A program made the position numbers and the translations under genes. 64,000 bases of DNA, from IMG/VR virus record IMGVR_UViG_3300010397_000044, positions 1-64,000 of that record; one strand, given 5' to 3'. Positions within the stretch are counted from its first letter, which is position 1, and each line of letters begins with the position of its first letter. Under the pieces are notes generated by a model that saw nothing but the letters and a program-made list of their open reading frames with translations, made no database searches and had not been told where the DNA came from. This DNA is from a virus. This document shows, in pieces, positions 1 through 64,000 of this stretch.

Positions 1-160
<160 letters not shown>

Positions 161-340
161 TGGAAGCATCTCAGAATGGGATAAAAGAATCCCGTAGTCT
201 TCAAACATTCGTATTGTGTTATAATTGGTTATGGAGTAATCCACCCTTAGATTAATATAAGCCTGCAATAATTGGAGTTTGTGGAGGTAGGGTTCTATGT
301 CTATCATGAAAGGGGTTTATTTTAAGTAAAGGTAGAAAAT

Positions 341-377
341 TATATTTGGAAATTAAATAAACGTTTACGAATTTAGT
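341..377 (+). promoter_or_regulatory. Bacteroidota-type promoter candidate
   Basis: TATATTTG (TAnnTTTG consensus) at 341-348, overlapping TTTGGAAA, just upstream of ORF 381. Confidence 0.5.
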
Positions 378-380
378 GAA

Positions 381-770
381 ATGAATTTACATTGTCTTGA
401 ATGCAGCAAGCTGGTTCCTCAAACTCCCGGCAAACGAGCAAAAAGCTATTGCAATAATACCTGCCGGGTTAAATATTGGAAAAAGCAAAAAGAGGTGGCC
501 AGCGGCATCGAAAAAAGAAAGCCGGGACGACCCAAAAAAGATGATCAACTTCAAAATACCGAAGTTTTACTCCCCGGCAACTTAGGAAATGTTAAAGTAG
601 GGGGTCGGATTAGTGAAGTAAAAAGCGTTTTTAAAGACAAAAAAGGAGCCGTCACGGTAACACTTGCCCCCGCAGTTGAATCATTTATGGGACATCCCAT
701 ACCTAAAGGGTTAAAGGGTATAGACTTATCTATTTGGAAGGCTGAAATAAAGGAAGCAAACAAGAAATAA
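381..770 (+). CDS. Zn-finger plus AT-hook DNA-binding protein
   Basis: CxxC...YCxxxCR and KRKPGRPKK motifs. Confidence 0.6.
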   Translation: MNLHCLECSKLVPQTPGKRAKSYCNNTCRVKYWKKQKEVASGIEKRKPGRPKKDDQLQNTEVLLPGNLGNVKVGGRISEVKSVFKDKKGAVTVTLAPAVESFMGHPIPKGLKGIDLSIWKAEIKEANKK

Positions 771-771
771 C

Positions 772-984
772 ATGCGACAAACCAAAACAGAGTTCTATCC
801 AGATGGGTTCGACGAAAGCGGTTGTGCTATTGGACCTAAAACGATGGTTCTTAACTTCTTCATTTCGAATAGCCGGCGCTGGCGTTCAATGTCTGACCAA
901 GAAAAACAACACGCTTGGGACTTGATAGAAACCTTCAAAGGTAGATTGGAAGACATTCAACAAGAACTTTTTCCGGGAGCCTAA
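772..984 (+). CDS. hypothetical phage protein
   Basis: ORF tightly packed after 381..770. Confidence 0.55.
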   Translation: MRQTKTEFYPDGFDESGCAIGPKTMVLNFFISNSRRWRSMSDQEKQHAWDLIETFKGRLEDIQQELFPGA

Positions 985-1022
985 TAAGAAATGATCTATT
1001 AAATAATAAATATCAATTAGTT

Positions 1023-1244
1023 ATGAAGATTTCGGAGTACATAAAATTATTGCAAAAGATACAAGAAAAGGACGGCGATGTGGAGGTGTATGAATACACC
1101 GTTAGGGGCGTTAGTATTGCTAAGGAGCCAGAAAGCAAGAATCTTCGCATCTTATCTAAGAGGGAGAGTCGACAAGATTATTGGGAAAAATGGCGATCCG
1201 CTTGTACCGAAGAAAACAAGGGCGAAAAAGTAGTAGCTATCTAA
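1023..1244 (+). CDS. hypothetical phage protein
   Basis: N-terminus MKISEYIKLLQKIQEKDGDVEV is typical of small phage proteins. Confidence 0.65.
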   Translation: MKISEYIKLLQKIQEKDGDVEVYEYTVRGVSIAKEPESKNLRILSKRESRQDYWEKWRSACTEENKGEKVVAI

Positions 1245-1275
1245 TTAACCAATACAGATAAATAAATAATTATAA

Positions 1276-1404
1276 ATGAGGCTTTTATGTTGGATTATTG
1301 GCCATAAGTGGGTACTGAAACGGGTGGTAAATGACTATCTCTTGGGGAATTGTTCGCATTATCGTTGTCCAAGGTGTAAAAAGTGGAAATACACAAAAGA
1401 CTAA
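1276..1404 (+). CDS. DUF1660-like small Cys/His protein (42 aa, not in ORF track)
   Basis: Manual translation MRLLCWIIGHKW...CPRCKKWKYTKD; CxxxGHKW...CxRC pattern. Confidence 0.65.
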   Translation: MRLLCWIIGHKWVLKRVVNDYLLGNCSHYRCPRCKKWKYTKD

Positions 1405-1424
1405 TCTCTAAACCTTAATAAGTT

Positions 1425-1631
1425 ATGACACCGGCCGAATTCTATGTAAAGTATTGGAAAATAGAAGACGAGAATGGGAATAAGCACACCCCTACGCTGA
1501 CGGAATACGAAAAGTTATGCTGGGATGCGGCGTATAAATTGAACGTGCCGCTTTTTGTAAGGAATCATTCAAGGCGCAGGGGTGGGCATAAAGTAAACCC
1601 AATTGTAATAGAACACTTATCTAAACCTTAA
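1425..1631 (+). CDS. hypothetical phage protein
   Basis: ORF in co-directional run. Confidence 0.5.
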   Translation: MTPAEFYVKYWKIEDENGNKHTPTLTEYEKLCWDAAYKLNVPLFVRNHSRRRGGHKVNPIVIEHLSKP

Positions 1632-1805
1632 TATAATGGATAGTATTGTAGCGTATCAATTTGATGGTTGGTTTTACATATACGCAGAGAAATTCCACGA
1701 AGCATTGTTGTATGAGTTAAATTATATACGGGTAATTGATGAAGGTTTGTCTAAGTACCATTCAATAGTAGCAAAATGGAAAATCAAATTAAAATCAGTT
1801 AAAAA

Positions 1806-2147
1806 ATGAATAGAATACTTATCACCCTCTCTCTTTTAGGGGTAATGCAAATGGTTCAAGGTCAAGAAAGGGACTCAGGAATGATCAGATATTTTGAGCG
1901 TAAAACTGAATTTAAAAAAGCCCATCCACAACAACCGTTAGGAATTTCAAATTGGTACGATACGATACAGATTATAGGGATAGTGTATGAAGTGCGTAAG
2001 TTTTCAGAATTTGAATATACTATGTGTTTTGACAAATCCTTTGGGTGGTTTCAGGAATTTATACCTAAACACTACGAATACCTTTTATTAGATAAAGAAT
2101 CTAAATACATGGGTCAAGTGTGGATGGTAAGAAAAATGAATTGGTAA
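1806..2147 (+). CDS. secreted hypothetical protein
   Basis: Signal peptide MNRILITLSLLGVMQMVQG-Q with Gln at +1. Confidence 0.6.
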   Translation: MNRILITLSLLGVMQMVQGQERDSGMIRYFERKTEFKKAHPQQPLGISNWYDTIQIIGIVYEVRKFSEFEYTMCFDKSFGWFQEFIPKHYEYLLLDKESKYMGQVWMVRKMNW

Positions 2148-2163
2148 ATTATAAATAAATAGA

Positions 2164-2376
2164 ATGAGTGCAGATTTCGGAAACGATAGTTTGTGGTTGT
2201 GGGTACTAAAAAACAGTGATGTAAATTACCCCAATAGAAGATATTGGTCAGTTTCAGCAAATTTAGGTGGTATAGATATTATGGGGTCTGGTACCACAAT
2301 TCAAAATGCATACAAAGACCTCTATGAATTAATAGAAAAATCCGAACATCTATTCAAGGCATATGCCAATCTTTAA
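2164..2376 (+). CDS. hypothetical protein (HicB-like half fold possible)
   Basis: GxGxTIxxAxxDL pattern. Confidence 0.4.
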   Translation: MSADFGNDSLWLWVLKNSDVNYPNRRYWSVSANLGGIDIMGSGTTIQNAYKDLYELIEKSEHLFKAYANL

Positions 2377-2464
2377 TCAACCCACTTGCACCTGCACATT
2401 ATTTGGAGTAGATGATAAGTGCCCTATTCATTCAGATTATTGGAGATTTCCATGGGAGTAAATT

Positions 2465-2743
2465 ATGGCAACACTAAATGAACTTAAAGAAGAATTAGAG
2501 CCGTACAGGGGAACGCTCGTGATTGGTGACTTTGATAGCGTTGTTCTATTAAAAGATGTCATTGAGGGTGACGATGACTACTATTGGGTTTATGTTGGCA
2601 GGATTGGACGTGAAATAAAAGAATATCATGCAACTTGTGTCGGCGGCTGGGTGCCGCTTAAAGGCTTTATACCTGACGAAAAATACCAAAGACTAGTGTG
2701 TGTTTGGAATATGAATCATAACGCGGATAACCAAGCCATCTAA
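2465..2743 (+). CDS. hypothetical phage protein
   Basis: Acidic ORF with DDYYWVY motif. Confidence 0.6.
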   Translation: MATLNELKEELEPYRGTLVIGDFDSVVLLKDVIEGDDDYYWVYVGRIGREIKEYHATCVGGWVPLKGFIPDEKYQRLVCVWNMNHNADNQAI

Positions 2744-2885
2744 TACCATTTCTCCGGCTTCCCATGAACATGAGTAATGGGGATTGTGTCTTTCTCCCGG
2801 AAGAATATAAGCAGTAATATAGCTACCATAAAGCACATAACTATTAATAATGGAATAGCTAATATGAGTAGGATTTTTCGTTTCA

Positions 2886-3575
2886 TCAGTCTATGCCCTC
2901 CGGATCAATATCTCTTTTTCTGTTTCCACTCATTACGTAGTAGGTGGGGATTATGTCGGCCTTCTTGTATTTAGCTCCTGCCTTTATCATGTTTTTTATT
3001 AAGTCGAAGTCATGGCCATATTCTGGTGAATGGGGCGGCATTTGCTTGAGGAAATTGGTTCGAATTATGAGTGCACTATGGCCTATTCTGGCATACTTTA
3101 ATTTCGTGTTCATTCTTTTGCCGAACGCTAAATAATCGAAGTAGACGAAGTCGTAATGGCTACCTTCTATGGCGTCCAAATAGGTTTGCATGTGAGCGGC
3201 TGATATGCAGTCATCGTTAGCGAAGAAAATGAAATATTTCCCACTAGCTTCTTGAATAGCCGTATTGGTAGCTAAATACCCGCATCCGCCGTAATTAAAA
3301 GGAAGATTCCAATGGTGAATCCTTGGATCATTTAATAGTCCTTCTTGTTGGATAGATTCGAAATGTGGGCAACAATCACCTATTATAAAGGCTTCCCAAT
3401 CTTTAAGAGTTTGATTGAGTATACATTTAATAGCCCTTCTTGTTCTAAGAGGTCTACCATAGCATGGCATTGAAATAGTTATCCGGGGAGATGATGTAGA
3501 TAAAACCATTTTGGGACGTAAATGCATAATGCGCAAAGATAAGAAATTATAAGACCTAAGAGGACTTCGACACAA
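2886..3575 (-). CDS. glycosyltransferase family 2 (true start probably downstream of the ORF start)
   Basis: ITISMPCYGR, ILNQT, IIGD, ASGKYFIFFANDD GT-A motifs. Confidence 0.85.
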   Translation of the reverse strand: MCRSPLRSYNFLSLRIMHLRPKMVLSTSSPRITISMPCYGRPLRTRRAIKCILNQTLKDWEAFIIGDCCPHFESIQQEGLLNDPRIHHWNLPFNYGGCGYLATNTAIQEASGKYFIFFANDDCISAAHMQTYLDAIEGSHYDFVYFDYLAFGKRMNTKLKYARIGHSALIIRTNFLKQMPPHSPEYGHDFDLIKNMIKAGAKYKKADIIPTYYVMSGNRKRDIDPEGID

Positions 3576-3823
3576 GTGTTGTCAGTAATGTTTTTGAACC
3601 TACGAATGTTTATTGCAATCGTCAATAAGAAGACACCGAATCCAGCCCATCCTATCGTATCGCAATAATCATAAAGTTGTTCTTTGTGTTCCAATTGAAG
3701 TCCGCTTAGATGCTTGACTACTTCCCGATTGGCATCCCCCTCCCAAGCATGCGCATGACAAACAAAATCCGTGAAAATGCCGGTAAAAGAAATTAAAAAT
3801 AGAGCCCTGTTTAAGTATATCAT
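3479..3823 (-). CDS. membrane protein
   Basis: Three hydrophobic segments; overlaps the genes on both sides. Confidence 0.55.
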   Translation of the reverse strand: MIYLNRALFLISFTGIFTDFVCHAHAWEGDANREVVKHLSGLQLEHKEQLYDYCDTIGWAGFGVFLLTIAINIRRFKNITDNTCVEVLLGLIISYLCALCIYVPKWFYLHHLPG

Positions 3824-4338
3824 ATACTATCTTTCATGTATATGGTGTAATTATGGTGGCGCTGGTTCTCCTTCAGATATTTAGCTGGATTACCGGCGTA
3901 GACTTTATATGGTTCAGTCTTCAGCCCCTTAGTGACCATAGCTTGCGCGCCTATCATGACGCCTTCGGCGATTGTTTGGCGCTGGTGGATGACTGCATTT
4001 AGGCCAACGTTCACATCATCTCCAATGACTGTATGACCTCCTATAGAGGCGTGGCAGGATATTCTGACGTTGGCTCCAATTTTACAATCATGGCCTATAT
4101 GGGCGTGTGCTAAAATGTAGCAATTGGGGCCGATTACCGTTGGCCCGTCAGCACCGGCGTGAATGGTAACCAAATCAGTTATGCGAGTGCCGTTATGAAT
4201 AATAACCCCCTTCCCGTCTCCTTCTCTCCCCTCCCATTCTGGCGGAGTGCCAATAACGCAATATGGGCCTATACATACATTATCTCCTACTATTACATTG
4301 GGACCTAAAACGGCTGTTGGGTGAATTATTGAACTCAT
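3820..4338 (-). CDS. hexapeptide-repeat (LpxA-like) acyl/acetyltransferase
   Basis: IHPTAVLG...HIGHDCKIG...GNPAK left-handed beta-helix repeats. Confidence 0.9.
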   Translation of the reverse strand: MSSIIHPTAVLGPNVIVGDNVCIGPYCVIGTPPEWEGREGDGKGVIIHNGTRITDLVTIHAGADGPTVIGPNCYILAHAHIGHDCKIGANVRISCHASIGGHTVIGDDVNVGLNAVIHQRQTIAEGVMIGAQAMVTKGLKTEPYKVYAGNPAKYLKENQRHHNYTIYMKDSI

Positions 4339-4347
4339 TATAGTTTA

Positions 4348-4638
4348 TTATTTACGTGATATGTTGTATGTTTTCATGAAATAATCTGCAACAATTTTAG
4401 GATCGGTATTTTCTTTTATACCAGACCTAAAAGCGTATGCTATTTCGATCCAAAGACCAGCTTGAGGACAATCTTCCAAGTTAACAGGCTGGTAATATTC
4501 TGGCCACATGTCCATTTCCGATTGCTGTTTTAAACGACAATCATCTGCATCTATCCAAGCTTTGGGATCTGTCTCAAACATAGTCCCCTTTTTAGGGCTA
4601 CCGGGGAACTCTTTAATCAATTCGTATTTCATAAACAA
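4348..4638 (-). CDS. hypothetical phage protein
   Basis: YELIKEFPGSP N-terminal motif. Confidence 0.6.
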   Translation of the reverse strand: MFMKYELIKEFPGSPKKGTMFETDPKAWIDADDCRLKQQSEMDMWPEYYQPVNLEDCPQAGLWIEIAYAFRSGIKENTDPKIVADYFMKTYNISRK

Positions 4639-4692
4639 ATAATATTTAATAATAAACCAAAATTGGTATCTTTATTGCTCAACCAATTATTT

Positions 4693-5043
4693 ATGGCTAT
4701 AAACGTACACATTCACAACCATACGGATAATAAGGTTCTTCTGGAACTCCTAAAAGCCATAAACAACCAATCGGAATTAATTCTATCAATAAACTCAAAA
4801 ATCTCAAAGCTCATGAGCAACACAGATCAAGCATTACAGGACTTAGCGGGCATTGGCCAGACTCTTACAAAGATCAGCGGCGAAACTACCACCCTTTTGC
4901 AGAAAATTACAGACTTGGAAAACGCTGCCAACAACTCAGACACTCCCCAATCTGTACTTGACGCTATCGCAGCTGTAAAATCTCAGGCCAATACCATTGA
5001 TGGATTAGTACCTGATGCACCTCCCACAGAGCCCCAAGCTTAA
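4693..5043 (+). CDS. coiled-coil protein, lone plus-strand gene (possible second start at 4813)
   Basis: Heptad-like sequence, Pro-rich tail, own terminator. Confidence 0.65.
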   Translation: MAINVHIHNHTDNKVLLELLKAINNQSELILSINSKISKLMSNTDQALQDLAGIGQTLTKISGETTTLLQKITDLENAANNSDTPQSVLDAIAAVKSQANTIDGLVPDAPPTEPQA

Positions 5044-5066
5044 TTACCTGAGTCTACCTATTCATT

Positions 5067-5093
5067 ATCCCCGGATTCGTCTGGGGATTTTTT
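5067..5093 (+). terminator. intrinsic terminator
   Basis: ATCCCCGGA-TTCG-TCTGGGGAT followed by a T tract. Confidence 0.85.
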
Positions 5094-5371
5094 ATTTGAT
5101 GCCCACTCTAACAAAGCAAACCCCGCTAGAACCAAAAATACAGCACCACCAATACCGAGTCCAGTCCATAAAACGTCCATATCATTTCTTGATTGAGTTT
5201 TGAATAATCCTACCACCTTCTTTTATGTATTCGTCAACTGCTGATCGAAACTCTTCTATTGTACTAAAGGATTTATCTCTCCATATCCATTGGTTATTTT
5301 CCTTGCTGGCCCTTTGACCCATATAAAAGCAAAACTGGGACTCCAAAAGCTTACCCCATGATTCTCCTAAA

Positions 5372-5704
5372 TTACCTTTCATCATATGTTTGCCTTTTGA
5401 ATTTTTCAATCCAAATATCCAAGCCGGCTCTATCGAATACATTGTATTTATTAGCTTCTTGTAGCACGAATTTCTTGACAAGTTCATCGGTCCATACAAA
5501 ATCAACCACCTTTTGGCGGTTCTCTGGATTTAATTTCTCCCAAGCTGGCCAGCCGCCCATTAAGATGAACATCAGCTGTAAACCGGATTCGTAATCTGGC
5601 GCAGCCCAGCCTTCCGACTCCATAAGTGTCTTCCGGCGGCGATCCGTGGCATCCAATCTTTTTTGGATGGGCTCTGGATATTTCATGTTGTTATCGATGC
5701 TCAT
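5372..5704 (-). CDS. hypothetical phage protein
   Basis: ORF in minus-strand run. Confidence 0.55.
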   Translation of the reverse strand: MSIDNNMKYPEPIQKRLDATDRRRKTLMESEGWAAPDYESGLQLMFILMGGWPAWEKLNPENRQKVVDFVWTDELVKKFVLQEANKYNVFDRAGLDIWIEKFKRQTYDER

Positions 5705-5724
5705 TATTAGGTGTTTTGCTGTTG

Positions 5725-6009
5725 TTATATAAGGGGTTGCCCGGTTACGAATTGAAATCCATTAAGAAGGTCATCCAGCCATATCATCTGACCTATGCCC
5801 ACCATGGCATACATTCTTTGGGCAAAATGCCACGATCCGTTCTTATAGTCTACAAGAATGAGATTAAACGGGTCAAGTTTAGGATGGCTATAGCCGATTT
5901 CAAAAGACTGATGAATCGTTCCATTTCGATCATCTAAAATTCTCGTGAATCCCAAGTCCTCCAACATATCGAATGATATATATTCAAGTTTGTTTTTACT
6001 TGTACTCAT
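5725..6009 (-). CDS. hypothetical phage protein
   Basis: LEDLGF...LLNGFQFVTGQPL pattern seen in Bacteroidota phage small proteins. Confidence 0.6.
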   Translation of the reverse strand: MSTSKNKLEYISFDMLEDLGFTRILDDRNGTIHQSFEIGYSHPKLDPFNLILVDYKNGSWHFAQRMYAMVGIGQMIWLDDLLNGFQFVTGQPLI

Positions 6010-6022
6010 TGTTTTTATTTAT

Positions 6023-6238
6023 TTACTGATGGGTGTATTTATATCTAGGGTCTTCTTCAATATCTCTTATTCCTACTAATTCACCACAAGAGTATTCTCC
6101 GGTAGCTTGGTAATGGGCTCCATCTTTTTCGGCTACCATAATGTAAAACTTTGACTTATCTTCTGAATATAAGAAAGCGTCTTGTTCCCATTCTAATTCA
6201 GGGAAATCGGCAGTGGCGGCAGTTATTTTGCATATCAT
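6023..6238 (-). CDS. hypothetical protein
   Basis: Coupled by ATGA overlap to upstream gene. Confidence 0.55.
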   Translation of the reverse strand: MICKITAATADFPELEWEQDAFLYSEDKSKFYIMVAEKDGAHYQATGEYSCGELVGIRDIEEDPRYKYTHQ

Positions 6239-6456
6239 AACTCAATAATTGTAAGTTCTGAATTATCTGTACTTTTCATTTCTGAGTCTATCATGTCTAA
6301 CCATTCTTGTGCGTTATCTTTGTCTTTAAATTTATGCCCATTACCTATTAATCCGTTCCATTCTACAAAGTGTGTCATGGCATGGTGGTTTAAATAAAGT
6401 TTAGCCCAATATTTAAAGCCTCCTTTAGATATGGTCTTTTGAATAAGGTAGCTCAT
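6235..6456 (-). CDS. hypothetical protein
   Basis: ATGA overlaps on both sides. Confidence 0.55.
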   Translation of the reverse strand: MSYLIQKTISKGGFKYWAKLYLNHHAMTHFVEWNGLIGNGHKFKDKDNAQEWLDMIDSEMKSTDNSELTIIEL

Positions 6457-6971
6457 GTAAGCATTTTTAACTTCCCTTCATATTCCAATATAATCTGCTT
6501 AATTTCTTCTCTTGTTGGTCGCCAAATGATATAGGACTCTTCTTGTAAAATATCTGGCAATCCGGGAGATTCGATGTTTAGCCTTTTTCGGTATTCTGGT
6601 ATATTCCCCGATTTTAGGCAGTTGCAGGTATTACATTGATTTTTGGCATTTCGATTGTCCCAGCGAAGATAAAGAGCCGATCTACTGATAAAATGGCCGC
6701 ATTGAGCATCATGAAAAGCCATTTCCTTTCCGCATGTATAGCATCTTATCACTTTATTGGCATCCTCTCCTGATCTTCTTATGTACTTAGAAAAGGCTAT
6801 ATCTGCTAGTTTAATTAATTCCTGCAAATCCTCCTCAGCGGCTTTTTCTAATCTTACATGAACCGATTGAGCACGAGCGCATTCCTGACATCTTTTTTTA
6901 GAGAACCAGTAACATTCTTTTCCGCAAGAAATGCAAATCTTTTTTTTAGAAATTATTGTACTATTTCTCAT
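6453..6971 (-). CDS. ninG: NinG/Rap-like recombination endonuclease
   Basis: FSKYIR...CYTCG...QCGHFISR...LRWDNRN...QCNTCN; start placed at 6971 by ATGA coupling to the upstream small gene. Confidence 0.85.
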   Translation of the reverse strand: MRNSTIISKKKICISCGKECYWFSKKRCQECARAQSVHVRLEKAAEEDLQELIKLADIAFSKYIRRSGEDANKVIRCYTCGKEMAFHDAQCGHFISRSALYLRWDNRNAKNQCNTCNCLKSGNIPEYRKRLNIESPGLPDILQEESYIIWRPTREEIKQIILEYEGKLKMLT

Positions 6972-7138
6972 CCTTCTTCCTCCGCATCCGCCATTAGTTG
7001 ATTGTTTAAAGCAAGCGAAACGTAGGCGTAGAGTAAAATGCCCTTGTCCCGACAATACTGTTTTGCTTGATGAAGAATATCTGGATTTACCTTTACCGAG
7101 CCAGATTCCCCCTTTTTAATTTTCTTCTTTTTATTCAT
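6968..7138 (-). CDS. ribbon-helix-helix microprotein (56 aa, not in ORF track)
   Basis: Manual translation MNKKKKIKKGESGSVKVNPDILHQAKQYCRDKGILLYAYVSLALNNQLMADAEEEG. Confidence 0.7.
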   Translation of the reverse strand: MNKKKKIKKGESGSVKVNPDILHQAKQYCRDKGILLYAYVSLALNNQLMADAEEEG

Positions 7139-7246
7139 TTGACAATATTACGAAATTGTATTTGGAAAGTAAAATAATATTTTCTTTGGAGATTAGAAAT
7201 AATATTCCGTACTTCACATTATCGATTCACAAAAAAATTAAACCTT

Positions 7247-7483
7247 ATGAGTAGGATAGGATTATTAAGAGAAGCTTATGATGCTAACTGGGCTGATCTG
7301 TATGTGAATGGGGTTCTTTTAGTAAAAGACGGAGATGTGGCGATGGATTTAGTAGCACAAACATTTCTTTATTACTTCCGTAAAATAGAATCTATCAAGG
7401 GAGAAGTTAATATAAAATCCTTTCTACTTACAACCTTAAGAGACTTAGCTGTTAATCATCTAAGGTTTAATCAATCTATTTAA
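7247..7483 (+). CDS. stand-alone ECF sigma factor region-2-like protein
   Basis: YDANWADLY...KDGDVAMDLVAQTFL...NIKSFLLTTLRDLAVNHLR resembles Bacteroidota ECF sigma2; no region 4. Confidence 0.6.
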   Translation: MSRIGLLREAYDANWADLYVNGVLLVKDGDVAMDLVAQTFLYYFRKIESIKGEVNIKSFLLTTLRDLAVNHLRFNQSI

Positions 7484-7485
7484 TA

Positions 7486-7878
7486 ATGGCAAAAAGAGAT
7501 ATGAGACAACCAGAAACGAGTTTGGAGGCTTATAGGTCTCTTGACCCAGAAAAATTAAGGAAATCGTATAAGGATATACAAGGAGCTGTCCAGTCCTTAG
7601 GGAAGGCTCACTTTGAGCAAATCGCATCTTTCTTAAAAGTTGAGCCCGTTAAAATATGGAAGAGAATGTCGGAGGCGAGGAAGCTGGGACTTATACACCT
7701 TACTGATTCTAAGGAAAAAACATCTAGCGGTAGATTTGCTTTTCAATATGCTCCAGGGCCTGCTCCTGAATCTGTAGAAAGAAAGAAAAAGGTCATGAAG
7801 GGTAAAACTATAGCCGACTACTCCAAAGCACTTATTCAACCGAAATTAAATACTCACAACACAGAACGTCTATTCTAA
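7486..7878 (+). CDS. winged helix-turn-helix protein
   Basis: TSLEAY...FEQIASFL...IWKRMSEARKLGLI...TSSGR. Confidence 0.7.
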   Translation: MAKRDMRQPETSLEAYRSLDPEKLRKSYKDIQGAVQSLGKAHFEQIASFLKVEPVKIWKRMSEARKLGLIHLTDSKEKTSSGRFAFQYAPGPAPESVERKKKVMKGKTIADYSKALIQPKLNTHNTERLF

Positions 7879-8870
7879 TGAACATTCCCGTAAACAAACT
7901 AAAAAAGTTTCAGAAATTAGCGGCCAATATCAAGACAAATGGCATACTTCCTATTTATAGCTATTTGAAATTTGGAGGTGGATGCATTTGTAAAAATGTT
8001 GGTACATCTTTTCTTGAATATAAAATGGAAGAGTCTGACGAAGAGTTACTTGTAGATGAACACGATTTGTTTAGCCTTTTGAATCATACAAGCTCTCCGT
8101 TTATAACTATTACGCTTAAAAAAGGCAAAGTAGAGTTGAATGATGGAAGGGATAAACTTCTCTTAAATACGGTTAAATATTCAGATTTTAATTCCCCGAA
8201 TACTTCGGCAAAAGAGCCGGTTCCCGTATCTGCTGAATTTATGGACGCTATTTTAAAAGCCTCCAACTTCGCTCAAGTTGTGAAAGACATGCCTACTTAC
8301 TACGCTTTTGTCCATATTGGAGAAAATGCAGTATGCGCTGGCGATGGCCTTATGATCTTTCATTGCCCGGTAGAGGAAAACTTGTCCATTGTATTGGAAG
8401 GTAAGATTGCTCAATTTGTAGCCAAACAAGGCGTTACTGCATTCGCAGACACCGGAAATTATCACCTATTTTTTACTCCTGACGCTGTTCTTGGGTTTGC
8501 TAAGTCAGAACTCAGTTGGTTCAATATTAAAAAGGTATTTGAACGACCAAGAGAGTACTCGTTTACTTTGGGAGCATCTGATATTATTTCGTTCAATTCC
8601 CTTTCGCTTCAACTGACAAGAGACCCAATGGTTACTCTTTCAAACGGCAAGTTTGAAATGAATGACATGCTATTGGATAAATGCCACGAGAGAGCAGCAG
8701 AAAATATAAAGGTAACCGAACCTTTCTCCTACAACCCAGAAAAAATGAATGTCGTAGTCAACGGGTTGGATTGCGAGGAAATAGATTTCTCAGACGGCGG
8801 CCCCTGCTACTTTTTATCAAATAAAGACGTAAAAGCAACTACTATTATAGCTAAAATTAAAAACCAATAA
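7878..8870 (+). CDS. DNA polymerase III beta sliding clamp-like protein
   Basis: 330 aa; N-terminal ...NGILPIYSYLKF resembles DnaN 'xxxPILxxv'; CAGDG resembles ATDG. Confidence 0.6.
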   Translation: MNIPVNKLKKFQKLAANIKTNGILPIYSYLKFGGGCICKNVGTSFLEYKMEESDEELLVDEHDLFSLLNHTSSPFITITLKKGKVELNDGRDKLLLNTVKYSDFNSPNTSAKEPVPVSAEFMDAILKASNFAQVVKDMPTYYAFVHIGENAVCAGDGLMIFHCPVEENLSIVLEGKIAQFVAKQGVTAFADTGNYHLFFTPDAVLGFAKSELSWFNIKKVFERPREYSFTLGASDIISFNSLSLQLTRDPMVTLSNGKFEMNDMLLDKCHERAAENIKVTEPFSYNPEKMNVVVNGLDCEEIDFSDGGPCYFLSNKDVKATTIIAKIKNQ

Positions 8871-9096
8871 TATGGATAAGATATTAAAAATTGAAACGAC
8901 AGGGACAAAACTCATTTCCTACATCGGATATCATAAGGAAAAGGAAGTAGAAAAGGTATTGAAGAACATAAAAAATCAATATATTTTTCTTAAAAAAAGG
9001 CATTTTGGGGATCATGGAAAACTAAAAGTAAGCATATCTACATATAATCCGGAACTTCCTTATAGGTTCTAATGCAGTGTATGATAAACTAAATAT

Positions 9097-9300
9097 ATGA
9101 ATAAATTTTATTTGCGAGGTTTATTGTTTTCCTTTTTTGGAATTGTGATTTGCTTTAAGCAAAAAAATTACGGACTTTCAGATGACTTGTGCGTTATTTT
9201 TTCCTTTGCTTTTGCGTGGATTTGGGAACCTGCATTAATGTCAGTCATCGAAGAGTACAAAGAAAAAAGAAAAGCCAAACCAACTAAAACCCCCTTGTAG
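9097..9300 (+). CDS. small membrane protein
   Basis: Two hydrophobic segments and a basic tail. Confidence 0.5.
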   Translation: MNKFYLRGLLFSFFGIVICFKQKNYGLSDDLCVIFSFAFAWIWEPALMSVIEEYKEKRKAKPTKTPL

Positions 9301-9304
9301 ATAT

Positions 9305-9592
9305 ATGGAAGCTGAACTTTTATCAGAATTAATAGAAAATGATTACAGAAATATTAAAGAAGTGCCGGGAAGGGGGATTTGTGCATTAAAGCGAATGGCC
9401 TTTACTGTAGGCTTATGTTATGGGTTGGACGAAACCGGATATCAAGGACGGTATTGTTTTCATACGTGGTCGGACGCCGACAAAGCCTTTAACAACTGGA
9501 ATGGTCTTGGCGACCCTTCGGAAGATTGGATTAAACACAAAGGAATTGCAGGCGAATGGTCGAATCCTAATGTGGAAAATAATTCCCTATAA
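9305..9592 (+). CDS. conserved-looking hypothetical phage protein
   Basis: FTVGLCYGLD...YxGRYCF...WxGxGDP...WIKHKG. Confidence 0.7.
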   Translation: MEAELLSELIENDYRNIKEVPGRGICALKRMAFTVGLCYGLDETGYQGRYCFHTWSDADKAFNNWNGLGDPSEDWIKHKGIAGEWSNPNVENNSL

Positions 9593-9684
9593 ATATTTGG
9601 AAGCAATAACCAGACCCCGTATCTTAGTCGTCCAATGCTAAAATTCATCGATCCATGTTAATGGGCATTAATTATACATAATTG

Positions 9685-9784
9685 CGGTTTCGTGTAATGA
9701 GTGAAGGCAATACACGGGACTGAATTAAGGGGATTAAAACACCCCTTAACCCACCCAGACGTCCTTCACCGTCTGGGTTTTTTT
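9685..9784 (+). promoter_or_regulatory. three-hairpin leader RNA ending in an intrinsic terminator (attenuator candidate)
   Basis: Hairpins 9685-9722, 9725-9749, 9753-9778 plus T tract; loops 1 and 3 are complementary. Confidence 0.65.
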
Positions 9785-9816
9785 ATTTACTTATCCTACC
9801 TTTTTAAAATTAATTA

Positions 9817-10254
9817 TTGATGACCTACACGGAAAAATTGCAAGACCCAAGGTGGCAAAAGAAAAGATTACAAATTCTTGAAAGAGATGAGTTTAAGTGT
9901 AAAATGTGTAAAGATGACACTACCACATTGCATGTGCATCACAAAAAATATTCTGGTGATCCTTGGGAGGCGGATAATAATGATTTAATCACATATTGCA
10001 AACATTGCCATGCCGTGGTTGAGCATAATAAAAAAGAAGATTTTTGGCCAATGGCTGTTATCAAAGCCGAATCGAATAATGACATAATTAAAATTATTGT
10101 TATATATATTGATAAAGATTTTGAACTTAGTATTGACTTTTACTTGTATTTTAATGATACCATAAAGTATCAAACTACAATTTCTAAAAGTTGTGCCGAA
10201 CGTATAGTATCTGTTATTAATTCGGTAGAAACATTGATCTACAAAAATGGCTAA
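9817..10254 (+). CDS. HNH endonuclease
   Basis: DPRWQKKRLQILERDEFKCKMC...LHVHH...LITYCKHCH. Confidence 0.9.
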   Translation: MMTYTEKLQDPRWQKKRLQILERDEFKCKMCKDDTTTLHVHHKKYSGDPWEADNNDLITYCKHCHAVVEHNKKEDFWPMAVIKAESNNDIIKIIVIYIDKDFELSIDFYLYFNDTIKYQTTISKSCAERIVSVINSVETLIYKNG

Positions 10255-10747
10255 AGATCCAGCATTTTTATTCTACCCCGGCGATTTTGTAGCAGGCACT
10301 ATGCATTTAGATTTTGAATGTACTGGCGCATATATTAAACTTCTTATGCTACAATTTCAGAAAGATCGCATGACGCTACATATGATACAACAAGTGTTGG
10401 GACATAGGTTCGAACATATCTGGTGTCAAATAAAGGATAAGTTTGTTGAAGACGGAGGTCTGTTCTGGAACGAAAGATTGCAGTTAGAGAAAGAAAAACG
10501 CGCAAACTTCTGTAAATCAAGGAGAGATAATAAAAATTCAAAAAAACAAAATCAACATATGTTATCACATATGGAAAATGAAAATGAAAATATAAATGCA
10601 ATTGGAAATGTAAATAGGTTTAATGAAGACAAAACCGCAATTATTTTCCCCAATGGCAAAATTCAAGAATTAGGGAAAAGTCAAAAATTTAGAGCCCAAT
10701 TTGGCGAATTGAGACCCGAAAGCGTAAAATGGGGGGAGATAAACTAA
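10247..10747 (+). CDS. DUF1376/YdaU-like replication initiator
   Basis: MAKDPAFLFYPGDF...GAYIKLL...WNERL; lies directly before the helicase. Confidence 0.75.
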   Translation: MAKDPAFLFYPGDFVAGTMHLDFECTGAYIKLLMLQFQKDRMTLHMIQQVLGHRFEHIWCQIKDKFVEDGGLFWNERLQLEKEKRANFCKSRRDNKNSKKQNQHMLSHMENENENINAIGNVNRFNEDKTAIIFPNGKIQELGKSQKFRAQFGELRPESVKWGEIN

Positions 10748-10757
10748 AACTTTAGCA

Positions 10758-12647
10758 ATGTACTACGACCGGCTCAGAGATTTGGACATAAAAGTCACAA
10801 GACGTTCAGGGAATGAGAAAACACTTTGCCCTCAATGCAGCAATAGTCGAAAAAACAAGAACGACAGATGCTTGTCAATTAACGTCACTACTGGGGAGTA
10901 CAATTGCCATAATTGCGGCTGGAAAGGAAATGTTAGGACACACGAAAGGAAGAGAGAGCAGAAGGAGTACGTAAAGCCAACAGCAGACTATTTGGCGGGT
11001 ATCAGCCTGAAAGAACGCACGAGCCAATATTTTAGAGAAAAGCGCGGGATTAGCCAAGAAACGTTGGATCATTTCATGATATTCAGCCGGGAAGAATATA
11101 TGCCTCAGACTTCCCAAAAAGAGAATTGCATTTGTTTCCCATATTTCAGAGACGGCGAATTGGTCAATATCAAGTTCCGGGACGCAAGGAAGAACTTCAA
11201 AATGGTTTCTGGTGCGGAACTTATTTTCTACAACTTGGGATCAATAGGAGAACGAAAAAAAGCCATTGTTACGGAGGGTGAAATAGATTGCCTAAGCCTT
11301 TATGAATGTGGATTCAGTAAGGAAGGAGTTGAGCCGCTGTCGGAATACGCTATCCTTTCAGTACCTAACGGGGCAAGTAAGGGAAATCAAAGACTGGATT
11401 ATTTGGATAATTGCGCGGAGTGGTTTTTAGGTCTTGAAGAGGTGATTATAGCCACGGATGGAGATGAAGCTGGGAAGATGCTTCGGGATGAATTAGTACG
11501 GCGGTTAGGTGTGGAAAGATGCCGGGTAGTCAATTACCCCCAAGAAAGCATAGTGAACCAGAATGGGCAAATTTCAAGACCCTGTAAAGACTTAAACGAA
11601 GTCCTTTTATATTTTGGGGCTGGGAAAGTAATTGAGTGCGTAATGTCTTCTCCATCGATACCAGTAGAGGGTATATATTTCGTAGAAGATATTTTTGCGG
11701 CCATGTTTGATAATTTCAAGCGCGGTATTCAATTAGCTCCAACAACACATTTTAAACAACTTGATGAATATTTCAGATGGAAGAAGGGCGAGCAGAATCT
11801 TTTCATTGGATATGGTAATCATGGCAAAACGACATTTGCTATCCAATTAATGATGGTTAAGAGTATGTACGATGGTTGGAAGTGGGGTATATTCTCACCT
11901 GAGAACTATCCTGCAAATGACTTCTTTGACGACATGATAGAAATGTACAACGGGAAATTTCTATCTCAAATGACGGATGAAGAATATGTGGCTGCGTGTG
12001 AATTTTTGAACGAACACTTTTTTTACGTATACCCTGAAGATGCACATGATCTGTTATCTATACATGATAAGTTTAGATATTTGATTCTTAAAAAGGGATT
12101 GGACGGAGTTATGATTGATCCATTCAATCAATTAGATCATATCAACAAACCGTATCAAAGAGATGACCAAATGCTTTCAGATTGTCTAAAAGATACAAAA
12201 CGCTTTGCTTTGCTGAATAACGTTTCATACAATATCGTAGCGCATCCAAAGAATCCCAAGTACGATGAAAACAAACAATTGCCGGTGGTTGATATGTACG
12301 ATGTAGCTGGCGGAGCAATGTGGGGTAATAAAATGGATAATATAATTTCTTACTATAGACCTAGATTTCATGAAGACAAAAACAGCACTGAGGTTCAAAT
12401 ACACATTCAGAAATGTAAAAGGAAAAGAACGGGAGGGAAATTAGGCGATACTGATATGCAATTTATTTGGAGCAAAAAAAGGTTTATTGAAGGCTTTTCG
12501 GACATATTCGTATGTGATCCAAACCGGGCTGCCAGTTTCAAAAAAGGAGAGTTAAACTTAGATATTAGGCCACGGCTCATAGATAATTACAAACCTGCTA
12601 ATTTCTACGAAACAGATAAAGATGAACCCGAAACATCACCTTTTTAA
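10758..12647 (+). CDS. T7 gp4/Twinkle-type primase-helicase
   Basis: CPQC...CHNC Zn finger, TOPRIM TEGEID and DGDEAG, Walker A GYGNHGKT, VMIDPFN, VAHP. Confidence 0.95.
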   Translation: MYYDRLRDLDIKVTRRSGNEKTLCPQCSNSRKNKNDRCLSINVTTGEYNCHNCGWKGNVRTHERKREQKEYVKPTADYLAGISLKERTSQYFREKRGISQETLDHFMIFSREEYMPQTSQKENCICFPYFRDGELVNIKFRDARKNFKMVSGAELIFYNLGSIGERKKAIVTEGEIDCLSLYECGFSKEGVEPLSEYAILSVPNGASKGNQRLDYLDNCAEWFLGLEEVIIATDGDEAGKMLRDELVRRLGVERCRVVNYPQESIVNQNGQISRPCKDLNEVLLYFGAGKVIECVMSSPSIPVEGIYFVEDIFAAMFDNFKRGIQLAPTTHFKQLDEYFRWKKGEQNLFIGYGNHGKTTFAIQLMMVKSMYDGWKWGIFSPENYPANDFFDDMIEMYNGKFLSQMTDEEYVAACEFLNEHFFYVYPEDAHDLLSIHDKFRYLILKKGLDGVMIDPFNQLDHINKPYQRDDQMLSDCLKDTKRFALLNNVSYNIVAHPKNPKYDENKQLPVVDMYDVAGGAMWGNKMDNIISYYRPRFHEDKNSTEVQIHIQKCKRKRTGGKLGDTDMQFIWSKKRFIEGFSDIFVCDPNRAASFKKGELNLDIRPRLIDNYKPANFYETDKDEPETSPF

Positions 12648-12656
12648 TTTCATTTT

Positions 12657-12986
12657 ATGACAAAGCACCCTAATGCCCCGGCTGAGGACCGGGCTAAAAG
12701 ACAAAAGCAGATTCCTGTTACTCTTGAAGAGTATGATAAAATACATGAATTATGGGAGAAAGGAATGAAGAAGTGTGATATATCTATTCTTATGGATAGA
12801 ACGTCTGGTGCGATAGCACATTGTTTAACTAGATTGACTAGGGAAACTGTTGTAAGAAGAGAAGCGAGAAGAGCCAAAAGAACAGCAAGTACCTATAAGT
12901 ATGCGTACATTGAATTAGAAGAAAAGGATTTATCTTCACTGCCCGATACGGAATTATTTGAACATTCAAAAGATTATATTTTATAA
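12657..12986 (+). CDS. HTH-containing hypothetical protein
   Basis: GMKKCDISILMDRTSGAIAHCL. Confidence 0.5.
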   Translation: MTKHPNAPAEDRAKRQKQIPVTLEEYDKIHELWEKGMKKCDISILMDRTSGAIAHCLTRLTRETVVRREARRAKRTASTYKYAYIELEEKDLSSLPDTELFEHSKDYIL

Positions 12987-12989
12987 GTT

Positions 12990-13193
12990 ATGTGTGAAAA
13001 TAACAACCACTCCTATGTTCATCTTCGGACTGAAAAATATGCAAGATGGACACATTCGGAAGGCAGACAGATTTTTGCCAAAATGATAGATACATTCTTT
13101 TGTGACAAATGCCTAGATCAGAAAGAGGTTAAAAAAGAATATTCTGGTCATTTCAAAGAAAGGCCTGATTGGGTTAATGACATTCAATTCTAA
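12990..13193 (+). CDS. small Cys-containing hypothetical protein
   Basis: C...H...FFCDKCLD. Confidence 0.55.
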   Translation: MCENNNHSYVHLRTEKYARWTHSEGRQIFAKMIDTFFCDKCLDQKEVKKEYSGHFKERPDWVNDIQF

Positions 13194-13212
13194 ATCAAAA
13201 CAATAAAAAAAC

Positions 13213-13584
13213 ATGAAAATTGGAATTATCGCATCAGTAGTATTATTCTTAGTTAGTTGTTCTACCGAAAAGAAAGATAAGTTTAAGCCTATAACAGATA
13301 GTAGTGTGTTTGTTATTTATAGGGCTTATCCAGCAGGTTTAACAGGAGCAAGGGGAAGGTATTCTACGCAATTAGTTAAGGCCGTAGACAGCAACGACAA
13401 GGTGATTACAAAGGTGGATACTACATGGACATTGGAAATAGTCAACTATAAAGATACCATTAAGGATGCTAAAGGTGTTCCTGTAAAAGACTCCATCACC
13501 CATCAATACAAATTCAACTTCCAATGGTATAAGTTAACACCAGAAGAAAATAAGACTGTTCGTGTACAGATTATAAATATTTAA
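13213..13584 (+). CDS. lipoprotein
   Basis: Lipobox LVSC after a hydrophobic N-terminus; DTT/DTI/DSI sequons. Confidence 0.75.
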   Translation: MKIGIIASVVLFLVSCSTEKKDKFKPITDSSVFVIYRAYPAGLTGARGRYSTQLVKAVDSNDKVITKVDTTWTLEIVNYKDTIKDAKGVPVKDSITHQYKFNFQWYKLTPEENKTVRVQIINI

Positions 13585-13587
13585 TTT

Positions 13588-13893
13588 ATGGAAAGAGGTA
13601 AAATAACGGACGAACTAATAAAGATTGGTGTAGGACCGGATACCAATACGGACGAATGTTGGGAGCTTCTTTTGAGTACCATACAAGATTTATGTAATGA
13701 TGAAGCCATCCTAACGGAAGCTCGTTTAAATGCAGTCAACCCAACAAAAAATGTTAAAGAAATAGCATTAGATGCAGTAGTTAGAATCTATGCAGCACGG
13801 CCTGATTGGCGCATTGGTTGGGATGATAATGGAGGAGGCAGTCATTTTCTGTTGAGTTGCGACAAAATATACCAATGGCTCATTAAAGAATAA
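13588..13893 (+). CDS. hypothetical protein
   Basis: ORF in operon. Confidence 0.55.
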   Translation: MERGKITDELIKIGVGPDTNTDECWELLLSTIQDLCNDEAILTEARLNAVNPTKNVKEIALDAVVRIYAARPDWRIGWDDNGGGSHFLLSCDKIYQWLIKE

Positions 13894-13898
13894 ATACT

Positions 13899-14270
13899 AT
13901 GAATATTTACGATATATCAAAGGAAATTAATGAAAACGCTCATGCCAAGGGTTTTTGGGAAAAAGGAATGAATATTCCAGAAAAACTAATGCTGACGGTG
14001 GGCGAACTATCTGAAGCTATGGAAGCCGATAGAGATAGCAAATTCTGTACTTATAACATGGATGCAATAAATGGATGGGTGCAAGACAGTGATTTTATTG
14101 AGGCGTATAAAGATTGGGTCAAAGGTACTTTTGAGGAAGAAATTGCTGATGCTGTAATACGGTTGTTTGATCTGGCGACCGAACTTAAAATCGATCTACC
14201 AGCGCACATAGAAGCTAAAGTTAGATTCAATAAAAGCCGCCCACATATGCATGGTGGTAAAAAATATTAA
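13899..14270 (+). CDS. MazG-like nucleotide pyrophosphohydrolase
   Basis: KGFW...GELSEAMEADR...EEEIADAVIRLFDL...KVRFNKSRPHMHGGKKY. Confidence 0.9.
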   Translation: MNIYDISKEINENAHAKGFWEKGMNIPEKLMLTVGELSEAMEADRDSKFCTYNMDAINGWVQDSDFIEAYKDWVKGTFEEEIADAVIRLFDLATELKIDLPAHIEAKVRFNKSRPHMHGGKKY

Positions 14271-14272
14271 CA

Positions 14273-14764
14273 ATGATTCACCTACTATTTTTACTCCCCT
14301 TCATCCATCAGCTTAGTTGGTCAGACTATAAAGGTCCACAACAAATAAGATGGGAGAATTTTAAAGGCCTACCAAAAAATAATGGATATGCCGCAAGTGT
14401 TAATACCCGTTGGATATTGACAGACTCTTGCGAAGATGGTAAATGTTATTTTAAAGTAGACTGCGGAATAGATGAGGATAGTTCATGGACAACAACCAAT
14501 TCAGAAATCGCTTTAAGACACGAGCAAACTCACGTTAATTTGTCTTATATTGTTTGTAGAGACTTTAAAAGGGTGTTATCCAAATATCAAGGAATCTCCG
14601 AATCTAAAGCCTATAAAGTACATAACCTATTTAATAATTGGTGGGCTAAAGAAAGAAGAGTTAATGCTCTTTTCGATAGAGAAACAAAGCATTCTGTAGT
14701 CACAGTTATAGAAAAACAATGGGAGGACCAAATAAACAAAGCACTATGCGAAGGTTCACATTAA
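14273..14764 (+). CDS. DUF922-like putative Zn-dependent protease
   Basis: WxxFKG, LRHEQTH, FDRETKHS motifs. Confidence 0.75.
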   Translation: MIHLLFLLPFIHQLSWSDYKGPQQIRWENFKGLPKNNGYAASVNTRWILTDSCEDGKCYFKVDCGIDEDSSWTTTNSEIALRHEQTHVNLSYIVCRDFKRVLSKYQGISESKAYKVHNLFNNWWAKERRVNALFDRETKHSVVTVIEKQWEDQINKALCEGSH

Positions 14765-14955
14765 AACAAGATTATCAGGGATTCTATAAAGGAACTATCT
14801 TTGTCGGCCCAATATTCGCCACCGATACTCAACGACCAGCTTTTTACAGAGAGCAAGACGTAGAAGACCGAAAGGATAAAATCTACTATTACGCCTCTCA
14901 TGTAACAGATAACCCACTTATTTTTGAAGAAATTAAAACAGAAGAGAAACAATGA
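14746..14955 (+). CDS. hypothetical protein
   Basis: MRRFTLKQDYQG...FEEI. Confidence 0.5.
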   Translation: MRRFTLKQDYQGFYKGTIFVGPIFATDTQRPAFYREQDVEDRKDKIYYYASHVTDNPLIFEEIKTEEKQ

Positions 14956-15590
14956 TTTGTGCCATCTGCAATAATGCCGCTCTCCCAAGGCTTAAAAAAG
15001 GGAATGTTCAATATTTTCAATGCACGAACTGTAAGACTTTATTTTCTGGCCCATTGGATCAGGATGGAATGGTAGGTGGGGGGGCTGAACTGGAAAGAAA
15101 TACACAGCAAAACCATGAACGAGTAACGCGTGTGGAGGCTTTGACCAAATCCATAAAAAAAGAACACGTTTCCGTACTAGACTTCGGGGCCGGTCATGGG
15201 TTGTTGGTTAATGATTTAAAGGCCGCTGGATTCGGAACAGTAGTAGGATATGATCCCTATAATGAAGAGTTTTTAAAACTACCGGAAAGCGAAAAATTTG
15301 ATGTTATTTCTTGCGTGGAATGCTGCGAGCATTGGTCAAGCCCGTACGTAGAGGTAAGCGTAATAAGACGCGCTTTAAAACCGGGGGGAATTATAATGTT
15401 TGAAACCAGCTTCGTACAGGTAGCGGAGGAAGAGGGAATAGAGTTGGAGGATTTCTTCTATATCGATCCACGAGTGGGTCATAGTACAATCTTCTCTTAC
15501 CATGGCTTAGACCTTCTTATGGCTTTAAACGGATTTATTCCACAGACTCACTACAACCGACACGTTAGGCTTTATAGAAAATACGCATGA
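14952..15590 (+). CDS. class I SAM-dependent methyltransferase with N-terminal Zn ribbon
   Basis: CxxC...CxxC, VLDFGAGHG, GYDPY, EKFDVISCVECCEH, LKPGG. Confidence 0.9.
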   Translation: MICAICNNAALPRLKKGNVQYFQCTNCKTLFSGPLDQDGMVGGGAELERNTQQNHERVTRVEALTKSIKKEHVSVLDFGAGHGLLVNDLKAAGFGTVVGYDPYNEEFLKLPESEKFDVISCVECCEHWSSPYVEVSVIRRALKPGGIIMFETSFVQVAEEEGIELEDFFYIDPRVGHSTIFSYHGLDLLMALNGFIPQTHYNRHVRLYRKYA

Positions 15591-16399
15591 ACAGAAAAAT
15601 ATCTTTTGTTACCTTAACCCAAGGTAACCCAATAGCTCTTAGAAGAACAATGGATAGTTTGCGGGGTATATGCGACAACTATGTGGTTGGGGATTTATGT
15701 GTATTTCGTGAAGATTCGGAAGCTATATCCGAATTGAAGAACGACTACCCATTGCATCATGCAAGGACAAACTTCAACAGCCTTTATCAGCATGGCTTCT
15801 CTCATAACCTTAACTGTCTTGCGTCATTGGCCAAAAACGATATAGTCGTATATCTTAACGTTGGAGAGGTTATTGAATCTAATGAAAAGGACATATTGGC
15901 CACTATTTCGGATGAATACAATTGTTACTACATAGATCACGCTACAGAAAAACATAGATGGTTTCGTGTGTGGAATAGAACTGAAATGAAATGGAGCGGA
16001 TTAATACATGAAGAAATAGTGGGGGATTATCGTCCATATCACAAGCCATTGTTCAGATTTGCAGATACAGAAAAGGACATGGTGGACCCTTTTAAGGCGG
16101 CAGTTTACAATGATATAAAAGAGATTGTTTATTGGCGGAATCTTATGCGAATAGTAGACGAACCAGAAGTATTAGGTGCAACTGCCGAAGGATGGGTTCA
16201 TTTTGCTAAAGACAACTATTCTACGATGCAGGAGCGGTTGCTTAAAAAAGGGGTGAGGCCAAAAGCATTCGAGCCGTGGCTTGGAGACTTGAATATGTAC
16301 TTGAATGACGTATACTCCAATCCAGAATTTGAAAAAGAAAGGTTTGAATCTAATCACATAATTGAGTTTCAGGGAGACCCCAAATATTTAGGAAAATGA
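15587..16399 (+). CDS. glycosyltransferase family 2-like
   Basis: ISFVTLT...AKNDIVVYLNVGE...WSGLIHE. Confidence 0.7.
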   Translation: MNRKISFVTLTQGNPIALRRTMDSLRGICDNYVVGDLCVFREDSEAISELKNDYPLHHARTNFNSLYQHGFSHNLNCLASLAKNDIVVYLNVGEVIESNEKDILATISDEYNCYYIDHATEKHRWFRVWNRTEMKWSGLIHEEIVGDYRPYHKPLFRFADTEKDMVDPFKAAVYNDIKEIVYWRNLMRIVDEPEVLGATAEGWVHFAKDNYSTMQERLLKKGVRPKAFEPWLGDLNMYLNDVYSNPEFEKERFESNHIIEFQGDPKYLGK

Positions 16400-17415
16400 A
16401 ATTCACAATATTGATCCCTCATTGGAAAAGTAAAATAACGGTCTACGCCGTCTCTCAATTCCTTAGATATAGAGGGAAGCATGAAATAGATATTTGGATT
16501 ATTGATAATTCATATCCAGATGAAAGTATTGAATTGTTAAATCCTTTCCGGTTTGAAATTAGAATTATTAAAGCCAGACAAAATAACAAAATAACATCTC
16601 ACGGGGTAGCTTTAGATTGGGGGATGTTTCATAGTAGGAATGAATGGGTAATTTGCGCTGAGTCTGATTCGTTCCCAACAGAAGACGGGTATTTAGACAC
16701 ATATGAGAATATTATAAAAATGGGATATGATGGCGCTGGAAGTTTATTGCAATTAAGCGGAGGACTATATAAACATCCTTGTGGTGCGTTGTATAAACGA
16801 AGCGTATGGAAAGAGGCGATGGAATATTTTACTACTATTCCATATAATTATTATCCCAACTTCATGATGAGGGATAATTTCCCAGTACACGCAATGATTC
16901 ATCATTCTTTGGTGGATCAGGTTGGAGAAAATCCAGAGGATTGGGTCGAATTGTCTGCTGAATACAAGGGGAATACGAAACAAATCATGAAAGAGAAAAT
17001 GGAATATTATAAACCCGTTTGTGGGGCATTCCATTCAGGAGCGGGAGGACGGCAGGAGTCCTTGAGGACATATGGACAACGAACCCACGAAACGGATGCC
17101 CCTCACATCATAGTTGGCAATAAAAACTCTAAAATAATAGGTCGTTTGGGGATGGAGCCGGGGCAAGCTCTTCATTATTACGAAGTGGCTACCGGTAGAA
17201 AACTATGCTACATAGACACCAAGACAACTTGGATGCCTAACAGAGAAAACGAACAACAAGAAAGGACGGTCATGTCCAATGGATTTACTCATTTATGGGC
17301 TGGGTCGTCATATTTAAGTATGAAAGGAACGGCACTTAACGACGTATGGGAGCATAAAAACAAAATAGTAGAAGATTTATACAACACATTACCTAAACAT
17401 CAAAGAATAGATTAA
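16396..17415 (+). CDS. glycosyltransferase family 2-like
   Basis: FTILIPHW...IWIIDNS...HGVALD...ICAESDSFP. Confidence 0.75.
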   Translation: MKFTILIPHWKSKITVYAVSQFLRYRGKHEIDIWIIDNSYPDESIELLNPFRFEIRIIKARQNNKITSHGVALDWGMFHSRNEWVICAESDSFPTEDGYLDTYENIIKMGYDGAGSLLQLSGGLYKHPCGALYKRSVWKEAMEYFTTIPYNYYPNFMMRDNFPVHAMIHHSLVDQVGENPEDWVELSAEYKGNTKQIMKEKMEYYKPVCGAFHSGAGGRQESLRTYGQRTHETDAPHIIVGNKNSKIIGRLGMEPGQALHYYEVATGRKLCYIDTKTTWMPNRENEQQERTVMSNGFTHLWAGSSYLSMKGTALNDVWEHKNKIVEDLYNTLPKHQRID

Positions 17416-18231
17416 ATGGGAATTAATAGCAATTTTTTAAGCAGCGGAAACGCTGGTGACGCTATCGGAGCTTTGCCGGCCATAAGAGAATTTTACAGAA
17501 AAACAGGTATTAAGCCAACCCTCTACCTTAGAAAAGGGGTAGAAGCCTTCTATTACGAAGGCGCTGTTCATCCCGTTAAAGACCCAGAAACACAAAAAAA
17601 TGTAATGCTCAATCAGAAAATGATTGACATGCTAATTCCTTTGTTGAAATCACAATCGTTTTTGGAGGATGTAAAGACATATGCCGATGAAGAGATAGGG
17701 TGTGATTTGGACCAAATTCGGGAAACCAACGTAGGAATGCCCGGATTGAGCCTGAACCGTTGGTATTTTTATGTATATCCTGATTTGGCTTGTGATCTTT
17801 CAAAACCATGGCTAGAAGTACCTGATGCCGAAAAAGACTTAGCCAAAGGAAAGATTATCATTACCCGAACAGAACGTTATACGAATCCAAATATAGACTA
17901 CTCTTTCCTCAAACCCTACGAAGATGAATTGATCTTTTCCGGAACCATGCGAGAGTATAACAACTTCTGTATGGGCTACGATCTCAATATAAAAAAACTG
18001 ACGGTTGATAACTTTCTAACGTTGGCCCAAGCCATAAAACAGTCCCGATTTCACGTGACTAACCAAACCATGGCCAACCAAATTTCGACCGGATTATGTC
18101 ATCCATCCATATTGGAAGTGTGTACGTTTGCCCCTAATTGTATCCCAATTGGGGAAGATAGATACGACTTTCTCGCACAGAAGGGGCTTGAATATTATTT
18201 CGATGTATTGCATAAAAAAACCGCCCAATAA
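17416..18231 (+). CDS. GT9 (heptosyltransferase)-like GT-B glycosyltransferase
   Basis: SGNAGDAIGALPAI...LAQAIKQSRFHVTNQT...ILEV. Confidence 0.65.
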   Translation: MGINSNFLSSGNAGDAIGALPAIREFYRKTGIKPTLYLRKGVEAFYYEGAVHPVKDPETQKNVMLNQKMIDMLIPLLKSQSFLEDVKTYADEEIGCDLDQIRETNVGMPGLSLNRWYFYVYPDLACDLSKPWLEVPDAEKDLAKGKIIITRTERYTNPNIDYSFLKPYEDELIFSGTMREYNNFCMGYDLNIKKLTVDNFLTLAQAIKQSRFHVTNQTMANQISTGLCHPSILEVCTFAPNCIPIGEDRYDFLAQKGLEYYFDVLHKKTAQ

Positions 18232-18240
18232 GAGCGGTTT
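18214..18240. terminator. hairpin terminator between convergent genes
   Basis: A7-CCGC...GCGG-TTT. Confidence 0.55.
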
Positions 18241-18263
18241 CGAGGTAAATACTAACCAATTGA

Positions 18264-18518
18264 CTACGCAAAGATTGTGGCAATAGAGGCTACTGTCTCT
18301 TGCACATAATACTTTGTGCCATTAGAGTCAGCAGCAGCACCAGAGGGGATGATAATAACCCCATATACATTGTAGCCGGAAGATAAGCTACGTGTGGGAG
18401 ATGTAATACAATCCTGTACAATACACCCCTGAGTAGGAAAGCCTATTCTTTGGGATTGATCTCTTGCGAGAGTGGTCTGGTTAATCGCGTATACGTTGAA
18501 GAATGCTAAATTTGCCAT
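18264..18518 (-). CDS. small beta-rich protein, possibly virion-associated
   Basis: Isolated minus-strand ORF; YYVQETVASIA C-terminal motif. Confidence 0.6.
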   Translation of the reverse strand: MANLAFFNVYAINQTTLARDQSQRIGFPTQGCIVQDCITSPTRSLSSGYNVYGVIIIPSGAAADSNGTKYYVQETVASIATIFA

Positions 18519-18548
18519 GGCTAAAAATTTCCATGAAAATAAAAAGGT

Positions 18549-18580
18549 TTTGGGCCAAATAGTAAGTTATCCTATCTTCG
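18549..18580 (+). promoter_or_regulatory. Bacteroidota-type promoter of the RHH-groEL operon
   Basis: TTTG (18549) followed 20 nt later by TATCTTCG (18573). Confidence 0.55.
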
Positions 18581-18589
18581 AGGGGCAAG

Positions 18590-18757
18590 ATGGATGCAAA
18601 AAGTACACCTAAAAAAGAAATGAAACGATTAAACGTGGATTTCCCCCTTCTCACAATTCAGAAGTTGGAAGTGTTCCGTCTGCAAAAAGGACTCTCTATG
18701 AGAGCCGCTATCCGGATGATTGTAAATGATTTTGTAAAAGATAAACCCCTCTATTAA
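18590..18757 (+). CDS. ribbon-helix-helix microprotein (55 aa, not in ORF track)
   Basis: MDAKSTPKKEMKRLNVDFPLLTIQKLEVFRLQKGLSMRAAIRMIVNDFVKDKPLY; stop abuts the groEL ATG. Confidence 0.75.
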   Translation: MDAKSTPKKEMKRLNVDFPLLTIQKLEVFRLQKGLSMRAAIRMIVNDFVKDKPLY

Positions 18758-20320
18758 ATGCGAAAAGCATCACTTTACGGCTCAGAAGCTAGGACTAAAC
18801 TTGTAACCGGGATTGAGAAAATAGTCAAGGCCGTAGCCGTCACACTTGGCCCGTCAGGTAAGAATGTCATGATTGGCGGCAGCATGTGGACCGATACCGG
18901 AACAATTGCGCTGCCTAATATCTCCACAAAAGACGGCTATCGTACAGCCAGATCGTTTGATGTTGATTGTCATTTTGAGCGTGTGGGAGTGGTGGCGGTA
19001 AAAGAAACCGCACAAAAGACTGTAGATGAGGCCGGAGATGGGACAAGCACAAGTTGTATTCTTGTAGAAGCTATTCTAAAAGAGGGACTTAAGCAAATAG
19101 AAGCAGGGGTAAATCCCATAGAAGTGAAGCGGAATATCGACAAGGCGGTTGATATTTTTGTCACCAAATTAAGGAGTTTGGCTACACAAATAGGACAAGA
19201 CTTCGATAAAATATTCAATGTAGCGACCGTTTCAGCCAATAACGATCCCGTAATAGGAAAATTAATCTCGGATGCTTTTAGGCAAATTGGTACGGAAGGG
19301 GTAGTGGATATTCAGGCAGGTGTTTCAAATGAAACAGTAGTTAAGATTGCCAATGGGTACAAAATAAACAATGGTTATCTGAACAACATCTTTGTCAATA
19401 ATGGCAGCAAGCAGAACTGCGAATTAGAGAACCCACTTATTCTCTTATATCAAAATAAGATTACGCACCATACTCAGTTGGAAAGATCGTTACATATCGC
19501 TGCTGGGGCCGGACGCCCCATTTTAATAATTTGCGAAGATGCGGAAGGAGAGGGATTGGCTTATTTGGCAATTAATACAAAACAAGGGAAGATAAAAAGC
19601 TGCATCATCAAGGCCCCGGCTATCGGCGATGAACGCAGGATTGAGATGGAAGATTTGGCCATTCTAACCGGTGGTAGTTATGTGTCCGACATTAGGGGTA
19701 TAAACATCAAAGAAATTGAACCCAATAACCTTGGACAGGCCGCCAAGATTATCGTCACCAAAGACGATACGGTTATTGTTTCTCCCGACACCGACAAAAG
19801 AGCATTGGAAGACCTGCTTAATGACCTTCGAATGAATCTGGCCCAATGCAAGAACGAGGATGAACGATACCCCATAGAAAAGAGAATAGCTAGATTACAA
19901 GGAGGGATAGCGGTCATTGAAGTAGGAGCGCCGACAGAAACCGAAATGAAGGAGAAAATGGACCGGTTTGACGACGCCATTAGAGCCACAAAATCGGCTA
20001 TTTCAGAGGGTTTCATAGTTGGAGGGGGCATGGCCTTTTTGAAGATAGATACGGGAAACGAGGTCATAGATAAGGCCAAAGAGAAGATTTTCGATCAGGT
20101 GTGTGAAAACGCCGGGGTAACGTCCGGGCCGTACAAAGCTCAACTTAAAGAAGACAAGAACTTTAACTTAGGGTATAATGCCAAATCCGGGCTAGTGGAA
20201 GATTTAGTCGAAGCGGGAGTTATTGATCCGGTGAAAGTTATCCGTTGCGCTCTCCAAAATGCAGCCAGCAGCGCCGGAACAATCCTTACAACAGAAGCCC
20301 TTATTGTAGACGCCCCTTAA
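18758..20320 (+). CDS. groEL: phage chaperonin GroEL
   Basis: TLGPSGKNV, TKDG, DEAGDGTST, DDAIRAT, VGGG, GVIDPVKV. Confidence 0.97.
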   Translation: MRKASLYGSEARTKLVTGIEKIVKAVAVTLGPSGKNVMIGGSMWTDTGTIALPNISTKDGYRTARSFDVDCHFERVGVVAVKETAQKTVDEAGDGTSTSCILVEAILKEGLKQIEAGVNPIEVKRNIDKAVDIFVTKLRSLATQIGQDFDKIFNVATVSANNDPVIGKLISDAFRQIGTEGVVDIQAGVSNETVVKIANGYKINNGYLNNIFVNNGSKQNCELENPLILLYQNKITHHTQLERSLHIAAGAGRPILIICEDAEGEGLAYLAINTKQGKIKSCIIKAPAIGDERRIEMEDLAILTGGSYVSDIRGINIKEIEPNNLGQAAKIIVTKDDTVIVSPDTDKRALEDLLNDLRMNLAQCKNEDERYPIEKRIARLQGGIAVIEVGAPTETEMKEKMDRFDDAIRATKSAISEGFIVGGGMAFLKIDTGNEVIDKAKEKIFDQVCENAGVTSGPYKAQLKEDKNFNLGYNAKSGLVEDLVEAGVIDPVKVIRCALQNAASSAGTILTTEALIVDAP

Positions 20321-20329
20321 AATTTAACA

Positions 20330-20599
20330 ATGGCAACTATCAAAGCTACCAATGATTGGGTATTTATAGAACAGGATAAGAAAACAACAGAGTCTCATGG
20401 ATTTACATTGCCGGATGCCTCAAAAGAAAAGCCAAGCGCCGGGATAATTGTTTCCATAGGCAGGCTTGTCAAAGACCCAGACATTAAGGCGGGGAAGGGG
20501 AAAAGGGCTTTATTTCATAAAGGAACCGGCTTTTCGATAAACTTTGAAGGCAAAGACTACCTTGTCATTCAGTCTGGGAATATAATCGGTGTTTCATGA
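20330..20599 (+). CDS. groES: co-chaperonin GroES
   Basis: IKATNDWVFI...GFTLPD...GIIVSIG...EGKDYLVI...IIGV. Confidence 0.9.
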   Translation: MATIKATNDWVFIEQDKKTTESHGFTLPDASKEKPSAGIIVSIGRLVKDPDIKAGKGKRALFHKGTGFSINFEGKDYLVIQSGNIIGVS

Positions 20600-21129
20600 A
20601 GGCAGTGAACAATAAGATTTTGGTTACCTGCGACATGAAGCAAAAGGACCAAATAACCATAAACGGGTTTACCCTAAAGTGCGCTAATTCATATAACACC
20701 AACTATAGAGAGCGGAGCCCCGTGGTTTGTTCAAGAGTGGATACGGGGGAAATACTTATTGTTCACCACAATACGCTCTACACGCCATCCCCCTATCATT
20801 TAGGCGATAACCTATTTTCCATTCCATCCAATAGCAAAATACTATTTGCCAAGCTGGAAGAAGATTTAAGCCTTACTCCCCTTTTGGGACACTTCTTTTG
20901 TGAGCGGGTGGAAATACCTTCCGACTTTCCCTTGCCGCCAGAATACATTAAACACTACGACGACCGTGTTCGGGTAACTGATCCCGGGCAAACCCGCTAT
21001 AAAACCGGCCAACTTCTCTTCACGAGACCATTTTCTTACTACGAAATAGTCTACATAATTAACAACCAGCAAAAACGGGTAATTCGATGCCACGAAGATA
21101 TGGTTGTAGGGTATTTGATTGATAAATAA
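20596..21129 (+). CDS. double-length GroES-like protein
   Basis: MKAVNNKILV... and a second half ending ...YEI...IRCHEDMVVG; follows groES. Confidence 0.55.
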   Translation: MKAVNNKILVTCDMKQKDQITINGFTLKCANSYNTNYRERSPVVCSRVDTGEILIVHHNTLYTPSPYHLGDNLFSIPSNSKILFAKLEEDLSLTPLLGHFFCERVEIPSDFPLPPEYIKHYDDRVRVTDPGQTRYKTGQLLFTRPFSYYEIVYIINNQQKRVIRCHEDMVVGYLIDK

Positions 21130-21165
21130 GGATTTTTCTTATTTTTAGGTTAAAATATCCTCATT

Positions 21166-23607
21166 ATGGCCGAATTAACGCCGGGACAATCCCCTATTAC
21201 TAATCCATTAGTAGAACGCTTCTTTTTGTCTCCGGCAGAGAAAGCCAGTCTTGAAAAGGGGAAAGCCATCGTTAAGGAATTTTACAGGCTCCAAACCTCC
21301 AATTCTGATAATAACAACTTCTTCAATCTCCGCAATAAGCGGCAGGTGGAATTGCTTTTGTGGGCCAAGGGTAGCCAAAAAATGACCGAGTTCTTAGATT
21401 ACATGAACGTGTCGGACGCAAACAAGGCTTGGAGCAATATAGACATGACCCAATCCAGGATTGGAGCCGAATTCGTTGGAACGCTGGTGGAAAGCATGGC
21501 AAAGAATAGAATCTACCCATGCGTTAAAGCGATAGATCAAGGCTCCTTAGATGAAAAAGAACAAAGGCTATTCGACGCACTCTTCAGGATGCACGAGGCG
21601 GAGACGGTAAATGCATTGCAGCAAGCGGCGGGAATACAATTGGAGCCTACGACAGGATTTGTCCCAGATGATGAAATGGCGGCAAAGGTATATTTCGAAA
21701 TGGAGGACCAATTGCCAAAGGAAATACGATTTGAGGCTATGCTAAAGCGCGTAATGGCAGATATAAGTTTTGAAACTGTCGCCAATCGAAAGACTTTGTT
21801 CGATCTAGTCGTTTTAAATGGCGGCTTTACCAAAATAGAAAGATGCGGCCCCGGACAATATACCGTTCGAAAATGTATTACCCCCAACATGGTGTATAAT
21901 TTCTTTCTCAGCGACAGCGGGAAGTTTGAAATAACAGAGATTGGGGAATTTTACAATATCAAAGTAAAGGAGTTCAGACAGAAATTCCTAAAAACGGCAG
22001 ACAACCCCAATGGTCTAACGGAAAAAGAGATTTACGAACTAGCCAAACTGTCCACTAACAAAAACATAGGCCAATTTAATTATCAATGGAATGATGTATG
22101 GGCGCTCACTACTTATACATGGGAACGACCATACGACGACTGTTCCATCCTTGTTTTGGACGTCGAAATAGATTGCGGCGAGGATGTATACTACGTTGAA
22201 AAGACTGATCCATATGGCCGCTCAAACATTACCCAGAAAAAGGGCATTCCATATCAGGAAAAAAGAAAAGACGGATCAGTTGTTCCCCAACCTGTCCCAG
22301 AAGGGACGCAAATCATAAAGAGGCGAAGGAATAGCTGGATGCGTGGGGTATATGCTCCATATGGGGATAAGATGCTATATTGGGGAGCGCCAGATATAAT
22401 CATAACTCCTTTTACAAATACCTCCAAGCCACTATCTTCTTATACAGCTAATATCTGTAATAATGACGGTGATTATGTTCCATCTCTCTTTGAAAGAGGC
22501 ATGGAAATTCTGCGTGAATACCAATTGGCGAAGCTTAAAAGAAAGCAGCTAATAGCCAAGATAAAGCCATCGGGGATTAGGATTGACGTAGAGAGTGCCC
22601 GTAATATAGATTTGGGTAATGGGGATTCTATTGCATGGGAAGAGGTCATGCGTATATACGATCAGACCGGTAACGAGGTGTGGTCCAGCCGTGGCATTGA
22701 TCCATTGTCAAGAGAAGCGCCACCATTGAGCAATACTGTCCGGACGCCAGCCATTGAGGACGTAATAGGATTGACAAACATAATGGGCGGCATGATGCAG
22801 GAGCTTAGGCAGATTTGGGGCGTCCCATCCTATAGAGATGGCAGCGATGTGGGAGATAGAACACCGGCAAAATTGGCTGAAGGTCAAAACGAAAGCTCTT
22901 TCAATGTAACGGATTTCGTACAAAACGCCAATAACCAACTTTGGCAAGAAACATTCTACAAACTTTGCCTACTTCATTGGAATGACATAGTAAAGGAAGA
23001 GCCGGAGTCAAAAGCGGACATGATCAATACAAGGTTTGACGTATCGGTAAGAATGAAATCCACAGACTATGAAAAACAATTGATAGAAAGAGATATTGAC
23101 CGATATAGTCAAATGCCAGATGCAACTGGTAATCCTTCTCTTACTCTAAAGGACGCCATGATGATCCGGCAGATAGACGACTACAAACTAGCCTGTTATT
23201 ATTTGGCGTCAACGGTTGAAAAGAACCAAAAACGTGCCCAGCAGGAAAAGGAACGACTCCAACAGCAAAATGCGAACGATCAACAGCAAAGCGCCATTGT
23301 AGCTGCCAAAGCCCAAGCGCAGGTAGATCAGCAAAAGAATGCTCAGCAAATGCAAATGGAGCAGGCTAAGTTTAAGCACGAAAAAGAAGTCGCTCTATTA
23401 AATGGAGTATTGGGGCTCATGCAAAAAACAGGCGGTGAAATACCGGACATTTTACAGCCGCTGGCCCAACAAATATTCCAAAACGTATCTATGGACGTAG
23501 TAATGGATAACATGGTTACAAAAATGGAGATTGGTCAAACCATGCAGGCCATGCAGCAATCACAACAGTCTCAGCAGCAAGAAGCGTCAGAACCTCAAAT
23601 GCAGTAA
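21166..23607 (+). CDS. portal protein
   Basis: 813 aa; position before TerL; RQIWGVPSYRDG motif; Gln-rich C-terminal barrel of P22/crAss-type portals. Confidence 0.85.
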   Translation: MAELTPGQSPITNPLVERFFLSPAEKASLEKGKAIVKEFYRLQTSNSDNNNFFNLRNKRQVELLLWAKGSQKMTEFLDYMNVSDANKAWSNIDMTQSRIGAEFVGTLVESMAKNRIYPCVKAIDQGSLDEKEQRLFDALFRMHEAETVNALQQAAGIQLEPTTGFVPDDEMAAKVYFEMEDQLPKEIRFEAMLKRVMADISFETVANRKTLFDLVVLNGGFTKIERCGPGQYTVRKCITPNMVYNFFLSDSGKFEITEIGEFYNIKVKEFRQKFLKTADNPNGLTEKEIYELAKLSTNKNIGQFNYQWNDVWALTTYTWERPYDDCSILVLDVEIDCGEDVYYVEKTDPYGRSNITQKKGIPYQEKRKDGSVVPQPVPEGTQIIKRRRNSWMRGVYAPYGDKMLYWGAPDIIITPFTNTSKPLSSYTANICNNDGDYVPSLFERGMEILREYQLAKLKRKQLIAKIKPSGIRIDVESARNIDLGNGDSIAWEEVMRIYDQTGNEVWSSRGIDPLSREAPPLSNTVRTPAIEDVIGLTNIMGGMMQELRQIWGVPSYRDGSDVGDRTPAKLAEGQNESSFNVTDFVQNANNQLWQETFYKLCLLHWNDIVKEEPESKADMINTRFDVSVRMKSTDYEKQLIERDIDRYSQMPDATGNPSLTLKDAMMIRQIDDYKLACYYLASTVEKNQKRAQQEKERLQQQNANDQQQSAIVAAKAQAQVDQQKNAQQMQMEQAKFKHEKEVALLNGVLGLMQKTGGEIPDILQPLAQQIFQNVSMDVVMDNMVTKMEIGQTMQAMQQSQQSQQQEASEPQMQ

Positions 23608-25680
23608 ATGGCAGTCGTAGAAATTCAAGGAATACAAGTACATTATAGAGATTTAAAGGACGGCGAAACTGTTCTGTTTTCTGACTTGCCAAAAGAGGAA
23701 CAGTATTATAGGAGGCCACAACACCCGTTTACCGATAGCGACCTAATAGCAATTGCTAATAAAGAGCATAATTATACCTCCATTCAACTCAAATGGAAGG
23801 AAACGCAAGAGGAAATATTTGAAAACGGTATTTACGCCAGCATAAATGGGGACGTAACTTTTATTCCCGGAGCCTACTATTGCTATGTTAATGAGTGGAC
23901 GCTTGAACACGGAGAGAAGCCGGAATACAGAGAAGATGACCGGCAGTTCTTTCTGTTACATGAATATCTAAGATTAGAAACAAATGTGCTAGGGCTGGTG
24001 CGTCTTAAAGGAAGACGTCAAGGGGCTACATCTATAGCTATGTTCTTCATGTGGTTCATAGCAGGAAGAAAAGAACATAAACTTTGCGGATTAACATCCT
24101 TTAGTGATACTGCTGCCCAAGATGCATTTCAAAAAATGTTCATGTACGGATTCAAGGCGATGCTCCCTTGCTTCCAGGCTGATTTCGATAGCGCGTCAGA
24201 AAATTTTATACGGTTCGTAAAGCCTATTGATAAAAAGGCCAAAAGCGTTTTAGCTGTTAAGAGAGAAGGGCTTAACAGCTATTGTGATTACAAATCAAAT
24301 GTTATTAGTAGTTACGATTCCGGTAGGCAGTCGTATAACGTGCCGGACGAAGGCGGTAAGAGGAATAAACTTAATATAAATTCTTATTGGTCTCGTTTAT
24401 ACAAGACACTTCTTATTGGTGTAAATAAAGTTGGGTTCGCCTACTTACCAACAACAGTAGGGATGAAAACAGAGGGAGGCGAAAACTTTAAAGAGTTTTA
24501 TAAAAACGCTAACCAGTTTGAAATAGACAAGAAGACGGGGAATCCCGTAGGATTAGATACGACGAATAGGGTTGTCAGATATTTTGTACCTGCGACACAT
24601 TGCTATGCAGGGTATATAGATAAATTCGGCAAGAGTATTGTAGAGGACCCGATAGAACCGGTGCTTACCAATGAAGGTAAATTAGTTTCTATAGGCAGCA
24701 AAAGTGTTATCCTTAAAGAAAGGGAAAGACTTTCAGGAGAACAGTTAATGGAGCATAGAAGGGACTATCCTTTAACAGAACATGATGCCTTTAGCTTTGA
24801 ATTAGGTCAATGCGAGTTTAATGAAGAGCGCCTTTTGGCTCAAATACAAGAATTAGAGGATAATCCAGTCTTTCTTAGGAAGTGCCGTTTGTATAGAGTA
24901 AAAGTCACAAAGAAAAACATATTCACCGATAGGGAAGAAAGTCACGATGAAATAAAATTCATGGATGACGACAAAGGGGAATGGTTGTTATATGAACCTC
25001 CTAACAAACAGAATCACTATGATTGGAAGGGGGCGATGATGCCATTAAACGACCTCATGTATTCTATCGGAGTGGATACAAAGAAGACTGGATTTGCGGT
25101 CGGCGGCTCAACTGCGACAATTTGTGTATTCAAGAAATCACATTTAGTTGATGGTGAAGAGATGGGATTAAAGCCCGTTGCTATTTATATGGGTAAACCG
25201 CGCCTTCTTAATCACTTTTTCGAAAACGTCTTAATGGCCTGCATGTGGTACGGCTGTAAAGCAAACTTTGAAATTGACGCTGGAAGTGCCTATTACGATT
25301 ACTTTTTAGAACACGACGCCCGTTTGTTTATATCTTGGACTCCTCGTAGAGCAATTGATATTACAAAAAAGAATCCGGTTATTAAGCCCGGTACAGAGAG
25401 TGCGTCCCCCTTCCAGCTCCAAGCACAATTAGAAACGGCCAAACTTTATGTGGATGGCAATCTAATTGATGGATATAATGGGAACGTACATAGGATTGTA
25501 TATCCAATGCTATTAGAACAATTATTAGCTTATCAGCATGCCGAGAGGACGCCCTATGACATAGTGATCTCCCTTATGATGGCTTTGTTGCCATGTTTTG
25601 GGGTTGCTGAATATAGAGATGAAAAGATAGCCAAGCCCAAACAAATACTGCCTTACAAAAAGATCAAAATGCCCGCCTAA
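23608..25680 (+). CDS. terL: terminase large subunit
   Basis: KGRRQGAT Walker A-like, DEGGK Walker B, IGVD and DIVIS nuclease acidic residues. Confidence 0.9.
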   Translation: MAVVEIQGIQVHYRDLKDGETVLFSDLPKEEQYYRRPQHPFTDSDLIAIANKEHNYTSIQLKWKETQEEIFENGIYASINGDVTFIPGAYYCYVNEWTLEHGEKPEYREDDRQFFLLHEYLRLETNVLGLVRLKGRRQGATSIAMFFMWFIAGRKEHKLCGLTSFSDTAAQDAFQKMFMYGFKAMLPCFQADFDSASENFIRFVKPIDKKAKSVLAVKREGLNSYCDYKSNVISSYDSGRQSYNVPDEGGKRNKLNINSYWSRLYKTLLIGVNKVGFAYLPTTVGMKTEGGENFKEFYKNANQFEIDKKTGNPVGLDTTNRVVRYFVPATHCYAGYIDKFGKSIVEDPIEPVLTNEGKLVSIGSKSVILKERERLSGEQLMEHRRDYPLTEHDAFSFELGQCEFNEERLLAQIQELEDNPVFLRKCRLYRVKVTKKNIFTDREESHDEIKFMDDDKGEWLLYEPPNKQNHYDWKGAMMPLNDLMYSIGVDTKKTGFAVGGSTATICVFKKSHLVDGEEMGLKPVAIYMGKPRLLNHFFENVLMACMWYGCKANFEIDAGSAYYDYFLEHDARLFISWTPRRAIDITKKNPVIKPGTESASPFQLQAQLETAKLYVDGNLIDGYNGNVHRIVYPMLLEQLLAYQHAERTPYDIVISLMMALLPCFGVAEYRDEKIAKPKQILPYKKIKMPA

Positions 25681-25687
25681 GCCAATA

Positions 25688-25840
25688 TCAAACTGGCTTC
25701 TTTTTATTTTTTTCAATATATTCTCTTATTGCCCTTTCTGCTATCTTAGTTATTTTCCCGTCAATAGATTGGGCATATTCCACAAGGATTTTGTGGATTT
25801 CCTTGCTCAAGGCGACATTTTTAGAGGTTAAATTGTTCAT
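25688..25840 (-). CDS. ribbon-helix-helix microprotein (50 aa, not in ORF track)
   Basis: MNNLTSKNVALSKEIHKILVEYAQSIDGKITKIAERAIREYIEKNKKKPV. Confidence 0.75.
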   Translation of the reverse strand: MNNLTSKNVALSKEIHKILVEYAQSIDGKITKIAERAIREYIEKNKKKPV

Positions 25841-25891
25841 TACTGTTAAAAATAACATTATTTAACAATATAATGAAATTTTTCAACTGCT

Positions 25892-25899
25892 TATATTTG
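25892..25899 (+). promoter_or_regulatory. -7 element of the scaffold/capsid operon promoter
   Basis: TATATTTG matches the Bacteroidota TAnnTTTG consensus, 23 nt before the ATG. Confidence 0.65.
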
Positions 25900-25922
25900 G
25901 TTAAATATTCCCATTTTTAATT

Positions 25923-27101
25923 ATGGCAGACAATATTGTGGATCAACAAGTAGAGACAACGCAGCCCGATGCGGGGCAGGCGGAATTACATCGGCAAATG
26001 CAGATGAGCCTAGGTATAGCGCCCGTGGAACAAGTACAGCAGCAACAAGAAGGTTCCACGGGGAACGTTTCTGCTGACGGAGCCGCAGCGCCGAATAATA
26101 GTACTGCAAATGCTACGCCAGCCGACCCTTTCTCTCTTTTTAAAGAAAAATTCGGGTACGAAACCCCGGAGGCGGCAGTAACGGAAATAGAATCCCTTCG
26201 CGCTCTTAGAGATAACCCGGTCAAGCCAGAATATAAATTTGAAAATGAGGAAAGCGAAAAACTATTCAAGGCTTTCCAGTCCGGTAAAAAGTCAGAGGTT
26301 TACGCCTTTTTGGAACAAGATCAAAGGATTGACAAATACCTCACTACCGACGTAAGCAAAGAAAATGCGGCAGAAATCGTAAAGATGGGGATGCAGCTTA
26401 GGTATAAGGACCTTTCTTCGGATGAGATAAACTATCTCTTTAACAAAGAATTCGCCATCCCAGCCAAGCCGGTTCAGCAATCGGACGAAATGGCCGAAGA
26501 ATATCAAACTCGTTTATCCGATTGGGAAAGTGTAGTGCAGGACAAGCAAATGGGCCTCATGATTGAGGCAAAAAAGTCCCGGCCAGAAATAGCCAACGCA
26601 AAAACAAAACTCGTATTACCTGAAATAGCGGCGCAAGTTGAGCCTGAATACCTTGAATGGAAGAAATCTGTCGAGGAGAATCAGCGACTTTCTGCCGCAA
26701 CCACAGATGCTTATAAGGTATTTACGCCCAAGCAGTTTGAAATTAAAATTCCGTTCAAAGATGAACAGAATAAAATTGATTTCGAATTTCAGCATGAACC
26801 AGATTCTAAATCGTTCACTCAGGCAGTAGAGCTGGTTTCGGATATTGATAAATTCTGGAAGCACTTTACTGATCAGGCCGGTAATCCTGATCGTCAGAAG
26901 TTTTTAAGATTTATCTATAACGGGCTTAACCATGATTCACATGTTCATAATGCCATGAACCAAGCCAAAAATGCTACGATCAAGGCAAGTCTGCCCGATA
27001 ATAGCCAAGGAGGTATGGTAAGGCAAATGGCACAAACACAAGAGCCAAGTGAATTAGATAAGAAAATGCGGGAATCATTGAGGGGATACGGTGGATTTTA
27101 A
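25923..27101 (+). CDS. capsid scaffold protein
   Basis: Acidic, helical, disordered N-terminus; immediately upstream of the MCP. Confidence 0.7.
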   Translation: MADNIVDQQVETTQPDAGQAELHRQMQMSLGIAPVEQVQQQQEGSTGNVSADGAAAPNNSTANATPADPFSLFKEKFGYETPEAAVTEIESLRALRDNPVKPEYKFENEESEKLFKAFQSGKKSEVYAFLEQDQRIDKYLTTDVSKENAAEIVKMGMQLRYKDLSSDEINYLFNKEFAIPAKPVQQSDEMAEEYQTRLSDWESVVQDKQMGLMIEAKKSRPEIANAKTKLVLPEIAAQVEPEYLEWKKSVEENQRLSAATTDAYKVFTPKQFEIKIPFKDEQNKIDFEFQHEPDSKSFTQAVELVSDIDKFWKHFTDQAGNPDRQKFLRFIYNGLNHDSHVHNAMNQAKNATIKASLPDNSQGGMVRQMAQTQEPSELDKKMRESLRGYGGF

Positions 27102-27130
27102 CCTATTAAAAGTATTTAAAACAGAAAAAA

Positions 27131-28543
27131 ATGCCTTCAGCAATAGTTAGAGGCGCTACTGGACAACCGGGTCCAATAGCATATCCCAGTGGCCTCACGA
27201 CCGGTATTTTCAATGATCTCAACTTCGTAATTCCTGATTATATTCCGGGCCTGATTTCAAAGTACGGCAATAGTTCATACATGCTTGCCGCTGAAATATT
27301 AGGTAGCTCCGTTATCGAACAAGCGAACACTACGACCAATACCTATTCTCACTTTGAGAAGGGCCGTATCTATGGTTCTGGCTTGGTCAAAACAGCCGTT
27401 ACGGGTGTTACTTCCGGCGCGGATGTGCAAGTTGCCTTAAAGAGTCCCGAATCTTACAATAACTCCGCCTTTACCCAATCGCCATTCCTGCTTAATCAGA
27501 CCATTAAAATTCGATCCAATGGTCGGAAGGCGAAAGTAACAGCGATTGACCGGACTACAGCCGGAAACTTCTTGGTAACACTGCATCCGCTGGGTAACTA
27601 TGCTCTTATCACCGGCACAACGGGTACAACCCTGAATGCAAATGAAGGTCTGGAAACGTTCGGTAACCAATTGGCGGGCGAATCTTCGGACTCTCAGGGT
27701 ACTCAGCAGCCCAAACTTTACCGTTACGACAATACGGCTACTGTAGCACGTGCTTCCGTTAAGGCAAGTGACCTTTCCAGCATGAATAAGACACAGATCG
27801 ATTTCGGCAATGGTAATAACTACCTGCCCTATCTGGCTGTCAAAACCATGAACATTCAGATGTTGACCTCAATTGAAGACATCGTAATGGAAGGTGTTCC
27901 TTACTCCAATGCCACCAACGGAGAAATCGGTACAACTGGCGCGCTGGTTGATATCGGTGCCCGGGGCTCAGAAGTGGATTATATCACTAATTCCTTCGCT
28001 GTAGGTGATTTCCAGAACGTAACGAACGTATTGGATGCCAATGGCGGTCCTCGTGAGTACCATGGTCTTCAGGATTTAGGCCAACGTCAGGACATTAACG
28101 ATCTCCTTTTTGGTATTTACCGGAATGGGGCCATCAGCTACGCTTCAGTTGGTATGAGTCAGGAAGCTGCCGTTTCTTACGGTTTCCGTGGATTCTCGAC
28201 AGATACATTCGACTTCCACTTCCACCGGTATAAGGGTTTTACCGCTCCCGCCGTGTTTGGCTATGTGCCTACTCAAGGCGATTACCGGGCAAACTTTGGC
28301 CTGTTTGTACCCCAAGGTATGACGCAGGATGCCAAAGATGATACTACCCGTCCTTATCTCCAATTCGTCTATCAACAGAATCCGGATATCCCCGCAGGCA
28401 TGCGTATCTATAGCTGGGAACTGGGTTACACAAAAGGAACCAAAACTACGGAAGCCAGCAATAAGTACGAGCAGATCGCATATGTCGGATCGCGCGTAAC
28501 GGCTGCTGAACAATTCGTAATTCTACGTGGTTTGAATTCTTAG
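27131..28543 (+). CDS. major capsid protein
   Basis: 470 aa; position after scaffold; followed by a strong terminator; crAss-like MCP size. Confidence 0.85.
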   Translation: MPSAIVRGATGQPGPIAYPSGLTTGIFNDLNFVIPDYIPGLISKYGNSSYMLAAEILGSSVIEQANTTTNTYSHFEKGRIYGSGLVKTAVTGVTSGADVQVALKSPESYNNSAFTQSPFLLNQTIKIRSNGRKAKVTAIDRTTAGNFLVTLHPLGNYALITGTTGTTLNANEGLETFGNQLAGESSDSQGTQQPKLYRYDNTATVARASVKASDLSSMNKTQIDFGNGNNYLPYLAVKTMNIQMLTSIEDIVMEGVPYSNATNGEIGTTGALVDIGARGSEVDYITNSFAVGDFQNVTNVLDANGGPREYHGLQDLGQRQDINDLLFGIYRNGAISYASVGMSQEAAVSYGFRGFSTDTFDFHFHRYKGFTAPAVFGYVPTQGDYRANFGLFVPQGMTQDAKDDTTRPYLQFVYQQNPDIPAGMRIYSWELGYTKGTKTTEASNKYEQIAYVGSRVTAAEQFVILRGLNS

Positions 28544-28558
28544 TGTTTAAATCATAAC

Positions 28559-28589
28559 GGGGAAGAGAATAACTCTTCCCCCTATTTTT
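28559..28589 (+). terminator. intrinsic terminator after the MCP gene
   Basis: GGGGAAGAG-aataa-CTCTTCCCC followed by a T-rich tract. Confidence 0.85.
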
Positions 28590-28608
28590 CATTCATAAAA
28601 AATAAACA

Positions 28609-29538
28609 ATGGCAGACGCCTTAACAACAGAGGCCCCATTAAAAAAGAAAGGGGCAGAGAAGAGCAATGAAGACCGCTATTTGGAAATGCAATTCGATAC
28701 TTATAAGAAGTACGTATTTCAATTAGCGGAAGAAAATCCAGAACGAGAATTGCCGGTCATAGATGTGGCTTCAAGACGACCACTACCCCACAAAAAGTTC
28801 AAACCCTATCAGAACGTTGTATTTACCTCTCAGATCATTTGGAAGGGACAAAGAAGAGTAATTAGGTATTATGATGGGTGCTCCTCTATATTCGTAGACG
28901 AACAGCCAAAGGAAAAAGAAACCATAGATCAATTTATTGCTCAAACCAAACGTAGACAGTTTTTAGATGGGAAGTTGGTTGTAGAAGGTAATGAACGCAT
29001 GCTGCTTTTATATCTGTATATATGCGGATGGAATGCAGAAAGCCCGTTCAGAACCAAATCGGCTAACATGATATTCGTAGCTATGGACGGTTTGAAAATA
29101 GCCACCAAGGAATCTGAAAAGCTGGACGAAACTGAAAAGGCGTTGAAATTCGCTAAGGAGGCATCTGAGCAAAAAATGAGGATTCATGCGGAATACTTAG
29201 GTATACCGGTTAAAGATGAGGATAGCGACAATGACCTGACCGAAGAAGAAATCCGGCCTATTTACCGTAAAGAGGCACTAAGAAATTCGGCTGAGTTCAT
29301 ACGTAGTTATGGAGACAAGTCAATTGAGGTAAAAATATATATCCAGAAGGCCGTTCAAACCGGACAAATAATTCGCCCTAAAGGCTCCAATAAAGTAGCG
29401 TGGAAGAACGGGAATGAGATATTGGATGTGTCTGGGGTGGCGAGTATGTCAGGAGTGGAAGAAAAATTACTTGAATTTTCACAACTGCCAGAAGGTGAAG
29501 AGTTTTTAATCCAATTGAAAGCTATCTATAGCGAATAA
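28609..29538 (+). CDS. conserved structural-module protein
   Basis: Position after the MCP, as in crAss-like genomes. Confidence 0.55.
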   Translation: MADALTTEAPLKKKGAEKSNEDRYLEMQFDTYKKYVFQLAEENPERELPVIDVASRRPLPHKKFKPYQNVVFTSQIIWKGQRRVIRYYDGCSSIFVDEQPKEKETIDQFIAQTKRRQFLDGKLVVEGNERMLLLYLYICGWNAESPFRTKSANMIFVAMDGLKIATKESEKLDETEKALKFAKEASEQKMRIHAEYLGIPVKDEDSDNDLTEEEIRPIYRKEALRNSAEFIRSYGDKSIEVKIYIQKAVQTGQIIRPKGSNKVAWKNGNEILDVSGVASMSGVEEKLLEFSQLPEGEEFLIQLKAIYSE

Positions 29539-29564
29539 AGCTCTTTAAATAAAATTTTAAATCC

Positions 29565-29595
29565 AAGTCCTTGCTAAATTGGCAGGGACTTTTTT
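29565..29595 (+). terminator. intrinsic terminator
   Basis: AAGTCCTTGC...GCAGGGACTT followed by a T tract. Confidence 0.8.
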
Positions 29596-29604
29596 CGATA
29601 AATT

Positions 29605-30279
29605 ATGGCATGGTCGGTTGATGATATATACAGATTCACTAGGTTCTTATGCAATAAGAATCAGGCTGGCGGCATATCCGCAACAGACCTTTTTTATGCG
29701 TGGAACGGCGAACAAGCCTCATATCACGAAGACTTATTAGGCAGATGGCAAGCTAGGGCTGCTGACAAAACGGGTCCAAACATTGGGATGATTCAGGACG
29801 AGACCGTATTGCTTAAATTAGCCCCGTTCACTATTTTGGTTAATATTCCAATTGTTTCTGGCTATGCTCCATGGCCGTCTGATTTCATATACGGAGCCGC
29901 TCTAAGGATCAATGGGCAAAAAGTTTACCATTTCAATAAGGATGAGAGGTGGTCCATTGAAGAGGACGTTATTGATCCTCCTTCGATTGCAGAAAATTCG
30001 TACTATTACACTGAGTACGATAAAAAATTCCTAATCTTACCAACAAACGCTCCAAGTATTGATTTAGACTATATAGCCTCTCCGCAAGACATACAATGGG
30101 CATATACCTTGGATGGGAATAATAGGCAGATTTACAATCCGGCGACAAGCATTCAGCCCAAGTGGACAGCTAATACTATTATAGAAATAACAAAAAGAAC
30201 TTTAAAGGGGTTTGGCTTACATTTTTCAGACAAATCATTTGAAGAATTTGGCAATTCCAATATTATAACTGGAAACTAA
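29605..30279 (+). CDS. tail ring/adaptor protein
   Basis: NKNQAGGIS N-terminus; ~220 aa; position before the muzzle-like gene. Confidence 0.65.
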   Translation: MAWSVDDIYRFTRFLCNKNQAGGISATDLFYAWNGEQASYHEDLLGRWQARAADKTGPNIGMIQDETVLLKLAPFTILVNIPIVSGYAPWPSDFIYGAALRINGQKVYHFNKDERWSIEEDVIDPPSIAENSYYYTEYDKKFLILPTNAPSIDLDYIASPQDIQWAYTLDGNNRQIYNPATSIQPKWTANTIIEITKRTLKGFGLHFSDKSFEEFGNSNIITGN

Positions 30280-30932
30280 TGGCAATACCATACTCTAAAC
30301 GGATGTTGGTGCAACGCATTAGGAAGCATATGGCGGATGGATATCCGAATGACGACTTCTCTGCGTCGACCAATGAGATAATGCTATATGTCGATCAGGC
30401 GTTGGCCATGCAAATACGAGCAGCAGCATATGAAAATGCCAAGGTTGAAGGAGTGTTGGAAGTTCCAGAAGCATTCTTGGTCACCTTTCAATTGGATGCG
30501 CCAGTCTATGATGACTTTACCAATGAATGGGTGAGTACATTGCCCCAAACTCCAATTTCTCTTCCTATTGGGTATAGCATAAATAGCGGATATATCGCAG
30601 ATGTATCCAATGGAAGGTCTCAGGATATAATTTGGATCAAGGGAAAGCGTATTGGATACCGTAGGAACTTGCCTAAAATGGATGGCATATATGGACGTGT
30701 TGAGAATAATACAGTTCGGCTACAAGCAAGTAACTATATGTCTTTGCTGGGGTTGAATATTTTCATCCAGATGCCCTTCAGCAGAACAAAGGATTTGGAC
30801 GAACCAATGGCTCTCCCTGATGACGTTATAGATGCCATATTTATGCGAGTAGTTACGATGTTGAAAGATAGAATGTCTATACCGAAGGATATAATTCTGG
30901 ATGATTTGCCGGCTGGTAATAAATCAAGCTAA
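30279..30932 (+). CDS. tail ring/adaptor protein
   Basis: Size and position; ends ...PKDIILD. Confidence 0.6.
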   Translation: MAIPYSKRMLVQRIRKHMADGYPNDDFSASTNEIMLYVDQALAMQIRAAAYENAKVEGVLEVPEAFLVTFQLDAPVYDDFTNEWVSTLPQTPISLPIGYSINSGYIADVSNGRSQDIIWIKGKRIGYRRNLPKMDGIYGRVENNTVRLQASNYMSLLGLNIFIQMPFSRTKDLDEPMALPDDVIDAIFMRVVTMLKDRMSIPKDIILDDLPAGNKSS

Positions 30933-30934
30933 CT

Positions 30935-31675
30935 ATGACGACAGATATAAATTCACATATGCCGCTGAAAGAGATAGTAAGCTTTGCCATGGATGAAGTC
31001 CAATCATCTGAAGCGGCTTTTGATAGATATTGGCTATTGGCGTTCAGGGCACTTGTTAAATTGAAGATAAGTATGGCTGCCGAACCTGCCACGGTTAGGA
31101 TGCCGGTAAGTCCAAATAAGACTGTTCCTTTCCCTCCCGGATCAATTACATGGACGAAGATAGGTGTCTTGAATGACCATGGAGAACTTTCATCTTTAAA
31201 GATAAACAGGGGTTTAACTACATGGAAAGACACGAACCCTAATAGGTTGTCTCAGATTGGGAATGCAGATATTCAAAGTGGTTTACCATTTTTGCTGGAT
31301 AGTCCATATTTTTTCAATTATTATCAAAATGGCGTTTTTCAGCCTTTATTTGGCGTTGGTGGCGGACTCATTCAATATGGAAGTTGTACGGTCGATGAAG
31401 AAAACAGAGTAGTGGTTTTGGAGCCTGATTTTAGATATGATCACATATTTTTTGAAGGCATTTTCGCACCAGAAAAGAACGGAGATTATACGGTGCCTAT
31501 TACCTTGTTAGAACCTATTGTTGCATTTATTAAATGGAAGGACAAAAAGGGGACGAGGGAAGAGTTTATTTCTGAAAGTATAGAAGCTAGACGAAGCATG
31601 CCTAAGAAGAGAATGTCCTTACAGGTTATAAATCAAGTTTTAAGAGAGTCTGAAGCAATGAAGCTACGGTCATGA
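30935..31675 (+). CDS. tail ring/tubular protein
   Basis: Size and position; FPPGSITWTKIG motif. Confidence 0.6.
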   Translation: MTTDINSHMPLKEIVSFAMDEVQSSEAAFDRYWLLAFRALVKLKISMAAEPATVRMPVSPNKTVPFPPGSITWTKIGVLNDHGELSSLKINRGLTTWKDTNPNRLSQIGNADIQSGLPFLLDSPYFFNYYQNGVFQPLFGVGGGLIQYGSCTVDEENRVVVLEPDFRYDHIFFEGIFAPEKNGDYTVPITLLEPIVAFIKWKDKKGTREEFISESIEARRSMPKKRMSLQVINQVLRESEAMKLRS

Positions 31676-34600
31676 TAGATATCAAGCAATTCATAGGAGG
31701 CATGGATCAGGATAGCCCTAACGAGGATATTCCAAAAGGCTTGGTAAGAGAAGCCCGGAATATCTTTTGGCGTGGACTGCCGCCCAATATGCGTGCTGAG
31801 GGGATGCCGGGGACGAACATCATATCAAACCCATATTTGCCTGTAACCGGAAGTAATGTAGCCATAAAAGGATACTACGATGCGGTAAATAACAGAATCT
31901 TTCAATTCAACTACAATACTGCCGGGTTTCATGGAATTTACATTTTCTACACTTTATTAGACTCATGGCAGAGGTTGATGGAAGAGGGTATTAATGCAGA
32001 TAGTGGAGTTCTTGGGTTTAATAATACCATACGAATACATAGCGTAGATATAATCTATGGAGACGACGATAGTGGGGATTTGTTATTTTATGTAGACGCG
32101 CAAAAACGACCACGTAAATTAAACATCAATAGGATTCTGGCAGGTACATATCCTACTGTAAAAGACAGCTATATAAAGGTAATTAAGGCACCTCCCATTC
32201 CACCGCCTTATTGCGTTTATGAGAACGACGCAAACGTTACTTCCAATAACCTTGTCAATAAGCTTTTTAATTTCTCATGTTCTCATATATATGACGACTT
32301 TGAAGAGTCTGTTTTGGGTAGTGGGGCTAGACAGCCTTTGCCGCCAGACCCATTCGACCCTACCAATAACAGCCCTCAAACAAGATGCGCAAGAATTTCA
32401 ATCTATGTCCCAACGGGCGATGCCAATGTAAAAAAAATACGGATATATGGGAAACAGGTAAAAGATGGCACAACATCTGATTGGTTTGTAATTGATACGC
32501 TTATAAAGAGCGACTTAGGTATAGGAGATAATACAGTTTACAGATATTGGTTTTATAACAATGCGAGATATGTGCCTGCTGCTGCAAGCATATATGCCAA
32601 TAATAATCCGGTTGACGGTCAGTTGGACTATGACTATGTACCTTTGAAAGCTAATACACAGTCCTTGTTAAATGGAGACGTTGTGGCGTATGGTGGATTA
32701 ACTGAAGGGTATGATTATTTGAATCCATCTTTCGGTATTACAACTTCCAATATTGTTGCTCCTCAATTTTCGGCGAATGGCCTTTTGTTTTTTGCCGCTC
32801 CAAATGGACAATTCACAAGCGGACAGCCACAAATAACCATGTATCTTGTCGGCGCTGGCATTAATAATGGTTCTGGGGAAGTAACAGACCTTGAAAAAGC
32901 GCCAGCTAATTTAAACGTCCATGCCAAGTCAAACGGGACTAGCATAAATTTCACTTATAATAATCCGGGAGGGAATAGAAATATACCCACTTTACTATTT
33001 AATTTGAGAGGAGCTGCACAAAGTGCGGGGTGGATATTCGTGTCTAATACCGTGAACACACTAACCATGTATTATCCAACGGGTAATATAGTCCTTCAGT
33101 CATCTTATTACCAGGGTATATCAGCCAATGTTTCACCCTATGCCGCCCCCGTTTCTACTCATTTCCCGGAAGCTAATTACGCATATGGCGTTTTATATAG
33201 AGATATAGACGGTCGAACAAATGGCGTTATATCGAATGTGACTGGTAATGTCAGAACGCAATTGCGTGGAAGTGCTGGTCAGATACCGTACTTCCAAATT
33301 GGATTGGGAGGATTTACGCCTCCACTTTGGGCGGCTTATTATGAAATAGTCAGAACAGACAATCTTACATATGACTACCGATTGGATTGGGTCAGCGCAT
33401 CAGCATTTAGTGGCCTTGGTTCATTTAATAACTTGCAGTACGCCTACATAGGTGTTAACAATATAGCTGACTATAATTCTCAGATAAAGGCCAGCGAAGG
33501 CGTAGTAAGTTATGGCTTCAAACAAGGAGATAGAATTAGAATAACGGGCAGATATACCGCATCTGGCTCTTTTGTATCCTTAAATTACGATTATGCTGTT
33601 CTGGGGACTCAAACTCAAATTGTGGTAAACGGAGAAACCAAGACAGGCCTATTTGTGCAAATAAATTACCCAGCAGGAGATATTAGTGGTGATCCAAATT
33701 TGAAATTTGATGGAACCGATGACTTTCAGAACTATCAGATAATGCTATATAATTACAAAGCATACTCTTCTGATAGTCAAAACGTCTATTGGCAAATAGG
33801 GCAGCAATATGGTATAGGGAATCCCGCCACTCTTTCCGCCTATCACATGGGTAACGCTGGTGATAATCAGGTTAATCTGACAGACGGGGATGTGTTCTAT
33901 AGAGTTAGAAACGTGCCCATCATAAACTCGTATAGGGTACCTTGTGGGGCTTATACTCAGGGGACTACTTATGGGACAGAGTGGGTAGCTCCTAATTTAG
34001 AAGGATTTTTATTTGCAGATAATGCCATTTGGAGGATACGGGGGGGGGTGAATAGAAACGGAGGGCTGCTCCCTGCGCAAACACCATTTTATAGTGATGC
34101 AGATCAGACTGTTTGGAATAAATCAGGAACTCCTTTCAGTGTTAGGCTGAGGCAAACGGTATTTATAACCGATGTGAATGATCCGAATGGTCAATGGGCT
34201 ATGTATGTGAAGATTGTAGATTCGGGGGGAGCCGTAACAACTTACAATATATTACCTCTTAAATCAGGACTTGCAGAAAACATACAGAATGAATATTCAT
34301 TTGACTTCACTTTCTCTTTGCCGGGGAATAGTAAGTTGTGGATAATGGGTTATGCGGTGAATCAAATGCTGGTAGGCTTAGGAGAATTACAGATAGATAT
34401 CATAAGAACACGCACAATTAATGTTTTTGACTTCTCCTTTAGCGACATTTTTGATTTAAAGACTAATTCTGACAACAAGCCTAACGTCATCCAAACATAT
34501 TCTAGACAAACATTCTATGGGACTAAATATAGATGGGGACAAGTATACCAATTAGGGACATCCATAAACAATAGCAATCGTTTTTTCCCTTTGGATTTTG

Positions 34601-35691
34601 ATGAAATTGATAAGTCGGCAGGTCAAATACAACGGATGTATGCTTGGAAAAGAGAGCTTAGGTTTTTTCAAGAGCTAAAAACGGGCCATACAGGGATATA
34701 TGCCAAATTTATAAAGGACAACAATGGTGACAATACTTTAATCACAACTGATTCGATTATATCAAAAAATAATGTTGAGTATTTTGAAGGTCAATTTGGT
34801 ATAGGTAACCAGCCTTGTAGCCTTGTGTGTTCTGGATATCAAAACTATTTCCCAGACCCAATTAAAGGTCGAATATTACGTGTATCACTGGATGGAGTTA
34901 AAGATATAAGCGAGGAGTTTCGGTTGCTATCTTTTACAGGGCCAAACCTGCCTAATTACCTTAACCCATATAACTACCAGTTTGCAGGAACTTCCTGTAT
35001 AGTTGGAGCTTATGTATTTAATGAGGATAAAGAAGGGGAAGTGGTTTTTGGATTTCAGGGAGGCGTTAACCAAAGACTGGATTTTGTAGGCCCAGGCAGC
35101 AGCACTTTAACCTTTCCGGCTCACTTATTTTTCGGCACATCTTCTATATCCGGAACATCATTATCATTCAATGAAAAAAATAATTCATTTCAATCTTTCT
35201 ATGATTTTGTCCCTGATGAATTAGTTTGTGCGGGAAATCAACTATACTCCTTCTATAATGGTGTAATGTACCGACATGACAATACAAGCCAATATTGCAA
35301 TTTCTATGGGACTCAGTATTATCCTTCCATTAAAATGATCTTTAATGACCAGATGCCGATAAAGAAGACTTTCGAAACGATAGCCTATAAGGGTAACCAA
35401 TTTTGGGAAGCTTTTAATGTTGGAGATATAGTGACCAGCCAGCCCAACCCCCAAACTGGTTTGCCACAAATCAGCCAACTATTGTCCGTGGATACTGAAA
35501 TAAACGAAGGCGACTATTTTGCGGCCCTTAATAGGGACGCTAATAGTATGTCTAATCCGGCTATTGCCATAAACGAAGGCGACTATCTTAAAGGCTCTTG
35601 GATTTCGGTTAAATTGACATATAGAGGCAGCCAATTCGCTTGGATTTATTTACCTTTAATAAAGAACAATCTTTCGCCTAAAACACCATAA
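31672..35691 (+). CDS. tail muzzle/stabilisation protein (P22 gp10/crAss muzzle-like)
   Basis: 1339 aa, beta-rich; FIGGMDQD...EARNI N-terminus; LKGSWISVKL C-terminus. Confidence 0.75.
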   Translation: MIDIKQFIGGMDQDSPNEDIPKGLVREARNIFWRGLPPNMRAEGMPGTNIISNPYLPVTGSNVAIKGYYDAVNNRIFQFNYNTAGFHGIYIFYTLLDSWQRLMEEGINADSGVLGFNNTIRIHSVDIIYGDDDSGDLLFYVDAQKRPRKLNINRILAGTYPTVKDSYIKVIKAPPIPPPYCVYENDANVTSNNLVNKLFNFSCSHIYDDFEESVLGSGARQPLPPDPFDPTNNSPQTRCARISIYVPTGDANVKKIRIYGKQVKDGTTSDWFVIDTLIKSDLGIGDNTVYRYWFYNNARYVPAAASIYANNNPVDGQLDYDYVPLKANTQSLLNGDVVAYGGLTEGYDYLNPSFGITTSNIVAPQFSANGLLFFAAPNGQFTSGQPQITMYLVGAGINNGSGEVTDLEKAPANLNVHAKSNGTSINFTYNNPGGNRNIPTLLFNLRGAAQSAGWIFVSNTVNTLTMYYPTGNIVLQSSYYQGISANVSPYAAPVSTHFPEANYAYGVLYRDIDGRTNGVISNVTGNVRTQLRGSAGQIPYFQIGLGGFTPPLWAAYYEIVRTDNLTYDYRLDWVSASAFSGLGSFNNLQYAYIGVNNIADYNSQIKASEGVVSYGFKQGDRIRITGRYTASGSFVSLNYDYAVLGTQTQIVVNGETKTGLFVQINYPAGDISGDPNLKFDGTDDFQNYQIMLYNYKAYSSDSQNVYWQIGQQYGIGNPATLSAYHMGNAGDNQVNLTDGDVFYRVRNVPIINSYRVPCGAYTQGTTYGTEWVAPNLEGFLFADNAIWRIRGGVNRNGGLLPAQTPFYSDADQTVWNKSGTPFSVRLRQTVFITDVNDPNGQWAMYVKIVDSGGAVTTYNILPLKSGLAENIQNEYSFDFTFSLPGNSKLWIMGYAVNQMLVGLGELQIDIIRTRTINVFDFSFSDIFDLKTNSDNKPNVIQTYSRQTFYGTKYRWGQVYQLGTSINNSNRFFPLDFDEIDKSAGQIQRMYAWKRELRFFQELKTGHTGIYAKFIKDNNGDNTLITTDSIISKNNVEYFEGQFGIGNQPCSLVCSGYQNYFPDPIKGRILRVSLDGVKDISEEFRLLSFTGPNLPNYLNPYNYQFAGTSCIVGAYVFNEDKEGEVVFGFQGGVNQRLDFVGPGSSTLTFPAHLFFGTSSISGTSLSFNEKNNSFQSFYDFVPDELVCAGNQLYSFYNGVMYRHDNTSQYCNFYGTQYYPSIKMIFNDQMPIKKTFETIAYKGNQFWEAFNVGDIVTSQPNPQTGLPQISQLLSVDTEINEGDYFAALNRDANSMSNPAIAINEGDYLKGSWISVKLTYRGSQFAWIYLPLIKNNLSPKTP

Positions 35692-35693
35692 TT

Positions 35694-36443
35694 ATGTTTG
35701 GAGAAATAAGAAAATTCTATGATTTGGGGGATGGCCTAAGTGGTCTTTTGGGAGGTGCGGGTGCTGGCTCTGCGTTGGGGCCGTTAGGCGCTGTTGCTGG
35801 GGGATTGATCGGTGGAATTACTGGACTATTCCAGAAAAAGAAAGGCAATAAGCTATTAGATCAAAATGTACGGCCAAATCAAACCCTCCCAGCCGAATTG
35901 TTGGCTAACCAAGAGGATGCTAAGCAAATGGCCAATGAAGGACTCCCATCCCAGCAATATGATAATGCAAATAAAAACATACAAAGGCAGCAAGTAGCAG
36001 CAATAGGAAATGCTCAGGATAGGCGGCTAGGCGGAGCATTGGTGGGGGGCATACAGCAAAGAACTAATGATGCTACGGCTAACTTAGATGCAGCAGACGC
36101 AGACAACAGAAAGCAAGGGAGAATTAATTTGCAGAACGTGAATAATCAAGTGGCCAGCTGGCGTGATAAACTCTTTGACTGGAATCAAAAGCAGAAATAT
36201 ATAGAAAGGCAGAACTACGGGATGAGTTTATTGGGGGCTGGGAATGCCAACTTTTATGGTGGATTGGATAAGGTAACGAGTGGGTTGTTAGGAGGATTGA
36301 ACTATCTTAATGTGGGACGACAAGGACAACCTCAATCTCCTTATCAGAGTGAGGGTACTGGATTAGCGACTACCTCTGCTGGATATGTTCCCGGCAGTAA
36401 CACAGATGTAGTGCTAGACCCAAATGCATATTCAAGATTTTAA
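35694..36443 (+). CDS. ejection/pilot-like internal virion protein
   Basis: Gly-rich hydrophobic N-terminus and Gln/Asn-rich coiled coil. Confidence 0.65.
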   Translation: MFGEIRKFYDLGDGLSGLLGGAGAGSALGPLGAVAGGLIGGITGLFQKKKGNKLLDQNVRPNQTLPAELLANQEDAKQMANEGLPSQQYDNANKNIQRQQVAAIGNAQDRRLGGALVGGIQQRTNDATANLDAADADNRKQGRINLQNVNNQVASWRDKLFDWNQKQKYIERQNYGMSLLGAGNANFYGGLDKVTSGLLGGLNYLNVGRQGQPQSPYQSEGTGLATTSAGYVPGSNTDVVLDPNAYSRF

Positions 36444-36452
36444 AAATAAACA

Positions 36453-37943
36453 ATGGCAGAAGTAGGAGAAATTCCGGGTGGCGGAAGGCCTTGGGGAGAC
36501 GCTTTCTTAGTTCAGACACCGGCCTTGGACAGGTTCGCTGAACGCCAGCAGCAGCAGATGCAGCAACTAAATATGCAGCGTCAGCAAAGCGCTGTCCGGG
36601 AATCTCAGCAATTGGATGGATTGATGAATAAAGAATTGGCTAAAGTTAGAAGTGTTGATATCCCTTCTGTCTTTGATGCTTATGGCAAATATAAAAGTCT
36701 TAAGCAAGCAACTTTATTTGACAAGAGATTAACGTCCAATCCACGAGAATTAGCCAAGGCTCAAATGCAGGCTAATGCAGCCATGGGAGATTTGCAAGCA
36801 CTTATAAATAAAAGCACTCAATTGAATGATTTTCAAAAACAACTAGTTGGAGAAAGAAAAACTAAGTTTAATCTTTTTGCCGATGATTTTGGAGATAAAG
36901 TAAATACATTGAACAATACCCCTATTGACAAACTAGGAGAAGATTACACTAATCCAGATTTTTATAGATACAAAGGAGCCAATACAGACTTCGGTAAAAT
37001 GGAATTGACCGCAGCAGGTCAGCCTAAACCAACATTCGAAAAGGTAGAGCGGATAAATAACCTTCAAACCAGAAGAACACCTATTTTATTTGGGAATACA
37101 CCTACGCAGTTTTTTGAGACGTTCAAGGGGAATTTGTCACAAAGAATACCCAACAGAGACGCAGCAGCAGCATGGGAGAATATACCAGATGAACAAAAGA
37201 TAGCAGTAGATAAACAATTCGCCGCTATTTCGCCAGATAAATGGAAGCAATGGGGATTGGAAGATGCTCCAAATATACAAGCATCCAATCCAAATGACCC
37301 CGCTGAAAACTATGCAGCCTATCGGGCCAAATTGTACGCCATCAATGCTACCCCAAAACAAGGTAGATATAGGGACGAAACGGATCAGCAGGCTAAGTTA
37401 AATATGCAGTTTAATCAAAAATCTGCATTGGAAGCTATTAGGCAAAATAACAGGGTAGCACTCAAGCAGCTTAGTCACACGTTTAAACAAATGGATCAGG
37501 AGCAACAAGGCTCTAAACTAGATGAATTAGTTTCGGGTATGGTAGAGGATGCCAGAAAGTCTACTACAAAGGCATTTTATAAAACAGAGGATGGTAAAGT
37601 AGAAAGACGGCATATTATTAAATTAAGTCCTCTCCTTAAGAATCAATTCAAATTTAAAGATGATAAAGGGCATGATATTTATCCGGATCAGCTTCAAATG
37701 AATGAGGACGGCACCGAGTTTACGCCAGTATTCTACAATAGCGAAGGAAAAGAAATGAGAGGAGTAAATAAAAATCTAAGTCAGGCTATGACTGGACCGG
37801 AATTTAAAGCTATTATAGGTAAAGCTTTATTGGGAGTAAAAGAGGCAAGTAAAGGCGGTGTTAATATAGACAATAGCGATGATGATGAGCCATCTAAGTC
37901 AGCGGCTCCCACTCAAACTAAAAAGAAAATAGCAGGATGGTAG
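36453..37943 (+). CDS. internal virion (cargo) protein
   Basis: Helical, Gln-rich; located in the ejection cluster. Confidence 0.55.
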   Translation: MAEVGEIPGGGRPWGDAFLVQTPALDRFAERQQQQMQQLNMQRQQSAVRESQQLDGLMNKELAKVRSVDIPSVFDAYGKYKSLKQATLFDKRLTSNPRELAKAQMQANAAMGDLQALINKSTQLNDFQKQLVGERKTKFNLFADDFGDKVNTLNNTPIDKLGEDYTNPDFYRYKGANTDFGKMELTAAGQPKPTFEKVERINNLQTRRTPILFGNTPTQFFETFKGNLSQRIPNRDAAAAWENIPDEQKIAVDKQFAAISPDKWKQWGLEDAPNIQASNPNDPAENYAAYRAKLYAINATPKQGRYRDETDQQAKLNMQFNQKSALEAIRQNNRVALKQLSHTFKQMDQEQQGSKLDELVSGMVEDARKSTTKAFYKTEDGKVERRHIIKLSPLLKNQFKFKDDKGHDIYPDQLQMNEDGTEFTPVFYNSEGKEMRGVNKNLSQAMTGPEFKAIIGKALLGVKEASKGGVNIDNSDDDEPSKSAAPTQTKKKIAGW

Positions 37944-40900
37944 AGGAAGATGTTATAGAAGCTCCGCCTATAGGGGACGAACAAGCCCCACCAACCCCGC
38001 CACAAGATGCGGATGAAAAGTTACGTGCATTACATTCGGCTGTTTCGCATGATTATGATATTGGCGACTTTGATACTTTCAAGAAAAAACTACAAGACGC
38101 TTCCAAAAGAAAGGCTTTCTATGACGGTATTGGTAATGAATATCAATTAGGTAGCTATGATGATTTTGAGAAGAAAATAGGATTCGTAACACCGCCAGAA
38201 CATCACGTTCAACATAGTTCATTGCAGGATATACGGCATTTGAACGATATAGCAACCGCTCCAATAGATCTTCCGCAAGGAACGGCTGCGCCTATAAATA
38301 CAGACGAACTATATGCTACCAAAAAGAAAGAAAAAGATGCATTCGCCAGTCAATTAAATGCACAATCCAAGATGCTTGGCGATCAATGGGGCATTGATCC
38401 TAAAATAGCCAAACAAGCTGTAATTGACTTCCCAGATGAGAACGATGAGGAAAAGGTAAAGGGGTTTGCTCAATTGTATAAAGACAATCCGATTTATTAT
38501 AGGAGATTAAAGGATGAAAATGATATCAGAACTGCTATAGCAAAAAGCCCAACCGGAGGGATCAACGACGCTAATATCTACAATCATTTGCAAGATGCGC
38601 AGAACTACGATCAATTGCAGCACAATATCGGCATTCAGCAAGAACTAATGACTAAAAGTGGTCTAGGTCAGGAGTATTGGGAAAAGATGAAGCAAGCCAA
38701 GGCTCCATTGATAAATACGCTTGATCCGGGTCTCCTTCATCAATATTGGAATAGCCAAGATCATAAATTAGGGTTAACCGACTTTCAGTATGCCGGGCTT
38801 GAGACACTAAAAATGTTTCAGCCGGAGTTATATAAGCAATACAAGTCCATCATAATGGAGAATAAGGGATTGGATGAAGGCGGTAATCCAAGGCCGGAAG
38901 GACAAGGTAAAAAAGGGTATGAATATGATAGAGGGGTAGAAAATGTACTATACAGCATTGAAAGACAAGGGAGACAGAATACGGCTCAATATATATCCCA
39001 GCATCAAGTTGAGTTAGGGAAGCAATTGGAGAAGGTCAAAAATGATTATCAAACTAGGATAAATAATAGCAAAGACCCAGAAGAGCAAAAGGCATTAGTG
39101 GAAGAGTTTAAAGCCAATCCCCTTATAGCAGAAGCCGGTAAATTAGAAGAGGGCCAACAGGCAATAGACTACGCCCAAAGTGAAGATCAAAGGCGGTTCC
39201 CTTTGAATTATTCCGACATGTCCACTAAGTTGGTAAAGGATGCCATGGATGGCACAACCGGGTTGATAGGGAACACCGGAAAGTTCTTTGAGGGTGTCCT
39301 GACGGGAGCTGGCCAAGCTTCGGATAATACCATTCGGTTTATAAAAAACACGTTTGTTAATATATTGGGTTCGGAAAGTTCAAAAGCCGCCCAACATGCG
39401 AAGGATATAGGTCACCAATCTTTAACAGAATTAGCCAATTACGAGCCATCTTCTTATACAGGAACTCAAAGCCCCTTGCTGATACCCGATGACCTCAAGA
39501 AGTCGGTACAGACCATAATGGATGATAGCTCTTTGTCAAATGCAGAGAAGGAGCAAAATGCCATATCATTAGTCCGGGATAACTTTGATAACATAAAAAT
39601 CAATCCTAAGGCTGGTCAGCAAAACTTGACCGGGAAAGCGGCTTTATTCACTGCTGCGAACACTTTGGGTCAGATCATAGGCATAGCCGATCAGTCGTTA
39701 TTGATGGGGGGATTATTGGGTAATGTAACGAAGGTTCAACAATTGACGAATGCCTTAGTTCCTATGTATGCTTCAACGCAAAATCAACTATACGAACAGG
39801 CATTGGCTAGGGGGGATGAGAAACCGTTGCTAAAATCCAGTATTGACGCGGCAATTATCTCCCTAGCCTCACTTATCAATCCGGACTATAAAGTAATAAA
39901 AGGAATGGTAGGGGCGGAAACCGGTTTGGGTAAAGTTATCGCTGGTGTAGATGAGGCTACTTGGAATAAAGTGTTGTCCGAAAATTCCCCCATCGTAAGC
40001 AAGTTGATGGCCGGGACTAAGGCAACCGCGCGTCAGTTAGGACTTGCCAATCTACAATATGGTCTTATTGTGCCAACCGCCCAATACGTTGTCCATAAGA
40101 ACGTCTTAAACGAAAACGCTAATTTGGGCGACATGATATTGGACGGCATGAAACAAGCTACGATATCAATGGCTATCCCAGCGTTAGCGCATGGTATTTG
40201 GGGGGGCATCAGAGCTAATCAAGTTAATCCACAGCAGAAATATGCCTTAGTCGAAGCCGGATTGCATCCACAAGAAAATATTGACCTTATTAATGGCCAG
40301 ATTGAGCGTGGTCAAATCATGCCATCCGAAGCCGATAAAATAAAGGAAACCATAAAGCAGACAGGAGAAATCCTTAAAAATGGCGAGTTTATAAAGACGG
40401 ACGGCACTCCTATGAATGAAAATGAGGTAGCGGATGTAGTTTATAACCAGCTTCGTAAAAGAGCCTTAGATGGTAAGCTACGCAATGCGGCAGACCCCAA
40501 TAAGCCCCTAATTGAAGCCAAAATACATGAGATAAATCAGGATATATCTGACCTGCATACCTCCGACGAACAAAAGCATAAGACGGAACTAAATAAGTTG
40601 CTGACCGACAATTTGGATAGGATCAAAAAGAACATGCCTGCATTCGAAGGACCTATTAGAGATGCTATTGCAGAGAATCGGCCAGAAGAAGTCATGCAGA
40701 TGATAGCCGATCAAGCAACCGAAACGACCAAAGTTGATGGAAAGGAAGTTAGTTCAAGATCGGCCACAGAAGAAATATTCGGGAAAGAATTGGTTGCGAA
40801 GGCTATTGAAATATCAAAGAAAAAGCCTGAAAAACCAGCGAATATAGAGCCGGAGGCGAAACCGGCTTCTATATCCGTTATCCGTCCCGAACAAATCAAT

Positions 40901-43618
40901 AAACCTGAAACAATAACCATAAAACCACAAGAAGATGCCCTACAAATCAATGGCCCAAGCGGCCTACTTCAATATCCACAAGAAGGAATTGGAGGCGAAG
41001 GGAGTGGACGTGGAGGAGTGGAACCAAGCCAGCAAGGGGAAATCCCTACCGGAGAAGGTGGACAACAAGGACCACAAGCAGAAGGTGGCAGCAATGTTAG
41101 CAGCCAAGAAACGCCAATCGGGCCTCCTGGGAAAGAAGTAGCAAACGATGAGCTCCCTTTTGGTCATTTGCCAGTCGGTATTTCCCATGAACGGTTTTCC
41201 GATAGGGCGAATGCCGAATTAGGGCTTGCCCCTCCTGAACGCGGTGAAGGGGTAACCTTAGAGCAGGCTATTAACAAGGGAAGAGAATTGATAAAAGAAG
41301 GGGTAAATCCGGATGATGTAGTGGCGCAATTCAAAAAGGATGGGCGGATTGATTCGTCTGCCATGAGCGTAGTACGGGCTAAATACGAGCAATTGGTAAA
41401 AGAAACCAATTATGCAGAGGATAGATATGGGAAAGATAGTCCAGAATACAAAGACGCAGTAAACGAAGAATTGAAATGGAGGGATGAGGTCATTAAACCT
41501 ATGCAGACTGAATGGCATAAAATAGGCATGACCCAACAAGGCGTATCCGATTTGGATGCCGGAACGATCACGGGGATTCGTCGTGCCGTAAAAGAGGTAT
41601 CGGGTAAAGAGTTAACCCCCGAACAGGAAAAGAAGGCTAAGGAACTATCCGACAAGGTTAAATCCCTCACAGACAGAGACAAGCAATTGCAAGCCAAAAT
41701 AGACAAACTATTGTCGGAAAATGAGAAGCTAAAAGACGATAAGACTATAAAAGAAAAAGCTAAAAGTTTAGCAGATAAAATACGCAAAGGGAAGACCAAT
41801 CGCCCGGATTCTTTTTCGGCTGCTACGCCAGCGTCATTAATTTGGGATGCGGCGGTAGAAATAGTCGCAAGTACGGTAGAGGCAGGCGGCACGTTGGCGC
41901 AAGCTGTAGCCGATGGAGTAGCTCATATTAAAGAATCCGAATGGTATAAAGGACTGAATGATGAAGAAAAGAAGGTGGCCGAAAGTGAATTTACGGATGC
42001 CCATTTGGATGTTGAGCGACCAGAAAAGAATATGGCAGAAAGATTTGTGGCTAAAAAGGACAACAAATTTACTGCTGATGAAGCCAAAGATATATGGAGT
42101 TACATCAAAGACAATTATTTGGATAAGGGAACAGAAATCCCAGATGCTATAAAAAATACGGCTAATGATTTGGGCCTTAGCGCAGAACAAGTGATCCATG
42201 CAATGAGCACTCCTAAAGGCGCAAGAGAGATTACAACCGAAATGTTCAAAACGCAATACGAAAGGAGGAAGGCTATAAATTCAGCAAAATATTTTGTAGC
42301 CAATGCTGATAAATCTGCGGTGTCGAAAGCCTTGAACAAACTGCCGTCCATCTTCTTTAACCTGAAAACATGGGGCCACGGTACGGTAGGTAACATTACC
42401 CATGCCGGGCCTAATATCTTCCGCCCATCCACTTGGAAAGCATATTGGCCTAATGTAATGAAGTCGTTTGGTTTGGCATATGGGTCAACAGCCAATTATG
42501 AGAAAGCTATAACTATTTTAAAGGCAAGCCCAAATTTTACTGAGTGGTTGCAAGCTGGATTAGCCGCTGATCCGCAGAAGACATATGATGAATATCAATT
42601 ATTAGGCAAGCCAAAGAAGGACACAAAAACCGGGCAAGCTATCCAGTGGATGAACGAAACCGGTACCCGTGGTTTTGCTGGCCTCAATTTCATGCGGTAC
42701 GACATGGCCCAAATGCTATATAATAAGGCTTCGGATGCCGCAAAAGCTGATCCTGAATTTAGGCAATATGTCGCCGAATTGGTTAACCATGCAACCGGGC
42801 ATAGCGAATGGTCACACAAAGTACCCAAAGCCATAAAGGTCATAACCTTTGCACCGGGGTTGGAGTTGTCAAGATGGCAGCGTATGATAACCGACCCGGT
42901 AAAAGCAGGGAAAACGTTCCTTTCGTGGGATAAGTCTACAGATGCAGAAAAGGCAGCGGCTAAAATTGTGGCAGCTTCTGCCGGGGAAAAAATAGCAGTA
43001 TATGGGACTCTTCTGGCTGCCAATGCTGGACTATTGGCGGCAACTGGTTCAAAACAAAGCGTCAACGTATCCGATCCTACCAAAAGTGATTGGATGCGTT
43101 TCAAATTTGCCAATAAAACGTTAGACGTGAGCGGAAACGTATTATCGCCATATAGATTATTGGCTGTATTGGTGGGGCAGGCTTATTTAGCGAACACAGC
43201 AGACGCTAAAGATATTAAGGGAAAACCGGGCGATAAAGACGCCAATACTTTAACGCAACAAGCTAGATATAAGCTTTCCCCTATAGCTGGTACAGTGACC
43301 GATATTGGAACCGGAACAGATGCAATGGGTAACGTGCTGCCATGGTCAAATGTAAAACCGTCTGCTGGACGGCATAAGTTGACATGGAAGGAATTAATAG
43401 CTAAGGAAGCTCTTCCTATTCCTGTTGCGGCTGGTTTAGAAGCATACTGGCATTCAATGGAAGAAAATGGTATGTCGGAAAGTCAAATCAGTTCAATCAT
43501 GAATGGATTATTATTGTTTGGGGTGGAAGGATTGACTGGGGCTAAATTACAGCCAGATTATTCATTGGATAAGGACAAAGAAAAATCAAAAGCAAGAACA
43601 ACTTCAAGAGCTAAATGA
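37937..43618 (+). CDS. large internal virion/ejection protein
   Basis: 1893 aa, helical; N-terminal D(Y/F)DxFxKK repeats; hydrophobic patches. Confidence 0.7.
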   Translation: MVEEDVIEAPPIGDEQAPPTPPQDADEKLRALHSAVSHDYDIGDFDTFKKKLQDASKRKAFYDGIGNEYQLGSYDDFEKKIGFVTPPEHHVQHSSLQDIRHLNDIATAPIDLPQGTAAPINTDELYATKKKEKDAFASQLNAQSKMLGDQWGIDPKIAKQAVIDFPDENDEEKVKGFAQLYKDNPIYYRRLKDENDIRTAIAKSPTGGINDANIYNHLQDAQNYDQLQHNIGIQQELMTKSGLGQEYWEKMKQAKAPLINTLDPGLLHQYWNSQDHKLGLTDFQYAGLETLKMFQPELYKQYKSIIMENKGLDEGGNPRPEGQGKKGYEYDRGVENVLYSIERQGRQNTAQYISQHQVELGKQLEKVKNDYQTRINNSKDPEEQKALVEEFKANPLIAEAGKLEEGQQAIDYAQSEDQRRFPLNYSDMSTKLVKDAMDGTTGLIGNTGKFFEGVLTGAGQASDNTIRFIKNTFVNILGSESSKAAQHAKDIGHQSLTELANYEPSSYTGTQSPLLIPDDLKKSVQTIMDDSSLSNAEKEQNAISLVRDNFDNIKINPKAGQQNLTGKAALFTAANTLGQIIGIADQSLLMGGLLGNVTKVQQLTNALVPMYASTQNQLYEQALARGDEKPLLKSSIDAAIISLASLINPDYKVIKGMVGAETGLGKVIAGVDEATWNKVLSENSPIVSKLMAGTKATARQLGLANLQYGLIVPTAQYVVHKNVLNENANLGDMILDGMKQATISMAIPALAHGIWGGIRANQVNPQQKYALVEAGLHPQENIDLINGQIERGQIMPSEADKIKETIKQTGEILKNGEFIKTDGTPMNENEVADVVYNQLRKRALDGKLRNAADPNKPLIEAKIHEINQDISDLHTSDEQKHKTELNKLLTDNLDRIKKNMPAFEGPIRDAIAENRPEEVMQMIADQATETTKVDGKEVSSRSATEEIFGKELVAKAIEISKKKPEKPANIEPEAKPASISVIRPEQINKPETITIKPQEDALQINGPSGLLQYPQEGIGGEGSGRGGVEPSQQGEIPTGEGGQQGPQAEGGSNVSSQETPIGPPGKEVANDELPFGHLPVGISHERFSDRANAELGLAPPERGEGVTLEQAINKGRELIKEGVNPDDVVAQFKKDGRIDSSAMSVVRAKYEQLVKETNYAEDRYGKDSPEYKDAVNEELKWRDEVIKPMQTEWHKIGMTQQGVSDLDAGTITGIRRAVKEVSGKELTPEQEKKAKELSDKVKSLTDRDKQLQAKIDKLLSENEKLKDDKTIKEKAKSLADKIRKGKTNRPDSFSAATPASLIWDAAVEIVASTVEAGGTLAQAVADGVAHIKESEWYKGLNDEEKKVAESEFTDAHLDVERPEKNMAERFVAKKDNKFTADEAKDIWSYIKDNYLDKGTEIPDAIKNTANDLGLSAEQVIHAMSTPKGAREITTEMFKTQYERRKAINSAKYFVANADKSAVSKALNKLPSIFFNLKTWGHGTVGNITHAGPNIFRPSTWKAYWPNVMKSFGLAYGSTANYEKAITILKASPNFTEWLQAGLAADPQKTYDEYQLLGKPKKDTKTGQAIQWMNETGTRGFAGLNFMRYDMAQMLYNKASDAAKADPEFRQYVAELVNHATGHSEWSHKVPKAIKVITFAPGLELSRWQRMITDPVKAGKTFLSWDKSTDAEKAAAKIVAASAGEKIAVYGTLLAANAGLLAATGSKQSVNVSDPTKSDWMRFKFANKTLDVSGNVLSPYRLLAVLVGQAYLANTADAKDIKGKPGDKDANTLTQQARYKLSPIAGTVTDIGTGTDAMGNVLPWSNVKPSAGRHKLTWKELIAKEALPIPVAAGLEAYWHSMEENGMSESQISSIMNGLLLFGVEGLTGAKLQPDYSLDKDKEKSKARTTSRAK
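40935..41141 (+). CDS. nested small basic protein in the +1 frame of the 1893-aa gene
   Basis: MPYKSMAQAAYFNIHKKEL...VEEWNQASKGKSLPEKV resembles the common phage 'MPFKSxAQ...LPEKV' proteins. Confidence 0.6.
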   Translation: MPYKSMAQAAYFNIHKKELEAKGVDVEEWNQASKGKSLPEKVDNKDHKQKVAAMLAAKKRQSGLLGKK

Positions 43619-45702
43619 TAAAGATATATTATATATTAGACGGAGGCGGTGGGGGCGGAGAGGAGCCGGAACAGCCCAAGAACTACAAACCATTGACAAC
43701 TGCCCAACGTGGCGAATGGAATACATTTCTGGACTATTTGGGAAGTCAGGGTAATATAAATCTGGCTGATCCACAAGTAGGGACCAATTTCTTAAATCAA
43801 TACAAAAAAAACAATCCGAATTTCTCTATAACGCCTGACTTGTTGCCATCTATCCAATACGAACAATACCAATTCAGAAAGGGCAAAAAATTCGGAAATC
43901 TTGACGAAAATCAATTAAAATACATTCGTCAAGGTCTTCCACAGACATATTTGGCGAAGCCAGTAAGCCCCATAAATGGCATTATAAACCCTGAAACCGC
44001 CAAGCTTTATTATCCGCAAGTAGGTCAATATGGGACCGACTTAGAAGCTTATTATGATGCAAAAGTGGGTAAAAGTCCCGCAGTAGCACCCGTGACAACG
44101 AATGCTACTTTAGTAACCCCCATGGTCTATCCAGACAAGGACACACTAAGAAAGAAATATGGCGGTAATCCTTATCTGGCAGATCAAAATAGATACAATT
44201 GGGGCAATAAATTACAGAATGAATTTCCACTTACGGGGGGTAAAGTTAAAGATGCCGTGGTAGATGCGGCAAAATTTAATGGAGTAGACCCTGCATTGCT
44301 ATATAGTTCAGCGATGGAAGAGGGAATGTCAGGGTCGGTAGATGCAAAATATTCAGGGAACGCCAGCGAGGCATATGTAGATTGGGCCAAAAAAAATAAT
44401 GACATAGCGGAAGAGTACCCGGTAGATAGCTTTTATAATTATGGGTTAGACCAATTTTCCGGAATGGCCTCGGGTCTTGAAAAGAAGGGATATTTACCCA
44501 AAGGCTTTAAGGAAAGATTCACGACATTCCCAGCTGAAAATGAAAAAGGAGAGCAGATAAAAGCCTCTGCCTTTAAGAAAGACTCCGATGCCCTCATAGC
44601 TAAAAGCGCAATGATGAGGCTCGCTAAAGACCAGCTTAATGACCACTTATCCACAAATAACGTAAAACTAACCCCTAAACAACAAGAGTTTTTTCTTTTA
44701 GCTAATTATAATGGCGGGGAAGGACTTATGAAAAAAATGCTTCAGTCTTACAAAGAGAAAGGGTATCTGAAGGATGATAAGTTTCTAGACCCTAAATTTA
44801 AACCGGCATCCTATGGAGAAGTTTATAAACACGTTTTGGCCCGGTTGGAAAGTGCCAAACAACTTAAAGAGGAAAAATATTTTGAAGATGATAAAAAGCA
44901 AAGTGATTTCAAAAGTTACAAAATTGCAGACAACAATAACTCTAGTGATATAAGGAATGATGAGACTGTAAATAATTCAGAAAACGAAAGTCAGTCCGAC
45001 ATTGGCCCTATTTCATTTCTTAATTCATATTATGAAAGCCCTGAATTTAAAAGAAAATCGGGGGGAAATTATGAAGCTAACAAGTCTATATATAAAAAAG
45101 GGGCTCAAATGTATGTTCCAAAAATAGTTGAAAGTGATAAAGAAGGCAGTCATTCCGTAGGCCCTGACGAACTTTTTTATTCTAAAAGATTTGAAGAAAA
45201 AGGGAGTCCCACGGTAGTTTTAGATAAAAAACAAGCCAAGGATTTAAAATATGACCTTTTTAATGATGTGCTTCCGCATGAGTATGCACACACTACAAGA
45301 CGACTTAGTCCCAATGACGAACAAAAATTTATTTTAAAAAATAAAAACAATCTGGTAAAGACCCTTTTTGAATCTTATAAACAGGATTCCAGCGGGATGC
45401 AATCAGGTAAAACCTTTTCAGATTGGGCGCATACAATTGCGGACCATACACAACTGCCGGGGGAGAATTATTCTGATCTCAATTCATTAAGGTGGAATTT
45501 GTACAAAGCTGGTATTTATGACGCTAGAAAAGGGCAAATGAATGTCGAGCACCTTAAAAAGGCTATGTCCGACCCTAAATTAAAAGATAACGAATTGTTT
45601 AATAGGCTTTTAAAGTCTTTTTCTCCGGAAGATATAGTGGAGCTAAATAACACTGTAGCATCGACTAAACCGGAAAAAGACAAGGAAGGTTCGAACTCTT
45701 AA
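43615..45702 (+). CDS. virion protein with lytic-transglycosylase-like and HExxH domains
   Basis: AAKFNGVDPALLYSSAMEEG...LANYNGG, then PHEYAHT. Confidence 0.6.
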   Translation: MIKIYYILDGGGGGGEEPEQPKNYKPLTTAQRGEWNTFLDYLGSQGNINLADPQVGTNFLNQYKKNNPNFSITPDLLPSIQYEQYQFRKGKKFGNLDENQLKYIRQGLPQTYLAKPVSPINGIINPETAKLYYPQVGQYGTDLEAYYDAKVGKSPAVAPVTTNATLVTPMVYPDKDTLRKKYGGNPYLADQNRYNWGNKLQNEFPLTGGKVKDAVVDAAKFNGVDPALLYSSAMEEGMSGSVDAKYSGNASEAYVDWAKKNNDIAEEYPVDSFYNYGLDQFSGMASGLEKKGYLPKGFKERFTTFPAENEKGEQIKASAFKKDSDALIAKSAMMRLAKDQLNDHLSTNNVKLTPKQQEFFLLANYNGGEGLMKKMLQSYKEKGYLKDDKFLDPKFKPASYGEVYKHVLARLESAKQLKEEKYFEDDKKQSDFKSYKIADNNNSSDIRNDETVNNSENESQSDIGPISFLNSYYESPEFKRKSGGNYEANKSIYKKGAQMYVPKIVESDKEGSHSVGPDELFYSKRFEEKGSPTVVLDKKQAKDLKYDLFNDVLPHEYAHTTRRLSPNDEQKFILKNKNNLVKTLFESYKQDSSGMQSGKTFSDWAHTIADHTQLPGENYSDLNSLRWNLYKAGIYDARKGQMNVEHLKKAMSDPKLKDNELFNRLLKSFSPEDIVELNNTVASTKPEKDKEGSNS

Positions 45703-45749
45703 AGATTTGTAAATAAAAAACATTAATTTCGATAAACCTATTAAAAGTC

Positions 45750-46256
45750 ATGGCGTTAAGCCCCTCATTTACTCTTTCCGGGACATCTGATCCAAGTTCC
45801 CTGACCCTGACCGATACTAGTACCGGAACGGATGGCGCGGTCGTCGGCAGAAAGATAAATCTTTACGACGTTTCAAATAATTTATTTGGATCATCTCCCT
45901 ACGATTTCCCCAACTTCCCTGGCACGACCTCAATTACCATAAATCCTTTTTTAAAGGATAAATCCATTAACGTTGTTGTTACATGGGTTGACAATGTGGG
46001 AACCGTATTATATACCGCGTCTAAAATCTATGCTTCAACTGGATATGGGGAACAATTTTATTCCGGGCTCACAAGAAATTTAACCTCTCAGCCGGGTATA
46101 GCCAATGATCAACAATTCAGGGAGAACTTTAGTTGGTTGAGAACGCTGTTAGATTCAACCGTACTAGCCATCAATAACATGCAGGATATTATAGCAGCCC
46201 AAAACTGTATAGATCAATATAACGGAATGATTCAAAATCAAAACGATTTCTTCTAA
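45750..46256 (+). CDS. virion structural protein (fibre-docking candidate)
   Basis: LTLTDTSTG beta-rich N-terminus; first gene of the fibre module. Confidence 0.55.
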   Translation: MALSPSFTLSGTSDPSSLTLTDTSTGTDGAVVGRKINLYDVSNNLFGSSPYDFPNFPGTTSITINPFLKDKSINVVVTWVDNVGTVLYTASKIYASTGYGEQFYSGLTRNLTSQPGIANDQQFRENFSWLRTLLDSTVLAINNMQDIIAAQNCIDQYNGMIQNQNDFF

Positions 46257-47125
46257 TGGCATCTGAAAGAACACCAGCACAAATTTCATTAATTGCAGCC
46301 ATCTGTCAAACGTTGGCCGTTAATGATCGTGCATTTCAGAATGCCGTAAAAGGGTTTGCTTTGGATCAACGGTTAGCTCGTTACATCTACATGAACAGAA
46401 GGTCTTTGGATTATGTTCTTTCTGTAAATCCGTCCGACACAACCTTGCAGGCAATAGCTAATTACGTTTATGCCCTATGTTCACCATATATAGCGAGAGC
46501 GCAGCAAATTATAAATAACCTGCAAGTGGGATTGCCCGTATTAACGGGACCGACAGACCAAAGTACAACGGTTGGCAATAGCGCAACGTTTTCAGTTAGT
46601 GTGTCCGGAACAGGTCCGTTTATGTACCAATGGTATGTAGGCGGAGTGGTTATTGCCGGAGCAACAAGTGCATCATATATAAAAAGTAATGCACAGTTGT
46701 CGGATGACGGTAAATTATATTCGGTGCAAGTTACTAATGTCGCTGGTTCAGTGTTTAGTGGAACGGCAAAATTAAATGTTACATCTGCATATGTGGCCTT
46801 CTATTACTATGGTGATGTAGATTATAGTAGTGATTTAATGTCTGGCAATGATAGCGTACCCTATTTGGGAACATTCCCGGTCACGGCTGGGCAACCATTG
46901 AGCTTTACATGGCCTTCAGGAGCGGCGAACAATAAATACATAGTTGTAAAATATCCGGGGGCAGAATCCGTTAAAACGCAATACTCTAATCTGCCTTTGA
47001 ATAACGGGCTTATACCCAGTATAGCCTTTGAAAATGTCTCAACAATAGGATCATTTAAATACATATTCAGTCGAGGAGGAAATCCTTTCTCGATGAATAC
47101 GGCAAATGCATTAATTTTTAGTTGA
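46256..47125 (+). CDS. Ig-like domain structural protein
   Basis: PTDQSTTVGNSATFSVSVSG...YQWY...YSVQVTNVAG. Confidence 0.8.
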   Translation: MASERTPAQISLIAAICQTLAVNDRAFQNAVKGFALDQRLARYIYMNRRSLDYVLSVNPSDTTLQAIANYVYALCSPYIARAQQIINNLQVGLPVLTGPTDQSTTVGNSATFSVSVSGTGPFMYQWYVGGVVIAGATSASYIKSNAQLSDDGKLYSVQVTNVAGSVFSGTAKLNVTSAYVAFYYYGDVDYSSDLMSGNDSVPYLGTFPVTAGQPLSFTWPSGAANNKYIVVKYPGAESVKTQYSNLPLNNGLIPSIAFENVSTIGSFKYIFSRGGNPFSMNTANALIFS

Positions 47126-47142
47126 GCTAAAATGTAAACGAT

Positions 47143-50100
47143 ATGGCCCAAGCAGAAGGAAGGAGGTTGAAGAATAAATATCTTCCCCTCTTTCTGACAA
47201 TAATTCTAGTATTTATATATACGGTTTCGTTTTCACAAACGTTTAACCCATCTCTTCACGTCGTCGTTAATTCAGCAATAGGGGAAGCTCAAGCAGCGCC
47301 ACTGGATGCTCGTAGTATGTTTTATGATACGTCAAATTTTAGGTACCGCGCCTACCAAAATACTTCAGAAGTAAAATCATACTTAAATCTACCCAAATAC
47401 AGATTCGGCAACTTTCTTATCGTTGTAGACTCAGGGGGAATATTGCAGCCAAATGGAACATATGTCGGTGGAGTTAATACATTTTGGATGTTTAGGGATT
47501 CCACCGCAGATGCTAATTTAGTTAAACTCAACCTGACGGGAAGTTCGGGACCTTGTGTGGGCTGTCTTTTAGCTGCTAATAACCTAAATGATGTTGCTAA
47601 TAAACCGACAGCATTATCTAATTTAGGAATTGGGAGCATGGGTTTATTAAGTTCAACCGCAAGTGGAGATTTGAATGGCATTTGGCCCAATATTACAGTT
47701 CAGCGTTTTAATAATCAATTGCCGGCCTATTATCTAAATTATAATAACCTAACCAATCAACCCGTAATCCCTGCTCAAATAAACATTACAGACGCTGGTC
47801 TTTTCACGCATACCGGCACCTACCCTAACCTTACCTTTAATTCCAGGACTCCCGGATTCGAGGAGACTATAATTCAAAATAATGCATTATCGGGAGATAG
47901 AACTATAAACGGGGGAGCTTTTAATCTTTTGATTAGTGGCACGGGGGCGTTGGGAATTCCTGTTGGCACAACTGCGCAACGTCCATCATCCCCAGTTACT
48001 GGAATGTTGCGTTTTAATACAGACTCTCTGAAAAAGGAAACTTACAATGGGAGCACATGGGTAAGCGATGGAACGGGCGGCGGAGGCGGGGGTAGCGGGA
48101 TTACCGCCTTAACAGGAGATGGAACAGCTTCAGGAACGGGATCGGTTCCCTTTACGTTGGCAACTGTTAATAGTAACGTATTCGGGTCTAATACATTTTT
48201 GAAATTTGGAGTAAATGGGAAGGGCCTCGTTACTTCGGCGACTGCTGTAGTGAGCGGAGACATTACCAGTGCATTAGGGTATACCCCGTATAATTCAACA
48301 AACCCAGCTGGTTACATAACCGGTAATCAGTCTATTTCTTTTACCCCCAATGCAGGCGGAGACGTTACGGGATCGTCTTCGGGAACAACTTCTTTAACCC
48401 CTACACTTACGATAGGTAATAACAAGGTGACTTATGCTAAGATTCAAGCAGCTTCCGGAGCAGCCTTATTAGGAGCAACAGGAGCAGGTAATTATCAAGA
48501 AATAACATTAGGAACGGGCCTCTCTTTTGCGGGATCGGTTCTTAATGCAGCACCCGGCGGGGCAACAAACTCAAATATTGGTGCTGGTTTCCGTTGGGCC
48601 GTTCCCTCAACAAACAATATCAAGACTGCTTTCGGAAGCGCATTTATAGCATACGACTCAACCACTAACACTAATGCTTTAACAGCAAAGATAGCCAATG
48701 GAACGCCTAATTATCTTTTAGGGTGGGATGGGTCTGGCAATCCAGCAGCATTAAAACCAGATACACTTTTTTATGCCCAGTTAGGTCAACCCGGAGATTC
48801 TGTTGGATGGATAAACTCTCTTGGAGTGATTAATTTTAGATTAATGCGAGATTCGCTATCATTTCATCACATAACAAATCCAGATGGGAGCTGGACTTTT
48901 TATTCTGCTGCAACTGGTGATTCTGGTATTGTAGCCGGATATGGTATTTCTGTAAGTAGAATAGCCGCTAATAATAGAATTGTATTTGCAGATACTTCTA
49001 TTCCAAATGGAATAGCGCCGCGTCACGTTGTGATAGATACCGCATTTAATAGATTTGTGCGTACAGATTCTGTCAATATAAGATTCAGAAACCCTGACTT
49101 TAATACACAGCAAATATATTTAGATGCTGGAGTAGTAGCTGGGGTGTTTTACTATGACAACACGGATATAACCACAGCGGATGACAGCGTAATGACCTTC
49201 GTTACAAATCAAGGCAAAAGATGGAAGAGGTTAATCACTACGCCGTATATAAATGTAAAGTGGTTTGGTGCGCTGGGTAACGGGGCGCATAACGATATAC
49301 CCAATATTACCAAAGCTATAGCATGGTTAAATAACAATACTAATAGCCCTACAAGAGTATTGTATTTCCCGTCTGGCAATTATGTTATTAATAGTCCAAT
49401 CATTGTGGCTAGATTTAATGGCACAACATATTCTCAGGTTAATATGACATTGATGGGTCAGGCAAACGCTAAAAATTCCCCATCTCAATATACATCTGTA
49501 ATTACTCCTACATTCAATAATACATTTGCAATAGGTATTCAATTAGGAAAGGGGTGTAATATAGAAAACTTTAAAATATCCGGGCAATTCTCTTTCCCGA
49601 ATACTCTAAGTAATATTAGTGTTGATACATTAACTGAAGCTCAATGGACAGACGGATCGGCACGACAAAATACAGTTACTCCATATGCCGGTATCGCTAT
49701 TGATCCATTTTCCGACTCTTTATCTTATACCTCAAATTCGGATTTATATCCGGGACTTCATTCTTATTGCCCTGCTGGATTACCAAGGGCTGGTAGTACA
49801 GATATAAACATCAAAAACTGCAATATAACTCAATTCATAGTTGGGGTCATATTGTCTCCATCCAATCAGCAAAATGCTGACGAAATAAACATGGATCAAG
49901 TTAATATAGGGGGCAATAAAGTAGGATTCGCATTTTGTCAATCTCAATCTAAAGATTGTAATGTAACAAGGTTTATGGCTTGGGCACCAGTCTATAGCAT
50001 ATTTGATAATGCTACCTACGGGATTAGACATGGTGATGGTGCTGGTTCGCCAAATATAAATGGCGGCAACATAGCTTCTCAGGTATATCAGCTGGGTTAT

Positions 50101-53100
50101 ATGAATGGGCAATCGTTTAGGGGAGGAATATATAATGTATATGCGGAGGGGTTATTCAAATTGGGGTCATGGGTTGGTCAAGCCGGCTATATATTCGAAA
50201 ATTGTGATTTCAACTTTGCGACTAATGCATCAAATATCCCCTATCCTGACTTCTTTATATTTGCTGATAATGTAGAAATGGTAAATTGTCAAAATAGATT
50301 CTATGGCAATGTGCCTACGCGTATGATATTTACTGGAAGCCAAGTTAAATTTAGAGGTGGCACCCTAAATGCAGCGCCTTTCGTGGCGTCAATGAGCTGT
50401 TGCAATACTTCTCAAACTCCCACATTTGATAACGTTAGACTTTTTTATTCTCCGGGAGGGGTAATAGGTAGAAATAGGCCCACAAATCCATTTAATACGA
50501 ATGGCGTAATGAATGGATTAATGTCTGCCGTGGCGGGTGGAACCGATCCAATATATCCTCAGAGTAATCAATCTGATATATATACTTTCAAGTATAGTGG
50601 ATCATGGGATAGAACGGTCCCATTGGGAACCAAAGCTATTACAACTAATAGAACTACATGGAGTGGTTATTTTGTTTCAACTGCTGGCGATAGTACAAAA
50701 ATAAGAGTGGGTGATTTTCTGGTAACCAATAATGCAAAGCCGGTCGGTCAATCAAGCACCGTTGCGACTACATCAATGCCTATAGGCTTCATATCAAAAA
50801 TATCTAATGATACGGTTTACTTTAATAATCTGGCAACAGAAATAAAAGATAGTGCATATACTATTTGGGCTGGATACGCAGTCAATAATAAAGATGCATT
50901 TACAGGAAGCATGGTAAGCGGCCAAAAGTATATTACCAAAGTAATTACAGCCAATGGTAATTCTTTGGCAACTTTCTTTTCAATTGGAGAACGATTTGAT
51001 TTGCCACAATTTGCATTAGGTACTTATGTAACAGGGGTCGGTAACGATACTGTCTATCTTTCAAATGTCGCCAATGCTACAAATCCGGAATATACATGGA
51101 TGAATGGATTCCCATCTATTGAAATATGGAGTCCGTCTACCCCGGAGACTTTTACGCAGTCAAGTCAAAAATTGCCACTATATGGAGGAGCAATATATCA
51201 CAAATCAATCGCAACTTGTTGTTCTTTTTTATATGCCGCCCATTATGGGGACGCGTATAAATCATATAAAATATTAAATTCAAACTTTTTTGGAGATACC
51301 ATCATTCACAAAGTGAAATATTCTCCAATAATAGAGGATGTTGGCGGTATGACAATTGCTAAAGGAACTACAGCTCAATTGTTCAACCCTAATTATACTA
51401 CGCCATTAATAAGGATTAATAGTGATAGTACTTTGAACGGGTTTTCACATGCAACTATTACGGACGGAAGTATAACCAGACAGCTTGCCTATCTGAATGA
51501 TTTAACAATTGCTACTGATACGACTATACTATCCACAAGAAATAATGTAAATAGGGTTAGAGACTCCCTATTAGGTGTTTTGGTTAAAAATTTAGGGGGA
51601 GCCGTTGGGATATCCAGTGGTCCTTACTTATCGAGGCCCTCGGCTTCTAATTCGCAAAGATTCTATTGGTCTACTGATTCTGTATTTTACTCCTACGATA
51701 ACGGGACTTGGAATGATATCCGAACCGCCGCAGGAGGCAATAATTCTTTTTTAAATATTCAGGCAAATAGTTTAGGTACTACCCAAGACCCTTCAAAAGG
51801 TATTTTAATAAACAACTTAACTGCTGCTGCTGCTGGCGCACAGCAAATATCTCCGGGTCTTGTATTAGAGGGGCAAGGATGGAAAACGAATGCCACAGCT
51901 GCATCCCAATCAGTTAAATTCAGAATGGATGTTACACCTATACAAGGAGCAGCTGCGCCTACGGGACAATTTAAAATAGGCTCCTCTATAAATGGTGGCG
52001 CATATGCCGATAAAATAACCATTAATTCGGATGCGATTGGCGGCATATTTACATCCGCCGGATTACAAATGAATGGAGCGGGCCTAAATTTTTCAGGCGG
52101 AGGTACTGTTGCCCAGCAAATGACAGTTGGGGGTGCATGGACATTCAACTATTCCAGCGGACTGGCTTCAAATGCGAACGCATGGACAATGACTCATGCA
52201 ACCGGCGTGTATACCTCCGGCACTTCCAGCAATCTGAGAGTCTTAGGTACATATAACCCGCCGTCTGGTACTGGTGAATACAATGCCGCCTTTATTACAC
52301 CTACTATCAATCAGACGGGGGGGGCAAATGGAATTACCAGAGGATTATATATCTCCCCTACTCTCACATCCGCTGCTGACTTTAGAGCGTTAGAAATTAC
52401 GACTGGCCAATCTATTCTTGGGGGCTCACTTACTGTCAAGTCAATCTCTACAGGCTCCGGAACGGACTCTGTTTTAGTTGAAAATGGAGGCCTTATAAAA
52501 ATGGTAGCTCAATCATCCTTGGGAGGGTCTAATATCTACAATGCAGACGGAGCCTTGACGGCCAATAGGACACTTTCCGGTGCAACATTTTCTCTTGCAT
52601 TAGGCACAAGTGGCAGTAAGATTGGTGGTTTATCCATTAATTCGAATGGAACGACCATAAGCAGTGGTATATACAATAGCGCAGGGGGATCACAATTATT
52701 ACTGGCCGCCAGCACTATTAATAATGCGATAACTACAGGCGGGGGAACAGTTAGCGACTTCTCTGCATATTTTTTCAGGACGCCAACAGTCACTAGTACA
52801 AATGCTGTAAACTATTCTCACGCAGCAACGGTAAGGATTGAAAATTCCCCCACAATGGGAACCAACTCCACGGGGACTAATCAATTATATGCATTAGATG
52901 TTGCTGCCGGTATATCCCACTTTGGGGTAGGTAATTCCAACATATCAGCTTGGTTCGATGGAGTAATAGGGGTTAGTGCGCCACCAAATAGCACAATACT
53001 ACTTGGGATAGGGGCATCTTCTTCTAGTGTAACTTCTATGTACCTTACACCGGGAGCAGATGTAACAGGAAGCCTTTTGACACAAAGCGGAGACTTGTGG

Positions 53101-53448
53101 AATAACGGGACTAATTTATATTTTGTCGATGGGTCTTCTTCAGGTGTGAAAAGAGATTTATTGAATGAAGGAACGTCTATAACAGAGAGCTCTGCGGGTA
53201 CCTTAACCTTAACTCAACAATACACTGATTTCATATTTACTGGCACCACTACTACATGGACTTTGGGGGCATTAGCGTCTAATTTCAATAGAACTATTCA
53301 TATTAAAAATGCAGGCAGCGGAAACATCACTTTGAACAGAGCAGGGAGTGACCAAATTTACGACGTAAGTGCTGTCACAAGTATAACAATAACGCCGGGA
53401 ACAGCAAGAACCTTAAAGGGTGGTGCAGCTTTTTGGTATGTAGAGTAA
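47143..53448 (+). CDS. tail fibre/tailspike with pectate-lyase-like beta-helix and N-terminal signal peptide (start possibly TTG 47167)
   Basis: IPVGTTAQRP, ITSALGYTP fibre motifs; INVKWFGALGNG...LYFPSGNY beta-helix cap; KNKYLPLFLTIILVFIYTVSFS-Q leader. Confidence 0.85.
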   Translation: MAQAEGRRLKNKYLPLFLTIILVFIYTVSFSQTFNPSLHVVVNSAIGEAQAAPLDARSMFYDTSNFRYRAYQNTSEVKSYLNLPKYRFGNFLIVVDSGGILQPNGTYVGGVNTFWMFRDSTADANLVKLNLTGSSGPCVGCLLAANNLNDVANKPTALSNLGIGSMGLLSSTASGDLNGIWPNITVQRFNNQLPAYYLNYNNLTNQPVIPAQINITDAGLFTHTGTYPNLTFNSRTPGFEETIIQNNALSGDRTINGGAFNLLISGTGALGIPVGTTAQRPSSPVTGMLRFNTDSLKKETYNGSTWVSDGTGGGGGGSGITALTGDGTASGTGSVPFTLATVNSNVFGSNTFLKFGVNGKGLVTSATAVVSGDITSALGYTPYNSTNPAGYITGNQSISFTPNAGGDVTGSSSGTTSLTPTLTIGNNKVTYAKIQAASGAALLGATGAGNYQEITLGTGLSFAGSVLNAAPGGATNSNIGAGFRWAVPSTNNIKTAFGSAFIAYDSTTNTNALTAKIANGTPNYLLGWDGSGNPAALKPDTLFYAQLGQPGDSVGWINSLGVINFRLMRDSLSFHHITNPDGSWTFYSAATGDSGIVAGYGISVSRIAANNRIVFADTSIPNGIAPRHVVIDTAFNRFVRTDSVNIRFRNPDFNTQQIYLDAGVVAGVFYYDNTDITTADDSVMTFVTNQGKRWKRLITTPYINVKWFGALGNGAHNDIPNITKAIAWLNNNTNSPTRVLYFPSGNYVINSPIIVARFNGTTYSQVNMTLMGQANAKNSPSQYTSVITPTFNNTFAIGIQLGKGCNIENFKISGQFSFPNTLSNISVDTLTEAQWTDGSARQNTVTPYAGIAIDPFSDSLSYTSNSDLYPGLHSYCPAGLPRAGSTDINIKNCNITQFIVGVILSPSNQQNADEINMDQVNIGGNKVGFAFCQSQSKDCNVTRFMAWAPVYSIFDNATYGIRHGDGAGSPNINGGNIASQVYQLGYMNGQSFRGGIYNVYAEGLFKLGSWVGQAGYIFENCDFNFATNASNIPYPDFFIFADNVEMVNCQNRFYGNVPTRMIFTGSQVKFRGGTLNAAPFVASMSCCNTSQTPTFDNVRLFYSPGGVIGRNRPTNPFNTNGVMNGLMSAVAGGTDPIYPQSNQSDIYTFKYSGSWDRTVPLGTKAITTNRTTWSGYFVSTAGDSTKIRVGDFLVTNNAKPVGQSSTVATTSMPIGFISKISNDTVYFNNLATEIKDSAYTIWAGYAVNNKDAFTGSMVSGQKYITKVITANGNSLATFFSIGERFDLPQFALGTYVTGVGNDTVYLSNVANATNPEYTWMNGFPSIEIWSPSTPETFTQSSQKLPLYGGAIYHKSIATCCSFLYAAHYGDAYKSYKILNSNFFGDTIIHKVKYSPIIEDVGGMTIAKGTTAQLFNPNYTTPLIRINSDSTLNGFSHATITDGSITRQLAYLNDLTIATDTTILSTRNNVNRVRDSLLGVLVKNLGGAVGISSGPYLSRPSASNSQRFYWSTDSVFYSYDNGTWNDIRTAAGGNNSFLNIQANSLGTTQDPSKGILINNLTAAAAGAQQISPGLVLEGQGWKTNATAASQSVKFRMDVTPIQGAAAPTGQFKIGSSINGGAYADKITINSDAIGGIFTSAGLQMNGAGLNFSGGGTVAQQMTVGGAWTFNYSSGLASNANAWTMTHATGVYTSGTSSNLRVLGTYNPPSGTGEYNAAFITPTINQTGGANGITRGLYISPTLTSAADFRALEITTGQSILGGSLTVKSISTGSGTDSVLVENGGLIKMVAQSSLGGSNIYNADGALTANRTLSGATFSLALGTSGSKIGGLSINSNGTTISSGIYNSAGGSQLLLAASTINNAITTGGGTVSDFSAYFFRTPTVTSTNAVNYSHAATVRIENSPTMGTNSTGTNQLYALDVAAGISHFGVGNSNISAWFDGVIGVSAPPNSTILLGIGASSSSVTSMYLTPGADVTGSLLTQSGDLWNNGTNLYFVDGSSSGVKRDLLNEGTSITESSAGTLTLTQQYTDFIFTGTTTTWTLGALASNFNRTIHIKNAGSGNITLNRAGSDQIYDVSAVTSITITPGTARTLKGGAAFWYVE

Positions 53449-53461
53449 GAAATTTATAAAC

Positions 53462-53893
53462 ATGAAATATATATTTGGAGCCATATTAGCATTGGGGGTT
53501 GTTTTTGCAAGCTGGTTTGCATATGATCCTTCTGTTAGGATGACAATGAATAATGCCCCGGGGCGTACATTGTCAACCACGGGAAGCAATAACACATTCA
53601 CTATAAGTACCACAAAGTGTACATCGGTTGCTTATACTGTTAATTTCAGTGCTGCGCTTACTTTGGGAACTAGTAATGGGCGTGTTCAATTGGATGTGAG
53701 TTTAGATGGGGGATCAAATTGGATAACTATTTCAAGCGTGTCTCAGGTATTCGGTGTTTCAGTAACCATTACAACCAATCAAGATTTAGTCCTTGCCGGC
53801 ATGGTGCCAGCTAACGCTTTAGTTCGAATATACAGAATAAACAATGCAGGAGTTACCGTTACGTTAGGTTCACAGCAGGAATGCACAATGTAA
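53462..53893 (+). CDS. small beta-sandwich protein with signal peptide
   Basis: MKYIFGAILALGVVFA leader; SLDGGSNW Asp-box. Confidence 0.65.
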   Translation: MKYIFGAILALGVVFASWFAYDPSVRMTMNNAPGRTLSTTGSNNTFTISTTKCTSVAYTVNFSAALTLGTSNGRVQLDVSLDGGSNWITISSVSQVFGVSVTITTNQDLVLAGMVPANALVRIYRINNAGVTVTLGSQQECTM

Positions 53894-53906
53894 AAAATAG
53901 ATTCAC

Positions 53907-54884
53907 ATGATAAAATACATTTTAGGTCTTTGTTTGCTCGTAAAAGGATTTATAGGGGAGAGTCAAACTTTTGTCAAAAAGGTGGGTGATATAGTGGGAA
54001 ATCAAACCGTCATAAGCGTTCCTGTTGCGACCGGTAGCCCAACAAAGCAAGCACTTATTTACTACCCGGATGATTATTTTAAAGACACTACAAAAACCTT
54101 CCCCGTATATTTTTTCTTACACGGCGCTGGGGAGGCAGGTACAGATATAACAAAAGTTACGAACACCTCGTTGCCTAGTCTTATTAAGGCAGGATTGAAG
54201 CCGTATAATATCGTAGGAAAAGATACAATAAAATGGATAGTTATTAGCCCGCAGTGTAGTGAACCCGGGGGGAATTGTAGTTATTCGTGGCCTCAACTTA
54301 GGTACACCATCCCATATTGCTTGCAGAAATTCAGGATAAATAAGAACTGTGTTTGGGGCGGTGGCTTGTCTATGGGGGGCTCAGCTACTTTCTCTTTAGG
54401 AATGGCAGATACAGGATGGACTATGACTTACATGACTGGGTTAATGCCATTTTCTAATGCCGGATGGGATGATAATTTAGCCAAGTATGGCCCCAATCTT
54501 GCCTATTGTTTGAAGAAAGGATTGGCTGTGCTATATGTTATCGGAGATCAGGATCCCGGCTGGAACCCTAATGCATTTGGGGCGTATGATAAATTGATGA
54601 GCGCAAATGCCCTCCCCGGTCTTTATAGAGATAGCGTAATAAAAGGTGGTACACATAGCGCTAATGTTTGGAATACACCGTTCCCTTTTACGTCTCGCCT
54701 TTGGTCTAAAACCCAAAATTCATGGGATTTAATGTGGTCTTTCCGAAAAAACGCCAATGTGGTTGCGCCTCCGCCGGTCGTGATACCGCCCCCAACTAAC
54801 CCACCTGCATCATTGCCTTATCCGGTTCGTATTGTAGTGAAGTACAGTGATAGTTCTTGTCAAATAATTTACATGAAACCATGA
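53907..54884 (+). CDS. secreted alpha/beta hydrolase (esterase-like)
   Basis: Signal peptide ending GES-Q; FLHGAGE, GLSMGG nucleophile elbow, GGTH; Pro-rich linker. Confidence 0.85.
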   Translation: MIKYILGLCLLVKGFIGESQTFVKKVGDIVGNQTVISVPVATGSPTKQALIYYPDDYFKDTTKTFPVYFFLHGAGEAGTDITKVTNTSLPSLIKAGLKPYNIVGKDTIKWIVISPQCSEPGGNCSYSWPQLRYTIPYCLQKFRINKNCVWGGGLSMGGSATFSLGMADTGWTMTYMTGLMPFSNAGWDDNLAKYGPNLAYCLKKGLAVLYVIGDQDPGWNPNAFGAYDKLMSANALPGLYRDSVIKGGTHSANVWNTPFPFTSRLWSKTQNSWDLMWSFRKNANVVAPPPVVIPPPTNPPASLPYPVRIVVKYSDSSCQIIYMKP

Positions 54885-56518
54885 GGGTACTAATATTCCT
54901 GCTAATATGCATTGGGATTCTAAGCTTCAAGATAGCTAAGGATAGGTATGTAGAATATAGAGATTTTAAGCGCATGTACGCCGGTATATACGTTACCAAA
55001 GTTGCAGCGGCAGAATATTTGGTTGCTTATCTTTATAGCGATAGTACGGTAAGAGCCTATATAAATGACGTTGGGGCATCAGTGCATTTCATTCCTTATG
55101 TATTTGGAGGTAGAAAGGCTATAGATGTTGCCCCAGCTTTCAACCATGTCATGATTTTGGATGATCAGCATTACGTTTGGAGAAATACCCCGTCCGGGAC
55201 GCCAGCAGGACCAGCATGTACAAGATATGATACAGATACAGCAGGAAATCAATTCAATTATTCTTATAAACTATATGCGTATTTCGATTGCTACCTAACA
55301 ACAACGCAAAATAACGATTCATTAATTTATTGGGCCACTACCGATGGTCTTAGATGGATAGACGGTACCGGCACAAGAACCTGCAAGCCCTTCCTTATTT
55401 GGCAACCCCCGTCCGGAAGAACGATTAAGAAAGTGGCAATGGGGTTGACCGTGTCTGTATTGCTGGATAATGGGGATGTATACGAAAGGGGAACTGGCGG
55501 TAGCTCTTTTGCTAAAGTAACGCTTCCGGCTGGATCATATTGTACAGACGTGTATTGTTCATACAAAGATTTTAGGACATACATTCTACATAATTACGCT
55601 GGTGGGGACCCTACCTTGGGGGTTCTCGCTTGGGCTGGTTCTCGATCAGGATTCTTTGGAGATAACCAATCAAGATCAAGTCCTTTCATTCTGTCATGGC
55701 CTTTCCCTAATCACCTAAAGATGTTAGGTGGTGATGATAACACGGCAATTATGATAGATTCAGCCGGAAGGATGTGGGGAAATGGGGACAATCCACAAGG
55801 AGAAGTAGGTAACGGATCAGAGATAGTAAATAGGTATGATTATCATAACTTTTGCTGTTATACGCCCTATGCATGGTCAACTGATGAAGGACAGAACCCT
55901 GTTGCTCCGGCTGTTGAAATAGGAATTGGACAGACGTGGAAATATATAGCTGATGAAAAAGGATTTGCCTTCCATCACTTCGCCATTACAACTAACGATT
56001 CATTGTATAGATGGGGGCGTAGTAAAAGCTTCGACTTATGGCCATACGCCTCCAATAATGAAGCCACATATCCAAATAATTGGGACATTCTATCTCCCAC
56101 TCAATACACTCTTTTAGCTACTCCAACTGGGTCGTATATCACATTCATTTTACCAAGAGTTCATTGTGTGGCAGGACAGCCAACCAATTCAACCGTATCG
56201 ACTAGTACAAGCAGCATAAGCCTTGGGGGGCTGGATACGGCTAATTTTTCTGGCCCCGTAGGTTATTCAATCTCATCCTATCAATGGAGTCTGAAAACCA
56301 AACCGGGCAGTGCGCCAAATCCTACCTATACATCTGCCACATCCCAGACTACTACGATAAACGGATTACAGAATGGTCAATACCAATTTTATAAGAAAAT
56401 GACAGATAATAACACCGGTATTTGGGCCGACAGCGTTACCGTAAATGTGAATATCGTATCTGGTTGCGGGGGATGTACGGTTTTAAAACAAGTGAGAACC
56501 TTCAAAAGAGTGCCCTAG
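54881..56518 (+). CDS. secreted RCC1/BLIP-II-like repeat protein with C-terminal PKD/REJ domain
   Basis: MRVLIFLLICIG leader; MWGNGDNPQGEVGNG; SYQWS...TINGLQNGQYQF...TDN. Confidence 0.75.
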   Translation: MRVLIFLLICIGILSFKIAKDRYVEYRDFKRMYAGIYVTKVAAAEYLVAYLYSDSTVRAYINDVGASVHFIPYVFGGRKAIDVAPAFNHVMILDDQHYVWRNTPSGTPAGPACTRYDTDTAGNQFNYSYKLYAYFDCYLTTTQNNDSLIYWATTDGLRWIDGTGTRTCKPFLIWQPPSGRTIKKVAMGLTVSVLLDNGDVYERGTGGSSFAKVTLPAGSYCTDVYCSYKDFRTYILHNYAGGDPTLGVLAWAGSRSGFFGDNQSRSSPFILSWPFPNHLKMLGGDDNTAIMIDSAGRMWGNGDNPQGEVGNGSEIVNRYDYHNFCCYTPYAWSTDEGQNPVAPAVEIGIGQTWKYIADEKGFAFHHFAITTNDSLYRWGRSKSFDLWPYASNNEATYPNNWDILSPTQYTLLATPTGSYITFILPRVHCVAGQPTNSTVSTSTSSISLGGLDTANFSGPVGYSISSYQWSLKTKPGSAPNPTYTSATSQTTTINGLQNGQYQFYKKMTDNNTGIWADSVTVNVNIVSGCGGCTVLKQVRTFKRVP

Positions 56519-56749
56519 ATGGAAAAGGAATTTCTTCAATACGGAGTATTGGGAATGGTGGCAGTGGGGTTAAGTTGGTTCATTATGTATCTTATAAAGG
56601 ATCATAGAAAAGAGAGAAAAGAATGGAGGGAATTTCAGGAAAAGCAAATGGATAGAATAATGGAACAAGGAGATGAGAGTAACAAAGTAATAAGAGAACA
56701 TTCTAATCTATTATCAGGAATAAAAGCCTTACTCGAAAACCGTAATTGA
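56519..56749 (+). CDS. BhlA-like holin candidate
   Basis: One TM segment (QYGVLGMVAVGL) followed by a coiled coil. Confidence 0.6.
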   Translation: MEKEFLQYGVLGMVAVGLSWFIMYLIKDHRKERKEWREFQEKQMDRIMEQGDESNKVIREHSNLLSGIKALLENRN

Positions 56750-56750
56750 A

Positions 56751-57053
56751 ATGGGTAATTTTATAGTTACTGAAATCCTATTTGGCATTGTATGGATCAT
56801 TGGAGCCTTGGTATTAAGGGAGTTTGTTATCTCCAAGGATGGAATGCTTAGAAAGATCATGATTGCCTATTTCGCCGTGGAAGTATTCACCTATTTGGGA
56901 GCGGCTATTTACTTTCTGGCCATAGAAGAAAAGTGGTCGGATATGTCGATTAACACATTCAGAATAGTTGTAATTACTCCAAAAGTTTTTGTTAAATTGT
57001 GGTTACTTTGGTATCTTAAATCCGGTAGAAAAAAGCTAAAATCCTCAATATGA
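56751..57053 (+). CDS. 3-TM membrane protein of the lysis region
   Basis: Hydrophobic segments and a basic tail. Confidence 0.55.
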   Translation: MGNFIVTEILFGIVWIIGALVLREFVISKDGMLRKIMIAYFAVEVFTYLGAAIYFLAIEEKWSDMSINTFRIVVITPKVFVKLWLLWYLKSGRKKLKSSI

Positions 57054-57400
57054 GCCCCTTCTTGGAAGAATTATTGGGCAAAAACAACCAGCCGGGTGTT
57101 ATGCTGGCTGCATTCGTTTTCGCCCTCATTGGTCATGCTATCGTATTATTGGGTGGAACCATGCTTAGGGTACCTAAGTCGCCCGATAGCCCCGAAAAGT
57201 TTTCCCTCTCTTATCTTCTCTACGACAACGCTAAACGTATTCTTTATGTCCTGCTGCTTATAGTGGTAGGCATTCGCTTTTTACCAGATTTCACAGGGAT
57301 GCAGGTAACCGGATGGGGAGGTTTTTTAGTTGGGTCTGGTTTGGACATCATCGCACTTGTAATTAAGCAACGGACCAAACTGTTAGACCCCAAATCTTGA
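57050..57400 (+). CDS. holin candidate (3 TM)
   Basis: Hydrophobic segments; located in the lysis cassette. Confidence 0.55.
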   Translation: MSPFLEELLGKNNQPGVMLAAFVFALIGHAIVLLGGTMLRVPKSPDSPEKFSLSYLLYDNAKRILYVLLLIVVGIRFLPDFTGMQVTGWGGFLVGSGLDIIALVIKQRTKLLDPKS

Positions 57401-58068
57401 AAACTTTTGCACGATATGGTATTGTAACGGTTGTGGCTCTTCTATGCTTTTGGTTTTGGCTTCAGAAGTGCAATAACGTTCCCGGGCCAGATCATACCCA
57501 AGACAAGGTATTTGTAGATAGTGTCACCAATATGGTAAAGGGGAAGTTGGCCGAATTTCAGCACGTCTATGATTCGGTGAAGGCCGCCAATGTGGTATTG
57601 CAGAAAGATAAGGATAGCCTTGTAGGAGTAGTAGCCGCATATAAAATAGACCTCAAATCCAAAGGCAACGATATTCAGGATTTAATAAACTCATTAGACG
57701 AATCAGAGGACGCCAAGGACACGCTCCGACAGCTTACCTTATGTGATAGCCTCAAAGGCCAATTCGCTTCAGCCAAGGGGCTAGTAGGGGCCTATATCCA
57801 CGCAAACGATAGCCTTTCAGCCCTCAATAACCAGATCATAACTTCAAAGGATGCCATCATAGGCCGGTTAAACGGTATGTTCACGGATGCCAATAATTCC
57901 CTATTTCAGGTAGGGTTAAAATATGACCAATTATACGCAGATTATAAACGATTAAACGTCAAGCCAAAAAGATTTGGTATTGGGCCTTCAATTGGGTATT
58001 ATGCTACCCCGAACGGATTAAAACCGGGCCTTGGCATATCTTTTACGTTTAGTATAATTAAATTCTGA
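57397..58068 (+). CDS. spanin-like membrane-anchored coiled-coil protein
   Basis: N-terminal TM, long coiled coil, C-terminal beta strands ending in Phe (RFGIGPSIGY...FSIIKF). Confidence 0.65.
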   Translation: MKTFARYGIVTVVALLCFWFWLQKCNNVPGPDHTQDKVFVDSVTNMVKGKLAEFQHVYDSVKAANVVLQKDKDSLVGVVAAYKIDLKSKGNDIQDLINSLDESEDAKDTLRQLTLCDSLKGQFASAKGLVGAYIHANDSLSALNNQIITSKDAIIGRLNGMFTDANNSLFQVGLKYDQLYADYKRLNVKPKRFGIGPSIGYYATPNGLKPGLGISFTFSIIKF

Positions 58069-58120
58069 TTATGCAGCACGAAACACACTCTGAAACTATT
58101 CAAAGCCAATATATTCAGCC

Positions 58121-58414
58121 ATGGAACCCTCCTATTTTGACCGATTTTTCCAATTTGCGAAAGGCTGCATTCAAGAAAAGTTTACTACGGCTTTCAAAGG
58201 ATGTTGCCTTGGCCTTATTGGAAGTCTTAATATTTTCTGGAATGGGGCGTTTGCTTCATCTGTGGTGATTTATATCCTTAAAGGATTTGGAACAATAATG
58301 TTAACGGCGGGGACTACTTTAACGACTTGCTATATATCTCATAAATTTGACCAATGGAAAGAGAAAAAAAGCCAAAGTCAAAAAAGAACAAAAAGAAAGA
58401 ATAAAGCAGCTTAA
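58121..58414 (+). CDS. holin-like membrane protein
   Basis: Two TM segments and a very basic C-terminus. Confidence 0.55.
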   Translation: MEPSYFDRFFQFAKGCIQEKFTTAFKGCCLGLIGSLNIFWNGAFASSVVIYILKGFGTIMLTAGTTLTTCYISHKFDQWKEKKSQSQKRTKRKNKAA

Positions 58415-58429
58415 CAAAAATTACCTCAT

Positions 58430-58567
58430 ATGAATTATCACAAAGGGAAGAGAATTAAGGGCGAAAAGCCAATCCCTAAACCAAAGCCAGATGATGGAGC
58501 TACTACGCAAGATGAAGGAAGTAATCCAAATCCGCCACCACCCAAGCCACCACCGCCGGGACACTAA
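58430..58567 (+). CDS. Pro-rich micropeptide (45 aa, not in ORF track)
   Basis: MNYHKGKRIKGEKPIPKPKPDDGATTQDEGSNPNPPPPKPPPPGH. Confidence 0.5.
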   Translation: MNYHKGKRIKGEKPIPKPKPDDGATTQDEGSNPNPPPPKPPPPGH

Positions 58568-58991
58568 TAAGAGGCGTGTAATATGGATCGTGGCGCTCTT
58601 ATTGATCTCGATAGAGATTACTGAAATTCCTACGTACCTTAGCTACTGGCGGCCTGAGGTAATGAAGAACGAAGTGGATTGGTTTTGGCTCAGTTCATTT
58701 CACTACAAAATGGCCGAATACTGGTATTGGAAAGAAACGGCTTGCGGATTGGCTTGGATTATACGAATGATCGCATTTACTAAGACGGCAGTACAATATA
58801 GTACCACCGTCTTTTTGGCGTCTCTTCTTATATTGGGGCACATGATATTCAACTTGATAGCTTTTTGGGTAAATTACAATGCGTGTGCGTGGGTGTATGA
58901 ATTCATGATATTGTTTATTTACATCGTTGGGAGATCGTTAGTGAGACCATTCAAGCCAGATGCTTTTTGTAAAGTAAAGTCATTGTTCTGA
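58491..58991 (+). CDS. multi-pass membrane protein (start uncertain)
   Basis: About four TM segments. Confidence 0.6.
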   Translation: MMELLRKMKEVIQIRHHPSHHRRDTNKRRVIWIVALLLISIEITEIPTYLSYWRPEVMKNEVDWFWLSSFHYKMAEYWYWKETACGLAWIIRMIAFTKTAVQYSTTVFLASLLILGHMIFNLIAFWVNYNACAWVYEFMILFIYIVGRSLVRPFKPDAFCKVKSLF

Positions 58992-59169
58992 CACGTTGGG
59001 AAAACTATATTACTTCATTTAAACACTTAGTTATGTTGTATTACATTGGGGGATTGATTATAGTATTCGGGGTTGGATTTTTTATAGGCGCAAATAACCC
59101 TCCGCGCCAAATCTTGCAAAAATTATTGAACAAGCACAAAGATTCCATTGATAAAATAATGAAAAGCTA

Positions 59170-59634
59170 ATGGACGAAAGATCATTAAAGGAACTTAATA
59201 CACTCCATCCTAAATTTAGGCAATCAGCTATAGATGCATGGACAGAGGCCCAAGCCGCAATGCCAGACAATGTGAAGATTGTAGTAACTCAAGGATTGAG
59301 AACATTTGAGGAAAGCGATAAGTTATACGCTCAAGGAAGAACAGCGCCGGGGCCAAAAGTTACTAATTCCGCTGCTGGGCAATCTTACCATAATTATGGG
59401 CTGGCCTTCGATTTTTCAATGATAACCAATGGAAAAACAGATTGGGTGCTTGGGCCTAATTGGATGAAAGTAGTTGAAATCATGAAAAAGCATGGAATGG
59501 CGTGGGGTGGTGATTTCAAATCAATAGTTGATAATCCACACTTTGAAAATCGGTTTGGCTTTAATTGGCGACAATTGCTGGCTAAACACAAAGCGGGAGA
59601 CTTTATCACCGGCACACAATACGTTAATATTTAA
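59170..59634 (+). CDS. endolysin, peptidase M15 (L-Ala-D-Glu type)
   Basis: GLRT...LYAQGRT...SYHNYGLAFD...WGGDF...DNPHFE. Confidence 0.93.
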   Translation: MDERSLKELNTLHPKFRQSAIDAWTEAQAAMPDNVKIVVTQGLRTFEESDKLYAQGRTAPGPKVTNSAAGQSYHNYGLAFDFSMITNGKTDWVLGPNWMKVVEIMKKHGMAWGGDFKSIVDNPHFENRFGFNWRQLLAKHKAGDFITGTQYVNI

Positions 59635-59668
59635 TACTGTTCATAGGGATACAAAAGGGTTATTGAAA

Positions 59669-59704
59669 AGGCCGTAGTCTATTTAGATTATGGCCTCATT
59701 TTTT
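59669..59704 (+). terminator. terminator ending the late operon
   Basis: AGGCCGTAGTC...GATTATGGCCT followed by a T tract. Confidence 0.7.
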
Positions 59705-59791
59705 AGGGGGAAGTGGGTAATTATGGGATTTGGTGGAAGTTTTCTGAAAATAAATTTGGAAAAAGGGAAAAGAATATTGTACCTTAGATTC

Positions 59792-59950
59792 ATGAAAGGG
59801 AAAGAGAAATTAAAGTCGGTCAAAATAAGCGAATCGGTTCACGAGTCCCTAAAGAATCAGGCTATATATGAAAAAACCACTGTAACAAAAATTGCAGATC
59901 GCATATTGTCACATAATCTTGAAAATATAAAATTAGTGCGCAAAAATTAA
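59792..59950 (+). CDS. ribbon-helix-helix microprotein (52 aa)
   Basis: MKGKEKLKSVKISESVHESLKNQAIYEKTTVTKIADRIL; TTTG...TACCTTAG promoter upstream. Confidence 0.75.
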   Translation: MKGKEKLKSVKISESVHESLKNQAIYEKTTVTKIADRILSHNLENIKLVRKN

Positions 59951-59957
59951 TCGCATC

Positions 59958-60323
59958 ATGGACTACAAAACCGTCTACGACAAGATTATACAAACTTATT
60001 ATAGAGATGAAATAAAGCCAATGGACCCGGAATTCTGTTTTTGTGGAACGATAGCCGATGGGGCTGGATGGTATGTTGGTGATGTGAATTATTCATTAAA
60101 TGAATACGAACAAATGGAGCACGCTCTTTTCGTCGGTATCAAGGAAATCGATGGGCGGTATTGGAGCGTCCGAGACGAATTAGAGAACTACCCAAATATG
60201 ACGGAGAGTGGAATATTTAATGGTATGGTTAAAGCACTGGAAGTGTTGAGGGGAATACACATATCAAGAGGAGAGAAGATAGATGAGGAGGTGACGTTTA
60301 AGAAAAGAGAATTACAATTGTAG
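59958..60323 (+). CDS. hypothetical phage protein
   Basis: CFCGT motif; ORF in operon. Confidence 0.6.
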   Translation: MDYKTVYDKIIQTYYRDEIKPMDPEFCFCGTIADGAGWYVGDVNYSLNEYEQMEHALFVGIKEIDGRYWSVRDELENYPNMTESGIFNGMVKALEVLRGIHISRGEKIDEEVTFKKRELQL

Positions 60324-60326
60324 GGT

Positions 60327-60659
60327 ATGAAAAGAAGTATAGCATTAGCAATCTTTGTTTTTGGTGTATTTTCGACTTATTCCCAAGAAATAAGAAAGAA
60401 GTATATACTTCCGGGCCATTATAAAAGTCAAGGGGAGTATTACAGAACAATAGTATATTGTGACAGAAGGGATACGGTGCAGGTTAAAATATTCTATACA
60501 AATGGCGATGTTGAAGAGGGGTACAAAGAAGTGTGTAAAATGAAGGGGCGTATCTATGATGGGAAGAATATCCTCGACGCATGGAAAAGAGGATGGATAT
60601 TCTATGATAAGTATGGAAGAAAAGTCACACAGAAAGTAAAATGTTATCAGCTTATTTAA
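60327..60659 (+). CDS. secreted hypothetical protein
   Basis: Signal peptide ending TYS-Q. Confidence 0.6.
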   Translation: MKRSIALAIFVFGVFSTYSQEIRKKYILPGHYKSQGEYYRTIVYCDRRDTVQVKIFYTNGDVEEGYKEVCKMKGRIYDGKNILDAWKRGWIFYDKYGRKVTQKVKCYQLI

Positions 60660-60816
60660 GCTAATTGCAATAAGGAGGAGATTAGGATGATTAAGACGCA
60701 AATCTTGTGTTACTCAAGACCCTTTTTGACCGAATTATTGCAAAACTCATTCATATGGCAACGCAATCGTTAAACGCCGGATTTATTCTTATTTCTGGCC
60801 ATTTTTTAAAGTTCTT

Positions 60817-61075
60817 TATTGGCTGTAATAGGCCGTCAAATATTTGCAAATGGTAACGTTAGGGGACGAGGCATCGAAACCTTTCGCAAAATTGTATGCT
60901 GCCCGTGGTCGAGGCCAACGGGATGGAGCTGGCTCTCGGAGGCGAATACAAACAATGTTGGCTGTAATAGTAGGATGAGGCCCCGCGAGGTAAACCTTCA
61001 CTGCGATTTTAAAACTGTGGCCCTGTATTACATTATGGTAAATCAGTTCTACAGCCAATATTGTTATTTGCTTTC
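60817..61075 (+). ncRNA. structured non-coding RNA candidate
   Basis: ~27-bp G-U-containing stem 60938-60966/61050-61075, internal hairpins, duplicated 13-mer. Confidence 0.5.
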
Positions 61076-61103
61076 AAAATGTTTTTAATTCCGTACTTTA
61101 TTT

Positions 61104-61177
61104 GGAGGTCGGAGGGTTGATCTCCTCATTGGCAAGCGGGGTAATAGCCGTACTGGTTCGATTCCAGCACCTCCACA
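61104..61177 (+). tRNA. atypical tRNA-like element (identity not assignable)
   Basis: GGAGGT/ACCTCC-A acceptor stem and CTGG-TTCGATT-CCAG T-arm; D and anticodon arms non-canonical. Confidence 0.5.
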
Positions 61178-61241
61178 AATCTTTATGTGGCCTACACCGG
61201 GGATAGGCTCCCGGATTTTTTTACGCTAAAATCCTAAAGCC

Positions 61242-61424
61242 ATGCATACATTATACCATATTGGTGCTGTATTAATAGTTATAGCAACCGGCTTATTTCT
61301 AATGGGGAAGTTCAGTGTAAAGAAAGACCCAACAGAAGAAGAAGCTAAAGTCATTCAATTGGATGAACACGAATCTAAAATAGGAGGAGATTATCCGCCT
61401 TTAAAAAAGGCACAAAATAACTAG
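61242..61424 (+). CDS. small membrane protein
   Basis: N-terminal TM segment. Confidence 0.55.
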   Translation: MHTLYHIGAVLIVIATGLFLMGKFSVKKDPTEEEAKVIQLDEHESKIGGDYPPLKKAQNN

Positions 61425-61455
61425 CTAAGTAGGACGGTTGTTTTTTAAAGGGTCG

Positions 61456-61488
61456 GGAGCCGTTATTAATCCGGCGGCTCCCATTTTT
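61456..61488 (+). terminator. intrinsic terminator
   Basis: GGGAGCCG...CGGCTCCC followed by ATTTTT. Confidence 0.7.
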
Positions 61489-61615
61489 AAACAATCCCCT
61501 TAAAGAGTCTAATAGGATAAGGTAAAATGGTCAATGGCTTTTGATTAGCGCGGGGGGAGGGAATGGACGCCTTCCCCCTTATTTAATACGCAATAACTTT
61601 AAAAATTACTAGTCA

Positions 61616-61969
61616 ATGAAGAAAATATTTTTTACTATCTCAGTAGCGCTTATTTCGATGGCATCCAAGGCTCAGGTATATGTCCAGTTCGTGAATACCA
61701 CTTCTAAAAGAATAGTAGTGGATTTACACCTGAAGGGGGTAAAAGACACTATTCAGCCTGCTGAATCTGGTAAAAGGTTAGGCCCGTTTCGATTAATAAA
61801 GGAGAAAGAAGAGCTTTTAATTAACGACGCCTTCCCCTACAATCCGGATGTATCAAAGGATGGAGCCTATTATACCTCGGGAACATTTGTCATGCTTATC
61901 AAATGGTACCCCAAACATGGATTTATAGCCGATCTTATTAGAGTGTCGAACCAATCTCGCATGGAATAA
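61616..61969 (+). CDS. secreted hypothetical protein
   Basis: Signal peptide MKKIFFTISVALISMASKA-Q. Confidence 0.7.
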   Translation: MKKIFFTISVALISMASKAQVYVQFVNTTSKRIVVDLHLKGVKDTIQPAESGKRLGPFRLIKEKEELLINDAFPYNPDVSKDGAYYTSGTFVMLIKWYPKHGFIADLIRVSNQSRME

Positions 61970-62002
61970 ATTTTATAACTTTTCAATAAAACCCCCTAAT
62001 GT

Positions 62003-62113
62003 ATGAAAAAGGTATTTTTTTGGATTTGTATCGTTGCTATGCTAGCTATTAGCGCTTGTGCCAGCTCCAAATCTGGATGCTATATGAGCCGAAATTTCAG
62101 TGGTACGCACTAA
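62003..62113 (+). CDS. micro-lipoprotein (36 aa, not in ORF track)
   Basis: MKKVFFWICIVAMLAISA-CASSKSGCYMSRNFSGTH with lipobox ISAC. Confidence 0.7.
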   Translation: MKKVFFWICIVAMLAISACASSKSGCYMSRNFSGTH

Positions 62114-62215
62114 ACTTATTGCCCCCTTCCTTAACAGATGTGGGGCCTTTGGTTATGGACTACGCGCGTCCTGGTATTCTTGCCGGGACTTTTTTAACAG
62201 TTAAAGTATAATATA

Positions 62216-62467
62216 ATGAATGCTCAATCAATTAAAGAAATAGTCACAGAAGGAGAATTAGATGCCGTATGGGGAAGTGCAGACTTTGGGTCGCTTTCAA
62301 AACGAGAGGTGATCTACGATGGACTTTTACATTGCTTAGGTGGGTATAGGACTGGGCATACTTTGAAAGAAATATTAATCCAACTAGGCCTTGTTTATGC
62401 CAATAAATGGGACTTGACTAAAAAAGGTCGTGAATATTTGTATTTGGCTATTACAACCAGATTATGA
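62216..62467 (+). CDS. small wHTH-like hypothetical protein
   Basis: GHTLKEILIQLGLV...LTKKGREYL. Confidence 0.6.
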   Translation: MNAQSIKEIVTEGELDAVWGSADFGSLSKREVIYDGLLHCLGGYRTGHTLKEILIQLGLVYANKWDLTKKGREYLYLAITTRL

Positions 62468-62613
62468 TCGATAAGCCTACATCTCCTTTTCCTCAAATAA
62501 GAGGTCTTATAATACTTGGATTTATTTTATATTTGTTATTTGCATAATGATTCAACAGTTAGTTTTTGGGTAATCCCGGCTATTCTTGGCTGGGATTCTT
62601 TTTTAAATGAATA

Positions 62614-62643
62614 AAGGGAGCCGATATAATATCGAACTCCCTT
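62614..62643. terminator. hairpin between convergent transcription units
   Basis: AAGGGAG...CTCCCTT inverted repeat. Confidence 0.55.
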
Positions 62644-62846
62644 AGTGAGTACGCTAGTACCTCCTTATGAAACATTATTTATGCGTCAAACAATAGACAA
62701 CCACTAGCAACACCAATACAACCAATCCTAAAGCACACATAGCAAGAATAAATAGCTTCTGTATGCTCCTTCTAGTCGTCTCCATGTCTGATAAGCCTTT
62801 TTCAAATTCCTTTTTAGAAGGCCAATATTGAATTTCCTTTCTCATA

Positions 62847-63041
62847 TTAATCAATTTCAATTGGTTCCACACGAGTATCAAATAACTCCTCATCCAATAC
62901 TACTGACTCTGCTGATTCCATTGTAAGAAAGGTGTGAGCCTTGGATAGATCATCTGTCCAACCCCAATCCCCCCAATATAAAAAGGTAGTCGCTAATGGT
63001 TCTTTTTGAGGGGAAACAATGCAATATAGGGTATGTAACAT
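62847..63041 (-). CDS. hypothetical protein
   Basis: WTDDLSKAHTF motif. Confidence 0.55.
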   Translation of the reverse strand: MLHTLYCIVSPQKEPLATTFLYWGDWGWTDDLSKAHTFLTMESAESVVLDEELFDTRVEPIEID

Positions 63042-63050
63042 AAGATAGAA

Positions 63051-63242
63051 TTATAATTCATTAAATTTGTCAATAGCTGCGGTAGGACTATTGGTAATCA
63101 ATTTTACCACTCCTTCGTATGACACCTCAAAATTACCAGCCCCCGTGAAATATAGTCTTCTTTTGCCATCGCTGGCGTACAATAATTTAGATTCATTAAG
63201 CCATTGGAGCAGGTCTATGATGTCTAATTCTAATCGTTTCAT
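63051..63242 (-). CDS. hypothetical protein
   Basis: ATGA-coupled to the upstream gene. Confidence 0.55.
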   Translation of the reverse strand: MKRLELDIIDLLQWLNESKLLYASDGKRRLYFTGAGNFEVSYEGVVKLITNSPTAAIDKFNEL

Positions 63243-63496
63243 TTGTGGTGATTTTCTTTATTTGCTTCTTCTAAAATTGACATTGCAAAAGATAATGATT
63301 TAGCGGCTATCTGTTGACCTGTATGAGAGTGGTAGATTGGATTAGAAACCATTCCTTGACCGATCATAAGAGCGGCATATTCAAGTTTAGTAAAGCCTTC
63401 AGCCCCCTCTACCATTTGTCCAGCCGCAAAAGGTTTATTGTCAATTGGGTGGAGTATGATTTGCTGTGCGAAGGCCGGTGATTTTAAGTTATCCAT
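63239..63496 (-). CDS. hypothetical phage protein
   Basis: PAF...GFTKLEYAALMIGQG, a common phage small-protein pattern. Confidence 0.65.
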   Translation of the reverse strand: MDNLKSPAFAQQIILHPIDNKPFAAGQMVEGAEGFTKLEYAALMIGQGMVSNPIYHSHTGQQIAAKSLSFAMSILEEANKENHHK

Positions 63497-64000
63497 TTAT
63501 TTACTTTTTAGTTAAATGAATTAATGATACCGGTGCTCCAATAGATTCATGATAAAATCCTATGTATAGAGTATGATCCTTTATTTGCCCGTGAATTTGT
63601 CTCCGTCTTTTGCCAGCGGCATTTCTTCCGGCCAATCGATAGCTTCAACATTACATGACGGTGCTAATCTGTCTATCTCTTTACTCATTACATGCTGGTT
63701 ATAAAAAGATAAGCCTAGCATAAGGAATAAAACGGCGATTAAAAGGTTCTTTTTCATAAGAGGTTATTTAAACACTTTGATATCTTTACCTAATTCACAT
63801 CCATTGGGGCATTTATAATGCCTTTCGGTTTTCACAATTAGGACCTTATACGATATTGTAGTCGTATTGCCTTCTTTCTTTCTGGCTGGCGAAAGTCTTT
63901 GTGATTTAAGATACATCCCGCAGTGACACATATATTTTGCCATAAGATAATTTTTTAAAATGAACAATGTATTTATACCTATTTATTGAACTATGGAATA

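Follow-up and report, generated by a model that had tools for sequence, protein, structure and literature searches.

The giant tail fibre and its three neighbours, the host-recognition gear of an uncultured soil phage with a Bacteroidota host and a genome of 78.7 kb, very probably mature outside the cytoplasm, judging from their sequences. The best explanation that we can propose is that the phage is short-tailed and crAss/Pachyviridae-related, infects soil Bacteroidota and uses the four genes as its distal module for host recognition. It appears highly probable that their products are exported and have been selected for the O-glycosylation sequon of the Bacteroidota. This reading is strongly supported by: i) a conserved leader with a recurrent -3/-1/+1 pattern; ii) leaderless orthologues that begin at the predicted cleavage site and have no sequon excess; and iii) an enrichment that is specific for Asp and is found also in the spanin-like protein of the phage, which is certainly extracytoplasmic.

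Gene content and genomic context

The window, i.e. the whole stretch of DNA that was analysed, comprises 64,000 nucleotides (positions 1 to 64,000 of IMG/VR record IMGVR_UViG_3300010397_000044) and all genes given with coordinates here lie on its plus strand. The fibre gene (47143-53448, 2101 aa) is followed by genes for proteins of 143 aa (53462-53893), 325 aa (53907-54884) and 545 aa (54881-56518); all four ORFs lie where the initial annotation had placed them. The 143-aa protein belongs to phrog_31472 (function unknown), has small viral proteins as its nearest Atlas clusters and may serve the fibre as an accessory protein or chaperone in the periplasm. The 325-aa protein is laid out as a leader, an esterase domain, a Pro-rich linker and a short C-terminal strand. 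A phmmer search against the PDB matched its residues 40-256 to the feruloyl esterase domain of XynZ (1jjf, 3e-5), next to CE1 and ferulic acid esterases, and the CE1 / alpha-beta hydrolase motifs FFLHGAG, GLSMG, GDQD and GGTHS are present; it is a predicted secreted CE1-type carbohydrate esterase. The 545-aa protein carries a hydrophobic leader or anchor, an RCC1-like region (32.6 bits, far under the Pfam cut-off of 150) and a C-terminal PKD domain (Pfam K319L-like PKD, PF22352; 31.1 bits with a cut-off of 27) that ends in CGGC; an alternative start of this gene is the TTG at 54857.

Directly upstream of the fibre lies the gene for a leaderless 289-aa tail protein with an Ig-like domain (46256..47125; PHROG tail protein match at 4e-12, synteny in 6 loci), of which the Ig domain matches the phage tail proteins 9c2d_S and 9ncf_S and which always has this place. 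It is preceded by the gene for a leaderless 168-aa protein (45750..46256), a candidate tail adaptor that in relatives is always separated from the fibre by one gene, keeps this position in 7 related loci, has a sequon at one of two sites and gave no match in Pfam or PDB. Downstream, a lysis cassette starts with two small multi-pass, holin-like membrane proteins (56751..57400, recognized by hydrophobicity and sequence), a pair that is kept downstream of the fibre module in the related loci L005 and L009. They are followed by a 223-aa spanin-like protein (57397..58068, DUF6808), which is N-terminally membrane-anchored with a coiled-coil, and by an endolysin of the peptidase M15 type (59170..59634, Pfam Peptidase_M15_4 at 6.5e-15). 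The order giant protein, 168-aa protein, 289-aa Ig tail protein, fibre and lysis genes is fixed in 8 related loci, and the contigs of the relatives are phage-sized (67-81 kb). No other fibre-like gene was found in the 78.7-kb genome. Synteny, a conserved N-domain joined to a mosaic body, and the enzyme domains found in relatives together support the assignment of the four putative products as tail-fibre-type proteins.

Leader peptides and O-glycosylation sequons

Leaders were called by our own reading of hydrophobicity and of the residues at -3/-1, no trained predictor being involved. The initial annotation had assigned Sec-type hydrophobic leaders to all four genes, and this was borne out by a Kyte-Doolittle scan: the N-terminal hydrophobic cores of the four proteins reach 12-residue means of 2.4-3.5, as compared to at most 2.0 for the 16 leaderless virion proteins (portal to 289-aa tail protein). 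The fibre leader (residues 1-31; 47143..47235) contains a basic n-region and a 16-residue h-region and ends in SFS|Q. A signal peptidase I -3/-1 pattern is found in three of the four proteins, namely SFS|Q in the fibre, VFA|S in the 143-aa protein and GES|Q in the 325-aa protein, which confirmed the two S-Q endings noted before (fibre residues 29-32 and residues 17-20 of the 325-aa protein). Neither a good -3/-1 site nor a Gln accompanies the strong h-region of the 545-aa protein, so that this N-terminus may be a signal anchor; the L005 homologue of the protein has a clean leader, ANA|Q. Bacteroidota obey a Q-rule, in that the signal peptidase I site is followed by a Gln that is cyclised to pyroGlu. 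The fibre and the esterase have Gln at +1; the 143-aa and 545-aa proteins do not.

The leader is a property of the family. Scored for a basic n-region and a 10-16-residue h-region within the first ~35 residues, at least 120 of the 142 family representatives have hydrophobic cores like those of the four proteins, and the leader in relatives sits directly before the conserved N-domain of ~100 residues. Among the leader-bearing relatives, the +1 residue is Q in 32 of 33 (an invariant Q32 in the alignments), the -1 residue is A, S or G in 30 of 32, and the -3 residue is G, A, V, L, S, T or I. The fibre gene has no in-frame start codon between codons 9 and 40, so that an internal start could not give rise to a leaderless isoform. 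In eight proteins with the N-domain, and likewise in L010:9995, the sequence begins with M-[A/S/P] right at the predicted mature N-terminus.

In Bacteroidota, the O-glycosylation motif D-S/T-A/L/V/I/M/T is used only on signal-peptide or membrane proteins; it is commoner than chance in non-cytoplasmic proteins, its sites are nearly fully occupied and motifs introduced by engineering get glycosylated (reviewed in PMC12871550). The substrates described there are all host proteins and phages are not mentioned; the same motif is found here on phage-encoded, fibre-like candidates. We counted it as D-[ST]-[AILVMT] and derived the expectation for the proteins of this phage from 2000 composition-preserving shuffles. 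The counts in the initial annotation turned out to be exact: 21 sequons among 25 D-[ST] in the fibre, 7 of 8 in the 545-aa protein, 3 of 5 in the 325-aa protein and 2 of 10 in the muzzle protein. Set against the shuffles and the leaderless virion proteins, these counts amount to an excess in three of the four leader-bearing proteins and to none in the leaderless ones: 21 in the fibre as compared to 7.0 ± 2.5 (reached in 0 of 2000 shuffles), 7 as compared to 2.0 in the 545-aa protein (p about 0.001) and 3 as compared to 0.8 in the 325-aa protein (p about 0.035). The 143-aa protein has no D[ST] and hence no sequon, and the leaderless virion proteins are at or under expectation (e.g. 0 as compared to 5.1 in a 1893-aa protein). 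The residue following D[ST] is one of AILVMT in 84% of the cases in the exported set and in 27% in the leaderless virion proteins (Fisher p = 9e-8), and for nine other first residues followed by [ST] this share is only 17-46% in the exported set. The 21 sequons of the fibre are scattered between residues 119 and 1775; their contexts are unrelated and they do not belong to a repeat. The spanin-like protein serves as an internal positive control for extracytoplasmic loading, as all of its 6 D[ST] are sequons; its homologues in related loci have 23 where 2.6 are expected.

The same comparison on homologues separated leader-bearing from leaderless proteins. The leader-bearing fibre relatives hold 538 sequons as compared to 202 expected (2.66x) and 1245 as compared to 519 (2.4x), whereas the leaderless relatives of the distal domains hold 142 (169 expected) and the leaderless orthologues that start at the predicted cleavage site hold 24 (29 expected). 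In the related phages, the other exported proteins have 45 sequons with 13.8 expected and the leaderless virion proteins 39 with 55.9 expected.

Fibre architecture and proposed attachment to the virion

The mature fibre starts with an N-domain of ~100 residues (47236..47544), recognized in alignments by QT[YF]NPS...YLNL.KYR.G and a candidate virion-docking domain. A profile search recovered it in 609 clusters (E<=1e-3), and in about 94% of the best 150 of these it starts at residue 18-34; it was absent from all 50,697 phage records searched. Fibre residues 1-100 were modelled by AlphaFold with a pLDDT of 75-94, and a fold comparison returned no significant structural match; of its 16 weak matches (Z<=2.7), 9 are tailspike or fibre entries, many of them to the N-terminal parts of tailspikes. 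The remainder of the protein is a mosaic body (47545..53448), as seen from homologue coverage per 100-residue block, with 20 of the 21 sequons. The central module (residues 629-1458) is common to two relatives only and the C-terminal module (about residues 1700-2101) to about 20, while the N-domain is common to 142 of the collected proteins, i.e. a conserved N-terminus is combined with exchangeable distal parts. Residues 642-765 gave tblastn matches to annotated tail fibre proteins, the ESM Atlas lead for the body was viral pectate-lyase/beta-helix clusters (score 0.93) and the structure model of the central module reached a pLDDT of 31. Domains in the relatives of the fibre include GDSL, BNR, DUF5907, pectate-lyase and S74. 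The cysteine motifs listed in the initial annotation were all recovered (CVGC at 138-141, two CC pairs and the C-terminal CGGC), and the Cys content is 1.06% in the four proteins as compared to 0.41% in the leaderless virion proteins. Cleavage, glycosylation and disulfide formation of the module proteins are predictions from these features.

The following route would account for the module, and as a whole, from Sec export to docking after lysis, we lean towards accepting it. The four proteins would be made as Sec pre-proteins and cross the inner membrane unfolded, after which signal peptidase I would cut at least three of them, in two cases ahead of a Gln, which would be cyclised by the host. 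Once in the periplasm, the proteins would fold, could form disulfides and would receive the general O-glycan of the host at D-S/T-hydrophobic sites, for which there appears to be positive selection in them. The compartments would be merged by the lysis cassette that lies directly downstream (holin-like, spanin-like and M15 endolysin), and the N-domain of the fibre would then dock on the tails of particles that had been assembled in the cytoplasm. In biochemical terms such a late step is feasible, as finished particles can take up P22 tailspikes and T4 fibres in vitro. Dilution would work against docking after lysis, however, and no mechanism is visible for keeping fibres near particles. That the products end up on the virion, as the tail-fibre architecture, the synteny and the analogy with the Cellulophaga phage described below suggest, we regard as an evenly balanced matter.

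A close likeness was found in Cellulophaga phage phi18:3 (Pachyviridae, KC821620), a related short-tailed phage cultured on Cellulophaga baltica, with core virion genes homologous to those of the source phage. Its gp085-087 are three consecutive proteins with Bacteroidota-type leaders (..YSQ / ..SAQ / ..NAQ), encoded directly before the lysis genes; they have N-terminal modules in common with tail-fibre and pectate-lyase PHROGs and are annotated in the record as 'structural protein, experimental MS/MS', which provides a precedent for leader-bearing proteins in particles. However, none of the three is homologous in sequence to the proteins of the present module, and sequons are not in excess in them (1/5, 1/7 and 1/3), so that export and glycosylation are separable and the analogy is a loose one. 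These leaders are not known to have been discussed in the literature. The fibres of Cellulophaga phage phi38:1, in contrast, are leaderless. Mycobacteriophage virions are reportedly glycosylated (Freeman et al. are said to have described this in 2023), on capsid and tail-tube proteins, in the cytoplasm and by phage-encoded glycosyltransferases. What they would have in common with the present case is glycans on virion proteins of tailed phages, which here would be added in the periplasm, by the general system of the host and to exported fibres. In the cultured crassvirus PhicrAss001, gp22-gp26 likewise lie between the virion genes and those for lysis, with tailspike-type enzymes among them (PMC10172136). 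None of the five has a leader, however, or a strong sequon excess; the N-terminus of the fibre docks in the tail hub, with residues 1-26 of gp22 inside it, so these fibres are not exported. The MAT (mosaic adhesive trimer) fibres of Bdellovibrio bacteriovorus combine a signal peptide, a beta-rich conserved N-domain of ~130 residues, a long mosaic phage-fibre-like body and variable tips, and show that export and folding outside the cytoplasm are possible for fibres of the phage type (PMC10769870). The likeness is one of layout; MAT fibres are cellular proteins of a predator outside the Bacteroidota rather than parts of a virion, and the O-glycosylation sequon plays no part in them.

Alternative readings and biological significance

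A less likely alternative is that export and glycosylation do take place but that the proteins, instead of reaching the virion, act on the envelope of the infected cell, e.g. by removing its surface polysaccharide or the acetyl groups thereof from the inside, so that progeny are not trapped on debris, superinfecting phages are excluded or release is helped. The enzyme content (the CE1 esterase, and the GDSL esterase and BNR sialidase-like domains of fibre relatives) and the adjoining lysis cassette fit this function, and periplasmic fibres would not have to meet cytoplasmic particles. Yet the conserved N-domain and mosaic body are the classic design of a virion fibre, orthologues without a leader are encoded at this very place, behind the same pair of tail genes, the genome would be left without any fibre-like receptor-binding protein, and the leader-bearing proteins of phi18:3 are on record as structural proteins detected by MS/MS. 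Prophage morons are often found near tail-fibre and lysis genes; together with the size of the secreted proteins and their adhesin-like domains (PKD, Ig neighbours), this would suit a passage through the outer membrane and display on the surface of the infected or lysogenic cell, in the manner of adhesins or moron-type surface proteins. Such display is disfavoured and seems most improbable, because none of the four proteins has a T9SS C-terminal sorting domain (Pfam E<=0.01, NCBIfam E<=0.1, at which a divergent domain could escape) or a lipobox Cys at the leader end. Moreover, in one genome for each of 185,579 species the N-domain has no integrase-linked or prophage copy (the lone match was spurious), and the relatives reside on contigs of phage size. 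Of the earlier interpretation, Sec export with signal peptidase I cleavage and sequon selection thus stand on comparative evidence, whereas display on the infected cell, which had been offered as the alternative, found no support.

The hydrophobic N-terminus could also be an uncleaved anchor or structural helix of a cytoplasmic fibre that is assembled conventionally, as the lack of a good cleavage site in the 545-aa protein might suggest. This we consider improbable as well, since the -3/-1/+1 pattern is kept across 32 relatives and the leaderless orthologues have their first residue precisely at the predicted cut, while a leader-linked, Asp-specific sequon excess would be unexplained in a cytoplasmic protein given that glycosylation occurs only outside the cytoplasm (PMC12871550). 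Least probable of all, to the point of being negligible, is an artefact of wrong starts or of the composition of Ser/Thr-rich beta proteins. The Ser/Thr content of the fibre (21%) does raise the D-[ST] background, but composition-preserving shuffles never reach the count of the fibre, other first residues and leaderless fibre relatives of similar composition have no excess, and the amino acid sequence of the leader is conserved; the shuffles, the Asp specificity and the comparison of leader-bearing with leaderless relatives refute this explanation.

The preferred reading, export to the periplasm followed by docking at lysis, may extend well beyond this phage. We tentatively suggest, with some doubt, that a large lineage of Bacteroidota tailed phages (at least 609 N-domain clusters) has moved fibre maturation to the periplasm, the fibres being Sec-exported, pyroGlu-capped, disulfide-bonded and coated with host O-glycan, and joining the particles only at lysis. 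We found no paper in the literature that describes such an export route for tailed phages, the particles of which are assumed to be assembled entirely in the cytoplasm. If true, a widespread fibre family would bring an extracytoplasmic step into tailed-phage morphogenesis, and the phages would come to depend on the general O-glycosylation of the host, which would open new routes to resistance and set limits to host range that are tied to the host glycan. Virions would display host-type glycans on their surface, with consequences for protease resistance, self-mimicry and binding to mucus or the soil matrix. Fibres produced in E. coli may misfold or be inactive if they are neither exported nor glycosylated. 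The combination of a leader with a sequon excess provides a simple sequence signature that links uncultured phages to Bacteroidota hosts.

Leaders of the four consecutive genes

The initial annotation had placed Sec-type hydrophobic leaders on the products of four consecutive genes, starting at 47143 (a 2101-aa fibre), 53462 (143 aa), 53907 (a 325-aa esterase) and 54881 (545 aa). Both the positions and the leaders were confirmed: the hydropathy over 12 residues reached 2.4-3.5 in all four, vs at most 2.0 in 16 virion proteins from the portal to the 289-aa tail protein. The leader of the fibre is of the textbook type, with a basic n-region, a 16-residue h-region and the end SFS/Q, and that of the esterase ends in GES/Q, both ends as annotated; the leader of the 143-aa protein ends in VFA/S, and that of the 545-aa protein shows a strong h-region without a good cleavage site. 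The cysteine motifs CVGC, CC and CGGC are present as well, and the Cys density of the four proteins is 2.6x that of leaderless virion proteins. A true start downstream of the leader was not found, in that codons 9 to 40 of the fibre gene contain no in-frame ATG, GTG or TTG; because the relatives also have no conserved M, V or L near the cut, we rejected the idea of a dual start, with a leaderless fibre isoform made from an internal one. A SAR-type releasable anchor was likewise rejected, because the h-regions are rich in Leu, Ile and Phe and not in Gly and Ala.

A search of 5.8 billion proteins recovered 55 relatives of the fibre, many of them from contigs of 67-81 kb. The leader is present in 33 and is directly followed by Gln in 32 of these, with A, S or G at position -1 in 30/32 and G, A, V, L, S, T or I at position -3. 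The Gln is directly followed by a conserved domain of ~100 residues, QT[YF]NPS...YLNL.KYR.G (hereafter N-domain). A profile of the N-domain only yielded 609 clusters at E≤1e-3 among 1.84 billion representatives, and within the best 150 matches the domain starts at residue 18-34, i.e. after a leader, in ~94%. Eight N-domain members, and the orthologue in the related phage locus L010, are leaderless and begin with Met plus 1-2 residues at the predicted mature end. This natural deletion is an independent mark of the cleavage site, and it also shows that the N-domain is able to work without export. A scan of viral contigs with P0184, a leaderless member of the family, matched only the common downstream fibre motif and not the N-domain. 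Taken over the family, the leader of the fibre is conserved and looks functional.

Excess of O-glycosylation motifs

The counts that had been reported for the Bacteroidota general O-glycosylation motif D-[ST]-[AILVMT] (the sequon) proved exact: 21/25 D-[ST] in the fibre, 7/8 in the 545-aa protein, 3/5 in the esterase and 2/10 in the muzzle protein. Composition-preserving shuffling gives an expectation of 7.0±2.5, 2.0 and 0.8 for the first three, and leaderless virion proteins are at or under expectation (0 vs 5 expected in the 1893-aa protein). Within the fibre the sequons are spread over residues 119 to 1775 in unrelated contexts. For the four proteins together with the spanin-like protein at 57397 (the exported set), D-[ST] is followed by A, I, L, V, M or T in 37/44 cases, vs 11/41 in the leaderless virion proteins (Fisher p = 9e-8); for nine other first residues the same third-position share is 17-46%. 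The effect is Asp-specific.

Among homologues the excess of sequons follows the presence of the leader. Leader-bearing relatives of the fibre contain 538 sequons vs 202 expected (2.66x), making up 74% of their D-[ST], whereas leaderless relatives that have only the distal domains in common contain 142 vs 169 expected (0.84x; Mann-Whitney p = 1e-8). Within the N-domain family the numbers are 1245 vs 519 expected (2.4x) for leader-bearing members and 24 vs 29 (~0.8x) for the true leaderless ones. The second leader-bearing proteins 3' of the fibre in related loci, which are of unrelated families, have 45 vs 13.8 expected (3.3x), and the leaderless virion proteins of these loci 39 vs 55.9 (0.70x). 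The excess is 8.9x (23 vs 2.6 expected) in membrane-anchored spanin-like proteins of related loci; such proteins, membrane-anchored and coiled-coil, lie at L005:19841-20260, L009:14773-15366, L011:17023-17640 and L012:18495-19133. In the spanin-like protein of the window (57397-58068; also membrane-anchored and coiled-coil) all 6/6 D[ST] are sequons, as are 4/4 in the spanin-like gp27 of crAss001 (L055:25093-25695). Spanin-type proteins are surely extracytoplasmic and therefore serve as an internal positive control; their sequences suggest heavy O-glycosylation of the spanin-like lysis proteins of Bacteroidota phages.

According to a review in which phages go unmentioned (PMC12871550), O-glycosylation in Bacteroidota is limited to non-cytoplasmic proteins, its motif sites are almost fully occupied, and engineered motifs become glycosylated. 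The sequence comparisons make it very probable that the products of the four genes are exported and that they are under selection for glycosylation sites.

The leaderless orthologue in L010 (L010:9995-12019; M-STYNGAKH..., sequons 0/2) belongs to a 95.7-kb phage. A leader-bearing protein encoded downstream of it lacks both the Gln and sequons, hinting at a host outside the Bacteroidota; the 2840-aa protein encoded upstream (L010:74-8596) is leaderless, yet 14/20 of its D[ST] are sequon-like. Elsewhere in the window, small ORFs with Bacteroidota-type leaders were found at 1806-2147 (..QGQ), 60327-60659 (..YSQ) and 61616-61969 (..KAQ), and a small lipoprotein ORF with the lipobox LVSC, in which 3/5 D[ST] are sequons, at 13213-13584; these ORFs are candidate secreted or superinfection-exclusion proteins.

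Protein identities, gene order and source phage

The fibre is a mosaic: its N-domain is common to 142 collected proteins, its central module (residues 629-1458) to just two relatives and its C-terminal module to ~20. The domains found in its relatives (GDSL esterase, BNR, DUF5907, pectate-lyase and S74 chaperone) are the usual toolkit of tailspikes and fibres, and residues 642-765 match proteins annotated as tail fibres in Klebsiella and Xanthomonas phages. The nearest Atlas clusters of the central module are viral pectate-lyase/beta-helix proteins, which is a lead only; its AlphaFold model, from a 3-row alignment, had a pLDDT of 31, and phmmer found no match of the fibre in the PDB. The N-domain was modelled confidently (pLDDT 75-94) and had no significant Foldseek match in the PDB or BFVD; phage tailspike/fibre entries account for 9/16 of its weak fold matches (Z 2.0-2.7), which is only a hint. 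A predicted complex of the 289-aa protein, the 168-aa protein and the N-domain had a score of 0.24 (mark 0.32).

With its HG, GLSMG, Asp and His motifs intact, the 325-aa protein is by sequence a CE1-type esterase. At their C-terminus, esterase-type proteins have a Pro-rich linker and then a short strand with a common ..Y-S-D-[SG]-[ST] motif (window 54770-54881; L006:19560-19694; L008:14880-14984), and this end may be a docking tag. The 545-aa protein contains a PKD domain and a sub-threshold match to an RCC1-like propeller, and the 143-aa protein falls within a small viral family without an assigned role. The gene order is fixed in eight related loci: a giant leaderless protein (in some loci followed by a 420-700-aa protein), the 168-aa protein, the 289-aa tail protein with its Ig domain, the fibre with its leader, one or two more proteins with leaders and finally holin-like genes.

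The window covers the first 64 kb of the record, a single contig of 78,734 bp that has no terminal repeat and no second fibre-like gene. The window encodes GroEL, a portal, a large terminase, a capsid-type protein, a muzzle-like protein of 1339 aa and the giant protein of 1893 aa; 3' of these lie the four-gene region and a lysis cassette, which includes an M15 endolysin. The large terminase shares ~25% identity with the terminases of Flavobacterium and Cellulophaga podophages, and in phage phi18:3 the matches to the muzzle-like and giant proteins are gp114, gp115 and gp122. Soil and rhizosphere metagenomes of several studies contain near-identical DNA. Judged by its genes, the source is an uncultured short-tailed phage, kin of Pachyviridae and crAss-like phages. 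The N-terminus of the giant protein (37937-38180) matches, at 60% identity, gp122 of phi18:3 (L013:25310-25621), a separate protein of 103 aa that stands ahead of the 1935-aa gp123, and we therefore infer one protein that is fused in the window phage and split in phi18:3. A 695-aa leaderless protein (43615-45702) carries a run of Gly close to the N-terminus and matches a tail PHROG with its C-terminal part; it has a counterpart in some relatives only (L008, L009) and no match in Pfam or, by phmmer, in the PDB. Just 5' of GroEL (14952-18231) are genes for a SAM methyltransferase, a GT2 glycosyltransferase and two 270-aa proteins without assignment; this cassette could modify LPS or capsule, or could tailor the host glycan that the exported proteins would carry.

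A putative maturation route and its alternatives

In the route that we propose, the module would be translated late, together with the tail genes, and its products would pass through Sec and be cut by signal peptidase I, after which the new N-terminal Gln would cyclise. Disulfides and O-glycans would be added in the periplasm, where the esterase and the propeller/PKD proteins may join the fibre. The envelope would then be broken by the products of the neighbouring holin-like, spanin-like and endolysin genes, and the N-domain would dock onto the phage tail. Such late docking is feasible, since P22 tailspikes and T4 fibres attach in vitro to finished particles.

We give the presence of the module proteins on the virion about an even chance. 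It is favoured by the fibre architecture, by synteny and by the leaderless orthologues that occupy the same slot. The cultured Cellulophaga phage phi18:3 offers a precedent for leader-bearing structural proteins, yet a non-homologous one: its gp085, gp086 and gp087 (L014:32891-38583) have leaders like the window proteins (..YSQ, ..SAQ and ..NAQ), adjoin lysis genes on the 5' side like the window module, have counterparts among tail, tail-fibre and pectate-lyase PHROGs, and were annotated as structural proteins from MS/MS, but they are not homologous to the four proteins and show no sequon excess (1/5, 1/7 and 1/3). Fibre-type export is therefore not always tied to sequon loading. Counting against the virion route, the fibres of the cultured relatives crAss001 and phi38:1 are leaderless, unlike the window fibre; in crAss001, residues 1-26 of gp22 are visible inside the tail hub (PMC10172136). 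The main rival, that the module proteins act at the cell envelope and are never part of particles, seems to us rather unlikely. Display on the surface of the infected cell, which the initial annotation had offered as an alternative, is disfavoured, because the four proteins have neither a T9SS domain nor a lipobox and no copy was found in 185,579 bacterial species genomes, where the sole match was spurious (50 residues in a cyanobacterial MAG).

The closest published parallel in design to the exported fibre is that of the Bdellovibrio MAT fibres (PMC10769870), which combine a signal peptide, a conserved ~130-residue N-domain and a mosaic phage-like fibre. For tailed phages, we found no description in the literature of fibres that are Sec-exported or O-glycosylated by the host.
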